64,000 nt of DNA, taken from the IMG/VR virus record IMGVR_UViG_3300043424_000354, positions 44,632-108,631 of that record; one strand, 5' to 3'. The notes beneath the pieces are model-generated. The model did not search any database. It was given only the letters and a program-made list of their open reading frames with translations, and was not told where the DNA came from. Origin of the DNA: a virus. Below, in pieces: positions 1-64,000 of this stretch. Numbering within the stretch: position 1 is the stretch's first letter; each line of letters starts with the position of its first letter. Made by a program: the position numbers and the translations under genes.

Positions 1-1096
1 CAATGTAGTTACCGCTGAAATTGCTAGAATAAGTTCCTGCATAGTTACCAGCATAGTTCCTAGAACCTGCGTAATACCCTACGTAGTTGCCAGAGAAATT
101 GCCAGCATAGTTGCCTGCGTAATTTCTAGAACCCGCGTATGATCCAGTATAATTTCCTGTGAAATTGCCTGTATACGTTCCTGAATAGTTTGCCGGACCT
201 ACATAACCGCCACTGAAGTTGTTGGCATAATTACCAGAATATGCGCCAGCATAATTACCAGAGTAATTTCTAGAACCAGCATAGGTTCCTGCGTAGTTAC
301 CTGCGTAGTTACCTGCGTAGTTTTGCGGAGTTACTTGTTCACGAGTATCTGCAAACTCATCACCCATTTGCACCCAAGTGCCGCCAGATGGAGCAGTGGA
401 TTGAATCTTATATGTCCCAACGCCGCTATCGATAATTCTATTGCGGAAGTTTGGTAGCATCTGAAGAATCTCAGAAGATGACATTTCTTTGACATCTTTC
501 GTATTGATCAGTTTCAGTGGTTTTAGATTGGCATCCGAAAGAGAAGTAGCAGCAGTTTTCTGCCAAAGATATGTTGTGGTATTCCCACCATTAGCAACAT
601 CGGTTAGCGTGTAACGAGCAACCCACGTCCCGCCTGACGGAGCAGAACCTTGTAGGCGATATTGACCCGCAGTATACGAAGTCTCCGAAACCATCGCATT
701 AATTGCATAGTCCAGAATTTCGGTATCGATTTGACCATCAGTCATTTCGCGGATACCCGAATCATATTTCAGCGGACGATTTGTAATACTTTCTGATGCT
801 GCAGCAGAGACCTGCTTTGCGTAGTATGTAACTGTGTCTAATGCACCAGTAGCAGGGTGAGTGCCTGTTGCTTCTTGGCGATCAGTGTCAGCAAAAGTTC
901 CGATTGCAGTTCCTGCGCCACTATTGTTTGTGGTGATATTTAGTTCGCCAGTGCCAGTACCGTCGGAGTTAGCACCGAAAGAAACTGTCAATGTTTGGGC
1001 GATGTAGTTCTTGACTTCATCAGTAGTCATCTCCTGCAAACCTTGCCAGTTTGCAGAAGAAACAGGTGTTGCCGAGGATTTGTTTCTCAATACCAT
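1..1096 (-). CDS. Fibre-like virion protein with [YF]xGx repeats, paralog of 1100..3091 (runs off the window; absent from the ORF track)
   Basis: Manual translation from ATG 1096: MVLRNKSSATPVSSANWQGLQEMTTDEVKNYIAQ...GTHPATG...AGQYRLQGSAPSGGTWV...LPNFRNRIID...FADTREQVTPQNYAGNYAGNYAG..., colinear with the upstream gene; no stop before position 1. Confidence 0.9.
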   Translation of the reverse strand, partial: MVLRNKSSATPVSSANWQGLQEMTTDEVKNYIAQTLTVSFGANSDGTGTGELNITTNNSGAGTAIGTFADTDRQEATGTHPATGALDTVTYYAKQVSAAASESITNRPLKYDSGIREMTDGQIDTEILDYAINAMVSETSYTAGQYRLQGSAPSGGTWVARYTLTDVANGGNTTTYLWQKTAATSLSDANLKPLKLINTKDVKEMSSSEILQMLPNFRNRIIDSGVGTYKIQSTAPSGGTWVQMGDEFADTREQVTPQNYAGNYAGNYAGTYAGSRNYSGNYAGAYSGNYANNFSGGYVGPANYSGTYTGNFTGNYTGSYAGSRNYAGNYAGNFSGNYVGYYAGSRNYAGNYAGTYSSNFSGNYI

Positions 1097-1099
1097 AGT

Positions 1100-3091
1100 T
1101 TACGCAGTTCTAATCCACAACTTAATTGTTGAAACTGTATCTTTAGTCGCTTGAATCGTCGCACCACTATAATTACCAGTAAAGGTATTTATATACGAAC
1201 CAGAATAGTTTCCGGTGTAAGTTCCGCCGCCTGCATAGTTACCACTGAAGTTGCCCGTGTAATTTGATGTTGTAGAGAAGGTTCCTTGATAGTTGCCAGA
1301 GTAGTTTGCTGGTCCTGTGAAGTACCCCGTATAGAAACCTCCTGGTCCAGAGAAATATCCAGTGTATGGAGTTGGAGGAACAAATCCGTTATAGTTTCCA
1401 GTGTATGATGTACCGTATGCTGGACCTTGGAACGAAACTGTTCCGGAATAATTACCAGCAAAGTTACTTACGTATGTTCCGTTATATGTTCTTGAACCTG
1501 AATAATATGCTATACCAGTATATCCTGGACCTGTGCCAGCATAGTTGCCAGAATAGGTTCTGGATCCCGAGTAGGTTGCTGGTCCTACATAATTGCCAGT
1601 AAAAGTGCCTCCTGGCGAAGAGAAGGTGTTGGTATAAAATACAGGCAAGTATCCTATACCTGGAATAAACTGCGTTTCCTGATATGAACCAGAATATGCT
1701 GGACCAGGACCAGTAAAGAATCCAGGACTATAGTAAACTGTCTGCAAACCACTATATGGATCAGGTATCTGATTTGAGAAATAATCAGTGTAATAATTAG
1801 TCCCCGAGTAATACCCTGTATAATAATCTGCCATAAAGGCACCAGTATATCCTGGTCCAGGAGCACCACTATAATTACCTGTATATGTGGCAGTTCCTGC
1901 GTAACTACCAGCATAGTTTCTCGAACCAGAGTAATATGCTACACCAGAATATGTTGCTCCTGTTCCGGCATAATTACCAGCATAGTTTCTTGAACCAGAG
2001 TAGTAAGATGCGTAATTACCAGTATATGATGGACCTGGACCACTAAAGAACGGCGAATAGAATGGGGATCCAGTATAAGTGCCGGAATAACTGATCAGTG
2101 GACCTAGTGGTGCAGTATATGTTGTTCCAGTATAACTTACTGCATTAGTAAAGGTGTTTGAATACCCAGCAGTTCCAGCATAATTACCAGAAAAGTTACC
2201 TGTGTAATTTGAGGTTGTTGAAAAAGTGTTTGAATATGTTCCGCTGTAATTTACTACGCCACCATAGTTGCCGCTGTAGTTACCAGTGAAATTTCCGCTG
2301 TAGTTACCAGCATAATTCTGCGGAGAAACTTGCTCGCGAGTATCGGAAAACTCATTGCCCATCTGAACCCAAGTTCCACCAGAAGGTGCTGATGATTGTA
2401 ATTTATAGGTTCCGATTCCGGTATCGATAATTCTATTACGGAAGTTCGGTAGCAGTTGTTCGATTTCAGATTCTGTCATCTGCTTGCAGTTGCTGCCGTT
2501 GTAACTGCGCAACGGAGTATAATCTGAATTTGGAGAAGATGATGCTACTGTTTTTTGCCAGAGATATGTAACAGTGTTTCCGCCTTGCGCAGTATCTGTT
2601 AGCGTATATCTGGAAACCCAAGTTCCACCCGACGGAGCAGATGCCTGTAGTTTATATTGTCCAGCAGTATAACTAGATTCGGCGACCATCGCCTCAATGC
2701 AGAGATCCAGCACGCCATCAATATCACCATCACTCATCTCTTCAAGATGAGAATCCCATGCGAGTGGTCTGTTGGTGATGCTTTCTGATGCCGCAGCAGT
2801 TACCTGCTTTGCGTAGTACGTGGTAGTTGTAGTATTTCCAGTCGCGGGATGCGTGCCAATCGATTCAGTTCTATTGGTATCAACAAAAGATCCGATTGAA
2901 GTCCCAGAACCCGAATTGTCTGTTGTGATGTTTATTTCAGCAGTACCTGTACCGTCAGTTACTGCTGCGAATTTTTCAGTGATAACATTGGCAATATAAT
3001 TTTTTACCTCTGAATCGGTCATAGTCTGCAAACCGCTGATGTTTGCAGAAGTGATTGGGGACCCTGATGCTTTGACCTTTAGAGGATTCAT
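1100..3091 (-). CDS. Fibre-like virion protein: N-terminal internally repeated domain plus ~390-aa [YF]xGx (NYSG/NYAG/NFTG) repeat insert
   Basis: 663-aa ORF in the tail operon downstream of the baseplate genes; extreme Y/G/S/T/N composition. Confidence 0.75.
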   Translation of the reverse strand: MNPLKVKASGSPITSANISGLQTMTDSEVKNYIANVITEKFAAVTDGTGTAEINITTDNSGSGTSIGSFVDTNRTESIGTHPATGNTTTTTYYAKQVTAAASESITNRPLAWDSHLEEMSDGDIDGVLDLCIEAMVAESSYTAGQYKLQASAPSGGTWVSRYTLTDTAQGGNTVTYLWQKTVASSSPNSDYTPLRSYNGSNCKQMTESEIEQLLPNFRNRIIDTGIGTYKLQSSAPSGGTWVQMGNEFSDTREQVSPQNYAGNYSGNFTGNYSGNYGGVVNYSGTYSNTFSTTSNYTGNFSGNYAGTAGYSNTFTNAVSYTGTTYTAPLGPLISYSGTYTGSPFYSPFFSGPGPSYTGNYASYYSGSRNYAGNYAGTGATYSGVAYYSGSRNYAGSYAGTATYTGNYSGAPGPGYTGAFMADYYTGYYSGTNYYTDYFSNQIPDPYSGLQTVYYSPGFFTGPGPAYSGSYQETQFIPGIGYLPVFYTNTFSSPGGTFTGNYVGPATYSGSRTYSGNYAGTGPGYTGIAYYSGSRTYNGTYVSNFAGNYSGTVSFQGPAYGTSYTGNYNGFVPPTPYTGYFSGPGGFYTGYFTGPANYSGNYQGTFSTTSNYTGNFSGNYAGGGTYTGNYSGSYINTFTGNYSGATIQATKDTVSTIKLWIRTA

Positions 3092-3093
3092 TA

Positions 3094-3576
3094 TTAATTC
3101 AGCCTGTTACCGCTTGAGTCATAAACAATGAGATTTGTTACGCGATACCAGTCTTGAGTATCCTGAGCAACCAATTCTACCGATGAGTATGGTGCCAAAT
3201 TCACACCAGCGTTGGTTGTTCCACCATCAATAACGTCTGAAGTATTTGGGTATACAACAATGGTAACTGCAGTTGTGTTAACAACTTTGATATTAATACC
3301 CGCAGCAGCAGTAGGTAACTTAACACCCTGCGCCGCACTGGCAGTTGTTACAATATTGACTGTCTTTGTTAGCGCAGTGGCATCACCTTGCGTAGATCCT
3401 GCTGCGGAAACTGTTCCTGACACCGAAGTGGTAAGAGTGCCTGTTAATGTCAAATCTGCAAAAGAAGGACTGTCACCAGATTCATACTTGTCTGTATTCA
3501 AATTGCTGAAGTTGTCATCAACCTCAGTATTTGTCAGCGGAGTCCCCTTTACAGATCTAAGGGTAAGAGTGCTCAT
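3094..3576 (-). CDS. Small tail-fibre/adaptor structural protein
   Basis: N-terminal TLRSVKGTPLTNTEVDDNFSNLN motif typical of fibre N-termini in T4-like phages; coupled to its neighbours. Confidence 0.6.
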   Translation of the reverse strand: MSTLTLRSVKGTPLTNTEVDDNFSNLNTDKYESGDSPSFADLTLTGTLTTSVSGTVSAAGSTQGDATALTKTVNIVTTASAAQGVKLPTAAAGINIKVVNTTAVTIVVYPNTSDVIDGGTTNAGVNLAPYSSVELVAQDTQDWYRVTNLIVYDSSGNRLN

Positions 3577-3582
3577 GCTTTT

Positions 3583-3801
3583 TTATCCTTGTTTCTGTAG
3601 AATTTGTGTTAGTAAGTTTTTAATCTCAATCATCTCATTCTTAAGATTATTTATATCGTCGCCATACGATTCAATCTGCATCATGTGTTTTTTACGCGCC
3701 TTATATGCTGCTAAGGCAGGGAGGTCATTCGAAAGTATTGCCTTCGAATGACTGTCCCGTTCGTATTTGTTTGTGTCTGTTAGTTTGATTTTAGTTGACA
3801 T
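3583..3801 (-). CDS. Small coiled-coil protein that follows VrlC-like genes in T4-like phages
   Basis: MSTKIK...YERDSHSKAILSND...INNLKNEMIEIKNLL; ATG at 3801 just after the DUF4815 stop. Confidence 0.7.
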   Translation of the reverse strand: MSTKIKLTDTNKYERDSHSKAILSNDLPALAAYKARKKHMMQIESYGDDINNLKNEMIEIKNLLTQILQKQG

Positions 3802-3802
3802 A

Positions 3803-6800
3803 TTATACCTGCAACGCAATCGCTCTTAGTTCTCTTACACGAGGAACAACAGAACTGTTTGACGAAAGAGGAACAACCTTTACAGCGAACGTCTTATATC
3901 CAGTGAAGTTTGCGCTTCCGACAGCATACTCAAAAACGTCGCTTCCGTTTTTATTCGCAGCAGGAATTGTATATTCATATTCTACAAATCCTGACTTCGA
4001 AGCACTATCAAGTGGCGAATTGGTTAGTTCCAATTGAATCCAGTCAAGATCATCAAAGTTTGAGGCATCAGTTGCATTCTGGAATTTACCGTAAACTGCA
4101 ACATCACATTCAGACGGAATCTTGTTGCTCAGATATACCTTCAAATCTTCTGCATCTTGACCATCATCAAGCACAACTCGGCGAGAGATATACTTCGAAG
4201 CAGCAGAACCATTGTTACCATCTTCATTCGTAGTAAGATTGTTTACATCATTCGCAACTGCGATAATTGAACACTTTCTAGTATCAATAACTGGCGAAAC
4301 AGTAGATGTTTGCGTTACCATACCTGCTCTTACTGTTAGGGATTTATCTCCACCAAGATCTGCTTGCTCGTTCGAATAGGAATATACCTGTGCTTCGTAC
4401 GTCAATTCATGTTCTTGACCAAAGTTGAAACCTTCATGGACCGTTCCACCAGCACCAGCACCTGTTGCAGTTGGTGCAACTGACCAAGAAACTGTCGCAG
4501 GAGTATGATCAATAAACCCGATATTGGTTTCTAGAACGTTCAATTGCTTATTCTCGACTTCAGTGATTTCAGCGTATGTAGTTCCATTACCGACGATGTC
4601 TGTAGCAGTAAATGAACCCTTAGTGATCAACAACTTACCGACATTATAGAGAGTATCGTATTGCTTTACGAAACCTGTATTGAGAACAACGGTAACTACA
4701 GCGCTGGATCCACCGCCACTAGAGATAGTGAGAGTTGGGTTGCTTGTATATCCTGCTCCTGGATCTGTAACGACTACATCAGTAACCAGACCGCTCGCGA
4801 TTGTTACATTAACTGTAGCATTGGTTGTTGCTCCACCCCCCGAGAGGGTATGTGCAATAGTTCCGTCTGTATAACCACTTCCTGGGTTTGAGATCGTGAA
4901 CGTGAAACCGTGAACCGTATCACCTGCCGCAAAATTACCATCGGAGAACGAATCAAATTTCAAATAATCAACGTTCATGTTGCGCATCACAACTGACCCA
5001 ACAGTATTAATTTCGAAGTCGGCACGACGAAGAGTAAACTTAATATCTTCTTTCTGCCATGCAGTCCACGATCTGTTGTTTGCAGAGGTGAATAGAACGC
5101 CGACATGCGGTTGTTCTGAAATTCTGTTCTGTGTTCCCAGTTGGTTTTCGCCAAGTTCCGAAACCCAGATATTGTAATCTGGATTGTTACCAGCAGGAAG
5201 CAGAACAAAGCAATATTCAGTATTGTTTTGCAGATATACTGGTGAAGGGAAGGTGAAGGTTGTTGCTGTTGCAGCAGTTTCGCTTACCGACACAGCAGAA
5301 GGATTCAATGTAACTTCGCCGAACGGAATTACCTTGTTACCAGGATAACCATTTACAACTTCGCGAATCTGTAGAGTGATTGGCGCTGTCGATGACTTCG
5401 TTCTGAAATAGATGTCAAGATTTGTTACATAGCAACCAAAAGGCATACCTTCAACATAGAAAGTTTGAGCGATTGGATCTCTACCACGCGCAGGTTGCGC
5501 ACACGGATTGATCGTGTTACACCCTGCAGGAATTGTTATTGGACTGCTGCTGCCGCCGAATGTGACATCAAAACCACCCAATTCTAAATCAATTGTTGTC
5601 GCTTCCCAACATGTTTCAACTGGTGCGCATGGATCTGGTGTTGGTGTATCCACAACCACGACTTCGCGTGGAGGATCTACTACAGGATCTTCTGTAATAA
5701 CTGGGGGATCTTGAACGATTTGCGTTACATTAGTATTGTTGATTACAGTGGTGTTAGTTACTGTGTTGTCAATGTTAGTAACGTTGTTAACAGTTGTGAA
5801 CGTATTGTTAACTGTTCTTTCGATTACACCAACTTGCCTATCAGCAATTCTATTTTCAGTTCGTTCAGTTTCGAATATCGATCTAGAATCTGATGTTGAT
5901 GACAATTCGACATTAGCAACTCTGGTCGAAACAACGGTATCTTGAACGTTTTGCGAAAGACCGTTTGCTGACCAAGTCTTAGTCGAAGCAGTGGTAATAA
6001 ACGCATCGCGATTGAATTGGTCGTCGCAGAGACGGAAATTCTTATCGCCTGTTCTGAACGTTGCTGCTGGAATTCTAAATTGACCGACGCAAACACCCTG
6101 TGCATTAGTGATCAGTGGATCTCCATAATCACCATCAGCATATGTTGAATATCTAGCAGGGTCGTTTGGTTTCTGGTCTGTCGCTGGGTCAAAGTCTAGT
6201 GGACGACAATGTTCAGCAACTGCAACACCATCAAAGAATGGATAAACTCTGGTATTTGGTTTTAGTCTCTGCGCAATAAACGTAACGATTACAGAGCGCA
6301 TGAACGGAATGATCGAAGTATTCGTTACTCGAGCGCCAGTTCTTTGTGTTTGTGTTTCAGGCGTAACCGATAGCGACACACCCTGACGAGTTTGTCTTTG
6401 TTGGATTGTTGTTGTAACAACTTGTGTTTGCTGCTGTAATAGCAGGTCGCCGCTAAGAGTAGTGTTACCTGCAACAGTTTCTGAAGACTGACCAACTGCA
6501 GTTCTTCCAGTTACGACATCCTGCCAGTCACCCCATTGAGTTCCCCATGCATCTGATAGATTTTCCCAAGCATCATAATTGCCGTCGAAGTTTACGCTAA
6601 CATCTGGTAGTTGTGCGGTATCCGTCCAGTTATCGACTGGTGGATCTAGTTCCATATTTCCGATGTAATTGAATAGTAACTCACCGACGCAATTTCTTGG
6701 TTTGGAGGCAAATGCGTTCTTAGTCATCTCTACGTTGGTGTACGGTAGAGTGATCAGATCACCTGTCTTATAGACATTGGTTGAACTATCCGAATCGTAA

Positions 6801-9800
6801 CCAATATCAATATTTTCTAGATAGAAGAATGGACGCATCTCTTTCTTTGCAGCATCAATTGAGATATGATAAGCAGAATCAAAGACGTTACCAACGTTGT
6901 GACCTGTGAAGGCATCAACGAGAATACCATTCTTGAAGCGATCGAGACCAGAACTGTCAGGGATAGAAAGATCGCTTGCTGCCTTTTCAAGCAGGGATAG
7001 CGAAGTATAATACTCAAGGCGATTGATACGTTGTTCCAGAACGCCGATATCGCGCATTGTGTAACGGCGATTGTCGATAGCGCGGAATGTTACGCCGTAA
7101 TCTGGACGATTAACGGTCTTGGCAACATTCGGTGCAAGCGATGGATATGGAGGAATATTAATGATTGCCAGCGACATCGCATTTTCTGGTTCTGCTGGTG
7201 TCAATGGTGTCAGGGAAGGAGTCCCGTAGATAGAACTGAAGATACCTTCAGAGTCAATTATAAGTCTGTCGGTTCTTCCAAGATAATATTCCAGATCAGT
7301 AATAAACTGTTCAGTTGGAACGGGATTCGTAATACCGACGGATGGTGCTGTGATAGTTGTGCTCTCGGTTGGATTTGTTGTAGCACTACCAACAGTCGTA
7401 GAGTTTGCAGCGGAATCCGAGTAACGAACACGGAAGTCTAGAGTGTCGCGAAGATCAAACGACTCACCAGTGATAGGTGAAGTATAAACAGGAATATCCT
7501 GAGTTTTAATTGTTGCAGCAGTAGCACCAGTATCATCAATTGGATACGAGTCAACTGTAAAGAATGTTCCATCCGCAGAGGAACCATCGTGCGTGAAGTA
7601 GTCTAACTTGATTACAAGTTTCTTGTTTGTAAGAGAAGGACCAGACGCTTTCTTGACGATCTTGGCATTACGATATTCGTTATCTCGTTGACCCTTATCA
7701 AGAGTAAACGAAGAGGCAACATCATTTGCTGCAGCAACTACTGCCGAATCGGAATCAGTATGCGCGCCAATGAAGATATTCTTAATTTGATAAACGTCAG
7801 AAAGACCAAGCGAATATGTTCCACCACTTGTTGATGGGTGAGTGTTGGTATTAATGATCACATAACGATCTTCACGAAGAACCTTTAGAACAGGTTGAGC
7901 ATTCGCTGATTGGACGTTCACATATAGTTTAACTTGCTTTGGAGCAGAAGTTACGCCACCAGTAAGATCAATTGTGATTGACTGTGATGAGTTCTTTGTG
8001 AATGTAGCGCCAGTAAGATCAAGCACTGAACCAATCGGTCTCGAAACTGAGTTGATTGTCGCCGCTTCTTTCATCATCATGGTAAAATTATTTTTGATGA
8101 TTGTTGCAGTAAACGAATCATAAGGGAATGTTTCGTCGCCGCTCAGAGTAATGGTCACTTGACCGTTTGCGTTAAGTTCCCCATCGAATTCTTTGGTGTA
8201 AATAAACGAGTTATCGTAAACAGAACTCGGAGCAATAGTCTTTGTTGCTCTTGCTGGAAGTCTATATAGAGATCTGTTGAAACTTGTTTCTTGGAGAACA
8301 GCATTACCGCCTGTCAAAACTACGTCAGCATGACCATCAGCAGTTGCATCGTTGTAGTAAATACCACGAACGTCTTTGAAATCGCCGCTTGACATTTGAA
8401 TGTCATAGAGATATAATCTATATTCTGCCGCAGCAGCACCCGCAGTCCCAGACTCATAAACAATTTGTCTTACGCGAGCAGTACCGACTTCGGATCCTGG
8501 AGCAGATGTTGCAGAGAACGTTGTTGCAGTTATTGCTCCTGCTGCTGTTCCACGGAGACTTACACGATCGCCACCATTAAGGTCCCAGAGACCACAGAAT
8601 TCGTCAACTAGAATATAGTTACCATACGCAGTGCTGATCGAGGATTCCTGAACGGAAACTGTTGTCAGACCCTTTGGAACTACAACATATTCTGTTTGGA
8701 AAGTTTCATGTTCGAACCCGCGAACATATGCCTTACCTGCCTCGAGACCAATAGCAAGAAGATCTGCGTCGCCGCCACGTTCTGGGTCGGTAGAATTTAA
8801 TTCTTTAAGACCGTTGTTTCCGTCTACGTTCAAGTGCTCTTTGATCAGAACAGGGAATTGTCTGACTGCATAGTTGCCGGATTCATCATATGTGCGCCTT
8901 GCCATGTTCTTGCCAAGTTCGCCGTAGATGTTTGCGGTATATGTTCTTTGAATTTCACCGTTAACAATATCAACAAGTTGGTTGAATGTTGCTGGTAGAG
9001 TTTCCCCTGTGTCATACTTGACAAGAGTTGTTGTTACTTTGTATCTGTCTGCGCCAGGAGCAGCATAGTTAAACGATCCCTGTGCTGGATCAAGTAATGT
9101 CTGGTCGTCTTCAGAAGAAACAGTAGTTTCTGATAGTTGAAATCCAACCTTTACAGAAGGAAGGTTTGAATACTTGGAGAGAATGATTGTTTGCGCTTCG
9201 TGGTTTACGAACTTACCATCAATGTAAACAATACCGTCGTCGACAGTAAGAGCAGAAGCAAGACCCCAGTAACTGTTTGTTGGTTCTGCCTGATCATACG
9301 CAGAATCTACTACGAAAGTGTCACCATTTCGTCCGGAGACTGTAGAAGTAACGGTGAGTGTTTCGCCACCAGTAAAGTGGACCGCAGTAGTTTCACCATC
9401 CCCGCTGGTGTAGCGAAGATAAAGAGTCTTCATATCTGGCGATTCTGCAGCAGTTCCTGTAGCAGTATCTAAAATGACAGCAGTGATACCAGAAGTGCCA
9501 CCAGTTACAGTGTCACCAACATAGTCTGCAAGAGTAGTATTACTTACTGCTGCAGATCCTGCATCAGTATCAAGGATTTTAACAAACGCTCTGGCAGAGT
9601 CGAGTTTAAACTCACAACCCTGTACTACAGAACCGTTCTTGAAGATATGGTCGCCGAATTTACCGATCTGAGATTGCAACAGAGTCTGCAGTTGCGTAAG
9701 TTCGCGTGCCTGAACAGCATATCCAGGTTTAAACAGGACTCGGTTGAAATTCTTTGCATCATCAAAATCATCATAATATGGTGATACATTTAAATTCAGT

Positions 9801-9805
9801 GCCAT
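3803..9805 (-). CDS. DUF4815/VrlC-like large baseplate structural protein
   Basis: N-terminus LNVSPYYDDFD..KNFNRVLFKPGYAVQARELTQLQ; AAPGADRYK; RRYTMRDIG.LE.RI..LEYYTSLSLLE; DPIAQTF. Confidence 0.9.
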   Translation of the reverse strand: MALNLNVSPYYDDFDDAKNFNRVLFKPGYAVQARELTQLQTLLQSQIGKFGDHIFKNGSVVQGCEFKLDSARAFVKILDTDAGSAAVSNTTLADYVGDTVTGGTSGITAVILDTATGTAAESPDMKTLYLRYTSGDGETTAVHFTGGETLTVTSTVSGRNGDTFVVDSAYDQAEPTNSYWGLASALTVDDGIVYIDGKFVNHEAQTIILSKYSNLPSVKVGFQLSETTVSSEDDQTLLDPAQGSFNYAAPGADRYKVTTTLVKYDTGETLPATFNQLVDIVNGEIQRTYTANIYGELGKNMARRTYDESGNYAVRQFPVLIKEHLNVDGNNGLKELNSTDPERGGDADLLAIGLEAGKAYVRGFEHETFQTEYVVVPKGLTTVSVQESSISTAYGNYILVDEFCGLWDLNGGDRVSLRGTAAGAITATTFSATSAPGSEVGTARVRQIVYESGTAGAAAAEYRLYLYDIQMSSGDFKDVRGIYYNDATADGHADVVLTGGNAVLQETSFNRSLYRLPARATKTIAPSSVYDNSFIYTKEFDGELNANGQVTITLSGDETFPYDSFTATIIKNNFTMMMKEAATINSVSRPIGSVLDLTGATFTKNSSQSITIDLTGGVTSAPKQVKLYVNVQSANAQPVLKVLREDRYVIINTNTHPSTSGGTYSLGLSDVYQIKNIFIGAHTDSDSAVVAAANDVASSFTLDKGQRDNEYRNAKIVKKASGPSLTNKKLVIKLDYFTHDGSSADGTFFTVDSYPIDDTGATAATIKTQDIPVYTSPITGESFDLRDTLDFRVRYSDSAANSTTVGSATTNPTESTTITAPSVGITNPVPTEQFITDLEYYLGRTDRLIIDSEGIFSSIYGTPSLTPLTPAEPENAMSLAIINIPPYPSLAPNVAKTVNRPDYGVTFRAIDNRRYTMRDIGVLEQRINRLEYYTSLSLLEKAASDLSIPDSSGLDRFKNGILVDAFTGHNVGNVFDSAYHISIDAAKKEMRPFFYLENIDIGYDSDSSTNVYKTGDLITLPYTNVEMTKNAFASKPRNCVGELLFNYIGNMELDPPVDNWTDTAQLPDVSVNFDGNYDAWENLSDAWGTQWGDWQDVVTGRTAVGQSSETVAGNTTLSGDLLLQQQTQVVTTTIQQRQTRQGVSLSVTPETQTQRTGARVTNTSIIPFMRSVIVTFIAQRLKPNTRVYPFFDGVAVAEHCRPLDFDPATDQKPNDPARYSTYADGDYGDPLITNAQGVCVGQFRIPAATFRTGDKNFRLCDDQFNRDAFITTASTKTWSANGLSQNVQDTVVSTRVANVELSSTSDSRSIFETERTENRIADRQVGVIERTVNNTFTTVNNVTNIDNTVTNTTVINNTNVTQIVQDPPVITEDPVVDPPREVVVVDTPTPDPCAPVETCWEATTIDLELGGFDVTFGGSSSPITIPAGCNTINPCAQPARGRDPIAQTFYVEGMPFGCYVTNLDIYFRTKSSTAPITLQIREVVNGYPGNKVIPFGEVTLNPSAVSVSETAATATTFTFPSPVYLQNNTEYCFVLLPAGNNPDYNIWVSELGENQLGTQNRISEQPHVGVLFTSANNRSWTAWQKEDIKFTLRRADFEINTVGSVVMRNMNVDYLKFDSFSDGNFAAGDTVHGFTFTISNPGSGYTDGTIAHTLSGGGATTNATVNVTIASGLVTDVVVTDPGAGYTSNPTLTISSGGGSSAVVTVVLNTGFVKQYDTLYNVGKLLITKGSFTATDIVGNGTTYAEITEVENKQLNVLETNIGFIDHTPATVSWSVAPTATGAGAGGTVHEGFNFGQEHELTYEAQVYSYSNEQADLGGDKSLTVRAGMVTQTSTVSPVIDTRKCSIIAVANDVNNLTTNEDGNNGSAASKYISRRVVLDDGQDAEDLKVYLSNKIPSECDVAVYGKFQNATDASNFDDLDWIQLELTNSPLDSASKSGFVEYEYTIPAANKNGSDVFEYAVGSANFTGYKTFAVKVVPLSSNSSVVPRVRELRAIALQV

Positions 9806-9819
9806 ATTTTATTTCTCTC

Positions 9820-11433
9820 TTAAAATTTTAGAATTGCTCTAATTTTCTCTACTTGATCCTGCTGACGAACGATAAATTCTCTGTTATCAAGATAGATAAT
9901 CTCGCCTGTCTTACCATCAACCTCAGGTTCATCAACACTATTTATTGTCAATCCAGTCAATGATTGCGTAACATTAGTCAATTCGCTTGAAGATGTTATG
10001 ATTGGAATAATTGGAAGAAGGTAAATACTTTCCACAGTTCCATCTTCATCTAAATCAACTTTCTGAACAACAAGAAATCTACCGCCACTATCGGTAGTAA
10101 TTACGTCGTCCAACTCATAACTCTCAGGATCGTCCACATCGATTACATAACAACAAGTTCCGGTTGAATCTTGGAAATTGAGATTACTGTCAAAAATCAA
10201 AGGATTTTTAACAACGCCGATTTGCCTAAAATCATTATTTAAAAATAGATCGGCAGAATCGTTTGTTAGGTTTACAGAGAATCCAAGATTTGTGGCAAAT
10301 AGTTCTTTTTGTGCGTTCGCGCCATGCCCTGCTTTCGGAGACAACACTGCAAGTAATGAAGCGCCAGTTCCTTCTACGCCGTCAACAGTAACTTCGGCAA
10401 AGGTATAACCTGAACCTTGGTTTGTGATTGTTACTGATAGAATCGCACCGTCATCTGGGTCAATGTCAAGAATTGCTTCTGCGCCTGAACCATCACCAAC
10501 GATAGAAACTGATGCATCACCATCAATATAATCGATACCAGAATTGACAATTTCTATGCGGTCAACAGTTCCTGGAGTTGCTGCATTTTCCACATCTTCT
10601 TGCACTGCGCTGGAATCTGGCGCACCAAGATTTACATATGCCTCTGCACCAGAACCGCTTGCGCTGGAGAACGTGATATATGCAAAACTATATCCTTCCC
10701 CAGCAGTTGTTACTGTAACACCAGTAACTTCTCCACCAGAAATAGTAGCGGTAGCAACTGCCCCAGCACCATCACCATTAATGATTACTGTTGGTGCTGT
10801 TAGATAACCAGATCCGCCTTGTGTGACAATAATGTCGTCGATCTGACCGTTTACATCAAATTCAGGATCGCCGGAACCTGCGATCTTTCTGACTGGGATA
10901 TAATCCGTTGTTAGGAACTTGGTTTTATCGGATGCTTCAACCTTGAACATAAACTTCCAGATATATCCATCAGCAGTTTCAATTGCTGATGTAGAAGTTC
11001 CAGAAGGTTTAGTTGTGCTTTCTGCATCATTGTTGTTAGAGATGCATTTATACACATGATCATCGTCAGTAAATACGTAGAACAGCGAGTCTTTCAAAGA
11101 CTGGGCACCACTATATGCAGTATACTGATTTCCATCGGCGTCTAATTCGCCATACTTATCATCGTATTGATCATAAACTGTTCCTGACGCCCAATTGATT
11201 CTTGGGATCATCAAAACAGCATCACTTGACTGAATTCTTTTTACGAACAGCATGTTTCTGTGGGATGTGCTGTCATAACGCACGGAATCTACTGGTGTTT
11301 CAGGAGATTCCTCGTCATCCCACTCGGTTGTTCTGCCCACGCAGAAATAGAAGAAGTCGTTCTCGTTGTAAATATCACGATAGAGACTTCTTGCTATTTC
11401 TGTGCGACCTGCTGATCGAAGAAGAAGTGCCAT
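9820..11433 (-). CDS. gp8: Baseplate wedge subunit gp8-like
   Basis: PRINWASGTVYDQY, VYKCISNN, DGYIWKFMF, NDFRQIGVVKNP, GEIIYLDNR..RQQDQVEKI motifs. Confidence 0.85.
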   Translation of the reverse strand: MALLLRSAGRTEIARSLYRDIYNENDFFYFCVGRTTEWDDEESPETPVDSVRYDSTSHRNMLFVKRIQSSDAVLMIPRINWASGTVYDQYDDKYGELDADGNQYTAYSGAQSLKDSLFYVFTDDDHVYKCISNNNDAESTTKPSGTSTSAIETADGYIWKFMFKVEASDKTKFLTTDYIPVRKIAGSGDPEFDVNGQIDDIIVTQGGSGYLTAPTVIINGDGAGAVATATISGGEVTGVTVTTAGEGYSFAYITFSSASGSGAEAYVNLGAPDSSAVQEDVENAATPGTVDRIEIVNSGIDYIDGDASVSIVGDGSGAEAILDIDPDDGAILSVTITNQGSGYTFAEVTVDGVEGTGASLLAVLSPKAGHGANAQKELFATNLGFSVNLTNDSADLFLNNDFRQIGVVKNPLIFDSNLNFQDSTGTCCYVIDVDDPESYELDDVITTDSGGRFLVVQKVDLDEDGTVESIYLLPIIPIITSSSELTNVTQSLTGLTINSVDEPEVDGKTGEIIYLDNREFIVRQQDQVEKIRAILKF

Positions 11434-11439
11434 GTTATA

Positions 11440-11901
11440 TTACGAGATCGTTACCGTCCAAGTGATTGTCATGCTGTCTGACGCACCCTTGTTAATGACA
11501 GCAAATTCAGTGCGGCAAAGCATTGTGCCAGAAGACGAGGCATTGAAGATACCTGCTTCAGTAACAGCACCAGTGCCTGTTCCTGCGCCAAAAGTAGCAA
11601 CATATTCAATAGCATTGTCTGTTACAGTTGTTGATGTCAGGGAAACACGAGCAAGTTGGTGTTGAAGAGCAGTATCAGATGCCGCTGGGTTTGCTGCGCC
11701 ACCTGCTTGGTCGCCATCACCGACTGCCATGTGTGACATAGCAGTTTCGGTTGTATCCTTCATGCGCGAAGCAATATAAGCAAGACCTGTGTCAACAACC
11801 AAGTTAGGAACAGTTACTTCTTGAGTAACATTTCCTGCTTCGTCGCGAAGGACGATATTTAGAACGCCCTTAGTTCCCTTTACGTTTTCGATTAGTTTCA
11901 T
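11440..11901 (-). CDS. Small structural protein (tail/baseplate-associated)
   Basis: NLVVDTG...SDTAL...TEAGIFNASSSGTMLCR...INK motif pattern; lies between gp7 and gp8. Confidence 0.6.
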   Translation of the reverse strand: MKLIENVKGTKGVLNIVLRDEAGNVTQEVTVPNLVVDTGLAYIASRMKDTTETAMSHMAVGDGDQAGGAANPAASDTALQHQLARVSLTSTTVTDNAIEYVATFGAGTGTGAVTEAGIFNASSSGTMLCRTEFAVINKGASDSMTITWTVTIS

Positions 11902-11917
11902 TTGATTTACCTTCTTC

Positions 11918-14908
11918 TTAGTTAAAATAAGTTACTTGACCAACATAATCCGAACCAAAATCACCATCAACATAGTTTTGAGTATTTACAATACCATCTT
12001 CAGTGACTGTTACTGTTTCGAATAGACCTTTAAGTGTATTTATAAGCGATTGTTCAGTCGTAGCGATAGAATCTATCGTTGCTGCATCATTTGCTATGAT
12101 CAGTAGTTCCGTTGCCCCTGCATTGTCTGTCTTGACAAGATATGGAATAATCCCAGTTGTATCTGTTGAAGTAACAGAATCAGTCAAATATTTATACAGG
12201 TGACTTGTCGCAGAATCTGCTGCATTCAATTCATCTACATTACCTGCTTCTTCGCCTCCAGGTTTTACCAATCCAACGGATGTATATTCGTGTGTTATTA
12301 CGGACTCTGCAAACGTTCTATAATATTCAACTGATCTACCAAAACTTTCGGTCGCAGTAGCAGTATCCGTTACGCCATTTTTAGCGAATGTCACTGCATT
12401 CGTTTCACTTGTATTTGCTACTTCCGCCAGAACTTTAGTGAAGTCATAATTTGCGATATCGGCAGAAACATAATTTTCATCGAAGAAATCATCAGCATAT
12501 GGGGATTGTAGATAGATTGTTTCTTCTAGAACCTTACCAAAATCAGTAATTGCATTTTCAGCAGTGATTGTATTTTCGCTGACTTCTCTTACATATTGAA
12601 CGACTCTCTCAAACACATCAGTTGATATTGTAGTATCATCTTCGTTTTCGTAGATACCAATATCAAAGTCAAAGGCAGTAGTTTCGCTTGTTGTTACTGA
12701 ATCCGCCAGAACTTTGTAAACATGACTTCCATGCGCTTCGGAAGCAGTTGCAGTATCCGAAAGAACCTTGATGAAATCAACAGCATAGTAGAAAGTATCA
12801 GCAGAGAGTTCTTCGAGAACAAACTCATAGATATGCAGACGTTCGATTGGTGTTGTAATGTAATCGCTAATCTCAACAACTTGCTCAATGACAAGTTCGC
12901 CGAAGATCGCAGTACCTGCAGGGTGCGTAGTGTTCTTTACAATGTCAATCCATTTATTGGACGGAACGTTTGAGCGAACAACATACGAGTAATTTTGATA
13001 GTAATAGTTGTCTTGTAGTTTGTTGACGTTTGACAACATACCACGAGAATCTTTAAATCTGCCAGTCTTGACGTTAATCGCGCCTGTTGTGAATGATATT
13101 GTTGCAGTACAACCTAATGTGGATGTGATAGTTGCAGTAAACGATTCGCGTTCGAAATCAAAACCCGTATCAAAAATACTAACTGCCGTAGGGCAACCAT
13201 CCTCGTCTACAGCATCAATTCTAATTGACGCCCTGTTGTCTCTACCAACCAGCGTATATGGGTTTAATCCTATGTCGCTTTCGTTGTATTTGTTTAAGAA
13301 ATACCCGAGTAGATTATTATCATATTGAATGGTGTATGAACCGACAGAACCTGTTTCGTCGATCGAGAAAATATCACCAACATTAAATCCGCATGGTGGT
13401 GTTCCATCACAACTTACTACTTCTGCAGTTGAAAGTTGACGAACAACATATCCGTATGTCGTAGTTGTTCCAGCGTCAGTATCTAAAATTTCAACTGTTG
13501 TTCTGACGGCATCAGTTGAGAAAGATACAGCAGGAGCAGAAGTATATCCGGAACCGCCATCTACAATAACTACGTGCGAAAGAGTTCCGTCATCAGAAAG
13601 GACTGCTCTTGCGGTGGCACCAGTTCCATCAACAGAAGTAAACTCAACAGTAGGAGCAGCATAATAACCGTTACCTGCATCGGTGAGTGGTTCATACAGA
13701 CGCTGCGTTCCAGAACCTACGATAGTTAGATCGACTGCAGTTCCTGCTGACGCATTTGTTGCACTGGTTGCTAATTTTATTGTATTTGAATTTACTACAA
13801 TCGCGTAATAGACATTATAGTTTGTCAGACCAGTAACAATAGTTCCGCCGTTTTTGTCATAAATGACAACGTCACCAGTCGTATAACCATGAGATGAAAT
13901 GGTTATTGTATTGTTTGTCAGGTTTACTGCAGAAGAACCATTGAATGTTTTATAGTTGTCGCCGACTATCGCCACAACTTCCTCGGACGCAGATACTAAA
14001 GCATTACCCACTGCACCAGCGCCTGGAACTAGGATTTCTGCAGTCTTTGATAGACTTGTTACCAATTCATAAACTGCGGGGAAGATATATGCAAACTTGG
14101 TAACATTGGTAACATTGGTTTCTACAATTCTTTGATATAGAACCGAACCAACGTTTTCAAAATATTTTATTCTTACAGTTTTACCTTTTAGGTCAAACGG
14201 ATTAGCAGTAATTCCGCTATCGACTGCAAGTTTTAATGTAACATCTTCAATCCAGATACCATCAGAAGCGCGAAGGATTTGTTCCGACGGATAGAAAATT
14301 TCAGTACTCTCATTGTAAAGAATTCTGAACAGTAATTCTATTGCCTTCTCGGATCCCTTCGCCTCATAAAATTGCTTGATGAATTTGATCAGACGACGAT
14401 CGTCGAGTTGTGCTGTTAACGGGAAATTCTGCGCATATTGATTCTTAAACTTGGGAACAAATGTATCCAAAGTTCTATTGATATCAAAATTCTTCTCATA
14501 GTTTAAGAGGAAATTATTTACTTCATTTTCCTGATCAAGGAACTCGTAGTATTTTTCCAAGAACGTAACAAAAACTGGATATTCATTACGAACGAAATCA
14601 GGAAGTTGGTTTGCAATAAGATGACTTAGTGATTGTTTGAAACCATTATACTCGTCATCAACATATACCATATTTGCAGTTGCTGCTGCGCCAGTTCCGC
14701 TTCCGCCACTAAAGGTGATTGTTGGTGGTGTAAGATAATCAAAACCAGAAAACGTCACAGTAATCGCAGTAACTTTACCACCGGAAACTGTTGCAGTAGC
14801 AGTTGCATTACCACCAACAGTAACCGTAGGCGCAGAAATATATCCTGAACCACCATCAGTTACTGTTATACTTGCAACCTTTTTATAATATGATGTGGTT
14901 TGTGTCAT
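11918..14908 (-). CDS. gp7: Baseplate wedge initiator gp7-like
   Basis: [61 protein letters not shown] motifs; downstream of gp6. Confidence 0.85.
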
Positions 14909-14911
14909 CTC

Positions 14912-16804
14912 TTATTCTTGCGAGTTAGCAACCGCCGTAATGGTCAGTCCTGCTGTTACATTTGATACTGAATTTGCTGCGCTTGTATCTAACGTCAAAA
15001 CAGTATTTCTAGCAGCATATGGGAAGACTGCGGAGGTTGAAGATTCTGTGGTTGATGTTAGATCGCTGGTCAAAATATTTGGAGCATCCCCAAACGGTTT
15101 GACGTAAACTCGAAGTTCTGTTTCATCCCCGAGTAGAGAGTCAATAGTTATATTTGAAATTGATACTACTCCAGTATCATAATTAACAGAACCAACGTTT
15201 GATGAAATAATGGTATCATCTGCTGATTTCTTTAACACAAGAGTTCCAATATCACCAACAGTAGACGGATGCCCGTCAGTAATGTATACTTCATACTGCT
15301 GTCCAGAAATCGTCGTATTAAAAAGTGTAGTTCTAACTGATTCTGGTTGCAACTTACTGTTAAATCTTACGTCGTATTGATCGGACACACCCAAGAAAAT
15401 CGGAATTCTTTTGTGCATCTCAATTTGAACGCTGGCAGAGAAGATAGACTTCGTAGTGCCTACGATTGCAGAAAGCAGTTTAGAATAATAGAAGTTCTTC
15501 TGTAACTTGTTTAGATTATTTGTAAAGAAGTTTTGAACGACTGTTCTAATTTCCGTTTCAATTCTCGAGGAAGTGAATGTTGTTTGCGTTTTATTGAAGT
15601 TGGCAGTAACGCCCAGACTAATATAGGTTTCGATCGGATCAACAAACTCAGGTTGAATCGATACCATACTTCTTGGGCGAATGATGTCTCTAGAAATAAT
15701 ATCTTTATCTGCCTGCGTAATAATAGATCCAGGTTGCGGTTGGATTGCAATGAACACCTTACCGTAAATCGGAGGAACATTTTCTTCCCCACCCCAAACG
15801 GAGATAGAGTTGATATTACTAAATCTTGAGGTGATCAACGTCTCATAGTCTGTCACAGTAACTGCTCTGTTCTTAGTAGCATTGAACTTGGGAGCATTAT
15901 ATCTGATGCTGTCAATGCTTTCTTGTTCTGAACCGCCTGTTGCTGCTTCGTTCAGATAGATAATTTTAGATTCACCAGAACCAGTGAAAGTGGTTGAGAC
16001 TGCAAAATTTGGAATAGAATTTGCTGCAGCGCCGCTACTTACAATATAGTCAACAATTACAATATTTCCCGTTACCAACTTTTTGCCAAGGATGTCATCA
16101 CCGAATCTAATTTCATAAAGACCAGATGGACCTTCTTCAACAAAGAATCCCTTTGTTGTAGGATCTACGCTCATAATGTCTTCGTAGTAATTCCATGTTG
16201 TAGTGGTAACAACAGTAGAAGATTCTTGGACTCTTACTCTAATTGTTGAAATATCAATATTCTTATTCGGCAAAACGAATGGACCAGATAGATTTGATAA
16301 ATCAGCAACAAAAGTATTTGTTACGCGCTTACCTTCGATCAATTCTACGTCAAAACTAAAACCAGTATTACTTGTTTCCAATGTAACAAGACCAGAATAA
16401 TAGTCCTGCTTTGGATAAAAAGTATAAGTGTTCTTTACTGTTTTGGCAGTAAAAGGAGTATCTCGCGTCAATGTTAAACTTGTTCCAGTATAACCTGATG
16501 GTGGATCAATTTGTAGAGTAATGTTTGCTCGAGCAGATCTTCTTGATGCACCTGTGTAACCAAGAGTTTTAGCGATTGATGCGACCGAGTTTCTCTTTAC
16601 CGCGCTATCAATAAACATTTCATTTGCTTGAAGATGTGCAAGAGTGGCATTATAGTGAGTGTTGTATGCCAGAATATCAAGCAACATAGAAAGAGCAGAA
16701 CCGTCGAAGTTATAATCTTGAAATTCTTCCTGCGATTGCAAGAAAGTTTTTAGATTTTGTTTGATCGCATCGAAATCTAGTTCCGCTACATTTAGTTGTG
16801 TCAT
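14912..16804 (-). CDS. gp6: Baseplate wedge subunit gp6
   Basis: ELDFDAIKQNLK, DYNFDGS.LS.LLDILAYNTHY, NRAVT..DY, WGGEE..PP.YGKVFI. Confidence 0.93.
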   Translation of the reverse strand: MTQLNVAELDFDAIKQNLKTFLQSQEEFQDYNFDGSALSMLLDILAYNTHYNATLAHLQANEMFIDSAVKRNSVASIAKTLGYTGASRRSARANITLQIDPPSGYTGTSLTLTRDTPFTAKTVKNTYTFYPKQDYYSGLVTLETSNTGFSFDVELIEGKRVTNTFVADLSNLSGPFVLPNKNIDISTIRVRVQESSTVVTTTTWNYYEDIMSVDPTTKGFFVEEGPSGLYEIRFGDDILGKKLVTGNIVIVDYIVSSGAAANSIPNFAVSTTFTGSGESKIIYLNEAATGGSEQESIDSIRYNAPKFNATKNRAVTVTDYETLITSRFSNINSISVWGGEENVPPIYGKVFIAIQPQPGSIITQADKDIISRDIIRPRSMVSIQPEFVDPIETYISLGVTANFNKTQTTFTSSRIETEIRTVVQNFFTNNLNKLQKNFYYSKLLSAIVGTTKSIFSASVQIEMHKRIPIFLGVSDQYDVRFNSKLQPESVRTTLFNTTISGQQYEVYITDGHPSTVGDIGTLVLKKSADDTIISSNVGSVNYDTGVVSISNITIDSLLGDETELRVYVKPFGDAPNILTSDLTSTTESSTSAVFPYAARNTVLTLDTSAANSVSNVTAGLTITAVANSQE

Positions 16805-16805
16805 C

Positions 16806-17204
16806 TTATCTACTTCTTCTTAGAATTGTTGAAAATGTTACAGGATCATTAACACCTATCACATAAAAATAAATTGTTACTTTAAATGCGTTGTCGTCAA
16901 ATAGCGGAACTACATCAACTTGCTGCGATCTTACTCTTGGTTCATATTTGTTGATCAAAAGTTCTAGGCGCAATTTTAATGAGTTTGCTGTGATCATGTC
17001 AATATTTTCAAACATCATTCCATACACAGGAGAACCGAGTTTCGGTTGGAATGGGCGCTCATAATAATTAGTTAAAATTAAAGTCTTGAGTGCTTGCTTT
17101 ACGGCATTAACATCATACTTCCTCGCGACGTCACCCGTAATTGGATGCGCCGCGAAGGACAGATCTAGATCTGAGTATATTCTGTTTACTTGCTTCGTGC
17201 TCAT
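16806..17204 (-). CDS. gp25: Baseplate wedge subunit gp25
   Basis: YSDLDLSF..HP.TGD, NAVKQALK.LILTNYYERPFQP.LGS, YEPRV. Confidence 0.92.
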   Translation of the reverse strand: MSTKQVNRIYSDLDLSFAAHPITGDVARKYDVNAVKQALKTLILTNYYERPFQPKLGSPVYGMMFENIDMITANSLKLRLELLINKYEPRVRSQQVDVVPLFDDNAFKVTIYFYVIGVNDPVTFSTILRRSR

Positions 17205-17209
17205 ATGCT

Positions 17210-17217
17210 TATTTATA
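17210..17217 (-). promoter_or_regulatory. T4-type late promoter for the gp25-gp6-gp7-gp8 operon
   Basis: TATAAATA 5 nt before the gp25 ATG. Confidence 0.82.
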
Positions 17218-17219
17218 TG

Positions 17220-20200
17220 TTACCACGGGATAAACCTACCTTTACTTAAGAATATTGTTTGACTTCCGCTTTGACGGCAAGTTCCGTTTGCGCTACCGCT
17301 TCTCTTTTGCCCGTTCCATAGAACATATCCAATATGCAACCATGCAGTAGATCCGTTCGCAGTCTCTAGCAGAATTTGGTCGCAGCGTGGTAGAGATGTT
17401 GCTACGAAGTTTGCGATCTCAACCATCTTTTGTTTGTTTGAAGCATACTGCGGCCACTGCAAGTCAACTGCAGCATATCTGTGCGCCGACATGGTGTCGT
17501 GCCTAAATCCAGAGTTAATTCTGAACCCAGGATACTTTTCGCGCAGAGGTTCGAGAATGTTAAGAGCAAGGCATCTATAGTTCTGGATAATTTCCCACTT
17601 ATTATTTTTGCCCTTTGGATAGGCAATGAACTGCGATAGACTTCTAGTTGGGAAGAAGTCTTTCAATCTGTAATTATCTGACAGAACAATATCACCGTTA
17701 ATCTTGTTTCCGCCAAGTGCTGGCAGTGGTTGTTTAGTCTTGTAGTATTTGTCGCACCCAGCAATAGCAGGAGGGACTGTGCCGAAGTCGCCGACTTGTT
17801 CCCCACCAGTGCCCGAACCTGAATCTGGTCCAAGTGGATTGGATGGATCATTTGGACTTACGCAATCCGCGGAACCACTATCTGGCGAATCTGGAACGTC
17901 GTTATCAGTAGTATCCGACGATCCTTGGTTACCACCACCTACACCACCAGCAGACCCACCAACATATTGCGACTTGCCTGCGACGGACTTACTGACTGGT
18001 TTTTCGACAGTCTTGGTATTTGACAACGGAGCAGCAACAGCACAAACTGCCTCTGCTGCTGCAACAGGAGCAGTAACAGTTGCGGTTGTATTACCCTTGA
18101 TGTTAGTGGTATCATCAGGCGAGTTATGAGTTCCCTTGAGGTTTGTTGTTCCTGCATTCAGGGTTGTGATATTTGCAGTTGTAACATCAATTGTGGCGGT
18201 GTCAATCGGCGAAGAAGTAACAAGAGGTGCCTTGAGACTGATATTACCAACACCCTCAACATTTACTCCTGCGCCCGATTTAATTTCAGTCGCTGCGCCA
18301 GACTTAGACTTAATACTTGCATCAGTACAGGTGTTCATATCGCCCGTCGAGTGATTGTAGTATGCACCAGCAGATTTAATGTGGGTATCTGTCTTCGAAG
18401 TGAGGTTAAGTCCTCCATCTGTTGTCAAATTAAATTTACCAGCAGCGTCTGTAGTAAAGTTACCCTTCGCGTCGATGTCAATGTCACCAACATTCTCGAG
18501 TGACATCAATCCGCCATTTCTTGCGTAGATACCTTCACCAACAGACAGCGATAAACGGCCGCCGATATTGACATCAATGTCATTGTGAATATCCATCGAA
18601 ACTCGACCATGCATAGTCAAGTTTGTATCGCTCATAATAATAACATTGCAATTACCTGCAACGTGAACGTTAGCAACACCCTCGATTAAGATATATCCGT
18701 CCTTGTCCAGAATGGTGTAACCATCACCAACAATCTTAGTGACCTTAGTTCCGTCTGGTCCAATCTCATCAAATGTCCCTGAACGGTGAGCAAAGTTTAA
18801 TCGTTCTGAACCAGGAGTGTCATCGATTTCAATAGCGTGTCCTGCCTCAGATCCAAACACCTTATTATATGGATACTGTGCGTTATAAGGTGATTCTGGT
18901 TGCGCCCAAGTTGCACCATTTCTACCAGCAGTTGGAACTTCGCGTTTTCTATTTGCGTTTCTTGCTGCAGGAGATGCACCTGCGCTAAGAGTTTCTCTGT
19001 TACCAGCAGAAGTTTTTGGACTCGCACCAACTTGTGGCGAGTTTACCCCTGTTGCCAGTGGGTTGGTATCAGGTTTATTTACAGAAGATCTTAACGGATA
19101 TACTTTATTAGGATCCTTGAATCCTTTTGAATCATCTTGCATTGATGCTGGAACTACGTCAGCATTTGATGGTTGATTATTTGCTCTAAAGGTTTCAGTA
19201 GAGTTTTCTTTGTTTACTTCTTCTTCAGATGCAGCATTCTTAACCTGCGTCGATGGGGGATCGGTAACATCAGTTTCTGCTGGTTTCGTTTCTAGAACAA
19301 CCTTTTCTTGAGTCTTTTCTTTAGTTCTCGTAGTTCCATCTGCGCTGACAGTTTCAACTGTTGTGGTTTTAGTTCCGTCAGGATTCACAGCAACAGTAGT
19401 TGTTATGCTGTTACCATCAGTATCATAAATCGTTGTGGCAACGGGATCGACAATATTAAGTTGTTTTTTAATTGGCGCAATGTCAGTTTCAAATGAAGAA
19501 ACAATTTGTTGTTTTGCAGACTGCAGTATTTGATATTTTTCTTGCGGTCCAATAATTTTCGCTGCTTGAATTGCTTTGTCTAATTGCGCCGATAAACTGT
19601 CAATAGAAACTGGCATAGAAACAGCAATTTCTATACCAGCATACAGAATCCTACCAGAAATATTTGTTCCAACTGCCTTATATTCTATGGTAAGTTTGTC
19701 GATTGTATTCTCAACCAACGTAGCACCACCTTCTACTGGTGCTACCTCAGGGACATCTGGTTTTGCTGTGCTTACCTCTAGAGGTGTTTCTGCAATAGAA
19801 TTCCAACCAATATCATACCAATACTTGGAAGTAATACCATTGGTATCTTTCTTGATAATTCCCTTAGAATATGCTGCTGCAGTATCATAATTTACGCACA
19901 GCGATACAGAAAGCAATCCAGTAATTACATTAGGATCAGTGCTGTCAGAAATAATTCTGGCAGTATAAAGAAGATTGTAAATAAACTTCAAATAACTATA
20001 AGCAATTTGATCCTGATAATATCCCGAAAGCAGAATATCTGCGCCAGTAGTAATTTGATTGTTTATTGAAACTCCTTCGAGTTTATTTGTTATGAAGTAA
20101 TACTGAGCATTATTTTTCGCTTCAATTTTTGCTTCGGCAAAATCAATCAGAGGATTCTGTTCTTTGGCATACTCGAAATATGATTTTCTGTTTTCGAGTT

Positions 20201-20483
20201 TTTCCGGACCCTCTGGATGATCAACTAATATCTTGTTGATGTATTCTCGTGCGCTACTTCCCAACCAACTAGCGTCGATTAACTGGTTGATGGTGAAACG
20301 ATAGGCACCATATTCACCTTTGTCGTGAACCTTTGAGAATACGTCCTGTGTGCCAGCAACAGGATATTGTTTGGTAATTGCATCTTGACATGCCTTCAAC
20401 AGCGAAGTAATGTTATCTGCTGTTAGTGGACCGATACCTTCTTCAAATGGACCTGAATTTGTTTCATAAGTTATATTTGCCAT
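17220..20483 (-). CDS. gp5: gp5 C-terminal half: degenerate lysozyme-like N-domain, beta-helix spike and C-terminal peptidase M15-type domain
   Basis: PESPYNAQYPYNKV..SEAGH.IEIDDTPGSERL..AHRSGTF.EI is the gp5 junction motif, followed by VxG-type octapeptide repeats; INSGFR..SAH...AVDL...WLHIGY at the C-terminus. Confidence 0.8.
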   Translation of the reverse strand: MANITYETNSGPFEEGIGPLTADNITSLLKACQDAITKQYPVAGTQDVFSKVHDKGEYGAYRFTINQLIDASWLGSSAREYINKILVDHPEGPEKLENRKSYFEYAKEQNPLIDFAEAKIEAKNNAQYYFITNKLEGVSINNQITTGADILLSGYYQDQIAYSYLKFIYNLLYTARIISDSTDPNVITGLLSVSLCVNYDTAAAYSKGIIKKDTNGITSKYWYDIGWNSIAETPLEVSTAKPDVPEVAPVEGGATLVENTIDKLTIEYKAVGTNISGRILYAGIEIAVSMPVSIDSLSAQLDKAIQAAKIIGPQEKYQILQSAKQQIVSSFETDIAPIKKQLNIVDPVATTIYDTDGNSITTTVAVNPDGTKTTTVETVSADGTTRTKEKTQEKVVLETKPAETDVTDPPSTQVKNAASEEEVNKENSTETFRANNQPSNADVVPASMQDDSKGFKDPNKVYPLRSSVNKPDTNPLATGVNSPQVGASPKTSAGNRETLSAGASPAARNANRKREVPTAGRNGATWAQPESPYNAQYPYNKVFGSEAGHAIEIDDTPGSERLNFAHRSGTFDEIGPDGTKVTKIVGDGYTILDKDGYILIEGVANVHVAGNCNVIIMSDTNLTMHGRVSMDIHNDIDVNIGGRLSLSVGEGIYARNGGLMSLENVGDIDIDAKGNFTTDAAGKFNLTTDGGLNLTSKTDTHIKSAGAYYNHSTGDMNTCTDASIKSKSGAATEIKSGAGVNVEGVGNISLKAPLVTSSPIDTATIDVTTANITTLNAGTTNLKGTHNSPDDTTNIKGNTTATVTAPVAAAEAVCAVAAPLSNTKTVEKPVSKSVAGKSQYVGGSAGGVGGGNQGSSDTTDNDVPDSPDSGSADCVSPNDPSNPLGPDSGSGTGGEQVGDFGTVPPAIAGCDKYYKTKQPLPALGGNKINGDIVLSDNYRLKDFFPTRSLSQFIAYPKGKNNKWEIIQNYRCLALNILEPLREKYPGFRINSGFRHDTMSAHRYAAVDLQWPQYASNKQKMVEIANFVATSLPRCDQILLETANGSTAWLHIGYVLWNGQKRSGSANGTCRQSGSQTIFLSKGRFIPW

Positions 20484-20494
20484 GTTAGATCCTC

Positions 20495-21433
20495 TTACGC
20501 CAGTCCGTATTTCTTTTTATAATGAGCAAATTTGTTTATTCTATCGGAAAGTCCATTCACCCCACCATTAACTGCTCTGGTAACTTTTTCAATATCACCC
20601 CATTGATTTCTTGGTCCAATATTTCTTGCGTTACCTTTAGCAAAAAACCAAACAACCGCAGCAGCGCCTGCCTCTTTCAATTGTAATAGTTCTGGAGTGC
20701 TGATTAGATCTTTACTGATATAATTTCCGCAAGCTCTGTAGTTTGCACGCCCTGTAATTTGAATGTATCCACGACCCATGTATTTCTTACCATCTCCTGG
20801 TTGGGTGTTGCCCAGATCTCTTCTACCTTCGTATCCGCTCTGCGCTTTGGTTGGACCCCAAATTTCTTTAAAGAATCTAAAGTTTCCGCTTTCATGCGCA
20901 CATTGCGCCATGATTGCTGCCTTTGCCATTTTACCCCAATTCTTCAAATTCTTTGGACCATTCGCCTCAAGATATTGCTCAAGATAACTTTCATAATCTT
21001 TTGCATTACCAGAAGGTTCAACGAAATCGCCCTTTACTCCACCTGTTCCTGAACCTACTGCATTATCGTTCGCGCCACCAGATCCGTCTTCAGGAGTACA
21101 ATCATTTGACGCCAATCCACCAGGAATAGAACCTACTGTTCCAAAGAACATCGGGTGCTGACCATTCTCGCCATCTGCAAAAAACCCAACAACCCAAGAA
21201 CCTTCTACTGCGCCAGTCGGCGACCAACCAACGCCAGATGAACCTGCTGAATTTGCTGGCATTACTGGCATCGCCCAAGGTAGATTTTCAGTTGGAAGTA
21301 ATTCTAGGTCTGCCGTATGATACCCAAGGATTCTAACTTTACATCTTCCTAATCTCAATGGATCATTTCTGTCTTCAACTGCTCCGAACCACCAATAAAA
21401 ATTTGGGTTATTATTCGAAATAAGATTGTCCAT
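20495..21433 (-). CDS. gp5: gp5 N-terminal OB-fold fused to a GH19 (chitinase-like) lysozyme
   Basis: WWFGAVEDRNDPLRLGRCKVRILGYHT..LPWA..GSWVVGFFADG; AQCAHESG, GRGYIQITGRANY, VNGGVNGLSDR; true ATG at 21433. Confidence 0.88.
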   Translation of the reverse strand: MDNLISNNNPNFYWWFGAVEDRNDPLRLGRCKVRILGYHTADLELLPTENLPWAMPVMPANSAGSSGVGWSPTGAVEGSWVVGFFADGENGQHPMFFGTVGSIPGGLASNDCTPEDGSGGANDNAVGSGTGGVKGDFVEPSGNAKDYESYLEQYLEANGPKNLKNWGKMAKAAIMAQCAHESGNFRFFKEIWGPTKAQSGYEGRRDLGNTQPGDGKKYMGRGYIQITGRANYRACGNYISKDLISTPELLQLKEAGAAAVVWFFAKGNARNIGPRNQWGDIEKVTRAVNGGVNGLSDRINKFAHYKKKYGLA

Positions 21434-21434
21434 A

Positions 21435-22919
21435 TTATTGCGTCGCTCCTGCATCTTCTGTAACATCATATAACGGGAATGGATATGAGTCTTTTGCGAT
21501 TTCAACGAACATCTTATGCGATAATGGAGTGATTTGATGGTGAATCGCAGTGATCATATACAATCCAGAAATCAGCAGATCCCAAATAAATGGTTCCGCA
21601 GTGTTTTCTGGTTTTTCCCCTACTGATGGATAATAAAATTTAATAAGTTTACCGATTTCAATATCAGTTCTTCCTGGAACAGTCAATTGAATTCTCATTG
21701 TCGTTAGATCCAGTAAAGAACTAGTTCTTTGCGACACGAATGTTTCAGGATGGAGATCTACGGAATCTTCGGTAGAATCAAGCACTCCTGGATTTACTGT
21801 TGAAACGAACATCTTGCCTTCGCCAGATCTCATAACATTTATTGGGAACAGCATGTTATATTTTTTATCTTTATCTAAGGAAAACTTGGAATCCTTAGAA
21901 ATCTTATAATCTTCCATATGATTAATTTCGTTGAAATTAAAACCATGATCATATGTGTACGCCGTGTATTCCTTCTTCACCATATCAAAACTAAAGACTG
22001 TGCTGGCAAAGTGACCGAGATCTTGACTTTGAAGAATATCTAAGTTAGTTAAGAATTGAATTGCCTCAACAGTAGAGTATCCCTTGCTAAGTGCAGAGGT
22101 TGTTTGTAGATTATCTAGATTGGGGTGGTAGACGTAATCCGCAAAAATATCATTTGCTTCTAGTTGAGAAACAATTAAACTTTCAATAGAGGTGAAATAA
22201 AACGCTTTAGTTGATTCAAAAAACAAGAATGTTGGCGACTTTAAGTTTGCACCAAGAGATCTTTTTGCCAACCAATTCATACAATGGATTGGACTCCACA
22301 TAGGAGGAACAAATGTAATATACGACTGGTGCGGAGTATCCGAAATAAACAGTGGAGTATTTTTTTCGCTCTTTTCTTGGAAAGAAGCAGGATCTTTTGT
22401 CGTAACAATTCTTGGGAGAGAAAGATAATCGGAGAAAATCTTATCTGCAAGTTCGTCTGTAGTTCCAGTAAACTTCTCACACACTCTTAGAATGTTATCG
22501 GCGGACGCTTCAACAGAACAGAAAAACAGTTGATAATATTGTTCTCTATCGTTGTTTAATTTTCTATCTTTGATTGCATAAACTGCAAATGACTTATGGA
22601 TTTTATTGAAAAAATCATCTTGCGCTGGAACTTCCTGAAATGGAGTTCTAACATTAATCGTAAGGATTTCATCTCCAAGGATCGGGGTTCTGCCAATCAA
22701 ATTGGTGGCATCTCTGATGACTACGCTGCCATGTAGAGTCGGGGAAAAGATATCCTCGTATAAATTCAATTCAACAAAGAATGGTTTAAGATCCAGCGCA
22801 ACTCCAGTAACCGTGTTAATGAATATTTCATCAATGATCACATCTCCTGGTTTTTGCAAACCACCAGATGCCAGATCTTTGTTGTTGGATGCTGCTTTAT
22901 CAGTCGGGGTATCTACCAT
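21435..22919 (-). CDS. Baseplate hub protein (gp27-like)
   Basis: Between gp53 and gp5; LYEDIFSP.LHG, FLFFES..AFYFTSIESL, VPGRTDIEIG, SGLYMITAIHH. Confidence 0.7.
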   Translation of the reverse strand: MVDTPTDKAASNNKDLASGGLQKPGDVIIDEIFINTVTGVALDLKPFFVELNLYEDIFSPTLHGSVVIRDATNLIGRTPILGDEILTINVRTPFQEVPAQDDFFNKIHKSFAVYAIKDRKLNNDREQYYQLFFCSVEASADNILRVCEKFTGTTDELADKIFSDYLSLPRIVTTKDPASFQEKSEKNTPLFISDTPHQSYITFVPPMWSPIHCMNWLAKRSLGANLKSPTFLFFESTKAFYFTSIESLIVSQLEANDIFADYVYHPNLDNLQTTSALSKGYSTVEAIQFLTNLDILQSQDLGHFASTVFSFDMVKKEYTAYTYDHGFNFNEINHMEDYKISKDSKFSLDKDKKYNMLFPINVMRSGEGKMFVSTVNPGVLDSTEDSVDLHPETFVSQRTSSLLDLTTMRIQLTVPGRTDIEIGKLIKFYYPSVGEKPENTAEPFIWDLLISGLYMITAIHHQITPLSHKMFVEIAKDSYPFPLYDVTEDAGATQ

Positions 22920-22921
22920 AA

Positions 22922-23434
22922 TTAACTACCAATTAATGTCATATAATTTGTTACAAATTCCGTTAAATATTTTGGTTCGAGAATGTTTATTTCGCGTTTA
23001 GCATCATTGAGTTCTTCTTCGTACTGAATATTTGTTACTTCTTCAATATCACCATTTGCTAGATCCGCAGCATCATAATCAACAATTAATTTGCTGTCAT
23101 CGGAAGTTCTATAATGGTGTGTTTCATAGATACCTGTTTCGCCATACTTTTTCTTAGCAAAAGAAAGCAAATCTGAATTGCTCATTGGCCATTCTTTTCT
23201 GACATCAACAATATCATTTATCGTGAGAATAACCCAGTGATAATCTGGTCTCTTGTAATACTTATCAGCAACTTGCTCGACAGTAAATCCGTCTGGTACT
23301 GTGATTGTTTGTAAGAATACAAGGTTTTTACCAAATCTATTAAGTGAAATTCTGCGGAAAATATCAGTAACAATTGTGCTTGCGCCTGGAGTTATTGTTG
23401 TTACTTGCAATTTAGGATACATAGAAAATAGCAT
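22922..23434 (-). CDS. gp53: Baseplate wedge component gp53
   Basis: TDIFRR, EQVADKYY..PDYHWVIL.IN, WPMS, YEEELNDAKREI. Confidence 0.88.
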   Translation of the reverse strand: MLFSMYPKLQVTTITPGASTIVTDIFRRISLNRFGKNLVFLQTITVPDGFTVEQVADKYYKRPDYHWVILTINDIVDVRKEWPMSNSDLLSFAKKKYGETGIYETHHYRTSDDSKLIVDYDAADLANGDIEEVTNIQYEEELNDAKREINILEPKYLTEFVTNYMTLIGS

Positions 23435-24744
23435 TAGAATCCTCCAACGATTCTGTCGGTTGTAAGTGTTTCCAATTCAGTAAACTGCATTCTAATAACT
23501 GCTTCGGTTGGGCAACCATTTGCGAATGTAGTAAAACCTTCCGATCCATAGTCAACAGTCATGTCCGTCAACGCACAGTTTGAGATCTTTCGCACGAAAT
23601 TATTTTCAGCACCTTTGTGATAGTAAATAATGAGAAACTCCGATGGATATGTTAGGAATAATCCTGTTTGACTTTTGGTTGGATGCATGTGCTTCAAAAA
23701 TGTTTCGATGATTCCTGGTTGCTCTTTTCTATTATCAGGATTTCCGAAAACTTGGATCGCTTCATTTTCGGTTCTTGGAGCAAATCTATAATCAAATCCA
23801 AACTTTCTGAATCCCATTGAACGAAATAACTGTTCTTTGTATGGATTTTCAACCTTCTTCGAGGTTGCTTGAATTACATTATCAAGTGAATCGAACCCTG
23901 CAACACCAGCAATCTTGCCAAGTTTTCTTAGGGCGTAATCGCCCAATTCACCACCACCTGTTGCCAGTTTTTCAAAATCAATGCCACCACCACTATTCAT
24001 GAAACTGTCAGCAGACATCTTACCTGACGCAACAGCGCCAACTAATCCACCAAGATCTGCAGTTTCCCAGTTTGCACTGTAACCATGCGTCACACGATCA
24101 GTGACGTGAAGAACAATTTCAGCATCACCAAATACCAGTCTTTGCTCACCAGCGACTGCCGACATTCCTATTCCAGTTGCTCCGCCAATGGCACCACCTA
24201 CTACGCCTCCAGCAACACCTCCGAGAGCTGCTGCGCCCTTCTCAACAAAGATCTTAGACAGCATCGCTTTAACCCCGAGCGATCCACCAGTTGGTGTTTT
24301 TGATGACCCTGTTTGCTGCCCACCATTCTTCAATAGATTTGCGCCGATATTGGCACCTGCTGCTGCACCAATTGTGGCACCAATTATTGCGCCCGCAGTT
24401 CCAGCGGCTGCATCACCATTTTCTGGGTCTGCGCGATTCTGATCGGATTGATCAAAAACAACACCTTTCCCTGAAGATAGAAGATTCTTTCCAAGGTCTG
24501 TCCCTTCTCTAACTAGAGGATAGAAGACAACATAATGCGGTAATTCTTGCGATCCAACATCAGTAGGATACCGCAAACTAATAGTGGTATTATCCGTCTG
24601 TAGCGGATCCGCGTTTTGAGAAATAAATTTATCTCTATTAAATCTGCTCTCTTTTTTTGGATCTGGTGCTTTTGTTGGAGCCGCAGGTGCGGTTGTTCCA
24701 GGAGCAGGAGTTTGAGTTGGTGGCGCAGGTGCTTGGGTTGCCAT
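23434..24744 (-). CDS. gp48: Baseplate tail-tube cap gp48
   Basis: LRYPTD, NPYKEQLFRSMGFRKFGFDYRFAPR..EA, YPSEFLI, CALTDMTVDY, FTELETLT. Confidence 0.85.
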   Translation of the reverse strand: MATQAPAPPTQTPAPGTTAPAAPTKAPDPKKESRFNRDKFISQNADPLQTDNTTISLRYPTDVGSQELPHYVVFYPLVREGTDLGKNLLSSGKGVVFDQSDQNRADPENGDAAAGTAGAIIGATIGAAAGANIGANLLKNGGQQTGSSKTPTGGSLGVKAMLSKIFVEKGAAALGGVAGGVVGGAIGGATGIGMSAVAGEQRLVFGDAEIVLHVTDRVTHGYSANWETADLGGLVGAVASGKMSADSFMNSGGGIDFEKLATGGGELGDYALRKLGKIAGVAGFDSLDNVIQATSKKVENPYKEQLFRSMGFRKFGFDYRFAPRTENEAIQVFGNPDNRKEQPGIIETFLKHMHPTKSQTGLFLTYPSEFLIIYYHKGAENNFVRKISNCALTDMTVDYGSEGFTTFANGCPTEAVIRMQFTELETLTTDRIVGGF

Positions 24745-24749
24745 CTTCG

Positions 24750-24757
24750 AATAAATA
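24750..24757 (+). promoter_or_regulatory. Late promoter variant for gp4
   Basis: AATAAATA; faces the gp48 promoter. Confidence 0.6.
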
Positions 24758-24782
24758 TCCTATTAAACAGAGATTATTGGAA

Positions 24783-24790
24783 TATTTATA
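24783..24790 (-). promoter_or_regulatory. T4-type late promoter for gp48
   Basis: TATAAATA on the minus strand. Confidence 0.78.
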
Positions 24791-25248
24791 TGGGTTACGG
24801 TAAGGATACATTGAAAGGTGTGTATAAAATACAGAACCCCAAAAAATATATAGGTAATCCGAACAATATTATTTATCGCTCCAGTTGGGAACTGAAGTTT
24901 ATGAAGTGGTGCGATAATAATCCAAATATATTGGAGTGGGGGTCTGAAGAGTTACCCATTCCTTATGTTTCTCCTTTAGATAATCGTGTGCACAGATATT
25001 TCGTGGATTTTTATATCAAGGTTCAAGAAAAAAGTGGTGTTGTAAAGAAGTATCTAGTGGAGGTGAAACCGCAGAAGTTTACACAAGAACCCAAGATTCC
25101 TACTAGGAAAACAAAGAAGTTCCTTCAGGAAGTTATGCAATGGGGTGTAAACCAAGCAAAGTGGAAATTTGCTACTGAATTTTGTGAAGATAGAGGATGG
25201 AAATTCATTATCCTGACTGAGAAAGAGTTGGGTATCACTAATAAATAA
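24790..25248 (+). CDS. gp4: Head completion nuclease gp4 (TnsA-like)
   Basis: NPKKYIGNPNNIIYRSSWE, WGSEE, HRYFVDF, EVKP, NQAKW; ATG at 24790. Confidence 0.92.
   Translation: MGYGKDTLKGVYKIQNPKKYIGNPNNIIYRSSWELKFMKWCDNNPNILEWGSEELPIPYVSPLDNRVHRYFVDFYIKVQEKSGVVKKYLVEVKPQKFTQEPKIPTRKTKKFLQEVMQWGVNQAKWKFATEFCEDRGWKFIILTEKELGITNK
25240..25247 (+). promoter_or_regulatory. Late promoter variant for the basic peptide/gp2 operon
   Basis: AATAAATA just before the AGGAG SD. Confidence 0.6.
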
Positions 25249-25262
25249 CAAGGAGAATTTCT

Positions 25263-25433
25263 ATGGCAAAGGCAAAATCGGGCGGTGGTTCGAACAAGGG
25301 ACAAAAGGTTTCCTTTACGAGTCAGAAAAAGGGTAAGACCACAATTGGTAATAACCCTGCATCAATTAAGTTTTCCACAATGAACAAGCGCAAACGTGCG
25401 AACTATAAAGCATACAGAGGACAAGGTAGATAA
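25263..25433 (+). CDS. 56-aa highly basic protein ending in YRGQGR (absent from the ORF track)
   Basis: AGGAG SD; MAKAKSGGGSNKGQK...MNKRKRANYKAYRGQGR*; stop abuts the gp2 start. Confidence 0.8.
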   Translation: MAKAKSGGGSNKGQKVSFTSQKKGKTTIGNNPASIKFSTMNKRKRANYKAYRGQGR

Positions 25434-26006
25434 TTGGCAAATCCGTTTCAGAGACTTCGCGCCAAGGCAGGTGATGGACAAAAGTCCATGGATTGGTATA
25501 TGAACAACGTGAAAAACCTCGTTGGCGCGAGGTTGTCTCAGAGTAGCGTAATGAAATCAGATATTGGAGAATTAAAAACCAATATCGAAATCGGTTCAAT
25601 GTATCTCTATTTCTACGATCCTAAGTTGAAGGACGAGTTACCGTTTTACGATACATTCCCGTTGGTTTTGCCATTCGGTCCTGCGCCAGGAGGATTTTAT
25701 GGAATTAACCTTCACTATCTACCGTACATGATCAGAGCGCAAGTTCTCGGAGAATTGCTTGATTATAAAACAACAAAGACGTATTCAGAAACAACTAAAC
25801 TGAGAATGTCGTATAACCTATTGAACAATCTGAAGAATGCTAATGAAGTCAAACCTTGCATCAAGCATTATTTGTCTAATCATGTAAATTCACAATTCAT
25901 GAAAATTAATCCTGAAGACTGGCAAGCAGCAATCTTTCTGCCGATCGAAAGTTTCGTTGGTGCCACGAAGGAGCAAGTATTCAGAGATTCTAGGAGCAAA
26001 TTCTAA
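25434..26006 (+). CDS. gp2: DNA end protector protein gp2
   Basis: YFYDPK.K..LPFYD.FPLV, GINLHYLP, CIKHYL..HV.S, AIFLP; TTG start. Confidence 0.9.
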   Translation: MANPFQRLRAKAGDGQKSMDWYMNNVKNLVGARLSQSSVMKSDIGELKTNIEIGSMYLYFYDPKLKDELPFYDTFPLVLPFGPAPGGFYGINLHYLPYMIRAQVLGELLDYKTTKTYSETTKLRMSYNLLNNLKNANEVKPCIKHYLSNHVNSQFMKINPEDWQAAIFLPIESFVGATKEQVFRDSRSKF

Positions 26007-26740
26007 TGGCGATTAAAGCAGCGCACGGTTTCCAAGATTTCCTTTCTCAAGTAAAAGGTATCTCTGGTAAAAATGGAGACTTTGCAAGATCAAATAGATT
26101 CGAAGCAGTGTTTTCACTACCTAGTTGTATGTCTTCCCACAGAGTTTCAGGAGGCGAAACATCAAGACTGATTTCTTTATTCGTCGAAGATGCAATCATT
26201 CCAGGGACTTTAGTTGGAACGAGACCATTTAGAATCAATAATTTGAACGAACAAAGAGCAAATGTTATTGATTTTGGCGGCGACTCAATTAGTTTTACAT
26301 TTCTAATCGATACTACATGGTCTGCTAAAGATTTCTTCGGTGATTGGATGCGTAACATGATTGACCCTGTATCGAGATATGTTATCTATCCAGCAGAATA
26401 TTATTCTACCATTGACCTGTATGCGTTAAATAGCAGAGACGAAAGAATTGTTCACTGGAAAATAATCGACGCATTCCCAAGATCGGTCGCCCCCGTATCA
26501 GTATCAAGCACCAATGCACAGGTTCTTCGTTTGCCTGTGACATTTGCATACAAGAAATGGCAGGTAATCAGCGCGTATACTCCTGCTGGAACAGAATACA
26601 GCACAACAAGTCAAGATCCAACGACAATCGATCCAGAATTTGGTTACGACGAATCCGCAAACTTCGGCGAAGATTTTGACGGACAAGATCTATACTTTGA
26701 CGACACAACAGGCGACTTGACTGAATTTGAAGATACTTAA
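26006..26740 (+). CDS. Tail-tube initiator gp54 / gp19-like protein
   Basis: ARSNRFE, FF.DW, DAFPRSV, LPVTFAYKKW; position between gp2 and gp26. Confidence 0.75.
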   Translation: MAIKAAHGFQDFLSQVKGISGKNGDFARSNRFEAVFSLPSCMSSHRVSGGETSRLISLFVEDAIIPGTLVGTRPFRINNLNEQRANVIDFGGDSISFTFLIDTTWSAKDFFGDWMRNMIDPVSRYVIYPAEYYSTIDLYALNSRDERIVHWKIIDAFPRSVAPVSVSSTNAQVLRLPVTFAYKKWQVISAYTPAGTEYSTTSQDPTTIDPEFGYDESANFGEDFDGQDLYFDDTTGDLTEFEDT

Positions 26741-26757
26741 AATTAATGGAGTAAATT

Positions 26758-27444
26758 ATGGCATTACCTACAATAGCAGTACCAACATTTGACGTTGAAA
26801 TTTATTCAACAAAACAAACTGTTGAAATGAGACCTTTCTTAGTGAAGGAAGAAAAACTACTCATCATGGCATCTGAATCTGGTGAGAAAGAGAATATGAT
26901 TCGCGCAATGCAGCAAGTAATCAATTCTTGTTCAGAAGGTAAGATTGAGGCGGAAAGACTACCATTCTTCGATCTACAGAACATTTTTATTAAATTGAGA
27001 TCACAATCTATCGGTAACGAATCTGAATTTAATCTTATTTGTGGAGAATGCGGACATAAGACTCCAACTTCTTTAAGTCTGGATGAAATAACATTGACCA
27101 TTTCTCCGGAACATACCAATAAGATCATGATTACTGACGATATTGGAGTTATCATGAAATATCCAACGTCTGATGTTTTGGCAAACGAAGATATGCCAAT
27201 CTTTGATTTAGTGGTATCGTGCGTGGATAAAATCTTCACACAGGATGAAATCCATGATTCTTCCGATTACACAAAGGAAGAACTGGAAGATTATATTGAC
27301 AAACTGACTAGCGAGCAGTTCGAAAAGATCGTTGAATTTTTCGTCACAGCACCAAAGGTGTTCCACAATATTGAATATACTTGCCCGAAATGTCAAACAG
27401 AAAACACGGTGGTTATTGATGGAGTAGAAAATTTTTTCGGTTAA
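26758..27444 (+). CDS. gp26: Baseplate hub subunit / chaperone gp26
   Basis: MALP..VPTF, RPFLVKEEKLL, LRSQSIG, CGEC, MKYP, CPKC, ends ENFFG. Confidence 0.9.
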   Translation: MALPTIAVPTFDVEIYSTKQTVEMRPFLVKEEKLLIMASESGEKENMIRAMQQVINSCSEGKIEAERLPFFDLQNIFIKLRSQSIGNESEFNLICGECGHKTPTSLSLDEITLTISPEHTNKIMITDDIGVIMKYPTSDVLANEDMPIFDLVVSCVDKIFTQDEIHDSSDYTKEELEDYIDKLTSEQFEKIVEFFVTAPKVFHNIEYTCPKCQTENTVVIDGVENFFG

Positions 27445-27464
27445 CCCTTTCTCATGACAACCTA

Positions 27465-27611
27465 ATGAATTTTTACAAAGTAAATTTCATTTTGATGCAC
27501 GAGCATAAATATAGTCTAACCGAATTAGAAAATATGATACCGTGGGAAAGGGAAGTATACATCGGGATGTTAATTACACATCTCAAAAAGAAAGCAGAGA
27601 ACCAGGATTAA
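27465..27611 (+). CDS. gp51: Baseplate hub assembly catalyst gp51-like (possibly reached by -1 frameshift from gp26; absent from the ORF track)
   Basis: NFILMHEHKYSLTELENMIPWEREVYIGML; open -1 frame extends back to TTTTTTC at 27432. Confidence 0.85.
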   Translation: MNFYKVNFILMHEHKYSLTELENMIPWEREVYIGMLITHLKKKAENQD

Positions 27612-29785
27612 TGGAAAAACAACAATCTAATAAGGGTATTGGTAAAGAAAGTCAACTTTCTAGGATTGCTGCTGCAGTAAATCCCAGTTCCAATACTGCT
27701 GCAAATCCTGACTCCACTAAATCGATGATTCAAACATTCGTCAAACATTTTGACAGTGTTGCTTTAACAATGGTCAACGAAATAGATGATGATCAAAGAG
27801 ATCTAGTTAAAAACATGGTTGCAGAAATTACTAAACTGCAAACAAAGAATATTCAAGAATTTGAAAAAGCAATTGCTAAAATTGTTAGCATGTCAGAAAA
27901 AATGCTTGAAAGCAACAATCCCAACCTACAACAAATCGGGCAGGGGATGCAAGATCAAGCAAAACAAGAACTGTTTAAGGCAAAGGGTATAACTCTATCG
28001 GGCGAACACGACACGTTCAGAAATCGCCTTAAACGAGAAATGTCTGGTGGAAATTTTGATCCAACCAAACCAAAAGAAAAAACTTCCGGTCTCGGTAAGA
28101 TCAAAGGTTACTGGGCAGATACTAAAAATGAATTCAAAAAGGGTGCGAGAGCTGCTGTTCAAGAGGGCAGTTTTGCAGATAGAGTATTCACAAGCGATGA
28201 AGACAAACGTAACCGCGAATTACAAAAACTAGAAAATTCTACAGGGGAAGATAAATCCGAATCCCTCGCAGATATGTTCAAAAAAACAATTGAACAACTG
28301 CTTGATAAATCTAAAGAAAATAAGGGTGGAACAGAATCCGCAAGTGATCAACAAGAAGATGCTGCTGGTATTTCTAAAGATGCCATGATAGAAGCAGCAC
28401 AAAAGACTGCTGAAACAAGCGGGATGATAGAAAAAAATACCAAGGATACTGCAGATACTCTACAGAAAATCCTAGGTGAAGTAAAGCAAATCTCAGAAAA
28501 ACTGAACACCATGGGATCTATTGGTGGCGATGGTGGAGGTGGTGGATTCGATCCAACGGATTTACTGGATTTTGGCGGAGGCGGATCTAAGAAACCAAGA
28601 AGAGGTATGAGACTTCGCGGCCGAGGTAGACTCCTAAGAATGCGAGCAGGCAGAGCACTGCGAGGCGCAAGGTCGTTTGGTGGTCGTGTATTGGGTGGAG
28701 CAAGATCTCTTGGTGGTAGAGCATTGGGAGCAGCAAGAACTGCTGGTTCTACTCTCTTTAATGTTGGTAGAGCAGCAGTTGGCGGAATCAGTGGAACTGC
28801 AGTGCTGGCAGCAGGTGCAGCGGCAGCAGCAACAGGCGCTATTGTTTATGGCGCAGATAAATTTATTAAATCTACGAACATGGGAGCAAGAAAGAAGCAG
28901 GAAGAGGGAACTGCAAAGTTCGGACTTACTGGCAATAATCTTGATGGATTTTCAATTAACGGAAAACCTGCTGGCAAATATAAAGATCTTCCCGAGTATT
29001 ATAAAAACGTTGCGGATGGTTATGGTGCCAACAGTAGAGGCGGCGCTGCTGAACGAGCAAGACAATACGTCGAAACCCACAATCCAGATGGCAGTAAAAA
29101 GGTTGAGAAAAAACCTGCTGCTGTTGAAAAGGAAAAGAAAAAAACTGATGCCAAGGTAACTCCAAAGACGCCAGCAAAACAAGTAACAACTCCACCACCA
29201 GTTGAGGCGGATGAAATCGTAGTTACTGCTTCAAAGAAAAAGAAAGCAGAAGTCGAGAAACCAAAGCAAGAAAAATCTGCCGCGACTTCTACGGTCAAAG
29301 AAGCAACAAAAGCAAGCGACAAAACTGCTGATTTAACTGCAGTTGACAAAAGCATCAAGGGTAAGGTTGCTGAAATTGATCCGAAAGGAAAATGGGCAAA
29401 ACTCAAAGATGGTAAAATCGTAGATCCTGATTTCCCTAATGATGCCGATTCAAACTATACTGCTCAACAAGCATATAAGTTGAGTCAAAAGTCTGCCAAA
29501 GTTGCACCAAACCAAAATAATTCTGGCGAAACATTAAACGAAACCAGTAAGAAAGCAACAGCAAAAACTGAGACTGGTAGAAACGCAGATGGTGCGCTGA
29601 TTGAAGCAGGAACTGCTGCCACGAAGGACAAAGTTAATGTAAATGTTCCTCCGCCAACAGTGATCAATCAGGGCGGCGGACAAGGAAATTCTGGTCCAAA
29701 CATCACTGCTCCAGGTGGAGTAAGAAATGTCAGAGCAGACGAACCAAGTTGGTTGCGGTTCCAGCAAAAAAGAGCAGGGGGATAA
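27611..29785 (+). CDS. Tape-measure-like protein (gp29 position)
   Basis: TAATG coupling to gp51; helical N-half, Gly/Arg/Ala-rich hydrophobic middle, Lys-rich C-half. Confidence 0.6.
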   Translation: MEKQQSNKGIGKESQLSRIAAAVNPSSNTAANPDSTKSMIQTFVKHFDSVALTMVNEIDDDQRDLVKNMVAEITKLQTKNIQEFEKAIAKIVSMSEKMLESNNPNLQQIGQGMQDQAKQELFKAKGITLSGEHDTFRNRLKREMSGGNFDPTKPKEKTSGLGKIKGYWADTKNEFKKGARAAVQEGSFADRVFTSDEDKRNRELQKLENSTGEDKSESLADMFKKTIEQLLDKSKENKGGTESASDQQEDAAGISKDAMIEAAQKTAETSGMIEKNTKDTADTLQKILGEVKQISEKLNTMGSIGGDGGGGGFDPTDLLDFGGGGSKKPRRGMRLRGRGRLLRMRAGRALRGARSFGGRVLGGARSLGGRALGAARTAGSTLFNVGRAAVGGISGTAVLAAGAAAAATGAIVYGADKFIKSTNMGARKKQEEGTAKFGLTGNNLDGFSINGKPAGKYKDLPEYYKNVADGYGANSRGGAAERARQYVETHNPDGSKKVEKKPAAVEKEKKKTDAKVTPKTPAKQVTTPPPVEADEIVVTASKKKKAEVEKPKQEKSAATSTVKEATKASDKTADLTAVDKSIKGKVAEIDPKGKWAKLKDGKIVDPDFPNDADSNYTAQQAYKLSQKSAKVAPNQNNSGETLNETSKKATAKTETGRNADGALIEAGTAATKDKVNVNVPPPTVINQGGGQGNSGPNITAPGGVRNVRADEPSWLRFQQKRAGG

Positions 29786-29812
29786 AAAAGGGGAGCGTTT
29801 CGCTCCCCTTTT
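29786..29812. terminator. Bidirectional intrinsic terminator
   Basis: AAAAGGGGAGCG-TTT-CGCTCCCCTTTT between convergent genes. Confidence 0.92.
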
Positions 29813-29815
29813 CTT

Positions 29816-30739
29816 TTAGTCGTCAGCGAGACTTGAGAAATAACTCATAGTATCATCGTCGCTGTCATCATTCCAAGGTGGAGTATCCTCGGTCTTACGA
29901 GCAGCAGGTGCCGACATCATCTTGGTTTCAACGAACAGTTCGTCCTCAGCGTCCAGCGGATTAACCTTCTCAGCAGTTGCTACGCGAGCACCACCTGAAA
30001 GAACTGCATTCAACTTTGCCTTCAGTTCGTCATACGACTTGAAGTTAGCAGGGTCGAGGAACGCTGCAAGAGAGTGAGTGCTTTTCCAAACACGCTCGAG
30101 TTCTGCTTCGTCCTGCGAGAGAGGCGATGGCCCATCAAATTCCGACTTATCGTAGTTACGATAACCTTCAACCTGACGAATGCGCAACTTAAAGTTAGCA
30201 CCTTCCCAGAGATCGAACGGATTGACAGGTTGCTCATCTTCGAACGTAGGTTGCATCACATCCTTGACCTTGTCAAAGATCTTCTTACCATACTTGTAGA
30301 GGAACACCTTACCTTCATTCTCAGGATTAGCAGGGTCACGAACAACCAGTACGTTTGAAACATACGAAAGGCGACGCTTCTGCTTACGAGCGATTTCCTT
30401 GTTCGCTTCGATACCAGAGTTCCACAGTTCGGAGTTAAGTTCTCCGACGGGATCGGGCTTGTTCAGAGTGGTCAGCGAGTTCTCGATATACCACTTACCA
30501 GTTGGACCCTGGAAACCATGGTCCCAGATACGAACCCAAGGAAGTTCTTCGCCAGCAGGAGCAGGAAGAAAACGAAGCACTGCTTGACCGTTACCTGCCT
30601 TATCGACAGTCGGTTTCCAGAAGCGATCATCATCGCCACGCTTTTCGTTTGATGGGTTTGCGATTGACTCAACTGCCTTCATGAGTGAGTCGAAATTTCC
30701 GCGATTCTTGCGGAGATCAGAAAGTGAATTAAAAGACAT
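29816..30739 (-). CDS. gp32: Single-stranded DNA-binding protein gp32
   Basis: DDRFWKP.VDKAGNG.AVLRFLP, WYIENSLTTL, FLYKYGKKIFDK, NYDKSEF, acidic tail. Confidence 0.96.
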   Translation of the reverse strand: MSFNSLSDLRKNRGNFDSLMKAVESIANPSNEKRGDDDRFWKPTVDKAGNGQAVLRFLPAPAGEELPWVRIWDHGFQGPTGKWYIENSLTTLNKPDPVGELNSELWNSGIEANKEIARKQKRRLSYVSNVLVVRDPANPENEGKVFLYKYGKKIFDKVKDVMQPTFEDEQPVNPFDLWEGANFKLRIRQVEGYRNYDKSEFDGPSPLSQDEAELERVWKSTHSLAAFLDPANFKSYDELKAKLNAVLSGGARVATAEKVNPLDAEDELFVETKMMSAPAARKTEDTPPWNDDSDDDTMSYFSSLADD

Positions 30740-30768
30740 ATCTTTTTCCTTTATATATGCGTTGTATG

Positions 30769-30930
30769 TTAATATTTGCGATTTGTATCATAATCATCAT
30801 AGTCATCATCATCGTGACTACTAGAGTATTTATACAAGTTTTTGCGGTGCTTGTTGGATTTGTCAACACCTTTTCGAACTTCTTTGACTCGAGGTTCGTA
30901 ATCATAATCTCTGCGTCTAGAGTGACTCAT
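30769..30930 (-). CDS. 53-aa hypothetical protein with basic N-half and acidic tail (absent from the ORF track)
   Basis: MSHSRRRDYDYEPRVKEVRKG...DDDDYDDYDTNRKY; ATG directly follows the gp59 stop. Confidence 0.65.
   Translation of the reverse strand: MSHSRRRDYDYEPRVKEVRKGVDKSNKHRKNLYKYSSSHDDDDYDDYDTNRKY
30827..30834 (-). promoter_or_regulatory. Late promoter upstream of gp32
   Basis: TATAAATA inside the 53-aa ORF. Confidence 0.6.
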
Positions 30931-31530
30931 TTAATAAACCACTTCACCCTTCTCCTTGTTCCATAGGTGTAAGTATTTTTCTTTGTCGATCTTGACAAAG
31001 ATCCTATACTTTTTAATAAGCAGCGAAATATCCTTCCAGATAAAATCGTATTGAAGAATATTATCATTACTATACTTGAAATCAAACAATTTGTCAAGTA
31101 TAATTACCGTCTCGAGTGAAATTTTTCCCCCGAGATACAGTCGAACAATCAATGGATGTTTACCGTTATTAGCAGTAAACGGATCCTCTAGAGTTTTCTC
31201 TGCTTCGAGTAAGATGTTATTAATATCTTGTTTGAATACATATGAAAGTTTCTGTTGACGTATCTTCCAGTTTTCATATGCTTCTTCTGATTCAGAATCA
31301 AAAACTCCACCATACTTGTCGCCTCGTGTAAAATTGGCAACAAGAAAATCTATGATTTCTTTCTTGGAGTATTTCTCGCCGAGTTTTCTGAAGGCAATAA
31401 TATCTTTACGTTTAAGAAAGGAATTTTTGCAATCCTTGACCATCCCCTTTGTTTTGGAGATGTCATATGATTCTGTAGTGAAGTGCAATTTTATTGCCAT
31501 GTATAGACGATAAACGTCATATGCATCCAT
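30931..31530 (-). CDS. gp59: Helicase loader gp59
   Basis: Y.AIKLHFT..SYD, FLKRKD..FRKL, FLVANF, HPLIVRLYLGGKISLET. Confidence 0.88.
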   Translation of the reverse strand: MDAYDVYRLYMAIKLHFTTESYDISKTKGMVKDCKNSFLKRKDIIAFRKLGEKYSKKEIIDFLVANFTRGDKYGGVFDSESEEAYENWKIRQQKLSYVFKQDINNILLEAEKTLEDPFTANNGKHPLIVRLYLGGKISLETVIILDKLFDFKYSNDNILQYDFIWKDISLLIKKYRIFVKIDKEKYLHLWNKEKGEVVY

Positions 31531-31805
31531 TAGATTGGCAGTTTGCCAGACTTTCTCTTCAAGAGGTTAAGTTCTTCTGCTTCCGCTCTAATCTTCTCTT
31601 TCAACGAAGAGGTGAGCAAGACAGCGACAGATTCCATTTCAATTTCTTTCTTGACACAATAGTCAACAAGAATATCCATACATGGAACATTATTTGTAAA
31701 TGACTTTTTCTCGATGTACTGAGAAAATTCTGTCGCTGTCTTAAACTCTTTAGTAATCAAAAACTCGTTCGTAATTTGAGTCTCGTCCATAATTAACATT
31801 TCCAA
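31530..31805 (-). CDS. gp33: Late-promoter co-activator gp33
   Basis: EFSQYIEK, MDILVDYC, LKEKIRAEA..LNLLK..KLPI; start could be a downstream Met. Confidence 0.88.
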   Translation of the reverse strand: MEMLIMDETQITNEFLITKEFKTATEFSQYIEKKSFTNNVPCMDILVDYCVKKEIEMESVAVLLTSSLKEKIRAEAEELNLLKRKSGKLPI

Positions 31806-31810
31806 AGTTG

Positions 31811-32410
31811 TTATCCTGCATAAAAAATATGATCACCGATCTTTGCGACACGTCTTAGATTCCAACGAGGATTAACATAATCCGCATGGTAAAATAAAAC
31901 GTTACGACCTAATATACCGTGATTTGCGCCAGAAAGCAATACTTTTTCTGCTACTTTCTTTGATTCCGCATATTGTTGTGCACTGCGCACACGCTTTTTG
32001 CCTTCGCAAACCCAGGAGAATTGACAAGTCCGTCCCGTTTTCTGATACACCACAGAACAAACTGATTTTGGGAACTTCGGACTTTTTACGCGATTGATAG
32101 TTACGGCAGCAACTGCCAGTTTGCCATTAGTGGACTGATTCCCTGCTTCATAATAGATGTTATCAGCAAGGCATTTTAATTCGCGATTATTTGCTAGGTG
32201 TATATTTTGTGTTTTAATTTTACGAATTGCGGTCTTTTCTTTTTCCGCATCTTCTCGTATTTCTTGAATTACTTCTCCGACGCCGAGGGAATATTCCCTT
32301 GCATCTCTTTCGATAGCATTTTCAGCATATGAATTGATTCCATATAAACTATAAACTAATACTGTAAAAATCGAAAGAAACTTGAAAAACTTCTTATTTA
32401 AGGAAGTCAT
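31811..32410 (-). CDS. SleB-like cell wall hydrolase (Hydrolase_2) with an N-terminal TM segment
   Basis: CLADNIYYEA, GKLAVAAVTINRV, CQFSW, FYHADYVNP.W, IGDHIFY. Confidence 0.92.
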   Translation of the reverse strand: MTSLNKKFFKFLSIFTVLVYSLYGINSYAENAIERDAREYSLGVGEVIQEIREDAEKEKTAIRKIKTQNIHLANNRELKCLADNIYYEAGNQSTNGKLAVAAVTINRVKSPKFPKSVCSVVYQKTGRTCQFSWVCEGKKRVRSAQQYAESKKVAEKVLLSGANHGILGRNVLFYHADYVNPRWNLRRVAKIGDHIFYAG

Positions 32411-32503
32411 CTTATTTCCTAAAGGTTGTTAAACTTGAGAGGGTATTTACCAGTGACTCCCCACACTGGGTCGTAAACGACAAAATCCCCCGATGCTTTG
32501 CTG

Positions 32504-32530
32504 TCACCAGATCGGCACCGAGGGATTCAT
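32504..32530 (-). CDS. Putative leaderless 8-aa leader peptide MNPSVPIW
   Basis: AATAAATA-N5-ATG, the same spacing as bona fide genes; overlaps the 5' arm of a 13-bp hairpin. Confidence 0.4.
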   Translation of the reverse strand: MNPSVPIW

Positions 32531-32590
32531 ATAATTATTTATTGATTTGAAACCCTATGTTAACTCGTTCCACCGCTGTAATAGAACGGA

Positions 32591-32624
32591 TGGTAGTTTT
32601 TTCTGTTTCGAGGAAAAACTACCA
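32591..32624 (-). terminator. Hairpin closing the tmRNA coding piece
   Basis: TGGTAGTTTTTTCT...AGGAAAAACTACCA inverted repeat just after the tag stop codon. Confidence 0.6.
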
Positions 32625-32933
32625 AAACCCAAGGAGATCACGCTGCTAGGCGCATCTCAAAGGCAACATTATCGTTTGCTGCATTTACGTTTTGCGGGCA
32701 CTTTACCCAAGCAATCAGTCTACTCTCGCCTTCAACTCGCAGTCGAATCCTAAGTACGCCCCCATCATAGATACTGCCCGTTACTGACGCATCACGCAAT
32801 CTCGTCTTGGGTTTTTATTTCGCTACGCTGGAAGATACCCTATCTCCCTTGTGCCACTTGACAGTATCTATGGTGGAGGCGAGGGGAGTTGCACCCCTGT
32901 CCTACGAAGCATTCAGTTTGTATCAACAACTGA
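32591..32933 (-). ncRNA. ssrA: Circularly permuted two-piece tmRNA: acceptor piece ~32933-32871 ending CCA, intervening segment 32870-32764, coding piece from 32763; tag frame 32682-32638 AANDNVAFEMRLAA
   Basis: GGGGGCG / CGCCTCC-ACCA acceptor stem with G3.U wobble; T-arm AGGGG-TGCAACT-CCCCT; ANDN...LAA tag; acceptor piece precedes the coding piece. Confidence 0.93.
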
Positions 32934-32938
32934 TAATC

Positions 32939-32969
32939 TATTTATACTATACTGATCTTTAAAAGTCAA
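32939..32969 (-). promoter_or_regulatory. Composite sigma70-type and T4-late promoter for the tmRNA
   Basis: TTGACT-N17-TATAAA whose -10 is part of TATAAATA. Confidence 0.8.
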
Positions 32970-32974
32970 GTATT

Positions 32975-33148
32975 TTATGCTTCCCAGGGAAGTTTTTTTC
33001 CTACTGAACCCCATTTTCCTATTGGGCAGGATGCTCGATTCAGTTTAGTTTTTGCTGGCATGAGGCAACCGCACTTCATACACAACCGTGCTTTGTAAAA
33101 CTCGCATCCCTTGCAAATTGCCAACCTTTGCTCGGAAAGTTCGCTCAT
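32975..33148 (-). CDS. 57-aa Cys-rich metal-binding protein (DUF6171-like; absent from the ORF track)
   Basis: RLAICKGCEF...CMKCGCLMPAKTKL..ASCPIGKW; ATGA overlap with the exonuclease stop. Confidence 0.8.
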   Translation of the reverse strand: MSELSEQRLAICKGCEFYKARLCMKCGCLMPAKTKLNRASCPIGKWGSVGKKLPWEA

Positions 33149-33825
33149 GCTGACCAGTAACCGTTTTCGAAGTAATCGCGAGTACGGATTAGTTCTTTTG
33201 TCCAGTCATCACGACGTTCGATGAAGACTTGAGGTTCGTCATCTTCGACAGCAACCAGAATAACCAACCAAGGAATAGGAATCCCAGTCCGTTCCTCATA
33301 CATGATAGCATACGCTGCTGCCTGCATGAAGTAGGAGTGGATCTGCGATTTATATTTTGCCTTATTGGCAGTCTTGAAGTCGATAACTGCACGCTTGCCA
33401 TTGTATTCAGCAATACAGTCTACACGACCTGCCATGCGAAGGTGATCGCTGTAGAGCGCAAGCTCCTGGCAGTGAATATCACCGATGGAATCCAGAACAG
33501 GTTTAAACTTCTTGAACATCTCAACGTCAAGTAGAGATGCCTTCGTAGTTGTATACGCTTCTTCTAGATCTTCGTTTTTGAGATATGCTTCAGTTAGCGA
33601 GTGAATCTTAGTTCCGCGAGTGGTCGCTTTCTTAGAAACCTTGTTCGCTTCTTCTTCGCCAACTCGTTTGCGCCAAGCAGTGATAGCATCACGAGAGAGA
33701 ACAGACAGAACGGTGGTGGCAGAAGGATACGCAGCGCCAGAGGCATTTACGTAAACTCTACCACCATCTTCGTTCGTTACTGATTGGGCGAAATCTTCAT
33801 ATTCATAGATCGTTTTAAACATCAT
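33145..33825 (-). CDS. PD-(D/E)XK exonuclease of T4-like phages
   Basis: YPSATTVL, WRKRVGEEEAN, RGTKIH, AGRVDCIAEY, IDFKT, QAAAYA. Confidence 0.9.
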   Translation of the reverse strand: MMFKTIYEYEDFAQSVTNEDGGRVYVNASGAAYPSATTVLSVLSRDAITAWRKRVGEEEANKVSKKATTRGTKIHSLTEAYLKNEDLEEAYTTTKASLLDVEMFKKFKPVLDSIGDIHCQELALYSDHLRMAGRVDCIAEYNGKRAVIDFKTANKAKYKSQIHSYFMQAAAYAIMYEERTGIPIPWLVILVAVEDDEPQVFIERRDDWTKELIRTRDYFENGYWSA

Positions 33826-33830
33826 AATCC

Positions 33831-33859
33831 AATATACTATAAAATTACAGAAAAGTCAA
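33831..33859 (-). promoter_or_regulatory. Sigma70-type early promoter
   Basis: TTGACT-N17-TATATT. Confidence 0.75.
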
Positions 33860-33863
33860 GCCC

Positions 33864-34619
33864 CTAATTAAATTTTTCTTCGTATTCCATACGAGCAAGG
33901 ATATATTCCTTAACAAGTTTAGAACGGACGATATCGTTAGCAGAAAACTCCACTGTCTTAAAAGAGGGCATCATGTCAGCAATCGCAATGAATTTTTGCA
34001 ACCCAGACATATCGTTCTTTTTATATAGGTCAGTTTGACGGAAGTCTCCGCAGAAAATAATCTTGGAGTTTTTACCGATTCTCGTCATGATAGAGTTTAG
34101 TTCCATGTCAGTCATATTCTGACATTCGTCGACAATGATAATAGAATTATCAAGAGTTATACCACGCACGAACGAGGTGATTAGGAAATGAACGGTCTTT
34201 TGTTCCTGCAGGCGCTGGAATGGTTGAATATGGTTGATTAAATCTTCGCATATCTCAACGTAAGGTAAAGTATAGACCTCTGTTTTTTCCTTCTCGTCAC
34301 CTGGAAGGTGTCCGATATCTCTTGATGGTACTGCCGAGCGAACCACAACTAAACGCTCGAAAACTGATTCTGGATCTAGAACTTCTTCTAGTGCTTTATA
34401 CATTGAAATGAAAGTTTTACCTGTGCCTGCTACACCATGTAGAAGCATCGCAGTGGACTGTTGATCATAAAGGTCGAAAAATACTCTTTGGTTTTGTGTT
34501 TTTGGTTGAATACCTGTTAGATCTTCGTATTTGACTTTGCATAGTTTACTTTTTTCGATTGTTACCTTTGGTTCAGAATTCGAGACAATTTGTAAATTAT
34601 TTTGTTTTCTTCTCGACAT
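33864..34619 (-). CDS. phoH: PhoH family ATPase
   Basis: GVAGTGKT, VRSAVP.RDIGHLPG, SFVRGITLD, DECQN, GDFRQTD, DIVRS; ATG at 34619 after AAGGA. Confidence 0.93.
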   Translation of the reverse strand: MSRRKQNNLQIVSNSEPKVTIEKSKLCKVKYEDLTGIQPKTQNQRVFFDLYDQQSTAMLLHGVAGTGKTFISMYKALEEVLDPESVFERLVVVRSAVPSRDIGHLPGDEKEKTEVYTLPYVEICEDLINHIQPFQRLQEQKTVHFLITSFVRGITLDNSIIIVDECQNMTDMELNSIMTRIGKNSKIIFCGDFRQTDLYKKNDMSGLQKFIAIADMMPSFKTVEFSANDIVRSKLVKEYILARMEYEEKFN

Positions 34620-34650
34620 AACAGTCCTTATTTTATCTAGAGTTGATACG

Positions 34651-34682
34651 AAAAAGGCGACACCACACAAGGTGGAGTCGCC
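34651..34682 (-). terminator. Intrinsic terminator upstream of phoH
   Basis: GGCGAC-T-CCAC-CTTGT-GTGG-T-GTCGCC-TTTTT. Confidence 0.8.
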
Positions 34683-34683
34683 C

Positions 34684-34743
34684 TTATTTACCGAGGATAT
34701 CGGTATCTGGAATTGGAATTGGAATCGTTCTTTTTTGTCTCAT
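34684..34743 (-). CDS. Putative leaderless 19-aa peptide MRQKRTIPIPIPDTDILGK
   Basis: AATAAATA-N5-ATG; stop codon 1 nt before the terminator stem. Confidence 0.45.
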   Translation of the reverse strand: MRQKRTIPIPIPDTDILGK

Positions 34744-34754
34744 GCAAGTATTTA

Positions 34755-35294
34755 TTAAATTGCGACGCTCCACCACTCTGGAACAGGACGATTTTTCCAC
34801 TTTGCCATACTTTTTTTCGCACCGATATAATAGTTTCGGTAGGACTGAACCGAGTCGGGAACTTTGTATTCGTCGGGCATAGCAGGAGTCGGTTGAGTTT
34901 TATGACCAACAGGAATATTGACTGGTGGTTTGCGCAACCAGTAAACAAGACGTTCAGTGGAATGATGCTTGCCGTAACGGTGCGTGTATTCTAGTAGAAG
35001 TTCCTGAAACAAACACATCAACCAAGTATAGTTATTGTTGGATTGACGAACCCAAACAGCACTGGGATGATTGACATGCGATGCTTTGTAAAGATGCTGT
35101 TCGAGGTCAGGGTCGGGCAATCGCCAACGCTTAATTTTGCGACCAGAGGAAGCATCAATATATTCCTCGCCGTCTAGCATACGATGCGCAGTTGAAAGCA
35201 ATTGCGCATACTCGAGAATCATCTTGACGACATGTTTGTCAACATGCATTTCGGCGCAGATCTTAGGATCTGGGTGTAGATAAAAGATATTCAT
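34755..35294 (-). CDS. Pyrimidine-dimer glycosylase / DenV-superfamily protein
   Basis: MNIFYL..DP..CA..H.DKHVVKMILEYAQLLSTAH, HVNHPS, YTHRYGKHH, AMPDEYK, YRNYY. Confidence 0.8.
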   Translation of the reverse strand: MNIFYLHPDPKICAEMHVDKHVVKMILEYAQLLSTAHRMLDGEEYIDASSGRKIKRWRLPDPDLEQHLYKASHVNHPSAVWVRQSNNNYTWLMCLFQELLLEYTHRYGKHHSTERLVYWLRKPPVNIPVGHKTQPTPAMPDEYKVPDSVQSYRNYYIGAKKSMAKWKNRPVPEWWSVAI

Positions 35295-35300
35295 AATATA

Positions 35301-35585
35301 TTAGTTCTCAATTTTAAATGGGATCTCTTCAATAGACTTTCGGATGCACTTGATATGTTCTTTAGTCATATTCGAAATATACTCGGATTCTAGAGCAAAG
35401 TCAATACATTTTATCACATCAACTGGATCCATTTTCACCAAATCGTCGATTATTGCTCGTTGTTCAGTTTCGCCGAAAGCATTTACGCAAAAAAGAACAA
35501 TATCAATATCCATATCTGAATACAACGGTATTCGGTATAACCGCTTCCCGAAGAACTTATCAGGGAATTTGAGTATCTCTGCCAT
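35301..35585 (-). CDS. Hypothetical protein (leaderless late gene)
   Basis: 94-aa ORF directly after AATAAATA-N5. Confidence 0.7.
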   Translation of the reverse strand: MAEILKFPDKFFGKRLYRIPLYSDMDIDIVLFCVNAFGETEQRAIIDDLVKMDPVDVIKCIDFALESEYISNMTKEHIKCIRKSIEEIPFKIEN

Positions 35586-35596
35586 GATATTATTTA

Positions 35597-37030
35597 TTAA
35601 AAGACCTTCACATTATACATGCCTTGAAACATCTTAGCGTCTTTCTCGTCATTAACCATCGGAAATCCTTTAATGTTCAGACTAGTATTGAGTAGCATCG
35701 GACAACCCGACCACAGATACCATTCGTTCAAGAGATTCCAAAGATCAGGATGCTGTTCTTTTGTTACAGTCTGGACGCGAGAAGTCCCGTCTGCATGAAC
35801 AATAGCAGGAAACTGATCAGGATATTTACATCTTGAAGTATATTGCATATACGGGGATGATTCAACTGGCATGTCAAAATATTCGCTTGCATGCTCTGCC
35901 ATGATGACAGGCGCGAATGGTCTAAATTTTTGCCTTCGTTTGATTGCATTTACTCTATCCTTAATATCAGATCTTGTGGGATCTGCGAGCAAACTCCGAT
36001 TACCCAACGCTCTGGGACCAAACTCCGCAGGTCCATTAGCAACACCAACTATACCTGATTTTCGCAGTTCTGTCAATAGATTTCCAATAGGATATGGTCC
36101 AGGAATATTTTCGCCGAGATATGGACCCTTCCAGTTTAGTTTCCTGCGATTATTAGCAGCGATTGCACCAAGACTGCTTCCTGCGTCTCCTGGGTTTGGC
36201 ATAATCCACAAATTTGGGAAGTATTCTATGGCAATAGAATTTGCGCTGCAGTTTAATGCACATCCACCCATGATAACAAGGTTGCGCTGTTTCCAGTTTG
36301 TCAGGTTGCCTGTTCTTACAATCAAATCTCTGAAGAGAACTTCGTAAACCCACTGCGCAGATGCAGCAATATCATAATGATCTTGCTCAGTATTAAGTTC
36401 TGGTTTCCACCACTGACAACCGCGATGTAGATTTTCTTCATTGTAAAGATTCAATAATTCAAGACCGTATTTGTTTTTACCGTATGCCGCCATACCCATG
36501 AGGATATATTCGTCCTCGTTCGGTTTTAACCCAACACGCTGTGTCATTGCTGAATAAAAAAGACCGATGGACTTGGGATATTCCATCGACCAAACCTTCT
36601 TCATCTTCTCACCAGATGCATTCCATATAGTGGCAGTATCAAACTCACCAATCGCATCGATTACTAACACAGCAGCATCATCGAACGGTGAAGTATAGAA
36701 TCCTGCCGCAGCGTGAGATTCATGGTGATATGCAAACTCTACGGGGATACCTTCCAGACCGAAGTGCTTCAGATACTGGCGAACGCTGAAACGAACTAGA
36801 CCTTGACCTGCTAGAAATCTGCGCATTCCTCGAAGTTTAGGTTTCTCATACCAGTGTATTACTTCTGGTTTACCAAACTCTAATGCTGCGTTGATCAGGT
36901 CAGCATTTAGATGCTTGTCGTTTTTGATTCCGCTGTAACGCTCTGCATGAGAGGCGAATAAAATTTCGTCACCCTCCACTACGGTAAGAGCAGCATCATG
37001 CGCTGCGGCAGAGATTCCCCATTCAATCAC
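35597..37030 (-). CDS. Carbamoyltransferase (NodU/CmcH family)
   Basis: HDAA, ERYS.IKND, HHESHAAAGF, DAIGE, MGMAAYG, GGCALNC, EFGPRALGNRS, FRPFAP, HADGTSRVQTV, LLNTSLN. Confidence 0.95.
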   Translation of the reverse strand: MIEWGISAAAHDAALTVVEGDEILFASHAERYSGIKNDKHLNADLINAALEFGKPEVIHWYEKPKLRGMRRFLAGQGLVRFSVRQYLKHFGLEGIPVEFAYHHESHAAAGFYTSPFDDAAVLVIDAIGEFDTATIWNASGEKMKKVWSMEYPKSIGLFYSAMTQRVGLKPNEDEYILMGMAAYGKNKYGLELLNLYNEENLHRGCQWWKPELNTEQDHYDIAASAQWVYEVLFRDLIVRTGNLTNWKQRNLVIMGGCALNCSANSIAIEYFPNLWIMPNPGDAGSSLGAIAANNRRKLNWKGPYLGENIPGPYPIGNLLTELRKSGIVGVANGPAEFGPRALGNRSLLADPTRSDIKDRVNAIKRRQKFRPFAPVIMAEHASEYFDMPVESSPYMQYTSRCKYPDQFPAIVHADGTSRVQTVTKEQHPDLWNLLNEWYLWSGCPMLLNTSLNIKGFPMVNDEKDAKMFQGMYNVKVF

Positions 37031-38355
37031 TTATATAACCATTCAAGTTCTGGAAAGGTTTTCATGAAATCTGTATTTCGAACATTATCAAGTTTGGAAT
37101 ATTCTTCCATATGTTTTAAGTAATCTTCGCCGTCATAATCAAAGAAATCCATGTCTTTTTGATCAATTTTTCGCATTTCTTTGATTTTTTCTATTGAATT
37201 AATAATACTTTGTTTTTTATATGGATTAGAAGCATTCGGTATGACAGTATCCAAATACCATGTTTCAAACTCCTCTAACGACCGAATAACATATTCCCAG
37301 TGTTGCTGTGGAATATTCATTACATTCAAATGCTTTGGTGTTCGTATTAGATTGGTAAACAAGAAATATTCAAAGGTTGGATGATATTTGTTACTTTCCT
37401 GATATATACCTATAGAAAGAAATTCTTGAACCATTTCCTTTAATCTGTGCATATTTAAGGCACTCAATACAGGTGCAATACACAATTTATGCGTAGGATT
37501 ATGTTCAGTGTTTATTTCCTCGAAGCAATCATGAATTTTTTTGAGATTCTGTGAAACACTATCCCATTTTGCGGGCCACCGTATATAATTAAATCTATCC
37601 CCGACTTCATCGATACTCGCCATTATTAACACTGATTTAAACTGTTTCCAGTACTCTAGAACATCTTTATCCTTATTCTTCAGCGTGCTACAATTTGTAG
37701 AATATACAAGATCAATTTCTTTTGCTCGATCTGCCTCTATAAGTTTATCAAGAGTATACCAGTGATATTTTGACAACATCGGTTCGCCTCCAGCAAAATA
37801 AATGTTATCAACGCTGTCCAAATTATCATCAATTAATTGATATGCTATCGTATCGTCAGTTGGTTCGATAAATTTCGGAGAAGTTGGAGGTATATTTAAT
37901 TTTTGCATGAGATCATACCAACTAGAACTCAACGCATGACCGCAAGTAATGCATGCTTGGTTACAATGATTGGAGAATCTAAAATCAATATACTTCAATT
38001 TGTTCGTAGTCATTGATCCATCTTCAAGTAACTGACTCATGTAATAATCATAATTTGATTCGTATTGGGTGTTGCGCCACTTTCTTGAACTGGTATCGGA
38101 AAACTTTTCAGTGTCATAACAGAAAGAACATATTGGATTCTTTTCACCTGCTATCATTCTACGTCGAAATTCTTTATACTCTTCGCCATTCCAAATTTCT
38201 TCCCACGAAGAAACCATGTTTATATTTCCAAGTGGCGGTTTTGTCATGTCCCCCACGCAACAAGGCATAACATTTCCGTTAGGTGCCACGTATGTATGGA
38301 GCAATCCCAACATACAAAAAGAAGGATTTTCTTTGAGATTATAATCTTTAGTCAT
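37027..38355 (-). CDS. Radical SAM protein with N-terminal SPASM/twitch-like domain
   Basis: C...GNVMPCC...CSFC; NHCNQACITC; AGGEP. Confidence 0.9.
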   Translation of the reverse strand: MTKDYNLKENPSFCMLGLLHTYVAPNGNVMPCCVGDMTKPPLGNINMVSSWEEIWNGEEYKEFRRRMIAGEKNPICSFCYDTEKFSDTSSRKWRNTQYESNYDYYMSQLLEDGSMTTNKLKYIDFRFSNHCNQACITCGHALSSSWYDLMQKLNIPPTSPKFIEPTDDTIAYQLIDDNLDSVDNIYFAGGEPMLSKYHWYTLDKLIEADRAKEIDLVYSTNCSTLKNKDKDVLEYWKQFKSVLIMASIDEVGDRFNYIRWPAKWDSVSQNLKKIHDCFEEINTEHNPTHKLCIAPVLSALNMHRLKEMVQEFLSIGIYQESNKYHPTFEYFLFTNLIRTPKHLNVMNIPQQHWEYVIRSLEEFETWYLDTVIPNASNPYKKQSIINSIEKIKEMRKIDQKDMDFFDYDGEDYLKHMEEYSKLDNVRNTDFMKTFPELEWLYK

Positions 38356-38452
38356 AGATAAATGGATCCAATTTTTTCAATTTCTCTAATCTCTTCTTTA
38401 ATTTTCTTTTGCGAATTAATGCACGAAATAATTCTACTATCTTGTTAACCAT
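38348..38452 (-). CDS. 34-aa basic peptide ending in DPFIYD (absent from the ORF track)
   Basis: MVNKIVELFRALIRKRKLKKRLEKLKKLDPFIYD; overlaps both neighbours and fills the gap. Confidence 0.7.
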   Translation of the reverse strand: MVNKIVELFRALIRKRKLKKRLEKLKKLDPFIYD

Positions 38453-39248
38453 CTATAACTCCCGTCGTGATTAATTCATCAAACATATGATTGGCGAATT
38501 TCTTGTGAACATCGACAACTGGATGCCCCCATCCATGCGTATATTTCTCTATCTCCTCCACGACCACGAAATTAGAAAGAGAAACTTCCGGAGACAACAA
38601 ATTATCAAACTTTACATTGTCCAACCAAGGTAATTTACTTTTATACCCGCTCAATACTAATCGAATTGATTGTAACGATTGAACTGTCATGACAATTTTC
38701 AACCTATTACCCAAAGATTTTGACAGGTAGTCTAGATATTTTGCATGCTTGATGTATTCCCACATCAAATTACAATCTGTTGCCCACGTGTCTAGTAATG
38801 CATCGTTCAACTTGGCACTGTGCGTCCATCGAGAATCTCCCACGAATTTGGTAATCATTATTCCGGAATCGGAAACCCAAGAAAATCTTACTGGACAAGT
38901 TAAACCAACAAAAATAAGATCAGTTTCTACGATTTCATTGGAAACAATATCGCGTTCAATGTTGTAGATAAACTCGTTTATACTAGTTCCCATTTTAGCG
39001 CGATTTGAACACGAGACCCCCAACCGCTCTGCGATATAATTAGGCCAAGCAAGTTGTGATGACAATAATGTGCAACGAATTCGCGTTTCCTCATTCCCAT
39101 AAACACCCTCGACGCAATGTATACCATGCTTGCGTTTGTAAGCATCAATTTCTTCATGCGGTTTGTTCAAGATAATAGCATCTGCCAGTTCTTGCCCAGC
39201 AGTGTAACTGCAACCATATGCAACTACTCTATTAATATTGAGTGCCAT
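38445..39248 (-). CDS. SGNH/GDSL-like hydrolase or acyltransferase
   Basis: AYGCSYTAG, WP..IA, NRA..G, C-terminal GHP...H. Confidence 0.7.
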   Translation of the reverse strand: MALNINRVVAYGCSYTAGQELADAIILNKPHEEIDAYKRKHGIHCVEGVYGNEETRIRCTLLSSQLAWPNYIAERLGVSCSNRAKMGTSINEFIYNIERDIVSNEIVETDLIFVGLTCPVRFSWVSDSGIMITKFVGDSRWTHSAKLNDALLDTWATDCNLMWEYIKHAKYLDYLSKSLGNRLKIVMTVQSLQSIRLVLSGYKSKLPWLDNVKFDNLLSPEVSLSNFVVVEEIEKYTHGWGHPVVDVHKKFANHMFDELITTGVIDG

Positions 39249-40378
39249 TCTGGAAAACTTTCGTTAAAATGGTTGTTTCTATACTTATCATGCGAAGAAG
39301 TTACTCGCAGAAATTGATTAAATTCTTCTGAATCGGATATATTACTTCCTAACATATTAGTTATAACATCAAGTTTATCCGAGTATGCAAGCAGACGATC
39401 GCGTACGAGTTCTTTTTTATTTTCTGGTATGTTAGTTATACTGAGATGCGTAGGAGTAAATAACATATTGTAGTATATACCAATATGCGGAAAATTTTCT
39501 CGCATAAATTGATCAAAATTAACTGTATCCCAAATATTATATAGACTTACGGTATAGCAAAAATCAACTGTTATATTATTGTTTTCCTGCATAAGATCTG
39601 AATACTTACGAATAACATCCAGTACAGTATCCCATTTTGCTGGATATCTCATATATTCGAATGCAGAAGCAATACCATCAATGGAAAGAGAAATATTCAC
39701 TTTCTTAAATTGTTTTAGTATTGTTATTTGATCATCAGACGGATATATTGTTGAGTTGGTGTTAAAATGGAGTTCTTGCGTCTGCGCATTACCCTCGTTT
39801 ACGGATTTGCCGAGTATTTCCCACGATCGTTTAATTAATAGAGGTTCTCCACCGTAAAAGTCTATGGTGCTCGCCTTAGGTATCCAATCAACAAGAGTAT
39901 TCCACACATTAGTGTTGCTGTCATCATATATGTGCTGTATCTTTTTATATCTACTAAGAAAATCAGTTTTATTTTGCCAAGAAGCATTAATATCAAACCA
40001 TTCGTTTACCCAAGAACTGCTGCTATCTGGATTACAAGTTCTACAACGCAAGTTACATGCATTGCCAAGTTTTAAATCCAATAATTGCGGAGTTTCCGCT
40101 GCCAACAGATCTCTATTATTTTCTCTCTGTCGTTTGCTTTCTCTACCATTTCTTTCTTCAATCCAGCATATATCACAAGTTGGATTTTCAATTCCTGCTT
40201 CTAAATCCCATAGAAGTTTCTTTCTAGAATCAGATTGCCAAATATCTTGTAAAGAATCTTTACTTAGATTGTATTCCTCGCCTGCTTTATCGGCAAATGG
40301 TTTTGCTAAGCAACATGGTCTTACTCTACCGACAGTATCGATTTCTATACCACATAATGCCTGCAAACAGGTTTTCAT
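39224..40378 (-). CDS. Radical SAM protein with N-terminal SPASM/twitch-like domain
   Basis: GRVRPCC...CDICW; NACNLRCRTC; GGEPLL; ATGA overlap at 40378. Confidence 0.9.
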   Translation of the reverse strand: MKTCLQALCGIEIDTVGRVRPCCLAKPFADKAGEEYNLSKDSLQDIWQSDSRKKLLWDLEAGIENPTCDICWIEERNGRESKRQRENNRDLLAAETPQLLDLKLGNACNLRCRTCNPDSSSSWVNEWFDINASWQNKTDFLSRYKKIQHIYDDSNTNVWNTLVDWIPKASTIDFYGGEPLLIKRSWEILGKSVNEGNAQTQELHFNTNSTIYPSDDQITILKQFKKVNISLSIDGIASAFEYMRYPAKWDTVLDVIRKYSDLMQENNNITVDFCYTVSLYNIWDTVNFDQFMRENFPHIGIYYNMLFTPTHLSITNIPENKKELVRDRLLAYSDKLDVITNMLGSNISDSEEFNQFLRVTSSHDKYRNNHFNESFPEWHSILIE

Positions 40379-41577
40379 AATTGTTCGGCCCAAGGATGCG
40401 TCTCAAAAAGATTTTGTCCGCGAATACCGTCCAAAAGTTTCTGTTTTTCCACAAACTTTTTCTGCAACACACTGTTAGTCAAATTAGATGTATTACTTTC
40501 AAGGTAATTGATTGTGTTTCTAATTTCATGACGATTGATTGTAATTTTTTCTTTAATGTTTTTTAGTTCTTGTAGATAGGAATAATAATAGGACTCCGGC
40601 ATTACATCTGCTTGTAAGAAATCCGGACGGTTAACAGGAATAACACCCATAGAAAGACCAAGTTCTTCGCACCACAAGAATAAATCACGAAGCGAGTTAT
40701 TAGACAAAGTGAGATTTTGCAAAGTCGGCGTCACACCGCATTCAATATTTTTGAATTCGGAAATTTCCGACATCAGCAATTTCATATTTCCTTCGATGGT
40801 TGTCCATTTAGCAGGATTGCGGATATACTCATATTGTTTACCCATTCCGTCGATACTCACGTTCAACTGAACAAACTTAAACTTCTTCCACATATCAATG
40901 AATTTCTTACCCAAGAAAATACCATTTGTATTGTATACGAGTTTAATTTTTGAAGAACTACCCGTCTCAATCAAGTAAGTCAGAAGTTCTTCATGCGCAT
41001 CAATAATAAGAGGTTCCCCTCCGATCATATAGATTTCCTGCAGAGTATCTAGATGTGGAGTAACAACATCACGCATATTGACGTTATCAACCCACTCAGA
41101 GGAATCATATCCCATCTCATAATATTCTCTAGACTCAGCATGAGTTTGAACTTCCTTGCCAATCAGAGAACTACTAAACGGTGCGCACATTCTGCACCTG
41201 AGATTGCATTTTTTACCCAGATCAAATTCTATTCTGAAAATTCCCAGTGGTTGCTCATCTTTTATTTGCTCGTAGATATCTGAATATCTCTGATTAATTG
41301 ACTGACGAAAACTCTGCATACCAGAATCTTCCATCTTCCAGCAGCGTCCACACAAAGGATGCCTTTTTCCTTCTAACATATATTCGCGCAATTCTTTGTG
41401 CGTGTGTGTATTCAGAAATCTGTCGACAGAATAATCTTCAAGTTGATTTATATTTGCCTTAACACCCTTCTCGCTTTCGATCTCAGCATAGATTGCATTA
41501 CAGCAAGGTCGCAATCCTCCATTAGATCCGATACTCAACAACATCCAAGGATAGGCGCATACTGTGTTATTTTCCAT
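40375..41577 (-). CDS. Radical SAM protein with N-terminal SPASM/twitch-like domain
   Basis: CAYPW...GGLRPCC...CGRCW; CNLRCRMC; GGEPL. Confidence 0.9.
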   Translation of the reverse strand: MENNTVCAYPWMLLSIGSNGGLRPCCNAIYAEIESEKGVKANINQLEDYSVDRFLNTHTHKELREYMLEGKRHPLCGRCWKMEDSGMQSFRQSINQRYSDIYEQIKDEQPLGIFRIEFDLGKKCNLRCRMCAPFSSSLIGKEVQTHAESREYYEMGYDSSEWVDNVNMRDVVTPHLDTLQEIYMIGGEPLIIDAHEELLTYLIETGSSSKIKLVYNTNGIFLGKKFIDMWKKFKFVQLNVSIDGMGKQYEYIRNPAKWTTIEGNMKLLMSEISEFKNIECGVTPTLQNLTLSNNSLRDLFLWCEELGLSMGVIPVNRPDFLQADVMPESYYYSYLQELKNIKEKITINRHEIRNTINYLESNTSNLTNSVLQKKFVEKQKLLDGIRGQNLFETHPWAEQL

Positions 41578-42847
41578 CGGATTGTTCTCGTTCTTTTTGT
41601 TTGATTATCCCACGACTTGTTGTTCCTAGTTCGCCCTGATCCAGATTGTTATATTCTTCACCACAACAAGCACTGCACTGATAACTTCTCATTTCATGTT
41701 CGCGGTTAAAACTCAACGGAAGATACCGTTGATACAAAGGCGAAGCAATGATTTCTTCGATTGAATTTTTATGAAGAGAAATAGATTCCATACCACCATT
41801 CAAATCGATCATTCTTACCGATGAATCGTTTGTATTCCAAGTATCTGAATTTGATCTCCACTGTTCCCCGCCAAGGAAACAGCACGGATACACATTACCT
41901 GCACCATCGACAAAGATTTCATTCAAATTTTGATACTTGGATTTTCTTGCTCTACAAACAATCCCTAATGAGTTATGTTTGATTGAAGTATATTCCTTGC
42001 TCTCTGGATCGAAAACGTATATTTCCTTTTTAGATTTTGGATCCGGTGATAGTCTGTTAAACTCATCATTTGTAATATACTGCGGAATTAATCCCTTTGC
42101 TGCACGTTTGAACTCTACCGAGTTTTCATTTTGATAGATAGGATTAGTTGGTTGCTGCAGAGTATGGGTGTGCTGATCATTATCATAAACATCGAAGTAT
42201 CCCATACCGTCTTTGTATGAATGCCACCTTGTTGTCTTCTTGATATTAAAGAATGTAAATCCCAATTCCTCTGCAATCTTTCTTGCTTCTTCTACCTGAT
42301 GTTCATTGTGCTTGAATACAATATAATCCCATCGCGCCTTACCGCCAGCAGAGGTAAATGCTTTCATGTTTTCGTAAATCTTATCGAAATTAGTATTTCT
42401 TCTATAGAGATGGTTTGTATCCCACAATCCGTCTACTGAAAAGATGACATAATCCTGTCGTGTTCCATCCGGACCGCCATTCATAACGGTTGCCAATTCT
42501 TCCCACCAAGACTTAGATCTGGCGCTCCCATTAGTATGAATAACCAACCCAACGCGATCATTACACGATCTAATATATTTGTAAATTTCTAACGTGTCTT
42601 TTGCAGCGACTGGATCGCCGTAGTTACCGCATGCATAAATTCTTCGCATTTGCGAAAGGAATTCCGGAGAGAACCAAGTTTTGAACTGTTCTAGAGTGAT
42701 TTCCGTCATTGGTAAAATAGGATTCAGCATATTTCCGTGACTTATATAACGCGGACACATTGGGCATGCAGCATTACATCTAGTCGTCAGTTCTAAATGC
42801 ATACCAGTAAGTTCGCGATGAGATGCGTATAACGGTTCAACCATCAT
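41567..42847 (-). CDS. Radical SAM protein with C-terminal SPASM/twitch domain
   Basis: RCNAACPMC; CGNYGDP; IFVDGAGNVYPCC; CSACCG. Confidence 0.9.
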   Translation of the reverse strand: MMVEPLYASHRELTGMHLELTTRCNAACPMCPRYISHGNMLNPILPMTEITLEQFKTWFSPEFLSQMRRIYACGNYGDPVAAKDTLEIYKYIRSCNDRVGLVIHTNGSARSKSWWEELATVMNGGPDGTRQDYVIFSVDGLWDTNHLYRRNTNFDKIYENMKAFTSAGGKARWDYIVFKHNEHQVEEARKIAEELGFTFFNIKKTTRWHSYKDGMGYFDVYDNDQHTHTLQQPTNPIYQNENSVEFKRAAKGLIPQYITNDEFNRLSPDPKSKKEIYVFDPESKEYTSIKHNSLGIVCRARKSKYQNLNEIFVDGAGNVYPCCFLGGEQWRSNSDTWNTNDSSVRMIDLNGGMESISLHKNSIEEIIASPLYQRYLPLSFNREHEMRSYQCSACCGEEYNNLDQGELGTTSRGIIKQKEREQSDGK

Positions 42848-44246
42848 TTAATTCCTTGCACATGTAATAAAAATTCTCGTATGCTGGGAACAATTCCAAC
42901 AGACCAAGACCAACAGTTCTCTTATCGTATTCAGTAAAGAATTTATAAAAATCCTTTCTACCGTTTTCAATCAATTTTTCATCAATGCGAGGACCGCCTT
43001 GGTAAAAGTAATTCCGAACACGCTTCATCTTTTCGAACTCTTGTTCCTGAAATCCATGCACTAATCCTGGTGCAGAGATATTATCCTGAATGAACAGAAG
43101 ATCCGAATCAATATACTTTCCGAACTCTTCCTTTGGTAGAAGATTGATCATCCAGTGAGGAGGTTCTTTCAGATATGGAGTGTCAAACATAATACGATTT
43201 TCATAAGGGTTGACATTCCACTTCTTACGAAGTTCTAGAATCTTTTCTAAGAATGGGCGGAAAGAAGCAACACACAGAATATTATAAGTGCACATAATAC
43301 TAATTGAAACATTAGGAACAGTTTCTAGAAATGTTTCAACATTCTTCAACCAAAGATCCTGATTCAATCCTCGACGCATATACTCTGCTTGCGGACCCCA
43401 CGCTTCAAGAGAAGTATAGAGTTTAAAGTCCTTGATCTTTTTCTTTTCTAAAAGATTTTTGGCAGAATCCGATAGACGTTGAACTCGATTATTACTAACA
43501 CCAAGATTACTGTTGATATTCAATTCTAAATGTTTCGTATCATCACCTTCTTCCAACATCTTCATGAGTTTCATGGTGTTGGGATTGATCATCGCTTCAC
43601 CACCCGTAAGACGAAGAACGCGAAGATCTTTCTTTAGATCAGGCCACCACTTCCAGAATGCATCGACGTATGGATTTTCTTCGTCGTCGCGGTAAACCTT
43701 TGTATTCTTCAGGTAATCAATTCCGTATTGATTGTAACTGATGTCATAGTTACCATGTTCGCGAATTTCCTGTTCCCATAGAGATGATGCTTGCGGGCAA
43801 CAATAACCGCATTTGAAGTTGCAACCATTACCGAAACTTACTTCTAAGAAATATGGATTATAATCCTGATCCCAAGGAAGGTTTTTTACCCTTTCGGTTT
43901 CTTCCTTTGCATCAATCCAAGTACTCGCATTATGAAACATTCTATCGCTGAAGTGTTCTCCGGGAAGATTTTCCACGTTCCAGCAGTAATAACATTCTTC
44001 TGGTCGACCGCCCTCGAGCATGATCTTGCGTTGCTGCTTTTTCCACTTTGTATTGTGAAGAGCAGAAGGGTTCTCTGCAATTTCTTCAAGAGGAATGCGT
44101 TGTGGTCGAGGGTGGTAACAACTATGATTGTCACCCATATGCAAATATAGAGTTTCGTGCCTCCATTTCTGCAGACAGAAACCGTTTCCGACTGTATTAA
44201 GAGTATCGCGTACTTCGCGAACTCTGTCTAGATAACTATTGCTCAT
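42837..44246 (-). CDS. Radical SAM protein (HSCYHP subtype)
   Basis: FCLQKW, HSCYHP, CYYCW, CNFKCGYC, TGGE. Confidence 0.9.
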   Translation of the reverse strand: MSNSYLDRVREVRDTLNTVGNGFCLQKWRHETLYLHMGDNHSCYHPRPQRIPLEEIAENPSALHNTKWKKQQRKIMLEGGRPEECYYCWNVENLPGEHFSDRMFHNASTWIDAKEETERVKNLPWDQDYNPYFLEVSFGNGCNFKCGYCCPQASSLWEQEIREHGNYDISYNQYGIDYLKNTKVYRDDEENPYVDAFWKWWPDLKKDLRVLRLTGGEAMINPNTMKLMKMLEEGDDTKHLELNINSNLGVSNNRVQRLSDSAKNLLEKKKIKDFKLYTSLEAWGPQAEYMRRGLNQDLWLKNVETFLETVPNVSISIMCTYNILCVASFRPFLEKILELRKKWNVNPYENRIMFDTPYLKEPPHWMINLLPKEEFGKYIDSDLLFIQDNISAPGLVHGFQEQEFEKMKRVRNYFYQGGPRIDEKLIENGRKDFYKFFTEYDKRTVGLGLLELFPAYENFYYMCKELNDG

Positions 44247-45759
44247 TTTTGCATCTCTCATAAAAATTAATTAATTCAGGAAACGTTTGTTTAAAATTCG
44301 TGTCTCTGCGTCTATCTAACTCGTCAACGTATTGAGAAAAGCGAATCATATCCACATACAATTCTTCTGGTTTTTGCCCTGCTCGCATTATATCTAGGTC
44401 GCGCTGAACCTTGTCAATTTCATACTGCCTGAAACCAGTAAAGCACAGAGCAGCAGGATAAACATTGTCAGAGGTATCGAGATTATCTCTCATAAACTGC
44501 AGGCAATCCTCCATAACATCAATCATCTCAGTTCCAGCAAGCATCTTGATATTCAACCATGTTGGTGTGTGTAAAATGGGAATATCAAACCAAATTCGTT
44601 GACGCTTCTTACGAACTATAGAGGGATGCCCTTCTATCCCCATCATCTTTTCTGGTTGCGCGTCAGAACCGAACTCTTGGCGCAATTTTAAAATCCACTG
44701 TAAAAATTGTTTTAGGTTCGGGACGCTCAAGATATTAAAGGTGTTAATAAATGTAACATTGGTACCGTCGGTGGATCTCAAGAATTCTCTGACATTTGCA
44801 TCCAAACGTTGAAAATTCATACCTGTTCGAATGTATTCTGCTTGTTCTCCATAAGAATCGCAAGATACGAACAATGAGAAATGTTTGATCGCGGGAGCAA
44901 CATACGAATGATTGCCGCTGTCGTAGTTGAATTTGTCAGGATCTTCCCAGATTCTAACCTGTTCTAATTTCTGAACTGAAGAAACAAACTTGTCAAACAA
45001 TTCTTGCTTTGGTGGGCACAGATTACTAGTAATACTCAACTCAAGATCAGCATTGGGATGCTTGTCTACATAATCAAGAACCTTGAACGTGTTATTATCC
45101 ATTAAAGGTTCTCCGCCAGTCATGCGGAAAATTTTAAGGTTCTTATAGAGTTCGGGCCACCATTTCCAGAATGCTTCGACGTAGGGATTTTCTTTTTGAG
45201 AAACTTTCTTTGGCATCAATCCATATGAAGTCAATGCACCAAGATCATTGTGCGCTGCTTGCTTTAAAATATATGGACCAAACTTCTCTGCTTCTTCGTG
45301 CCAAGCAGTACTAAGATGAGGACTGCAGTAGATGCATTTAAAGTTACACGCCTGATTGAAGTTTACTTCCACGTATGCGGGAGTAATTTGATCATCGATG
45401 TCTTTGTTAAATGCAATCTTCTCAAAATCAATAGAGTTCCACCATTCGCTGCTGCGATAGTGTCGATCACTAGTATGCCCTGCGTCCTCGATACGCCAAC
45501 AATACGAACATCCCTTTGGTCGTTCGCCCCTGCGCATCATAGCACGTTCTTCGATTTTTTGTGGAGTGTTGTGAAGTAATCCAGGATTTTCTGCTAACCC
45601 ATCAACAGGAATGTCATGCGCGGGCGGGTGATAGCAACTATGCGTCTTACCATTAGTAAGGTGCATACTTACCATATTCCATTTTGCTAGGCAGAAAGTT
45701 GGACTTATGTCATCAAGTTTTCTTTTTGTCTCTTGCGCAGAATCACTATAATCCGTCAT
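44236..45759 (-). CDS. Radical SAM protein (HSCYHP subtype), paralog of 42837..44246
   Basis: FCLAKW, HSCYHP, CSYCW, CNFKCIYC, NPYVEAFWKWWP, TGGEP. Confidence 0.9.
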   Translation of the reverse strand: MTDYSDSAQETKRKLDDISPTFCLAKWNMVSMHLTNGKTHSCYHPPAHDIPVDGLAENPGLLHNTPQKIEERAMMRRGERPKGCSYCWRIEDAGHTSDRHYRSSEWWNSIDFEKIAFNKDIDDQITPAYVEVNFNQACNFKCIYCSPHLSTAWHEEAEKFGPYILKQAAHNDLGALTSYGLMPKKVSQKENPYVEAFWKWWPELYKNLKIFRMTGGEPLMDNNTFKVLDYVDKHPNADLELSITSNLCPPKQELFDKFVSSVQKLEQVRIWEDPDKFNYDSGNHSYVAPAIKHFSLFVSCDSYGEQAEYIRTGMNFQRLDANVREFLRSTDGTNVTFINTFNILSVPNLKQFLQWILKLRQEFGSDAQPEKMMGIEGHPSIVRKKRQRIWFDIPILHTPTWLNIKMLAGTEMIDVMEDCLQFMRDNLDTSDNVYPAALCFTGFRQYEIDKVQRDLDIMRAGQKPEELYVDMIRFSQYVDELDRRRDTNFKQTFPELINFYERCKNEQ

Positions 45760-46340
45760 TTATATCCGACTGCCATATATCTATAGAAATGCCCGCACTT
45801 CAACATACCTGCATACTGCGGTTCTTTAATATTGTTGATTTCTAAGAATTGCTCCAGATTATCGGCAAGACGAACATGCTCAGGATTTTCTAGATTATTT
45901 CCTTGGACGATATATTTAGTTCCTGTTGGAATAGAGTTCCACCAAGCATCATAAACTTCTTGGGTCACATGCTCGCTGCTGGTGTTGATCACCAAATCGG
46001 GATATGAATAATTGAGTGGCATACCATTTTTCATGTCGTGCTGACGAAATGTGATTTCATGATAGCACTCATCGATAGCAGCAAATACCTTTTTACATTC
46101 GGGGTCTAAGTCGGTGGTCAGAATTCTAGCATCGGGGAACTTATGCGCAATAAACTGCGCAAGAACTCCATACCATCCACCGAAAATTATGATAGATCTA
46201 TCCATGTGAGTTACATGTTCGAGTAACCACTTCTTGCTCTCGATCTGACTCGGCCAAAAGTTCTCCGAGAATCGATATGCATTCTCTGGATTATTACGGA
46301 TATATTGCATCCAAAGCATTACTACATCAAAATTAACCAC
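45756..46340 (-). CDS. Class I SAM-dependent methyltransferase-like protein
   Basis: IIIFGGWYG motif I, DLD, INTSSEH. Confidence 0.75.
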   Translation of the reverse strand: MVNFDVVMLWMQYIRNNPENAYRFSENFWPSQIESKKWLLEHVTHMDRSIIIFGGWYGVLAQFIAHKFPDARILTTDLDPECKKVFAAIDECYHEITFRQHDMKNGMPLNYSYPDLVINTSSEHVTQEVYDAWWNSIPTGTKYIVQGNNLENPEHVRLADNLEQFLEINNIKEPQYAGMLKCGHFYRYMAVGYK

Positions 46341-46743
46341 GGCGCATCCTCGCTACTTCATGTGCTTGTTCTTCGTTGATAATAGGAACAGCATTCGACT
46401 TGTGCATCGTTGCGATACCTTTGATCAGAGTTCCCGTATATACGTTTTCCTTACGACCAACCATAACACCAATGCCGACTCCACCCTCATACTTAGGTGT
46501 TTCGCGGCGATAGGTCGTAGCATCCATTGGACCTTTGACTCCACCTTTTAGTTTAGTGTTAGATTTACCTTGACGATACGCGACATACTCGTCGAACGTC
46601 TTAGTTTTAGCACCAAGACGCTTCATCTGCTTGTTGTAATCGACCCAATCCTGAGCATACCTGGAGGTCACACCCTTGTTCGCAGTCTTGCGCTTCCTGG
46701 TGTTCGTGGTGGTATACGCATGGGACATAAGATGCATAGTCAT
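46333..46743 (-). CDS. Conserved hypothetical phage protein
   Basis: C-terminal YTG..IKGIATMHKSNAVPI; GAAAGGA SD before ATG 46743. Confidence 0.75.
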   Translation of the reverse strand: MTMHLMSHAYTTTNTRKRKTANKGVTSRYAQDWVDYNKQMKRLGAKTKTFDEYVAYRQGKSNTKLKGGVKGPMDATTYRRETPKYEGGVGIGVMVGRKENVYTGTLIKGIATMHKSNAVPIINEEQAHEVARMRRG

Positions 46744-46773
46744 AACACAATTTCCTTTCAAATCCAACATACT

Positions 46774-46802
46774 CTTATACCCTACTGGAGTAAAAATGTC
46801 AA
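46774..46802 (-). promoter_or_regulatory. Sigma70-type early promoter heading the rSAM operon
   Basis: TTGACA-N17-TATAAG. Confidence 0.75.
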
Positions 46803-46818
46803 GCCATAATTTAGCGGC

Positions 46819-46847
46819 TTGACAATTTGATTAAAATGGAGTAGAAT
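46819..46847 (+). promoter_or_regulatory. Sigma70-type early promoter
   Basis: TTGACA-N17-TAGAAT. Confidence 0.78.
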
Positions 46848-46873
46848 GAACATTCACAATTGGAGGAAAAATA

Positions 46874-47152
46874 ATGTCTATTTTTTATGAAACGTCTGGT
46901 AATGCTAAGAACAAAAAAGATTTTGATCCGTTCCTGATTCGTAAAATGAACCCTAATAGTGCTTGGGCGAATCATTCCTATAACCATTTTGTTCTACGTC
47001 ACATTTTCGGGAATTCGCCTGATCCTCTTGAGAAAATTCAAGCTGGAAAAGAAATTGAAATCGCTGAACGGAAAATGTCTTTCTGGGAACGCCACAACGA
47101 ATTTCACCTTGAGTCTGCGTTATATTATCGGCAAAAATATTACCGAATGTAA
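46874..47152 (+). CDS. Hypothetical early protein
   Basis: GGAGG SD and its own promoter. Confidence 0.75.
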   Translation: MSIFYETSGNAKNKKDFDPFLIRKMNPNSAWANHSYNHFVLRHIFGNSPDPLEKIQAGKEIEIAERKMSFWERHNEFHLESALYYRQKYYRM

Positions 47153-47161
47153 TTTAGGGGC

Positions 47162-47190
47162 TTGACTTTTTCGATGAGATAAGGCATAAT
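47162..47190 (+). promoter_or_regulatory. Sigma70-type early promoter
   Basis: TTGACT-N17-CATAAT. Confidence 0.75.
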
Positions 47191-47210
47191 TGTATAATAA
47201 GGAGACTGAT

Positions 47211-47357
47211 ATGAAAAACTTAGTTATTAATCAGATTTTAGAACTTAAAACCGACGCGATCAATAAAGGGTACGATTTTCCGACCGAAAACCCCGAAAAC
47301 GCGACGCTAGAAGAATTAGAATTATTTTTAGCGGAAATTAAAGAATTTTTAAAATAA
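47211..47357 (+). CDS. 48-aa acidic early protein (absent from the ORF track)
   Basis: AAGGAG SD; MKNLVINQILELK...LEELELFLAEIKEFLK. Confidence 0.75.
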   Translation: MKNLVINQILELKTDAINKGYDFPTENPENATLEELELFLAEIKEFLK

Positions 47358-47361
47358 GGGA

Positions 47362-47390
47362 TTGACTTTTTCTACAAAATAGGGTATAGT
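47362..47390 (+). promoter_or_regulatory. Sigma70-type early promoter
   Basis: TTGACT-N17-TATAGT. Confidence 0.78.
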
Positions 47391-47414
47391 GGATATATTG
47401 TTATGGAGATTGAT

Positions 47415-47609
47415 ATGGTTATTGATATTACCCAGCGCGAAGAAGAACTGCTAAAACTTCTCGGCGTCTCGTGGAATGGTTGGCAGTATGAACACCAAGA
47501 TTTCCTTGAGATTAATTTTGAACTCTCGGCGAACGGTGTTCCCACTTATAAATCTTTCGAGGAATACCTTGAAGGTCGTCTTGCATATAAACAAAGGATT
47601 GCAGCATAA
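47415..47609 (+). CDS. Hypothetical early protein
   Basis: GGAG SD before ATG 47415; TAATG coupling to the next gene. Confidence 0.7.
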   Translation: MVIDITQREEELLKLLGVSWNGWQYEHQDFLEINFELSANGVPTYKSFEEYLEGRLAYKQRIAA

Positions 47610-47824
47610 TGGTTAGTATTACAACTGAAGTCGAAGTTTACATGGACGACTTTGAGGATGAAGATTTGATCGAAGAACTCACAGAACGAGGTTACTACGT
47701 TAGCAAGTCAAGCGGCGACATTCCTGTCGTGCAGAGTCTGTATGATGCATGGGTCTACAAGACTGGTAATTTCGAGGATCTATTTCGGCAATTTTGCCAA
47801 CAATCAATTGGGAGAAGTTTTTAA
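47609..47824 (+). CDS. Small acidic hypothetical protein
   Basis: EVYMDDFEDEDLIEELTERG; coupled. Confidence 0.7.
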   Translation: MVSITTEVEVYMDDFEDEDLIEELTERGYYVSKSSGDIPVVQSLYDAWVYKTGNFEDLFRQFCQQSIGRSF

Positions 47825-47994
47825 TGTCTACATCAATCCACGACCAGGAACTCGATACGCACTTCGGTCGAGTCGAGAGCGAACTCTACTCACTAAAGGA
47901 AGAACCATCCGAAGATATTGTGTATTTTGATTTCAAGAATCCAAATACATTCCTACTTACTTGGACGTTGCACGATATATTCCGTCGAAGTTAG
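47824..47994 (+). CDS. Small hypothetical protein
   Basis: TAATG coupling; 3' end overlaps the cyclase gene. Confidence 0.5.
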   Translation: MSTSIHDQELDTHFGRVESELYSLKEEPSEDIVYFDFKNPNTFLLTWTLHDIFRRS

Positions 47995-50008
47995 CAGGAG
48001 GTTCTCCCTCCATGCGCTCAAGCATCATATCGTAATAATTAACTAACTCACCTTGCCAGCACTTCTTTAAGTCGCTGGCAAATTGTTTAGCAACTTCCCA
48101 TTTACCTGCACGATATAAAGTCAAGAACTTCTCGTGTTGAGTTTGTCCTAGATGATCAAAGTTTTCTAGAACAGTATAGATTCTAGCAGGTTCAGTCTTA
48201 CCCTTGACTGCGATAAGATCAAGTTCGACTACTTGGTATGTATCCAGAACCTGCTCAGCAGTCTCGGGTCCAATGACGATTTTAACGCCGTAAGGTTTGC
48301 TTTGACCTTCGAGACGAGAGGCAAGATTAACCCCATCACCAAGGCAAGTATAATCAAAACGCTGATCGCTGCCCATATTGCCAACAACCACAGTGGCAGT
48401 GTTAATGCCAAGACCCATTCCAAAGGGTGGGGTTCCTTCTGCCACGACTTCTGCATTAAACTTCTCCAAATCTTTAAGCATCTGGAAAGCAGTTCTTACT
48501 GAATCCAAAGCATGTTGTGGGTTATCAACGGGAGCATTCCAGAATGCCATCTGAGCATCCCCGATATACTTATCTAGCGTTCCCTTGTTCTCTAGAATCG
48601 CTCGAGTCATTACTGTCATATAACGATTCATGATTGAAGTAAGACCTTCTACATCTTCACCGTAGTGTTCCGAAATAGCAGTAAATCCACGAACGTCGGT
48701 GAACATAATTGACAGTTGTTGTTTTGTTCCACCCAACTTGAGCAACTCTGGTTGTTTCTGTAGTTGAGCGACAAGATCTGGTGACAGATAAGTTCCGAAC
48801 TGCTTCTTAATTTGCTGCTTCTGTAGATATTCACTTATGAATTTGGCAGTGTAGATATGGATATAGATTAGCGCGATCGCGAAAACGTTAAACGTCACAT
48901 CGAGAAGAATACCCTTACTCGCGAATAGATATACTGGTAGATAGAAATATCCACCGAGTAAAACAGCAATATAAATTATAGAGAAACGAAATCTCGAGAG
49001 AATGATCAATGCAAGAGCAAGACCCAGAAAAGCAGCAAGATCTGCAAGTTGACCCCACACAGGAATCGAAACAGAGTCTCCATTTATCAGAGTTTCAAGA
49101 ATACTCGCCTGAAGGAAGTGGGGATGTTGCGCACCTGATGGAGTCGCTACAGGATTCGAAATACCAGCAGCAGTTACGCCAACAATCACAATTTTACCAT
49201 TCAGGTCAGGTAAAGGATCCTCTCCAATTTCGACTGACGAAAATTGGTAATTCGGATTAACAAACACGCGACCGTATTCATCGGTCTTTATAGTATCAAA
49301 TTGAGGAACACGTAATGCTTCAACACCAGTCTGATTTATCTTCGCTTGATACGAAGAGTCTCCTGCAGCTACACGCAGCATCTCTATCGCAAATGCAGGA
49401 TAGTATTCGCCATTTGATTGAGATAGAAGAGGAACTCGCCTCACAACCCCATCAGTCTCGGGTAGAGTCGACGTTATTCCTACACCGACAGCTGCTTCTT
49501 GCAGAACTGGAATATTACTTAGAACGCATGGGTATTGAGGAAGAAATTCGTTCGGTTGTCCGTCGCCGACGACAGCAACGCCAGTCCGAGCAATATTCTG
49601 GACTCCCTTACATGAATCAGTTGTTGTCTGACTCAGGACTACTGGATACTGCGTCAGAGTAGTCGCAAGAACTCCGTCAGTCCCCATCCGATCAGACTCA
49701 GGCATAAGTATAGTGCTACCAACAAGAGAAGCCCCTCTACCATAAATGTCACCAATAATTTTAGCATGGACCTCGCGTGGAAACGGCCACTGACCATATT
49801 TCTCAATTGCTTTCTCCCCGATATTGACAGTAACGATTTGTTCCGAATGCTGTGGCGAACCAAGCATTAAATAATCATAAAACTTCAGTCTGGTTGATTC
49901 AACCAGATAAGGATCAGCAAGTTTTACCGTAAGCAAAATACTAAAAGTAAATAACGCCAACCATGGCGAGAGTAGAACTTTTTTAGTTTTTTGTATAAGA
50001 GTATCCAT
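47957..50008 (-). CDS. CHASE2-domain class III adenylate cyclase (membrane-bound)
   Basis: GQWPFPR, DGVVRRVPL (CHASE2); three TM helices; MFTDVRGFT, LDKYIGDA, DYTCLGDGVNLASRLEG. Confidence 0.93.
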   Translation of the reverse strand: MDTLIQKTKKVLLSPWLALFTFSILLTVKLADPYLVESTRLKFYDYLMLGSPQHSEQIVTVNIGEKAIEKYGQWPFPREVHAKIIGDIYGRGASLVGSTILMPESDRMGTDGVLATTLTQYPVVLSQTTTDSCKGVQNIARTGVAVVGDGQPNEFLPQYPCVLSNIPVLQEAAVGVGITSTLPETDGVVRRVPLLSQSNGEYYPAFAIEMLRVAAGDSSYQAKINQTGVEALRVPQFDTIKTDEYGRVFVNPNYQFSSVEIGEDPLPDLNGKIVIVGVTAAGISNPVATPSGAQHPHFLQASILETLINGDSVSIPVWGQLADLAAFLGLALALIILSRFRFSIIYIAVLLGGYFYLPVYLFASKGILLDVTFNVFAIALIYIHIYTAKFISEYLQKQQIKKQFGTYLSPDLVAQLQKQPELLKLGGTKQQLSIMFTDVRGFTAISEHYGEDVEGLTSIMNRYMTVMTRAILENKGTLDKYIGDAQMAFWNAPVDNPQHALDSVRTAFQMLKDLEKFNAEVVAEGTPPFGMGLGINTATVVVGNMGSDQRFDYTCLGDGVNLASRLEGQSKPYGVKIVIGPETAEQVLDTYQVVELDLIAVKGKTEPARIYTVLENFDHLGQTQHEKFLTLYRAGKWEVAKQFASDLKKCWQGELVNYYDMMLERMEGEPPANFDGIYRATSK

Positions 50009-51437
50009 TACATGGTCCAGTCGTGCATGTTATTTCCATTTTCGCAGAGTCAGCGGCAGTCAAATTATTTTGCGAGACAGTCACACCAATTCCTGGATTA
50101 TTTAGTAAAAGTTGAAATTGCTTAGTAGAAGAACCAAGTTGAGTTACAGACGCAGTAACTCCACCGAATGGGGCATTGATTTCTAAGAAGTGATTTCCTA
50201 TACCTTCTTGTAAAGCACTGATATTATTAGAGTTTCCTAAAGCATTGATAAACAACGATTTTCCGTTTGCATCTTTTTGTTGTGCAGAGATTTGATTACC
50301 AATACCATTAGTAATAATTTCAGCATATTTACTTCCGTGATGTTGCGTCAGCGATACTACATTGTTATCACCAGATACAGAAACTTCAGCCAAGTTTTTA
50401 CCAATCGCTGTTGCCGCTGTTCCTTGATTAATAGTAATGCTGTTACCGCTACCATTGATAGTCATTGCTTGTGCGCCATTCACTCCGCGAACTTGATTCT
50501 GCTTAGAGAACTGTTCGATGTAAACCGAATTGTTAGAACCTGTTGCTGTAATGTAGATAGAGTTTTGCGTGACTGCGTTGGTTTGATTAATCTTCAATGA
50601 TTGTGCATTAGATATCGCAGCGGCAGGATATGTCGGAGCAGAAGGTTCTGGCGCAGGCGCTGGTGGAGCAGAAGATCCAGCATTCGGAGCAACTGGTGTG
50701 AACGTTGTTCCGTTCAATGATGTAGTTCCCTGCATCTGATCAATGAATAGAATTGGTGACAATGCAGTATCACCGAGGTTGAACGAGGCAAATCCAAGAA
50801 GATAATTGCCATCTGTTGGAACAGTAAACACTGCGACCTGCCAACCAGTGGCACCATAAGATCCTACTGAATAGTTACCTGTGCCTTGGTTTGTGAACCC
50901 TAGAAGCGCATAGTCTTGCGTCTGCCCATTGATAGTTGCAGTTCCAGGTCCACCAGTAACAGTGATCAGAGAACCATCGTTATATGGAACATAGTCAGTT
51001 GAAAGATATTGCCAAGCATAGGTGTATGTAACACCTGCCTGTAGAAAGACTGTTCTACTAATCGAAGTCGCATTAGTTGGATACATGTTACCATTAGAAT
51101 AAATTGTATTTCTAATTGCCGTGATGGCAGAACTTTGTAGACCGAGTGTTGTCATCGCAGCATTAAACTGGGGAGAACTACCACCTGCTTGTAGAGAAAC
51201 CATGTATGAACCGTAAGGTGTGATAGTCCAACACTTACCGCCACCAGGACAATAGTTTTGCACACCAGTAGTTACTTGAACACCAGAACCATCGGAACTC
51301 CAGTTTGTTTTTAGCGCAGTAGAACCATTACTTGCTGTCCACCCAGCATAGTCGCCGTTCTCAAACCCGTAGTTCGTTACTTGTGCGAATGTTGGCATCG
51401 CAAAGAACAGTAGAAATAGAGTGATTAGTTTTTTCAT
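49983..51437 (-). CDS. Secreted protein: N-terminal beta-rich passenger domain, Pro linker, C-terminal curlin-like repeats
   Basis: Signal peptide; NYGFENG..GW; PPAPAPEP; repeats such as NSVYIEQ, NSITINQG, NNISALQEG. Confidence 0.7.
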   Translation of the reverse strand: MKKLITLFLLFFAMPTFAQVTNYGFENGDYAGWTASNGSTALKTNWSSDGSGVQVTTGVQNYCPGGGKCWTITPYGSYMVSLQAGGSSPQFNAAMTTLGLQSSAITAIRNTIYSNGNMYPTNATSISRTVFLQAGVTYTYAWQYLSTDYVPYNDGSLITVTGGPGTATINGQTQDYALLGFTNQGTGNYSVGSYGATGWQVAVFTVPTDGNYLLGFASFNLGDTALSPILFIDQMQGTTSLNGTTFTPVAPNAGSSAPPAPAPEPSAPTYPAAAISNAQSLKINQTNAVTQNSIYITATGSNNSVYIEQFSKQNQVRGVNGAQAMTINGSGNSITINQGTAATAIGKNLAEVSVSGDNNVVSLTQHHGSKYAEIITNGIGNQISAQQKDANGKSLFINALGNSNNISALQEGIGNHFLEINAPFGGVTASVTQLGSSTKQFQLLLNNPGIGVTVSQNNLTAADSAKMEITCTTGPCNGYSYTKN

Positions 51438-52579
51438 CTTGCACCTGTTTCTTGCATTACGGTGATATTACCTTGTGGTCTACCAGTTCCCGATGTTGTC
51501 CACTTATCGTCCATAAAGTTGTAAACATCTACTAATCCATTTTGAACAGATACGACTTGCGCTTCCGTTCCTTTTTCTAACCAGACAGTAATTGCTTGTT
51601 GTTTGTCATCTGACAATCTTGTATATACCCAACCGACTTGAACGTTCTTCTTGAATGTCGGTGACACATTAGTATAAACTGTTTCCGCTGGTTTACTTCC
51701 TTCATTAAACTCGGCGTAAACTTCTAGAAGTTCTTGTGGCGTTGCTTGACGAATCATAGCAACTGTAACTTGTTCTGTATTATCATTCGTGCCTGCATCT
51801 GGGTCTTTGTTATCATCTGATGCTGCCTTTGCTGGATTAGTAAATTTCTTTAAACTATCTCTAGCAAGTTGCAGGAGACTTTGTCCATCATCTGTTTCCA
51901 ACGGAACAATCTGAACGTTATTATCTAACGCCTTCATCAAAGGATTAATAATTACTGGTGGAGCAGGAGGAGCAAAGTTGTTTTCAACAACTGTTGCTTG
52001 GAATGGTTGAGTTAATGTGACTACGCCAGATGCTGTAATAACATCAATCATACCATTCGGACATTCTGCGGTCTGTTTAGTAATGTCTAATTCGTTATAG
52101 CATTCGGGAACAAGCACGACCGTAGAACGACCTGCTTCATCAACCGACATAACGAAGTCTGTGCCGCGAACTGCGATAGTGGCAGTTGGTGTGCGAATGT
52201 TTACACCTCGTGGGTTTGTTTTTGCGACTTTACCTGATGCGTATCTGACGGTACCAAGTGCGACCCGAAGTCCAAGTTTGCCCTTCGTCTTCCCTCCCCC
52301 ATCATAGACAAAGTCATCCACAAGAAGTCGAGAGTTTTCCGTAATGTTAACAGTAGTCGAGTCATTGAATGTAATCCTAAATCTGCCTTGACTGTTTGTA
52401 GAAACAGTATCCATTTTCTCAACGCCAGCACCTTTAGATGCTGGTGTAGTCTTGGCGCCACGCTTAATAGCACCACCGCCTCTGAAATCTGTTATCGACC
52501 CAATACCCGCAAAGGCAGGAGTCGATAACAGAAAAATCAGTAGAAGATTAGTGACCAGTCTTGATATTAAAGACACCAT
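51434..52579 (-). CDS. FecR-domain periplasmic protein
   Basis: Signal peptide ending PAFA; ITFNDST.V.ITENS, GTVRYASG, IRTPTATIAVRGTDF. Confidence 0.85.
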   Translation of the reverse strand: MVSLISRLVTNLLLIFLLSTPAFAGIGSITDFRGGGAIKRGAKTTPASKGAGVEKMDTVSTNSQGRFRITFNDSTTVNITENSRLLVDDFVYDGGGKTKGKLGLRVALGTVRYASGKVAKTNPRGVNIRTPTATIAVRGTDFVMSVDEAGRSTVVLVPECYNELDITKQTAECPNGMIDVITASGVVTLTQPFQATVVENNFAPPAPPVIINPLMKALDNNVQIVPLETDDGQSLLQLARDSLKKFTNPAKAASDDNKDPDAGTNDNTEQVTVAMIRQATPQELLEVYAEFNEGSKPAETVYTNVSPTFKKNVQVGWVYTRLSDDKQQAITVWLEKGTEAQVVSVQNGLVDVYNFMDDKWTTSGTGRPQGNITVMQETGAR

Positions 52580-53321
52580 TTGATCCCACGCTGTTAATAT
52601 TGATCACAGTTTCAGAAACACCATATTGTTGTGTTGTTACAGTGTTGAGTGAACCTGTCAGATTAACATAAAGCGAGTGACCGAATGTTCCACCAGTACC
52701 AGTTTGCGTAACATCAAAGTCATTATAGTTACCTGTCACCAGAATAGTTTGTGACGCATTTGGCGATAGTGCATCCATATTGATTGTGTTATTGTTACCA
52801 CTGAAGTCCATCGAGTTACGGATATTAGCACCCGAACCGTGGAAAACAAACGAGTTGTTGTTACCAGTGAATCTTGCATTCATATCAAGTTGATTACATG
52901 ACGAATCTGTTTGTAATGTTCCGCAACGGATATCTGCTGTATTCAGATCGCCGATTTGACGAATAGTCACATCTGCTATTCCATTGGATCCCGTGTCGGA
53001 TACGATACCCATGTAGAGGGAGTTTCCGTTACCTGTTTGAGTGACGATGACACTTTGGTTATCACCACGTAGGTAAATAGGATCAACGGAAGAACCAATA
53101 ATATTGGCAGTACCAGTTTGAACAATGTTAACATCTACGTTTCCACCTTCTTGATCAATGTATACTTTATTTGTTGTTGCAACAGCATTCGCATCTGTTT
53201 CATTAGGCGAAGTTGTTACGATTGCTGGAGGAGTTGGTGCTGTTGGTAGCACAGTTTGTGCGATCGCAGATGTTCCATAACAAAGAGCAGCGCCAACTAA
53301 TAAAAACTTACTTAGTTTCAT
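52548..53321 (-). CDS. Curlin-like (CsgA/CsgB-like) secreted repeat protein
   Basis: Signal peptide; NKVYIDQ.G, IVQTGTAN, VTQTGNGN, IRQIGDLN, VTQTG, TQQYG repeats; true ATG at 53321. Confidence 0.75.
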   Translation of the reverse strand: MKLSKFLLVGAALCYGTSAIAQTVLPTAPTPPAIVTTSPNETDANAVATTNKVYIDQEGGNVDVNIVQTGTANIIGSSVDPIYLRGDNQSVIVTQTGNGNSLYMGIVSDTGSNGIADVTIRQIGDLNTADIRCGTLQTDSSCNQLDMNARFTGNNNSFVFHGSGANIRNSMDFSGNNNTINMDALSPNASQTILVTGNYNDFDVTQTGTGGTFGHSLYVNLTGSLNTVTTQQYGVSETVININSVGSNGVFNIKTGH

Positions 53322-54132
53322 TTGTTGTTTCCTTTTGTTTGAATCTCCATAGATTTTTGGTCTCACCATCCTTGATCAACTCAACAACGGCCGTTTCTAT
53401 GGCAGAACGGATCGCATAACTACCTGCTTCATTACTTGTTTGTTGTCCATCAAATTCAAACGCTTTAGTCGCCATGTCGAAGAATTTAAAAGCAGTAACA
53501 CCTTCAGATGTAGAAAGAACAGTCTTTTCTACTGTAACCGAATTGAGAACTTCGCCAGTCTGGACAGAAACCAGACGAAGACTAATTGTTACCTGATCTT
53601 GGGTGTACTGCTGATATGGACCGATGCCAAGGAATCTAGCACCAGTACCACCAGTTTTAATGTTCGAGTTATAATCAATGATACCACCTTCTAAGATGAT
53701 ACCAGCAACCTTGAGTGGTGGCAGAGGTTCAGCACCCTCGCCAGAAAGTTGTTCGCGCATTTGGCGAACAAGTTGACGTTCTTTGATCAGCGAATCAATA
53801 CCTACACGTTCGACTGGTGTAAACCATTTTCCACCACCAGTATCCTGTAGCGTCTTGATCAAATATGCATCAGCACCTTGAGTTACCGCAGTCGAGAAAC
53901 TTGCAAGAGTTGAAGATGGTTTACGTTGACCAGTTCTATCGGTGAATGAATACAGCGCGATAGGAATTGGTTGACCATCCAACTCTGGTAGATTCTTGAA
54001 TAACTTTGGATTAGCAAAACGCTTTACTTCTGCATCTTCTCTCAGAAGATATGATTGGTTGGTTGCAGGATGAAGTGCACCAACACAACCTGTAGTTGCT
54101 AGAAGAAGCGGAAGAAGAATAAACTTTTTCAT
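53308..54132 (-). CDS. csgG: Curli secretion channel CsgG (lipoprotein)
   Basis: Lipobox ATTGC; FTDRTGQRKP...FSTAVTQG, WF.PVER, L.KERQ, LEGGIIDY, GGTGARFLGIG, LRLVSVQTGEV. Confidence 0.93.
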   Translation of the reverse strand: MKKFILLPLLLATTGCVGALHPATNQSYLLREDAEVKRFANPKLFKNLPELDGQPIPIALYSFTDRTGQRKPSSTLASFSTAVTQGADAYLIKTLQDTGGGKWFTPVERVGIDSLIKERQLVRQMREQLSGEGAEPLPPLKVAGIILEGGIIDYNSNIKTGGTGARFLGIGPYQQYTQDQVTISLRLVSVQTGEVLNSVTVEKTVLSTSEGVTAFKFFDMATKAFEFDGQQTSNEAGSYAIRSAIETAVVELIKDGETKNLWRFKQKETTNETK

Positions 54133-54141
54133 GACTTCTCC

Positions 54142-54591
54142 TTAAAATGCAAATGTAGCAATAGGAACGACAACAACCGTAGTATTGCCATTCTTATCGA
54201 CCACTGTTAGTTTAACTTCTGTTCCAGTCTTGACATAACTCACCGAATTACCATCAAGATTGAATGTTCCAGCATTTGCTGTTCCGCCCTCGGCAAACAG
54301 ATTATTGGAAAGTTGCGTAGCAAGTTGGGCATAAACCTGTGAAGTAAACAGCGCCATGAATTTTGCAAGAGGAGTATTTGCTGCTTCCGCTTTTGCGAGT
54401 GCTGCCTTTGCTGCCTCGGCGTCCTTAATTGCTTGTTCGCGCGAACGTTCTTGCGCATCAATCGACTGAACGTGCGAAGACCACCCATAACCTGTAAAGG
54501 AAGGCGACTTAAACTGTTGTACTATTGGGTCTGCGTATACTGGACTACTTAGACTTAGTAGCGTCAGGAGCACCATCGCTCGTTTTAGCAT
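54142..54591 (-). CDS. csgF: Curli assembly protein CsgF-like
   Basis: Signal peptide then QFKSPSF.G; F...SQVYAQLA.QL..NLF; adjacent to csgG. Confidence 0.82.
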   Translation of the reverse strand: MLKRAMVLLTLLSLSSPVYADPIVQQFKSPSFTGYGWSSHVQSIDAQERSREQAIKDAEAAKAALAKAEAANTPLAKFMALFTSQVYAQLATQLSNNLFAEGGTANAGTFNLDGNSVSYVKTGTEVKLTVVDKNGNTTVVVVPIATFAF

Positions 54592-54682
54592 CTTTCTCTT
54601 CCTTTTTGTTTTTGTTGTCAGAAGAAAAATTTAAGTCAAAAGTAAATACTTTGAGGATCTCAATCTTTAGGTTTAATGTCAT
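54545..54682 (-). CDS. Possible 45-aa protein bridging the membrane-protein genes and csgF
   Basis: GAGGA SD; MTLNLKIEILKVFTFDLNFSS...; overlaps both neighbours. Confidence 0.35.
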   Translation of the reverse strand: MTLNLKIEILKVFTFDLNFSSDNKNKKEEKDAKTSDGAPDATKSK

Positions 54683-54926
54683 TGCTATGATCCTCTTTGA
54701 TTTGTAATACTACGCTCACCTTCTGGTTTAATCTAATTAAATCGTTATCTAGCATACGAATGCGGTCAATTAGCGCGATTAGAATTACATTCGTCTCACC
54801 AATCAACGGCATCAATTTATCAGTAACAAACTTATAGATGAACCAAACAAAGTAACCCATGCCGACAGCGGCAACGATAGGGAACCCGTATTGTTTAACT
54901 AGTTCTGCAATTACGGTAGGATCCAT
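54660..54926 (-). CDS. Small single-TM plus coiled-coil membrane protein (holin/YvrJ-like)
   Basis: YGFPIVAAVGMGYFVWF, LIDRIRMLDND. Confidence 0.7.
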   Translation of the reverse strand: MDPTVIAELVKQYGFPIVAAVGMGYFVWFIYKFVTDKLMPLIGETNVILIALIDRIRMLDNDLIRLNQKVSVVLQIKEDHSNDIKPKD

Positions 54927-55213
54927 TAATCCCTCCGTGCGTCATTCTTCCCGTCTGCTCTTGCTATTCTATCCAAGTCTGGTTTAAGACCTAGTGCGGA
55001 ACTAACAACTGCATCAACGCGAATAATATCATGGTTCATCGTTTTCACTCGGTTGTCTAACCCCATGATAATACCCTGCATCCCCTTGATCGCCTTAACA
55101 ACGCTCTCGAGAATGTAGTTGATAACAAAGTATACGAAGACACCCGCGAGTAATGCACCCGCGATAGGAAAACCTACGTCTCCGATTAATTTGAATATAA
55201 CGTCGTATGTCAT
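54926..55213 (-). CDS. Small single-TM plus coiled-coil membrane protein, paralog of 54660..54926
   Basis: VGFPIAGALLAGVFVYF, LDNRVKTMNHD. Confidence 0.7.
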   Translation of the reverse strand: MTYDVIFKLIGDVGFPIAGALLAGVFVYFVINYILESVVKAIKGMQGIIMGLDNRVKTMNHDIIRVDAVVSSALGLKPDLDRIARADGKNDARRD

Positions 55214-55218
55214 ACGAC

Positions 55219-55226
55219 TATTTATA
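55219..55226 (-). promoter_or_regulatory. T4-type late promoter heading the curli/cyclase operon
   Basis: TATAAATA 5 nt before ATG 55213. Confidence 0.8.
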
Positions 55227-55230
55227 AGAA

Positions 55231-56346
55231 TTAACGTATAATGTCGATTTTATTAATGGAATCTTCGTTCCAGACTTCAAGTTCCCGACGCAATCTTCCT
55301 TCAGCGGACAAATTCTCGTATCTAGACGTTGCTTTTCGCTTCCACCAAGAAATAATGTTCTCTAAATTGTGTTTTTCATAATTTTCGCTGGGAATTAAAG
55401 TTTTTTCTTGCCCGAGAATGACTTCTTTAGAGTTTTTGAACCCGTAAGTTGAAATGTAAAACCGTTTTTGGGTTGTTACGTCCTTATTTGCCTTAATTGC
55501 GTCGCAAAATATTGAAAAATAAGGAGAATTATGCGCTTTTAGCGAATTTTTGATGACTGACATCATTTTATTTTGCATTTTCATCTTATACGAAGCAATT
55601 CCTTCCCTTCCGAAGAGAGGTTGTCCGTTATTTTTGCTTGCAAACCATTCCATGATCTCATTCCAGAAGTCATCGGAGAATGAAAGGAGAAAATTACTCA
55701 CTGTATCACCAGTATAACGAATAAAAGGTTTCAATCCATCGTATTGGGATGCTTGTTTAATGTTTCCATAGAGCGATGTCGTCTCAAAAAGGCAAATGTC
55801 GGTACCATACTTCTTATTGAACATTTCACGGAACTCATGCGAAGCGCAAATAAGCGAAAGAAGTTTGCCACCCAGATAATTAAACCCGAACGGTTGCGCT
55901 GGGACGATGATGAACCCCATGACTGCGTGCTTGTTAAAAGATCGTAGATCTGGAACACGACCAAACCAATCATTACGAGGTTTAGAATTAATGAATGGAG
56001 AGGCGACTCGACAAAATCCAACATACTTTCCTGTATTCTTTTCCCTTACGATGAACTTAATTTCCTTACCAAAGGAATTTTCGTTGCAAAATGATGATGT
56101 GATTTCCACCATGGTCGAGAATTCTGCAGGAGAAGGTTCGAAAATCTCAAAGTCCATATCCTGTGGGTGCATGTCGAAGTCGGAAAACAACATATGCTCT
56201 GGTTCGCAACCTGGAAGAGTCCCAGGAAGCGAACGTAAACGTTCAATTTTCTTCATACGCATGTGATCATCGATCCGACCATAGTTTGACATATAGTCAA
56301 CGAATCGATTAGCAATATATTCTGCGTCTTGGAGTTCTAATATCAT
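55231..56346 (-). CDS. DUF4338-family protein
   Basis: MGFIIVP.QPFGFNYLGGKLL.LIC.SH, FETTSLYG, SQYDGLKP. Confidence 0.75.
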   Translation of the reverse strand: MILELQDAEYIANRFVDYMSNYGRIDDHMRMKKIERLRSLPGTLPGCEPEHMLFSDFDMHPQDMDFEIFEPSPAEFSTMVEITSSFCNENSFGKEIKFIVREKNTGKYVGFCRVASPFINSKPRNDWFGRVPDLRSFNKHAVMGFIIVPAQPFGFNYLGGKLLSLICASHEFREMFNKKYGTDICLFETTSLYGNIKQASQYDGLKPFIRYTGDTVSNFLLSFSDDFWNEIMEWFASKNNGQPLFGREGIASYKMKMQNKMMSVIKNSLKAHNSPYFSIFCDAIKANKDVTTQKRFYISTYGFKNSKEVILGQEKTLIPSENYEKHNLENIISWWKRKATSRYENLSAEGRLRRELEVWNEDSINKIDIIR

Positions 56347-56352
56347 TAATGC

Positions 56353-56381
56353 ATCATACTATAGAATTGACGAAATGTCAA
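56353..56381 (-). promoter_or_regulatory. Sigma70-type promoter (leaderless start at 56346)
   Basis: TTGACA-N17-TATGAT-N6-ATG. Confidence 0.75.
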
Positions 56382-57478
56382 TGAAGATATTTAAAATCGC
56401 ACATCATTCTTGTGGGATAACCATCAGTTCCTTGAGTGTCTCTGATGTTCAGTTTGAATTCATATGTCGAACTTTTAACAACGATGTCAATACGTTTACC
56501 CATACCACCTTTACCGCCATAGTAAATTTCTTGCGATGTTGGCGATGCGGCAGTTCTCATATACTGCTCGTTTACTTCATAGGATTTAATTTTTCCTGGC
56601 ATCTTGTGAATAACATGATAGTTGTGTCCGATACCAGTTTCAAGAAGAGTCTTCAATCCTGTCTTATTAGGAATAACAACTTCTTTACTTCCCTGTTTCA
56701 TAGTTCCGTTAAAGATCTCACAGAATTTCTCCGGATCGATCTTAAATAATTCGAGCAATGCAAGACCGTCTTTGTTGGTAATAGTTCCTGACTGAATTTC
56801 GCTCTTCGTCAAGATTGTTTTGATACCGACATTAAAGAACGTAACAGTGCTTTCGAATTTCAAACTGAGATAAAGAGTCTTATCGATACCAAGTTTGTTT
56901 TTCCAGTTAACAGTTACGTCAGTTACAAGTTTGCCAACATCTGTTCCCGATCCATTAGGATTAGAAACTTTAATTCCATTTGTAAAAGTCAGTGGTCGTC
57001 TGTTATTGGCAGCACCCTCTGCGGCAACCTTGAAGTTGCTCGGATCGCCCTCACCAATTCCATATTTGGCATCGAGTCCTTCGATGGTCTCTAGAACTGT
57101 TCTTTCAATTCCGTCAATGTTACCTTCTCTCCACTTGATCAGAGAGTTGACGAATTCGTACTCAAAGGCATTACCTCTGTTCTGCGCACCACGGTTGCCC
57201 GATGATCCATCGCCGAATTTAATCTTAAACGGTTGCTGAACTTTTGCCTGCAACAGTATTTGAGATTCTGTCAGAGAACCTTTGATAGCACGAACGACAT
57301 TGATTGCGGTACCTTCACCTTTCGTTGTGTCGATATTGATCGGTGCTTCTATTGACGGATACTTAGACTTGAGATATTCGTAGACCTTAGAACAATTGTC
57401 CCTGTATTTCTGGGTCTTGTTCTTTAGTTTATCGTTTATTTCTTTTTTAGATTTAGGGAAAAAATCGTATGCCATCAA
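56378..57478 (-). CDS. Putative restriction-endonuclease-like PD-(D/E)XK nuclease
   Basis: NRGNAFE...TDVTV...YLSLK motif pattern. Confidence 0.55.
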   Translation of the reverse strand: MMAYDFFPKSKKEINDKLKNKTQKYRDNCSKVYEYLKSKYPSIEAPINIDTTKGEGTAINVVRAIKGSLTESQILLQAKVQQPFKIKFGDGSSGNRGAQNRGNAFEYEFVNSLIKWREGNIDGIERTVLETIEGLDAKYGIGEGDPSNFKVAAEGAANNRRPLTFTNGIKVSNPNGSGTDVGKLVTDVTVNWKNKLGIDKTLYLSLKFESTVTFFNVGIKTILTKSEIQSGTITNKDGLALLELFKIDPEKFCEIFNGTMKQGSKEVVIPNKTGLKTLLETGIGHNYHVIHKMPGKIKSYEVNEQYMRTAASPTSQEIYYGGKGGMGKRIDIVVKSSTYEFKLNIRDTQGTDGYPTRMMCDFKYLH

Positions 57479-57496
57479 TAGTCCTTCTTTAGGAAC

Positions 57497-57504
57497 TATT
57501 TATT
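57497..57504 (-). promoter_or_regulatory. Late promoter variant for the nuclease gene
   Basis: AATAAATA upstream of the AAGGA SD. Confidence 0.55.
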
Positions 57505-58312
57505 AGAATAGATCCTCTAAGGAAGATTCCACCTTACGATACTTCTTACCTCGATCGTGCAGTTTCAGTTCTGCATGCCCAGTAGTTTCGCGGATATACA
57601 TTGTGCAAAGTTCTGGGAAGGTATCGGCGATAACCTGAATACTGTTGTGAACATATTCCTTAGTACGGAAATCCTGAAGTCCACCTTCTTCCTTATAATA
57701 CCGCGACTTGACTGTATAATTGTCTAGACGAACGAGAACACCATTCTTCACATACTGACGAAGCGAGTATTCATAATCTTCACCGTGGTTAGTGATGCGA
57801 GCAAGGTAATCGTCATGCTCAACAATAACACCAAACATCGAAGCAATGATATAGCAGAGATCGTTGTAAACACGATCCTTCATGAAGTATGCGTTAGCAG
57901 CAGCATAGATCCCGAAAGTCTTAGCGCCTACCTTATCGCACTCGTCGAACCCTTGCTGAATAATCTCCTTTTCGAGATCTTCAACTCGACCCAACTTCTG
58001 TTCGCTAATCTTTACCTGCACTTCTTCAATGTCATCATCGAACATCATCAGACGTGTTCCTTCAGGATACCACTTCTCGATAAAGTTGCGCTGAGCACCA
58101 ATAGTAGGAACACCGCGAATAATCTCAATATCCTTTGCGTAAGGATTATCCTTCAGCGCATTAGCATAACGATCGTACTCACCTTCTTCCTGATCATTAA
58201 CAAAGATCTTAATCTTTGCTGGATCAATGTTATACGATTCAAGAACCTTTAACGTCTTATTCTGAACAGTTTGTTCGCGATGATAAGACGGGATAGCAAT
58301 ACAATAATCCAT
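57503..58312 (-). CDS. TET-associated (GREB1-like, GT-A fold) glycosyltransferase
   Basis: IAIPSYHR, QRNFI, MFDDDI, GEDYEYSL, GGLQ..R; coupled to the TET gene. Confidence 0.8.
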   Translation of the reverse strand: MDYCIAIPSYHREQTVQNKTLKVLESYNIDPAKIKIFVNDQEEGEYDRYANALKDNPYAKDIEIIRGVPTIGAQRNFIEKWYPEGTRLMMFDDDIEEVQVKISEQKLGRVEDLEKEIIQQGFDECDKVGAKTFGIYAAANAYFMKDRVYNDLCYIIASMFGVIVEHDDYLARITNHGEDYEYSLRQYVKNGVLVRLDNYTVKSRYYKEEGGLQDFRTKEYVHNSIQVIADTFPELCTMYIRETTGHAELKLHDRGKKYRKVESSLEDLF

Positions 58313-59688
58313 TAAAACAAATCCTCTAGTGATGAACCCACTTCATATGCCTTGGGGTGATATTTCTCGACTATCTCTCGCCCAAGTTTTTCTTCGAGAT
58401 AATCATACCATTCCTGGTCGTCCCACATTCCAGGCGATACGCCATTCCACAGTGGACGATAGAATTTATGTTCCTTGTTAATCCTGCGATCAACAACATA
58501 CTGTTCTCGTGTTTGCTCGTACTCAAACGAACCAAGTTCTAACATTGCTTCTCGGAAATAACATACGAGCGAGATACGTTCAGCATCTGGTCGAGTCAAC
58601 ACAATCTCAGTGTTACCATGCATAATTTCATGGTTATTGACCAGCAGAAGATCGCCTGGACGCACATTGACAGCAATACGATATTCCGGGAATACTAGAT
58701 AACCGCCAGTATAGTCCCCACTACCAACAACAAGCAGGTTGCTGAGACCATCGTCGAGATCGCCAGCATCGCGATGAGCTGCTGTTCGGAAGGACTTGTT
58801 GACGGTGATTGTAGTGAATACCGTTTCAGGGACCACGAATCGACCATCGATTTTATCCACGGCACTCTTTTGATTAGACCAACGCCAAGGGAGGAGTTCT
58901 TTAAAACCGCGATCGAGAGATTGAAGAAAAGGGAAGGAAAGCTTGAACTTATCAAAATTATCGCGGGTATAAGAAGTAGCACGCCCAAAAGGAATTCGAG
59001 GGTAGCGGTCATACCATCCCGCAACTCCAGAAAAAACCGACTTTGCATAGTTAGTCGTGGAGATCCACTTGTTGGCAACCTTTGTTGCGTCATTTACGAT
59101 TTCCTCTTTGCTCTTACCTTCCAGACTGTCGACCCATGTATCGAACCAACCAAAGTATTCTGGATAAACCTTACAAACCTGACTGCGCAACCAGACTGCA
59201 CCACGTGTTTCATCTGCGTTCGAACGAGGTGCGCCTGCATGCTTAGCACGAATGCTCTCGATTGATACGTCATCGATTAACTTACCGCTGGTATCCATCA
59301 GATAGTCTAGAACTTCTAGTTCGTAGTCAGTTACCCAGTCGCGACCACCGCGACCTTCAACACCAAGCATCTCGCCACGTGGACCTGCTGCCAGACCACG
59401 ATTCTGCGATTCGGTTGCTGCTTCACGCAGACCGATATATGCCTGATCCTGTTCTTCCTTGGTGAACCAGTTCTTACGAAACTTAAATGCGATACGTCGT
59501 TCATCTGCGCCAACGTCGCAGTCGCTACAATCCTTATCGCAACTTACCTTTGTTTCGAGACCACAGTCTGCTTCCATATAGCAATCGGTGTCTTCATTGA
59601 TTACCGTGTCGAAATGACTCTCATCTAGATATTGACCGAGCAGATGCTCGCAATCTAGTTTAGACTCAGCGACAATAACTTTTACCAT
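58312..59688 (-). CDS. TET/JBP-family 2OG-Fe(II) dioxygenase (5-methylpyrimidine dioxygenase)
   Basis: TVFTTITVN..FRTAAHRDAGD (HxD), GG.LVFPEY, HGNT, RISLVCYFRE. Confidence 0.85.
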   Translation of the reverse strand: MVKVIVAESKLDCEHLLGQYLDESHFDTVINEDTDCYMEADCGLETKVSCDKDCSDCDVGADERRIAFKFRKNWFTKEEQDQAYIGLREAATESQNRGLAAGPRGEMLGVEGRGGRDWVTDYELEVLDYLMDTSGKLIDDVSIESIRAKHAGAPRSNADETRGAVWLRSQVCKVYPEYFGWFDTWVDSLEGKSKEEIVNDATKVANKWISTTNYAKSVFSGVAGWYDRYPRIPFGRATSYTRDNFDKFKLSFPFLQSLDRGFKELLPWRWSNQKSAVDKIDGRFVVPETVFTTITVNKSFRTAAHRDAGDLDDGLSNLLVVGSGDYTGGYLVFPEYRIAVNVRPGDLLLVNNHEIMHGNTEIVLTRPDAERISLVCYFREAMLELGSFEYEQTREQYVVDRRINKEHKFYRPLWNGVSPGMWDDQEWYDYLEEKLGREIVEKYHPKAYEVGSSLEDLF

Positions 59689-59728
59689 AATAACTCCTTA
59701 TTAAAACCTACCTAGTATATAGACAGGT

Positions 59729-60280
59729 TTAACGAGACATAAATTCTGCAAGCAAATCTTCTTTGATCAGTTCGTTCATATACAAGATAAGATTCTTGCG
59801 TTCATCGTTGGTGAGTTTCTCAGCAAGAACAGTAGCATTGGTATAGTTACCGTCTGTTCCGCCTGATGCCTCGCGCCACTTAAACGTGTATCCGAATTGC
59901 TTCAGTGTTTCTTGTTGAATCTCTTGTTCTAGTGCTGCGAAAGAATTCTCATCAGTATACAAGCAACGAACATAGCAATTATCAATGTCAAGATTCTTAC
60001 GAATGAACACGCCAACGCCATGAGAGGTGGCAGTCCGAGAGTTCGCAGTCATTCGAATATGATATGTTCGATCGTGGATATTTCCTGACTTACCAGTATA
60101 TCCAATATGCGGACTAACAAGGTCATCTCCGATCAAGTCAATATCTGCTTCTTCTGCGACCTGATAAACACCATACTTACTGAACTGCTCGTCCAATGCC
60201 ATCTGGCGGTTGGGAGTAGAAGGAAGTTCTGAAACCTTACGCCATTCTGACACATGAATAATCTTGCGCGTATCAATCAT
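59729..60280 (-). CDS. GIY-YIG-like nuclease
   Basis: GVYQ...GYTGKS.N...R...E pattern. Confidence 0.5.
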   Translation of the reverse strand: MIDTRKIIHVSEWRKVSELPSTPNRQMALDEQFSKYGVYQVAEEADIDLIGDDLVSPHIGYTGKSGNIHDRTYHIRMTANSRTATSHGVGVFIRKNLDIDNCYVRCLYTDENSFAALEQEIQQETLKQFGYTFKWREASGGTDGNYTNATVLAEKLTNDERKNLILYMNELIKEDLLAEFMSR

Positions 60281-60310
60281 AATTATCACCTTTCATTATA
60301 TAAGAATACT

Positions 60311-60339
60311 ACCATACCCGATTTCTCGAGAAATGTCAA
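60311..60339 (-). promoter_or_regulatory. Sigma70-type early promoter heading the GIY-YIG/TET/glycosyltransferase genes
   Basis: TTGACA-N17-TATGGT. Confidence 0.7.
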
Positions 60340-60869
60340 GTCATTTTCATGACATCGTCAAAAGAAATCGGAGTGTAGTTAATCTGCTCCACGCATACGC
60401 ACAGATATCTTTCGTCTATCTGTTCCTCGCCCATCTTCCAGCGCATGATACGATTACCATGCAGGTGACCATGGACGTTACGCTTGAACCGCTCACCTAC
60501 ACAGTCTGGGTGAAGGGGAATATGAGACAGGATGAACTGATCCACAAACACGCGAACGCCATGGATCTGCTCGAATCCTGCCTCATAATAGTCCTTATCC
60601 CTGAAAATGTCATGGTTTCCACGGATAAGGATCTTCCGCCCATTCAGACGCTTCACTGTTTCCAGATTGCGTCGGGCGATTACTACATCCCCAAGATGAT
60701 ACACTGTATCTTGCGGACGAACTGTCTTGTTCCAGTTGTCTACCATCGCTTCGTCCATCTCCTCAGTGGAAGTGAATGGACGCAGAGGACTACCATCTGC
60801 TAGGGTAAACTTTTCCCATGTGTTGGTGTGACCAAAATGGGTATCACTGATTAGAAATCTATTTGGCAT
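60336..60869 (-). CDS. Calcineurin-like metallophosphoesterase
   Basis: SDTHFGH, HLGD, GNHD, LSH.P, NVHGHLH. Confidence 0.92.
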   Translation of the reverse strand: MPNRFLISDTHFGHTNTWEKFTLADGSPLRPFTSTEEMDEAMVDNWNKTVRPQDTVYHLGDVVIARRNLETVKRLNGRKILIRGNHDIFRDKDYYEAGFEQIHGVRVFVDQFILSHIPLHPDCVGERFKRNVHGHLHGNRIMRWKMGEEQIDERYLCVCVEQINYTPISFDDVMKMT

Positions 60870-61005
60870 TTTGCTTTCCAATGTATATTCGAGTTGCTTC
60901 TACACTGAGGGACAATACGGCAGTTGCATTGATACGACAAGCGATGTTCAAAACAATCCACTTGGCGATGTATGCAGTGATACGTTCTTTACGACTTAAA
61001 TTCAT
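60859..61005 (-). CDS. 48-aa hypothetical protein (absent from the ORF track)
   Basis: MNLSRKERITAYIAKWIVLNIACR...; TAATG coupling. Confidence 0.55.
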   Translation of the reverse strand: MNLSRKERITAYIAKWIVLNIACRINATAVLSLSVEATRIYIGKQNAK

Positions 61006-61172
61006 TACTTCGAAACCCTTGCTTTATACATCGCCTTAATATAAGGAGCATTACATCCATTATCACGGAGACGTTGCTCTGCTTCTTTTGCTGTTGCAGC
61101 ATCTACAAGAACATGATCACGGTCAATTTGATTATAATTGATACGGACTACCCAATATTCAGTTGCCATCAT
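61005..61172 (-). CDS. Small hypothetical protein
   Basis: GGAGG SD; ATGA overlap with the upstream gene. Confidence 0.65.
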   Translation of the reverse strand: MMATEYWVVRINYNQIDRDHVLVDAATAKEAEQRLRDNGCNAPYIKAMYKARVSK

Positions 61173-61645
61173 GCTGCCTCCTGCGCTGCGCACCACTTGT
61201 GATAAAGACCGACTTCGCGACCATATGCCTCGATCTCCCAAGGCGAATCATAGTAGTGGCATTCCTTGCCCTTGGGTTTCCAGAGTTGACCCATCCACCG
61301 ACTGGACATCTTGAGACCGCCACGAGCAGGGACCATTACTCCACTCTGCAGTTCGTTCTTCGCATGCTGCTTGACGTGAACCATTTCGTGCCCAAGCACC
61401 TTAATCATCTCGTCGATATCCTGCGACTTCAATCCGATGGTAAACCAGCGGGGATTACGAACACCGTCCTCATCAACACACTCACCCTCGACATCGAGAC
61501 CCTTACGAACTTCGATATCTACCGTCAGGTTGCGAACCATGCGAGGGTCCATCAGTTGCGCAGCAAAGAACTCCGCTGCCTCGATCAACTTCTGCTTATC
61601 AGCGCGACGACCAACCATGCCTGTTACCGTGATATCCATAATCAA
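61169..61645 (-). CDS. HExxH zinc metallopeptidase-like protein
   Basis: LGHEMVHVKQ, PWEIEAY. Confidence 0.8.
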   Translation of the reverse strand: MIMDITVTGMVGRRADKQKLIEAAEFFAAQLMDPRMVRNLTVDIEVRKGLDVEGECVDEDGVRNPRWFTIGLKSQDIDEMIKVLGHEMVHVKQHAKNELQSGVMVPARGGLKMSSRWMGQLWKPKGKECHYYDSPWEIEAYGREVGLYHKWCAAQEAA

Positions 61646-61677
61646 AACCTTTTTGTTTCACTCAAACTTATAATATC

Positions 61678-61706
61678 ACTATACTCTAAAACGGCAGAAA
61701 TGTCAA
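61678..61706 (-). promoter_or_regulatory. Sigma70-type early promoter
   Basis: TTGACA-N17-TATAGT. Confidence 0.78.
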
Positions 61707-62188
61707 GCCCTCTTTTTCACAAACTTCCATAAAAGATACAGCGCTACTGCACCCAGCAGGTAGGGATAGATATAAGGCAGTGCAAAGATAAACATCACGG
61801 TTGCCGGAAACACCACTACTGCTCCAAAAAACAAGAAAAGCAATCCAACGATAGCGCCGATAAAACTACCACCGCCTGCTGCTATTAGATTCAGATTATT
61901 AGTTCCGGAGGATCTTCGTACTGGTTTGCCGTTGGTAGTATACGAACCAAAGGAACTACTCTTGTTCTGTTTGGTCTTTGTTCGCTTGGTCGAACCATCA
62001 CCATTGGTAATCGTTTCGGTAAGATAAACATCGCCGTTTGACTTTACTGTCTTGGTGATGTGCTGACCCAATGAACTCTGCTTACGCCCAGGAGCATGAT
62101 GCGTATGCGTAACACTACCCGTATTCATATTCCGAGTAGTAGAAGGTGCTCCATTTTTACCCTTCTTGCGCTCAAACATATTACCCAT
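61703..62188 (-). CDS. Membrane protein with basic N-terminus and two C-terminal TM helices
   Basis: Hydrophobic C-terminal stretch; coupled to the upstream gene. Confidence 0.65.
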   Translation of the reverse strand: MGNMFERKKGKNGAPSTTRNMNTGSVTHTHHAPGRKQSSLGQHITKTVKSNGDVYLTETITNGDGSTKRTKTKQNKSSSFGSYTTNGKPVRRSSGTNNLNLIAAGGGSFIGAIVGLLFLFFGAVVVFPATVMFIFALPYIYPYLLGAVALYLLWKFVKKRA

Positions 62189-62967
62189 TACAGCAAACCT
62201 TCCATCTTCTTCATAACACCATCGGCAACATATTCATTCCACTCTCTACCAGGATGCAGTAGATCCCTCCCGTGCGAAAGTAGTTTCAATATTCTCTCAT
62301 CCGTAATCGGTACTTCCTCAGAAGTTACAATAAACTCCTCCACTGGGATCTCGAGTAGCGGAACGCCAATGCCGTTGCACACCGTCTGCACGCCCATCAC
62401 AGACTTCAGTCGATTCATATCCGCGTTAGCAGGGTGCGACAACCAATCCATATAGAACTGCGTCTTTTTGCCATAATGCTCTACCATATTTGGCAGGAAC
62501 ATAACATCATCGTCTGGCACCATAACCTCGAATCGGGAGGCATTGGGAGTGACCATAATCACATACTTCGGTCGTAAACGTGGTATCCAATGATACGCGA
62601 GACGGAAACACATATCAGGTCCACCACCTCCGACTCCAAGATTGTATCGACGCAGTCCAAGGTTCTGCGCTACTCTATATGCCCAACTACTTTCAAGATC
62701 CATGCCAACACCCATAGTGAGCGAACAACCCAGGAATACTACCGAGTCATTCTCTTCGTATGTAAACTCATCAGCGCGAAACCCGTCAGTATTGAATGTA
62801 TAGGAAATACTCTCAGGAGTCCAACCAGACCGCTCCAATCTCTTTCGAGTGATAGTATCTCCCATATTATTGTTAAAACGTTCTTCAGTATCACTAGGAC
62901 ACCATGTCACCGTCTTACCAGCATATCCATTGAGTTTATACCAACTATCTCCGTAACTCTTCATCAT
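62188..62967 (-). CDS. SGNH/GDSL-like protein
   Basis: YTFNTDGFR, FLGCSLT.G.G, NLG..G, GRDLLHPG. Confidence 0.7.
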   Translation of the reverse strand: MMKSYGDSWYKLNGYAGKTVTWCPSDTEERFNNNMGDTITRKRLERSGWTPESISYTFNTDGFRADEFTYEENDSVVFLGCSLTMGVGMDLESSWAYRVAQNLGLRRYNLGVGGGGPDMCFRLAYHWIPRLRPKYVIMVTPNASRFEVMVPDDDVMFLPNMVEHYGKKTQFYMDWLSHPANADMNRLKSVMGVQTVCNGIGVPLLEIPVEEFIVTSEEVPITDERILKLLSHGRDLLHPGREWNEYVADGVMKKMEGLL

Positions 62968-63140
62968 GCTTCCTTAGTATCGGCGAAACCCTTTTTAACC
63001 TCGCGCTTCCGTGCTGCTTGTGCTTTCTTGACTTCCTTATCCTTGATGCCAAGACCTCGGGCCCATTCATACTGATCAAGTAGCACAACTACACCATCAG
63101 GTGTTATGTATTCATAGTAGAAAGGTTTAACCTTTGGCAT
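62964..63140 (-). CDS. Small hypothetical protein
   Basis: GGAGG SD; MPKVKPFYYEY. Confidence 0.6.
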   Translation of the reverse strand: MPKVKPFYYEYITPDGVVVLLDQYEWARGLGIKDKEVKKAQAARKREVKKGFADTKEA

Positions 63141-63345
63141 CGATGTAGTCCTCCACCATCTGAAAGAAACGGTCGTGCTCATGCATCATCATGTGCAGTA
63201 GTTCGCTCTCTAGTATATCAGCATCCACTGTAGCACCATATGCCTGAATATACCACCTCATCACATCAACTATAGTGTCCATACCAAAGTATGCAATGAC
63301 TGGGTGTGTATTAAAGATAGGGAGCATTTCGGGTTTATAAAGCAT
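63127..63345 (-). CDS. Small hypothetical protein
   Basis: GAGG SD; coupled. Confidence 0.6.
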   Translation of the reverse strand: MLYKPEMLPIFNTHPVIAYFGMDTIVDVMRWYIQAYGATVDADILESELLHMMMHEHDRFFQMVEDYIDAKG

Positions 63346-63556
63346 GTCGCACCTCATTGTATTCTATGGGAAGAGTCAAACGCTCATGCGTTGCTTCCAT
63401 AGTGATGTAATCAATATGATCTTCTAATAGTGTATATAGATCTTTATGTTCGTTTACCAGTGAGTCAAGAAACTCACCAACAGACATTTCCATAATACTA
63501 TCATACTCTTCTAAGAATATGTCCATTTCTAGAGTTTCCACCACATTAAGCAGCAT
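63335..63556 (-). CDS. Small acidic hypothetical protein
   Basis: AAGGTG SD before ATG 63556. Confidence 0.55.
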   Translation of the reverse strand: MLLNVVETLEMDIFLEEYDSIMEMSVGEFLDSLVNEHKDLYTLLEDHIDYITMEATHERLTLPIEYNEVRHAL

Positions 63557-63756
63557 TACTGTCGCACCTTTCAGAGTCGTTTTTTGGCCTGCGTAATTTT
63601 TTGTCTTGGGATATTTGAAGTTTTTTGGCAGTGTGTCGGTGAATGGGTAGGTCACTAAACCCCTTTCATGGAGAGGGGACCCGAATATCAAAACCATAGC
63701 TCAAATCCACAAGGTCTTAACTACTCGAGTTCCCGCTACACATGTTCCTTCGTCAC

Positions 63757-63999
63757 TCAGATCCCGCGAGATCCCCGCAACTCACGAGGGACACGAAGAA
63801 GGCGACCGACATCCTCATCCAGGAAGTCACCAGTGGCACTCCAGACACGGAACGCGACACACTCAGTCATAGCGACACCACACGCATCTACACGTGGGCA
63901 ACCCTCACATGGCACATCGCGAACGTTCTCAGGGATAGGGAGAAGAATCTTCGAGTGCTGGCACGGATCCATGTTATAATACTGATCAAATCCAATCAT
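63757..63999 (-). CDS. Small Cys-rich hypothetical protein (start may lie outside the window)
   Basis: PCEGCP...C......C.AF..W. Confidence 0.55.
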   Translation of the reverse strand: MIGFDQYYNMDPCQHSKILLPIPENVRDVPCEGCPRVDACGVAMTECVAFRVWSATGDFLDEDVGRLLRVPRELRGSRGI

Positions 64000-64000
64000 A

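Follow-up and report, generated by a model that had tools for sequence, protein, structure and literature searches.

Two proteins of T4-type phages offer close points of comparison with the one described here. The gp38 adhesins carry Gly-rich motifs that form polyglycine-II helices with a three-residue periodicity, and gp37 of T4 is an intertwined homotrimer with a six-stranded needle, about 15 nm long, stabilized by His-bound iron. The chain of this needle reportedly (from work attributed to Bartual et al. 2010) runs out and back, placing the receptor-contacting tip in mid-sequence. In gp37, which has 1026 residues, those of the tip are at about 929-949, and seven irons are bound in the needle (PMC6957217). 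The gp38 adhesins (T2/T6/S16-type) are described in two reports as Gly-rich, modular and hypervariable, their attachment part being conserved and their distal part variable (PMC3157838, PMC12032242). Two further precedents are beta-prisms: (i) the MABP (MVB12-associated beta-prism) domain, pseudo-threefold in form, which in the P2 region of MPEG1/perforin-2 bears an "extraordinarily elongated" hairpin that serves as a lipid-binding element (PMC6753088), and (ii) Bap1, in which an aromatic pseudo-repeat insertion in a beta-prism, with a WFFG core, forms an adhesive beta-hairpin loop that is gained and lost as a unit (PMC12965690).

Here we characterize P0001, a 663-residue protein encoded in a window of 64,000 nucleotides from an uncultured virus (IMG/VR record IMGVR_UViG_3300043424_000354), the size being that given in a preliminary description of the same DNA. 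Its predicted base is a pseudo-threefold beta-prism, as in MABP domains, yet these have neither sequence similarity nor a Pfam match to P0001; each phage repeat has a helix, the phage hairpin (up to ~470 residues per arm) exceeds the MABP one in length by roughly one to two orders of magnitude, and it is built of Tyr/Gly tetrapeptides and encoded in a baseplate operon, in contrast to the pore-forming toxin context of MPEG1. With Bap1 it shares a hairpin insert in a beta-prism, and the family motif [YF][YF]GG[FY] at the insert midpoint recalls WFFG; the Bap1 repeats, however, are basic (W-b-p-K-p-n-m-Y) and total 57 residues, whereas the phage arms are almost uncharged and hundreds of residues long, and P0001 itself has a complex, Pro-rich tip instead of the simple FFGGF type. 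T4 gp37 is part of a T4-type phage fibre, as P0001 is presumed to be, and has, as P0001 does, a mid-sequence tip with a returning chain. P0001 differs in its base, modelled as monomeric and pseudo-trimeric, its Tyr/Gly repeats and arms that are 4-10 times longer. The preliminary description had called the protein unlike T4 trimeric fibres, a contrast that was overstated, because the gp37 needle folds back too; the insert contains no His ladder. P0001 resembles gp38 in being a Gly-rich, modular, hypervariable and presumably monomeric adhesin whose attachment part is conserved and whose distal part varies; against this stand a Gly spacing of 4 and 6, arms of paired strands, and no sequence or Pfam similarity.

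Results

A family without annotated relatives

Relatives of P0001 form a family of 382 clusters at 50% identity, whose source names in the protein collection are all "hypothetical" or evidently spurious. Scans of Pfam (E <= 0.01) and PHROG with P0001, with its core alone and with short homologues gave no match, and neither a phmmer search of PDB sequences with P0001 nor an hmmsearch of the same sequences with the family profile (E <= 1) retrieved any entry. Nothing was found among 50,697 phage records by tblastn with the whole protein and the core, including any match in a cultured phage, nor among phage records by megablast with 12 kb of the window. The ESM Atlas yielded only unnamed viral clusters, its named leads scoring under 0.8. 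Choline- and glucan-binding "YG" cell-wall repeats, with units of about 20 residues, were considered and rejected: they gave no Pfam match, and the period here is 4-6. The features mapped in the window are collected in Table 1.

Table 1. Features mapped on the minus strand at and near the P0001 gene, in window coordinates
Feature	Position	Strand	Remarks
Tandem paralogue, cut by window edge	2..1096	-	Whole in L002:712-2295, 527 aa
Gene of P0001, Tyr/Gly fold-back protein	1100..3091	-	Stop codon 1100-1102
Last strand, aa 646-663	1103..1156	-	K-L-W-I-R-T-A end; completes core repeat 3
Return arm of insert, aa 491-645	1157..1621	-	
Return half of mirrored indel pair, aa 600-609	1265..1294	-	10 residues, missing in P0153
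Tip region, aa 415-490	1622..1849	-	Irregular, Pro-rich
Outbound arm of insert, aa 259-414	1850..2317	-	Tyr/Gly tetra- and hexapeptide units
Outbound half of mirrored indel pair, aa 288-297	2201..2230	-	10 residues, missing in P0153
Core repeat 3, first part, aa 191-258	2318..2521	-	Up to just past conserved G-T-W (W241)
Core repeat 2, aa 107-190	2522..2773	-	Hairpin turn is 4-residue AQGG; AF2, hhalign
Core repeat 1, aa 1-106	2774..3091	-	AF2 secondary structure, hhalign
p160, conserved 160-aa protein	3094..3576	-	Directly upstream of P0001 gene, 2-nt gap
p78, small conserved protein	3583..3819	-	Between DUF4815 giant and p160
TATAAATA, T4-type late-promoter consensus	3648..3655	-	72 nt upstream of p160 start codon
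DUF4815 / phrog_358 giant protein, 2000 aa	3803..9805	-	Always upstream in module

The core is modelled as a three-repeat beta-prism

Two internal copies of one unit had been recognized from the sequence, and both are real (aa 144-181 in repeat 2; aa 227-250 plus 650-662 in repeat 3). Residues 144-160 and 227-243 align without gaps and agree at 14 of 17 positions, and profile-profile comparison of these repeats across 65 homologues gave E = 6e-25. The count of two did not hold: hhalign identified three homologous repeats in the core, with probabilities of 98.3% for R1-R2, 98.3% for R1-R3 and 99.6% for R2-R3. In the AF2 model each repeat has the order beta-beta-alpha-beta-beta-beta, and the three are arranged equivalently around a pseudo-threefold axis, as in a MABP-type beta-prism. 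The hairpin loop of repeat 1 spans ~16 residues and bears a conserved G-x-H-P motif.

The short homologue P0043 was modelled with three repeats at high confidence (pLDDT 96, pTM 0.90), its long terminal hairpin (strands at 241-257 and 260-285) being confident throughout. For P0001 itself pLDDT exceeds 95 in the core, and the monomer model returns the C-terminal KLWIRT strand to it as anticipated: aa 633-661 (pLDDT 96-98) re-enter the core and pair with aa 248-268. This strand is kept at the C-terminus in 118 of the 150 family sequences examined. Beyond the initial ~10-20 residues of the outbound arm, which form a confident strand, aa 273-630 are left without a confident structure (pLDDT 31-47).

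When both models were superposed on 48,161 PDB representatives, the best five matches were in each case MABP beta-prism domains (2qp2, 8b6v, 3tow, 6sb1 and 6u23), and these were the sole structural matches. Z scores of 7.5/7.3/6.5/5.8/3.8 for one model and 6.8/6.8/6.0/5.4/4.2 for the other, all below 8 and thus middling, were obtained over 111-122 residues at rmsd 3.6-5.4, the next-ranked row having Z 2.2-2.4. Foldseek searches of PDB and BFVD found nothing (best E 0.2 and 0.085, TM about 0.1). As modelled, the core is a pseudo-threefold beta-prism with a consistent but middling likeness to MABP domains.

A nested Tyr/Gly insert occupies one hairpin

The AF2 models place the insert within the repeat-3 hairpin. 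As originally proposed, it stands in place of the AQGG turn of the sister repeat and comprises ~387 residues (aa 259-645), the final 18 residues of the protein finishing the repeat. The 380 residues from aa 266 to 645 include G 74, Y 65, T 54, S 47, N 33, F 24 and Arg 4, with no His and no Lys. Of 56 [YF]xG sites in the whole protein, all except one occur at aa 260 or beyond; aromatic residues are most often spaced by 4 (34 times), then by 6 (17 times), and Gly-Gly spacings are 4 (26 times), 6 (11 times) and 3 (5 times). The nested organization noticed earlier could be located precisely: blocks near the insert ends (aa 286-308 and 601-623) are identical at 19 of 23 positions, YSGSR blocks lie further in (aa 361-378 and 384-401 versus 507-522), and irregular Pro-rich segments occupy the centre, around aa 441-483. 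All acidic residues of the insert, and its single Met, fall in the surrounding tip region, which contains the midpoint between W241 and W659 (aa 450). Positions of the mirrored blocks sum to 902-909, not exactly 900, and a mirror scan of Pro and Arg in P0001 gave two competing peaks, at sums of 903 and 925; this ambiguous scan was superseded by the landmark and indel analyses that follow.

Relatives indicate an out-and-back chain with paired arms

G, Y, T, S and N make up ~72% of the insert, AlphaFold assigns it low confidence, and [G/S]Y[G/S] prion-like domains are similar in kind, so that it might be viewed as an intrinsically disordered, FUS-like low-complexity "sticky" loop whose halves do not pair persistently. 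Comparison of insert length and tip across homologues, as the preliminary description had advised, gave a tip at the midpoint, equal arms and variable length.

Three landmarks place the tip. In P0001-type orthologues, with separations of 398-712 residues between the two conserved Trp anchors of the core (W-W), a conserved tip motif lies 30.5-37 residues before the W-W midpoint. A second motif, P-[LI]-A-P-x-E-P-G-[DE], lies at most 8.5 residues from the midpoint in 20 of 23 sequences; the tip motif is far off centre in a few very long members (L090, L100 and L018), in the first of which detection probably misplaced the first Trp anchor. Third, of 109 representatives non-redundant at 50% identity, 16 have [YF][YF][GSA]|G precisely at the midpoint, compared with 0.86 by chance (Poisson P = 2e-15), these 16 having W-W separations of 56-304; in orthologues of paralogue 2, [YF][YF][GSA]G is also found at the midpoint, up to a separation of 596. 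Across the family, then, a midpoint tip motif accompanies W-W separations from 56 to about 600 residues.

Length differences were mirrored as well. P0153, with a core 96.5% identical to that of P0001, lacks 10 residues at aa 288-297 and another 10 at aa 600-609. In 43 distinct comparisons having two indels, 28 pairs were equal in length (within 1), and 22 of those were also mirrored within 10 residues; nested mirrored indels occur (for example 66, 32 | 32, 66). Net indel length of one arm against the other in a crude comparison correlated weakly (r = 0.46) because distant pairs are misaligned, the two-indel subset being the clean test. Arg positions are mirrored between the arms, and the arms keep periodic phase along their whole length. 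When the GG turn was used to fix the register, 49 proteins supplied 5,130 cross-arm pairs, of which 32% were G:small, 19% aromatic:small, 16% aromatic:Asn and 5% aromatic:aromatic.

Five independent lines (the AF2 return strand, the midpoint tip, the mirrored indels, the mirrored Arg and the common phase) bear out the earlier proposal of an out-and-back chain with paired arms and a variable tip, which these sequence comparisons strongly support. An exactly central tip and paired, mirrored indels imply a fixed register between the halves, unlike a prion-like domain. A disordered loop is accordingly very improbable: it would leave unexplained a tip motif that remains precisely central while length varies tenfold and indel pairs that are equal and mirrored, and AF2 predicts a confident hairpin for the same type of sequence in short-insert members.

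Equal arms and mirrored indels would nevertheless fit any structure in which the arms are paired, including a multi-stranded needle or tube packed from several copies, comparable to the six-stranded gp37 needle, or a compact double-stranded beta-helix or solenoid coiled on itself, either of which would give a shorter, thicker fibre or knob. Certain features of the insert would suit such a form: Pro-rich breaks are roughly mirrored (aa 328-333 versus 571-576, 410-413 versus 491-495) and could be corners, GSR blocks every 22-23 residues suggest a super-repeat, and we know of no solved precedent for a free, lone two-stranded ribbon tens of nanometres long (50-150 nm), which may be unstable on its own. 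We consider a thicker assembly of this sort unlikely, if a serious contender, given that the base is modelled as a monomeric pseudo-threefold prism with one extended hairpin only and has neither a trimerization domain nor an N-terminal attachment domain. Tyrosines are shared equally between the two ribbon faces in the deduced register, and therefore neither face resembles a small-residue core; a gp37-like His ladder is also lacking.

Inserts diverge rapidly on a constant core

The orthologues of P0001 range from 465 to 1102 residues. P0152 shares 98.8% identity with P0001 in the core; in the middle of the insert, identity falls to 47.7% and the alignment has 108 gap columns. Judged by its sequence, P0152 carries a swapped insert on a near-identical core. 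The tandem paralogue has the same architecture as P0001, with a core 68% identical to its core, a 251-residue insert and the same C-terminal strand.

The gene is a conserved member of a late baseplate operon

Across 132 IMG/VR loci the gene order is gp8-like, DUF4815, p78, p160, fold-back gene (one or two copies) and p151, p160 accompanying the family in 124 of them. Neighbours further upstream match PHROGs of the gp48/54, gp53, gp5, gp25, gp6, gp7 and gp8 types, representing the T4-type baseplate. Matches to TATAAATA number 9 against 3.95 expected, all on the minus (coding) strand. The fold-back gene is thus a conserved distal member of a T4-type late baseplate operon.

P0001 might act outside the virion, as a ruler for the length of the DUF4815 giant or a factor in its assembly, or in the infected cell. 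Pfam and PHROG scans recognized no fibre-attachment domain in it, and the gene is always co-encoded with the small conserved p78, p160 and p151. Such roles seem improbable to us: the gene lies distally in a baseplate/fibre operon that has a late-promoter motif, it is maintained as two diverged tandem copies, and its product shows cassette swaps and fast changes of length next to a core that is 99% identical, a pattern typical of host-contact parts rather than internal scaffolds.

The downstream flank raises a different prospect, that the insert is mainly a sugar scaffold, a Ser/Thr/Asn-rich ribbon whose glycan coat, instead of its tyrosines, would give adhesion, shielding or solubility. A glycosyltransferase-like island lies downstream in 72-73 of the 73 loci with enough flank, and would make the coat. 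It encodes four paralogous proteins with an invariant D-x-D, one of which matches phrog_1962 "glycosyltransferase" (E = 1.8e-13), and two proteins have sub-threshold Pfam matches to GT8 and GT2. No Pfam match reaches its threshold, however, and profile searches of PDB sequences with p160, p151, a 225-residue island protein and the glycosyltransferase-like paralogues gave nothing significant. N-x-S/T sites number 14 and 11 in the inserts, against 8.7 and 6.4 after shuffling, an excess of only about 2 SD, and Ala is as frequent there as Ser or Thr. Gene order is conserved throughout the lineage, so that adjacency of the island is by itself weak evidence, and a scaffold would leave the strict equality of the arms unexplained. 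We rate a primarily glycan-bearing function as rather unlikely.

Discussion

The reading we favour, with some reserve, is that P0001 is a late structural protein in which a MABP-like base carries a fold-back hairpin, forming a thin accessory fibre of the baseplate with a presumed role in adhesion. The phage, uncultured and T4-like, would be a myovirus that expresses P0001 late. The base, of roughly 280 residues, would be a pseudo-threefold beta-prism with each of its three repeats closed by a beta-hairpin, that of repeat 3 being lengthened by about 390 residues of [YF]-x-G-x units. The chain would leave the prism after W241, run outward for ~200 residues to a Pro-rich tip centred on aa 450, and come back over another ~200 residues, in register with the outbound arm, re-entering the prism as the K-L-W-I-R-T-A strand. 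If beta conformation persists over the full insert, a two-stranded ribbon would measure, fully extended, about 70 nm in P0001 and about 47 nm in the tandem paralogue.

Such a fibre or whisker would be situated at the periphery of the baseplate of the virion, where it may make the first, multivalent contact with the host envelope through a tyrosine-lined surface and an aromatic or Pro-rich tip. Length and tip change rapidly, by paired indels in both arms and by exchange of cassettes, on an unvarying base. Since relatives show an out-and-back chain whose arms are kept equal, the protein probably represents a thin adhesion fibre of a novel kind.

Whether the insert stands free as a monomeric two-stranded beta-ribbon, which would make it the longest beta-hairpin known, is a narrower proposal that we advance tentatively, thinking it somewhat less than an even prospect. 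Its arms, each about 200 residues in P0001 and as many as about 470 in relatives, would then reach roughly 70-150 nm; stability would come from tyrosines that cover small residues on the opposite strand, with no hydrophobic core, and paired indels would tune its length stepwise, much as compensatory changes do in an RNA stem. If the ribbon is real, the known limit of beta-hairpin length would be extended more than tenfold; a free ribbon would be a protein fibre of a new class, on which the design of length-programmable nanofibres could naturally be modelled.

The family is large and lacked annotation, occurs across uncultured T4-like phages and has a confidently predicted new architecture, and it provides a rare case in which covarying indels directly reveal the tertiary contacts of a protein. 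The adjoining, conserved glycosyltransferase-like island suggests a system for decorating the fibre. A constant base that bears fibres of varied length and tip has implications for the evolution of host range in aquatic phages, which are abundant, and for protein-fibre design.

Sequence organization of the Tyr/Gly protein

The virus record spans 108,631 bp, with an estimated completeness of 66%, and the window is its right-hand 64 kb. A single 663-aa ORF encodes P0001, in which residues 1-258 and 646-663 are of ordinary composition and residues 259-645 constitute a repeat. A residue count of positions 266-645 (G 74, Y 65, T 54, S 47, N 33, F 24, A 24, P 24) found no His or Lys; 55 of the 56 [YF]xG sites of the protein lie at residue 260 or beyond, and aromatic residues are most frequently spaced by 4 (34 times) or 6 (17 times). 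The nested blocks and YSGSR blocks noticed in the preliminary description were recovered, residues 286-308 matching 601-623 at 19 of 23 positions and the YSGSR blocks of residues 361-401 matching those of 507-522. The two internal units reported there are likewise real (14 of 17 positions identical between residues 144-160 and 227-243), but the core contains three repeats. Their hairpin turns comprise ~16 residues with a conserved G-x-H-P (first repeat), 4 residues, AQGG (second), and ~390 residues (third).

After a 3-nt gap P0001 is followed by a tandem paralogue that is cut by the window edge (Table). Complete in locus L002, it is 527 aa long, with a core 68% identical to that of P0001, an insert of 251 aa and the same C-terminal strand.

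Table. Coordinates of features discussed in the text (window positions unless a locus or record is named)
Feature	Coordinates	Strand	Remark
P0001	1100-3091	-	
Tandem paralogue	2-1096	-	
Paralogue, complete	L002:712-2295		
p160	3094-3576	-	
p151	L057:13622-14077	-	
Split gp5-type hub	17220-21505	-	
747-aa ORF	27542-29785	+	
TATAAATA		-	72 nt upstream of p160
TATAAATA	24783-24790	-	before baseplate operon
TATAAATA	17210-17217	-	before gp25
TATAAATA	1186-1193	-	inside P0001 3' end, 90 nt before paralogue start
Downstream island	L057:8079-13632		
Downstream island, this virus	G000:C1 ~38078-43631		same record, just left of window

A threefold core resembling a beta-prism

AlphaFold2 modelling of P0043, a short-insert homologue of 287 aa (65-row alignment; pLDDT 96.0, pTM 0.90), yielded three successive beta-beta-alpha-beta-beta-beta units, the last closed by a long hairpin (E241-257 / E260-285). 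Profile-profile comparison found the three core segments homologous (R1-R2, probability 98.3%, E 1.9e-14; R2-R3, 99.6%, 6e-25; R1-R3, 98.3%, 1.6e-14), and both model and sequence define the core as a threefold, not twofold, repeat. The model of P0001 itself (117 alignment rows) has pLDDT >95 at residues 1-268 and 640-663 and only 31-47 at residues 273-630, and as a prediction it is uninformative for most of the insert; it does return the C-terminal strand to the core, as had been proposed, with residues 633-661 adjoining strand 248-268.

No match was found by Foldseek searches of PDB and BFVD, or by a Pfam scan of P0001. Exhaustive structural alignment of both models against 48,161 PDB representatives gave five identical best rows, all MABP beta-prisms: the C-terminal domains of Plu-MACPF (2qp2) and Mpf2Ba1 (8b6v), the MABP domain of MVB12B (3tow), perforin-2 P2 (6sb1) and MPEG1 (6u23). 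Their Z scores were 7.5-3.8 for one model and 6.8-4.2 for the other, with 111-122 residues aligned, the next row falling to 2.2-2.4. Because these scores are middling, we describe the modelled core as an "MABP-like beta-prism" and make no claim of family membership.

Tip motifs hold the midpoint of the insert

A phmmer search of 1.84 billion representatives with the core retrieved a family of 382 clusters, 278 to 1364 aa in length, all having a Tyr/Gly/Thr-rich insert and nearly all full-length members sharing a C-terminal strand ...L-W-x-R-T-A. As anchors we used two invariant tryptophans, in G-T-W before the insert and in L-W-x-R after it; the P0043 model places them opposite each other in the hairpin, their positions (234 + 283) adding up to the sum fixed by the turn at 258-259. 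Among 109 representatives non-redundant at 50% identity, the motif [YF][YF][GSA]|G occurs exactly at the W-W midpoint in 16 (expected 0.86, Poisson P = 2e-15), at W-W separations of 56 to 304, and within one residue of it in 23 (expected 2.6). Orthologues of the paralogue carry an F-F-G-G-F type turn at the midpoint over separations of 184 to 596. In P0001-type orthologues, W-W separation grows from 398 to 712 and the arms lengthen in step (outbound 160 to 306, return 226 to 375 residues), while the tip landmark F-x-A-[DE]-x-Y-x-G keeps 30.5-37 residues ahead of the midpoint and another landmark, P-x-[YF]-F-x-G-P, follows it by 0-6.5 residues. A third tip type, P-[LI]-A-P-x-E-P-G-[DE], lies at most 8.5 residues from the midpoint in 20 of 23 sequences. 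The comparison across homologues that had been suggested finds tip motifs keeping the midpoint as insert length varies.

In three very long members of 1004-1045 aa (L090, L100, L018) the third tip type is 23 to 218 residues off the midpoint. In L090 the first anchor was probably assigned to the wrong tryptophan, and the off-centre tips may be at least partly an anchor-detection artefact; if they are not, these proteins may be branched or built in a more complex way.

Mirrored variation of the two arms

P0153, with a core 96.5% identical to that of P0001, is missing two stretches of exactly 10 residues, 288-297 and 600-609, which are mirror positions about residue 450. Equal-length pairs (within 1) made up 28 of 43 distinct two-indel comparisons between alignable relatives, and 22 of the 28 were mirrored within 10 residues; examples, given as length at distance from start/distance from end, are 13 residues at 144/145, 20 at 119/119, 70 at 44/49, and a nested pair (66, 32 with 32, 66). 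All six Arg of the paralogue in this genome are mirrored with a single constant offset. When cross-arm register was set by the GG turn (5,130 pairs, 49 proteins), pairs were G:small in 32%, aromatic:small in 19%, aromatic:Asn in 16% and aromatic:aromatic in only 5%; the two arms thus stay in periodic phase from end to end, each face carrying one strand's tyrosines over small residues of its partner.

Midpoint motifs, paired indels, mirrored Arg and periodic phase together uphold the earlier proposal that the chain runs out and back as paired arms: from a beta-prism base that stays constant, one hairpin is drawn out into a paired arm whose tip varies. The insert might instead be disordered, but covariation contradicts this, and neither a disordered loop nor a one-way repeat gives any reason for midpoint tips, mirrored indels or phase. 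Mirrored blocks in P0001 sum to 902-909, not 900, so small bulges are likely; a Pro/Arg mirror scan of P0001 alone was ambiguous. We infer beta conformation over the full insert, and likewise the oligomeric state; paired ribbons of several copies may pack together, or the ribbon may coil up as a solenoid. At ~0.33 nm per residue, the paired arm would span ~70 nm in P0001, ~47 nm in the paralogue and ~6 to ~160 nm across the family.

In the complete paralogue and its orthologues, G-S-R blocks are spaced 22-23 residues apart within arms and mirrored between them; in P0001 they lie at residues 368/391 and 511/534. Large indel units are most frequent at 20-24 residues. This recurrence and unit size suggest a super-repeat that might correspond to a single turn of a twisted ribbon.

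The core of P0152 shares 98.8% identity with that of P0001, and its stem is nearly identical; in the middle of the insert identity falls to only 47.7%, 108 columns are gaps, and the tip is of another type. This is a cassette swap. Orthologues with 83-87% identical cores range from 621 to 958 aa. Phage host-contact proteins typically show this pattern, a fixed base joined to a distal part that changes fast.

Genomic context

The P0001 gene belongs to a late baseplate operon, at its distal end. Genes upstream of it, on the same strand, give PHROG matches to a tube cap, gp53-like protein, gp5 hub/lysozyme, gp25, gp6, gp7 and gp8; this T4-type set is followed by a tail-collar-type protein and a 2000-aa DUF4815 / phrog_358 protein. 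The order collar, gp8-like, DUF4815, p78, p160, Tyr/Gly protein (one or two copies), p151 is fixed over 132 IMG/VR loci. The sequence TATAAATA, the T4 late-promoter consensus, has 9 matches in the window, all on the minus strand (3.95 expected on both strands). Identity of the gp6 homologue to gp6 of cyanophages, pelagimyophages and Melnitz phages is only 33-36%, so this phage branches deeply within the aquatic T4-like group; the family was found in none of 50,697 deposited phage genomes.

The p160 gene, conserved in 124 of 132 loci, is translationally coupled to that of P0001; its product, with a highly conserved N-terminal segment (invariant K-G-x-P-L-T, E, D, N, L) and no significant match in Pfam, PHROG or PDB searches, could be an adaptor between baseplate and beta-prism. 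Directly after the last Tyr/Gly gene, p151 (~150 aa, charged; 122 of 132 loci) has no Pfam, PHROG or PDB match and occupies a position like that of tail-fibre assembly chaperones. P0001 may alternatively be a non-virion assembly factor.

The gp5-type hub is apparently split over two genes, one encoding a 336-aa protein (phrog_430 N-terminal part plus endolysin domain) and the other a 1087-aa protein matching the middle of phrog_430. A 747-aa ORF without PHROG match lies in the sole window region where AT skew (0.27) and GC skew (0.12) are strongly positive.

Downstream of both fibre genes and p151 is a conserved island, found in 72-73 of the 73 related loci whose flank is long enough. Four of its proteins are paralogues (231-276 aa) that share an invariant D-x-D and, near the N-terminus, K-W-G-x-K-Y; one of them matches phrog_1962 "glycosyltransferase" (E = 1.8e-13) and, sub-threshold, Pfam GT8. 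A 231-aa protein has a sub-threshold Pfam GT2 match, the 228-aa protein has weak matches only, the best to a spermine/spermidine synthase-like domain, and the 225-aa protein has conserved His residues and no match in profile libraries. The island is a possible fibre-decoration system, and the ribbon may be chiefly a scaffold for sugars that it adds.

Analogues and proposed function

An out-and-back chain with a mid-sequence tip is common to P0001 and the T4 gp37 needle, so the preliminary description of P0001 as unlike T4 trimeric fibres does not wholly hold; the needle differs in being trimeric and iron-stapled. Its irons and receptor tip are documented (PMC6957217). MPEG1 uses an "extraordinary elongated" hairpin of its MABP domain to bind membranes (PMC6753088), and in the Vibrio cholerae Bap1 beta-prism a nested 57-aa aromatic repeat loop carries a central WFFG that enters lipid as the hairpin forms (PMC12965690), close in logic to the F-F-G-G-F midpoint of the Tyr/Gly family.

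We found no described family, structure or paper covering P0001, and source names for the family in the protein collection searched are all "hypothetical" or evidently spurious. Phage fibres, and beta-prisms with an extended adhesive hairpin, are already known in kind; what is new is a ribbon of two Tyr/Gly arms, the scale it reaches and the way paired indels maintain it. The MPEG1 and Bap1 precedents make an adhesive whisker plausible: the prism would dock at the baseplate periphery, perhaps via p160 or the DUF4815 protein, and the ribbon would project as a thin whisker making early, multivalent, low-affinity contact with the host envelope through its tyrosine ladder and tip.

What the first reader, a model, noticed from the sequence alone, without database searches (positions are those of the whole stretch)
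47957..55226. Late-expressed curli-like secretion operon wired to a FecR / CHASE2 adenylate cyclase signalling relay
Seen: one TATAAATA late promoter heads two paralogous small membrane proteins, csgF, csgG, a curlin-like protein, a FecR protein, a passenger-plus-curlin protein and a CHASE2 cyclase, all overlapping or closely abutting. The cyclase keeps both metal-binding Asp residues, the ATP-selecting Lys/Thr and the catalytic N...R. Established: CsgG/CsgF form the type VIII amyloid secretion pore, and csgF/csgG homologs have been noted in some aquatic T4-like phages. CHASE2 cyclases make cAMP from periplasmic cues in alphaproteobacteria. Inference: a complete trans-envelope system (outer-membrane pore, surface amyloid, periplasmic relay, inner-membrane cyclase, holin-like pair). 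It could sense the outside of the infected cell and tune lysis timing, aggregation or superinfection exclusion, as a functional analogue of T4 lysis inhibition.
Basis: partly seen in the sequence, partly recalled or inferred. Interest (0 to 1): 0.88.

Follow-up and report, generated by a model that had tools for sequence, protein, structure and literature searches.

The report
Phage curli pore with FecR-CHASE2 cyclase
An uncultured T4-like water phage carries an intact eight-gene block (two small membrane proteins, a curli-type outer-membrane pore, two fibre-like proteins, an exported FecR-fold protein, a membrane adenylate cyclase); the block is real, but it was already published for SAR11 and OM43 phages and its function is still untested.

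Summary
Eight intact minus-strand genes (47957-55213) follow a TATAAATA box. They encode two paralogous about 90-aa single-pass membrane proteins, CsgF, CsgG, a curlin-repeat protein, a secreted FecR-domain protein, a protein with a lectin-like head and a curlin-like tail, and a CHASE2 class III cyclase with all six catalytic residues.

The same gene order occurs in phages Melnitz and HTVC008M and in about 60 IMG/VR contigs. At least 587 viral contigs carry the cyclase.

The module, including FecR and the cyclase, was published for pelagiphages (PMC9599517; also PMC7029224 and PMC9004378). This scan has noted it more than 300 times on other DNA. This copy is a new member, from a clade whose nearest relative comes from a mostly freshwater dataset.

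- FecR followed by a CHASE2 cyclase is a conserved bacterial unit, with a divergent Crp regulator and a TPR protein, and it carries no CsgG.
- The small proteins that the literature calls "histidine kinase" show no kinase domain.
- No cAMP receptor domain was found in the phage genomes searched. It was found in 2 of 41 genomes of a Pelagibacter MAG's family.
- Two Caulobacteraceae MAGs carry the whole cassette. In the one examined the flanking genes are bacterial, and its cyclase nests among the phage copies.

The holin and lysis-inhibition readings have no support.

The parts
55219..55226 (-). T4-type late promoter box TATAAATA, 5 nt before the g1 start codon and directly after the stop codon of the upstream gene. 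It predicts a leaderless or nearly leaderless late mRNA.
   Evidence: the spacing is conserved in L007, L013, L016, L024, L036, L045 and L082
54926..55213 (-). g1: 95-aa protein with one N-terminal membrane helix (GFPI motif), then an amphipathic helix and a conserved charged tail. Function unknown. Not a histidine kinase.
   Evidence: (phrog_18771)
54660..54926 (-). g2: 88-aa paralog of g1 (30% identity) and a separate ortholog group. Start and stop are coupled to g1 (TAATG).
54142..54591 (-). CsgF homolog with a signal peptide.
   Evidence: PF10614, E=1.6e-16; phrog_35372
53308..54132 (-). CsgG homolog, an outer-membrane lipoprotein channel with a lipobox-like TTG-C at residues 13-16. Of the E. 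coli constriction residues, F56 is kept, and Y51 and N55 are both Ser.
   Evidence: PF03783, 2.5e-53; E. coli CsgG 3X2R, E=1.2e-46
52548..53321 (-). g5: secreted curlin-repeat protein (CsgA/B-like). Residues 1-49 have low model confidence; residues 50-257 are a predicted beta-solenoid with G-x-x-N recurring about every 22 to 29 residues.
   Evidence: CsgB model E=2.4e-4; pLDDT 76, pTM 0.73
51434..52579 (-). g6: exported FecR-domain protein. It has a signal peptide and the FecR domain spans residues 57-157. There is no cytoplasmic anti-sigma domain, so it is not a FecR-type anti-sigma factor.
49983..51437 (-). g7: signal peptide, beta-sandwich head resembling carbohydrate-binding modules (about residues 30-246), Pro-rich linker, and a curlin-like beta-solenoid tail (272-484). 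The head differs between phage clades, and the gene is missing in many relatives.
47957..50008 (-). g8: CHASE2 class III adenylate cyclase. A membrane helix lies at about residues 10-28, the CHASE2 domain at 31-335, predicted membrane helices at about 319-381 and the catalytic domain at 429-613. D438, K480, D484, T554, N561 and R565 are intact. It is the last gene of the operon, bounded by convergent plus-strand small ORFs.

Best explanation
This is a new copy of the published 'viral curli' module of aquatic phages: a type VIII secretion pore and fibre proteins joined to a FecR-domain protein and a CHASE2 adenylate cyclase. The likely working is as follows. The eight genes are probably transcribed late as one unit. 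CsgG and CsgF form an outer-membrane channel. The curlin-repeat protein g5 and the lectin-headed curlin protein g7 are exported and build or decorate beta-solenoid fibres on the infected cell. The exported FecR-domain protein acts as periplasmic partner of the CHASE2 sensor, which sets the cAMP output of the cytoplasmic cyclase domain. The two small membrane proteins are module-specific accessories of unknown role. Shown here: gene identities, intactness, conserved linkage, conserved catalytic residues, predicted folds, and the FecR/CHASE2-cyclase pair as a pre-existing bacterial unit. Inferred: co-transcription, fibre formation, FecR-CHASE2 contact, any link between the pore half and the sensor half, and whatever cAMP does. 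Confidence that this is the published module is about 0.95. Confidence in this outline of the mechanism is about 0.5.
For: Domain hits. The same gene order in Melnitz and HTVC008M and in about 60 IMG/VR contigs. At least 587 viral contigs and more than 7,600 database proteins related to the cyclase. The module with FecR and the cyclase is described in PMC9599517, with metatranscriptome expression reported there. Catalytic residues are conserved across 44 cassette cyclases. g5 and the g7 tail are predicted beta-solenoids, and the g7 head resembles CBM61, CBM4 and HpiC1. FecR followed by a CHASE2 cyclase recurs in Beta- and Gammaproteobacteria together with a divergent Crp-family regulator and a TPR protein. 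The S. meliloti cyaD1 locus and the Burkholderia LysM-FecR/CHASE2 kinase operon show the same pairing. Late box spacing is conserved.
Against: Nothing has been tested experimentally in any phage. Buchholz et al. saw no clumping of Melnitz-infected cells. The bacterial FecR/CHASE2 units work without CsgG, so the sensor half need not read the pore half. No cNMP-binding or GAF domain was found in the 108 kb held of this phage, and no cNMP-binding domain in Melnitz, HTVC008M or a complete 171-kb relative. CsgE is absent. g7 scores below the Pfam curlin cut-off, and its model is only moderately confident (pLDDT 66). Read-through from the upstream gene cannot be excluded, and no terminator was found after the cyclase.
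Confidence: 0.6

Rival explanations
1. Lysis-timing device. The small membrane pair acts as holin and antiholin, or the CsgGF pore acts as a gated pinhole. The FecR/CHASE2 cyclase senses the outside, for example superinfection, and delays or triggers lysis, as T4 lysis inhibition does.
For: g1 and g2 have a holin-like build: a short N-terminus, one membrane helix and a charged helical tail. The operon has a late promoter. The lysis idea was proposed from synteny in PMC9004378.
Against: No holin family matches in Pfam, PHROGs or NCBIfam, and a profile search of the PDB gave only noise. In the cultured-phage collection g1-like genes occur only in the cassette-bearing phages Melnitz and HTVC008M, which does not fit a general lysis gene. 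In the loci of the two Caulobacteraceae MAGs the cassette has no g1/g2 match. No endolysin or spanin lies in the cassette. CsgG sits in the outer membrane and cannot depolarise the inner membrane.
Confidence: 0.1
2. Two functions that only travel together. The curli half makes fibres for aggregation ('sibling capture') or for masking receptors against superinfection. The cyclase half separately reprogrammes host physiology through cAMP. There is no signalling link between the two halves.
For: Aggregation and exclusion were proposed in PMC7029224 and PMC9599517. The bacterial FecR/CHASE2-cyclase units lack CsgG. PMC9599517 reports that FecR and the cyclase are not always present in viral curli regions. 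g7 has a variable lectin-like head of the kind expected for a surface-binding protein.
Against: The order csgF-csgG-curlin-FecR-(g7)-cyclase is kept across deep divergence, down to 39-40% cyclase identity, with overlapping reading frames. A curlin-type gene sits between FecR and the cyclase. The whole block also moved together into Caulobacteraceae genomes.
Confidence: 0.2
3. Uptake pore. An ungated CsgG channel (no CsgE) lets nutrients or cofactors into the periplasm of the infected cell, and FecR and the cyclase report on the incoming solute.
For: CsgE is absent. The idea was raised in PMC7029224 and PMC9599517.
Against: It does not explain two conserved secreted curlin-type proteins or CsgF. 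g6 lacks everything that defines iron-sensing FecR apart from the shared periplasmic domain.
Confidence: 0.05

Closest known systems
Pelagiphage viral T8SS (curli) region with FecR and adenylate cyclase (PMC9599517; CsgGF first noted in PMC7029224; Melnitz MZ577097 and HTVC008M KC465899)
   Same: The same genes in the same order: two small upstream genes, csgF, csgG, a curlin-repeat gene, FecR, a second curlin-type gene and a CHASE2 cyclase.
   Different: The cyclase is only 39-40% identical to those of the cultured marine phages, and it belongs to a separate, large clade. The nearest MAG-binned relative of that clade comes from a mostly freshwater lake and estuary dataset. The flanking genes differ: a TET/glycosyltransferase locus and a radical-SAM operon here, against a thymidylate synthase (Melnitz) or dioxygenase genes (HTVC008M), an ssb gene and baseplate genes there. 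The g7 head is of another type.
E. coli curli system (CsgG, CsgF, CsgE, CsgA, CsgB; PDB 3X2R, 6L7A)
   Same: CsgG aligns over almost its whole length (E=1.2e-46). The CsgF family and curlin repeats are present.
   Different: There is no CsgE, and no CsgC or CsgD was found among the cassette proteins. Constriction residues Y51 and N55 are replaced by Ser. The fibre proteins are longer. One carries a globular head. A sensor cyclase is attached.
Sinorhizobium meliloti cyaD1 locus: CHASE2 adenylate cyclases CyaD1/CyaD2/CyaK, the FecR-domain protein SMc02177 and the Crp-like regulator Clr (PMC5498481)
   Same: A CHASE2 class III cyclase working in the same system as a periplasmic FecR-domain protein. 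Removing CHASE2 makes that cyclase constitutive.
   Different: That system has its own cAMP-binding regulator (Clr), and the phage has none. It has no T8SS. The paper found the FecR-domain gene not to be required for signal perception.
Bacterial four-gene unit Crp | FecR, CHASE2 cyclase, TPR (found here in Sterolibacterium, Rhodocyclaceae, Arhodomonas and others), and the Burkholderia LysM-FecR / CHASE2 histidine kinase operon (PMC5192318)
   Same: A FecR-domain gene lies directly upstream of a CHASE2 sensor gene.
   Different: 22-27% identity to the phage cyclase. It sits next to envelope polysaccharide genes in the two loci annotated. There are no CsgG or curlin genes. The substrate Lys is replaced by Q, H or N in 14 of 23 bacterial homologs.

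Membership tests
Viral curli (T8SS) + FecR + adenylate cyclase module of pelagiphages (PMC9599517) | CsgF, CsgG and a curlin-repeat gene in that order | tested here: met
   Pfam hits; order shared with Melnitz, HTVC008M and about 60 contigs
Viral curli (T8SS) + FecR + adenylate cyclase module of pelagiphages (PMC9599517) | FecR-domain gene after the curlin gene, then often a second curlin-type gene, then an adenylate cyclase | tested here: met
Viral curli (T8SS) + FecR + adenylate cyclase module of pelagiphages (PMC9599517) | one or two small genes in front of csgF, called 'histidine kinase' in the paper | tested here: met
   g1 and g2 occupy that position. The kinase label itself fails; see the histidine kinase row. 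I could not see the paper's figure to confirm that its HK genes are g1/g2 homologs.
Canonical curli type VIII secretion system | CsgG channel and CsgF | tested here: met
Canonical curli type VIII secretion system | CsgE periplasmic gate | tested here: not met
   no PF10627 match in the 108 kb held; that record is an estimated 66% of the genome
Canonical curli type VIII secretion system | curlin-repeat subunits that form amyloid | tested here: inconclusive
   g5 passes the Curlin_rpt cut-off (27.3 bits against 20.7) and g7 does not (15.2 bits). Both are predicted beta-solenoids. Amyloid formation cannot be tested with these tools.
FecR-type anti-sigma regulators (FecI/FecR/FecA) | N-terminal cytoplasmic anti-sigma domain, a membrane anchor, and a partner ECF sigma factor and TonB-dependent transducer | tested here: not met
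   g6 has a signal peptide and its FecR domain starts at residue 57. No sigma factor or transducer was found among the eight cassette proteins. The rest of the genome was not searched for them.
Class III adenylate cyclase with CHASE2 sensor | CHASE2 domain between membrane helices; a cyclase domain with two metal Asp, a Lys plus Thr/Asp specificity pair, and Asn and Arg | tested here: met
Histidine kinase (label given to the small genes in PMC9599517) | HisKA/DHp domain with a phospho-accepting His, plus an HATPase_c domain | tested here: not met
   88-95 aa in length. No HisKA or HATPase_c match even at E<=10 in Pfam, none in NCBIfam, and no kinase among the PDB profile hits.
Holins | membership of a known holin family, or linkage to an endolysin | tested here: inconclusive
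   No holin family matched. Only the general architecture fits. The genes are linked to the cassette, not to a lysin.

The most novel reading that the evidence does not exclude
The cassette is a single trans-envelope sensor. The FecR-domain protein couples the state of the CsgG pore, or of the lectin-headed fibres, to the CHASE2 cyclase. The resulting cAMP is read by a receptor of a new kind, possibly the cassette-specific g1/g2 membrane pair, because neither the phages nor most sampled SAR11-family genomes encode a cNMP-binding domain. It would control a late-infection decision.
Probability: 0.12. Interest if true: 0.7.

Novelty: new member of a known kind. Interest (0 to 1): 0.25.

Why it matters
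The module is among the most widespread accessory gene blocks of abundant aquatic phages. Its cyclase was found on at least 587 IMG/VR contigs, and PMC9599517 reports about 0.1% of assembled viral proteins in ocean viromes. Nobody knows what it does. This copy adds no new principle. It does extend the module to a large clade whose closest relative comes from a mostly freshwater dataset, whereas PMC7029224 reported that freshwater SAR11 myophages lack the operon.

Tried and rejected
- Megablast of the cassette against cultured phages found no match. Only protein-level relatives exist.
- Histidine kinase reading of g1/g2: rejected.
- YvrJ or leaderless-bacteriocin likeness of the g1/g2 N-terminus: only weak leads (Pfam E=0.15, Atlas score 0.89, enterocin JSA E=0.16). 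Not used.
- Idea that the FecR protein ends in a curlin-like strand, based on the invariant Gln in an (I/V)x(I/V)xQ ending: hhalign against the curlin alignment gave probability 1.35%. Not supported.
- Search for a cAMP reader (cNMP_binding, GAF, GAF_2): nothing in the phage records.
- Foldseek of the g5 model found no significant PDB match. The weak matches were all beta-helix or solenoid proteins.
- AU test of whether the Caulobacteraceae cyclase can lie outside all viral copies: 73 log-likelihood units worse but p=0.054, so not formally rejected.
Habitat rests on one MAG title and its paper.
- Rfam found no RNA family in the cassette.
- The terminator scan gave nothing convincing inside or after the operon.
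Full report
**What is there.** On the minus strand between 47957 and 55226 lie eight intact genes. A TATAAATA box sits at 55219-55226, directly after the stop codon of the upstream gene and 5 nt before the first ATG. The genes are:
- g1 (95 aa) and g2 (88 aa), coupled by TAATG;
- csgF, after a 68-nt gap;
- csgG;
- a curlin-repeat protein, g5, whose signal peptide starts at the internal ATG at 53321;
- a FecR-domain protein, g6;
- a 484-aa protein, g7;
- a 683-aa CHASE2 cyclase, g8.

From csgG onward every junction overlaps. Pfam gives CsgF (1.6e-16), CsgG (2.5e-53), Curlin_rpt (3.6e-6, above the cut-off), FecR (2.7e-13), CHASE2 (3.8e-37) and the class III cyclase domain (1.2e-19). PHROGs places six of the eight proteins in phage families of unknown function, and g1 and g2 fall in the same family.

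**Details of the parts.**
- CsgG aligns with E. coli CsgG at E=1.2e-46. Of the three constriction residues, F56 is kept and Y51 and N55 are both Ser.
- CsgF, g5, g6 and g7 start with signal peptides, and CsgG has a lipobox-like TTG-C (read directly).
- g6 has no cytoplasmic anti-sigma part. It shares only the periplasmic FecR domain with the iron regulator, and its other weak relatives are Leptospira FecR-domain lipoproteins.
- The cyclase has a membrane helix, CHASE2, further membrane helices and the catalytic domain.
- Aligned to Spirulina CyaC and Pseudomonas CyaB, the cyclase keeps both metal Asp (D438, D484), the ATP-type Lys/Thr pair (K480, T554), and N561 and R565.
- In 44 non-redundant cassette cyclases the two Asp, the Lys and the Arg are invariant. 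The Thr is kept in 39 and the Asn in 40.
- AlphaFold models give g5 as a strand-turn-strand solenoid from residue 50 (pLDDT 76, pTM 0.73). Invariant Gly/Asn positions recur about every 22 to 29 residues in its alignment.
- The g7 model is a beta-sandwich head, a Pro-rich linker and a solenoid tail (pLDDT 66).
- The g7 head resembles carbohydrate-binding modules and related jelly-rolls: CBM61 (probability 1.0, TM 0.58), CBM4-2, CBM22, HpiC1 and the gingipain adhesin domain. Weak Atlas leads point the same way.

**Conservation.** The same order of eight genes is found in Methylophilales phage Melnitz and Pelagibacter phage HTVC008M and in about 60 IMG/VR contigs. At least 587 viral contigs encode a relative of the cyclase, and more than 7,600 database proteins match it at E<=1e-20.

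Variation is informative:
- g7 is absent in many loci, where FecR is followed directly by the cyclase.
- Where g7 is present, its head comes in at least five unrelated versions on the same kind of tail.
- In some loci g1 and g2 sit a few kb downstream on the other strand.
- In the cultured-phage collection, g1-like genes occur only in the phages that have the cassette.
- The box-to-ATG spacing of 5 nt recurs in the window's close relatives. On T4 rules (my own knowledge) this puts the late transcript start on the A of the ATG.

**What is already known.** CsgG and CsgF in pelagimyophages were reported in 2020 (PMC7029224). Melnitz was described in 2022, with the proposal that the pore regulates lysis (PMC9004378). 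PMC9599517 described the full region in podo- and myo-pelagiphages: "HK", CsgF, CsgG, CsgA/B, FecR, a second CsgA/B and an adenylate cyclase. It also reported expression in metatranscriptomes and discussed aggregation, superinfection exclusion and uptake. Earlier agents of this scan reached the same conclusion on more than 300 findings in other genomes.

1. The FecR/CHASE2-cyclase pair is a bacterial unit.
   - A scan of bacterial genomes with a FecR alignment found about 20 loci in Beta- and Gammaproteobacteria where the FecR-domain gene is followed directly by a CHASE2 cyclase, with no CsgG.
   - In most of these loci a Crp-family gene lies divergently upstream and a TPR gene lies downstream.
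   - In the two loci annotated, the unit sits beside envelope polysaccharide genes.
   - This matches the S. meliloti cyaD1/SMc02177/Clr system and the Burkholderia LysM-FecR/CHASE2 kinase operon.
   - The "iron regulator" reading of FecR is therefore unlikely. A partner-of-sensor reading is better supported.

2. The proteins at the "HK" position have no kinase domain at any threshold and are too short to hold one.

   - No cNMP-binding or GAF domain was found in the 108 kb held for this phage.
   - No cNMP-binding domain was found in Melnitz, HTVC008M or a complete 171-kb relative.
   - Only 2 of 41 sampled genomes of the family of a Pelagibacter MAG have a cNMP-binding domain.
   - The host of this phage is unknown, so this point bears mainly on the published SAR11 phages.

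4. The cassette also occurs in bacteria.
   - Two Caulobacteraceae MAGs carry csgF-csgG-curlin-curlin-FecR-cyclase, with 54% cyclase identity to the window.
   - In the locus examined (L088) the flanking genes are housekeeping genes such as methylmalonyl-CoA mutase and acyl-CoA dehydrogenase.
   - These loci gave no g1/g2 match.
   - In a cyclase tree the L088 copy nests among the viral copies (support 95 and 100).
   - Only 1 of 151 sampled genomes of that family has the close copy.
   - Forcing the L088 copy outside the viral clade costs 73 log-likelihood units, but the AU test gives p=0.054. Phage-to-bacterium transfer is favoured but not proven.

5. Habitat. The nearest MAG-binned relative (87-89% identity) comes from the Chattahoochee lakes and estuary dataset. 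The clade is probably freshwater, whereas PMC7029224 found no curli operon in freshwater SAR11 myophages.

**Reading.**
- Best supported: late expression of a curli-type pore that exports one or two curlin-type proteins, combined with an imported periplasmic-partner/CHASE2 sensor that makes cAMP.
- Inferred: whether the two halves communicate. This rests only on tight, deeply conserved linkage and on a curlin-type gene sitting inside the sensor pair.
- Unsupported: the holin/antiholin and lysis-inhibition readings have no support beyond protein shape and promoter class.

**Verdict.** This is a new member of a known, published and still unexplained kind of module.

Noticed in passing
window 55202-55218 (minus strand): A 7-bp hairpin (GTCGTAT / ATACGAC) encloses the g1 start codon. 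Its 5' arm lies between the late box and the ATG, so it would be missing from a leaderless late transcript but present in read-through transcripts, where it would mask the start codon. In 12 relatives 65.5% of cells pair (shuffled mean 59%), and 4 of 7 pairs change on both sides (3 of 500 shuffles reach that). This is suggestive only.
   Followed up: partly
window 32547-32963 (ARAGORN) and 32638-32934 (Rfam), minus strand: A permuted (two-piece) tmRNA gene with tag peptide AANDNVAFEMRLAA (Rfam RF04321, 75 bits). A TATAAATA box lies at its 5' end (32939-32946). The same kind of gene is published for Melnitz.
   Followed up: partly
window, whole: All nine TATAAATA boxes are on the minus strand (expected 3.95 on both strands together). 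This fits a long run of late genes on that strand.
   Followed up: no
L088 6065-12085 and L090 (Caulobacteraceae MAG contigs): The complete csgF-csgG-curlin-FecR-CHASE2 cyclase cassette occurs in two Caulobacteraceae MAGs, with no g1/g2 match. In L088 the flanks are bacterial housekeeping genes, and its cyclase nests among the phage copies. This counters the published statement that FecR and the cyclase are not found in bacterial T8SS operons.
   Followed up: partly
L096-L127 (bacterial loci): A conserved unit: a divergent Crp-family regulator, then a FecR-domain protein, a CHASE2 cyclase and a TPR protein. In 14 of 23 of these and other bacterial cyclases the substrate-defining Lys is Q, H or N, so some may not make cAMP.
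   Followed up: partly
g7 homologs in L002, L021, L041, L044, L079 compared with window 49983-51437: At least five unrelated N-terminal heads sit on a shared curlin-like tail. This modular swapping is typical of binding proteins.
   Followed up: partly
L057-L064, L079, L085, L089: In these loci the g1/g2 pair lies downstream of the cyclase on the opposite strand. It is still linked to the cassette, so it is not always under the same promoter.
   Followed up: no
window 51434-51460 (C-terminus of g6): All 13 aligned FecR-domain proteins end in an (I/V)x(I/V)xQ strand with an invariant Gln, like the start of a curlin repeat. A profile comparison gave no support (probability 1.35%).
   Followed up: yes
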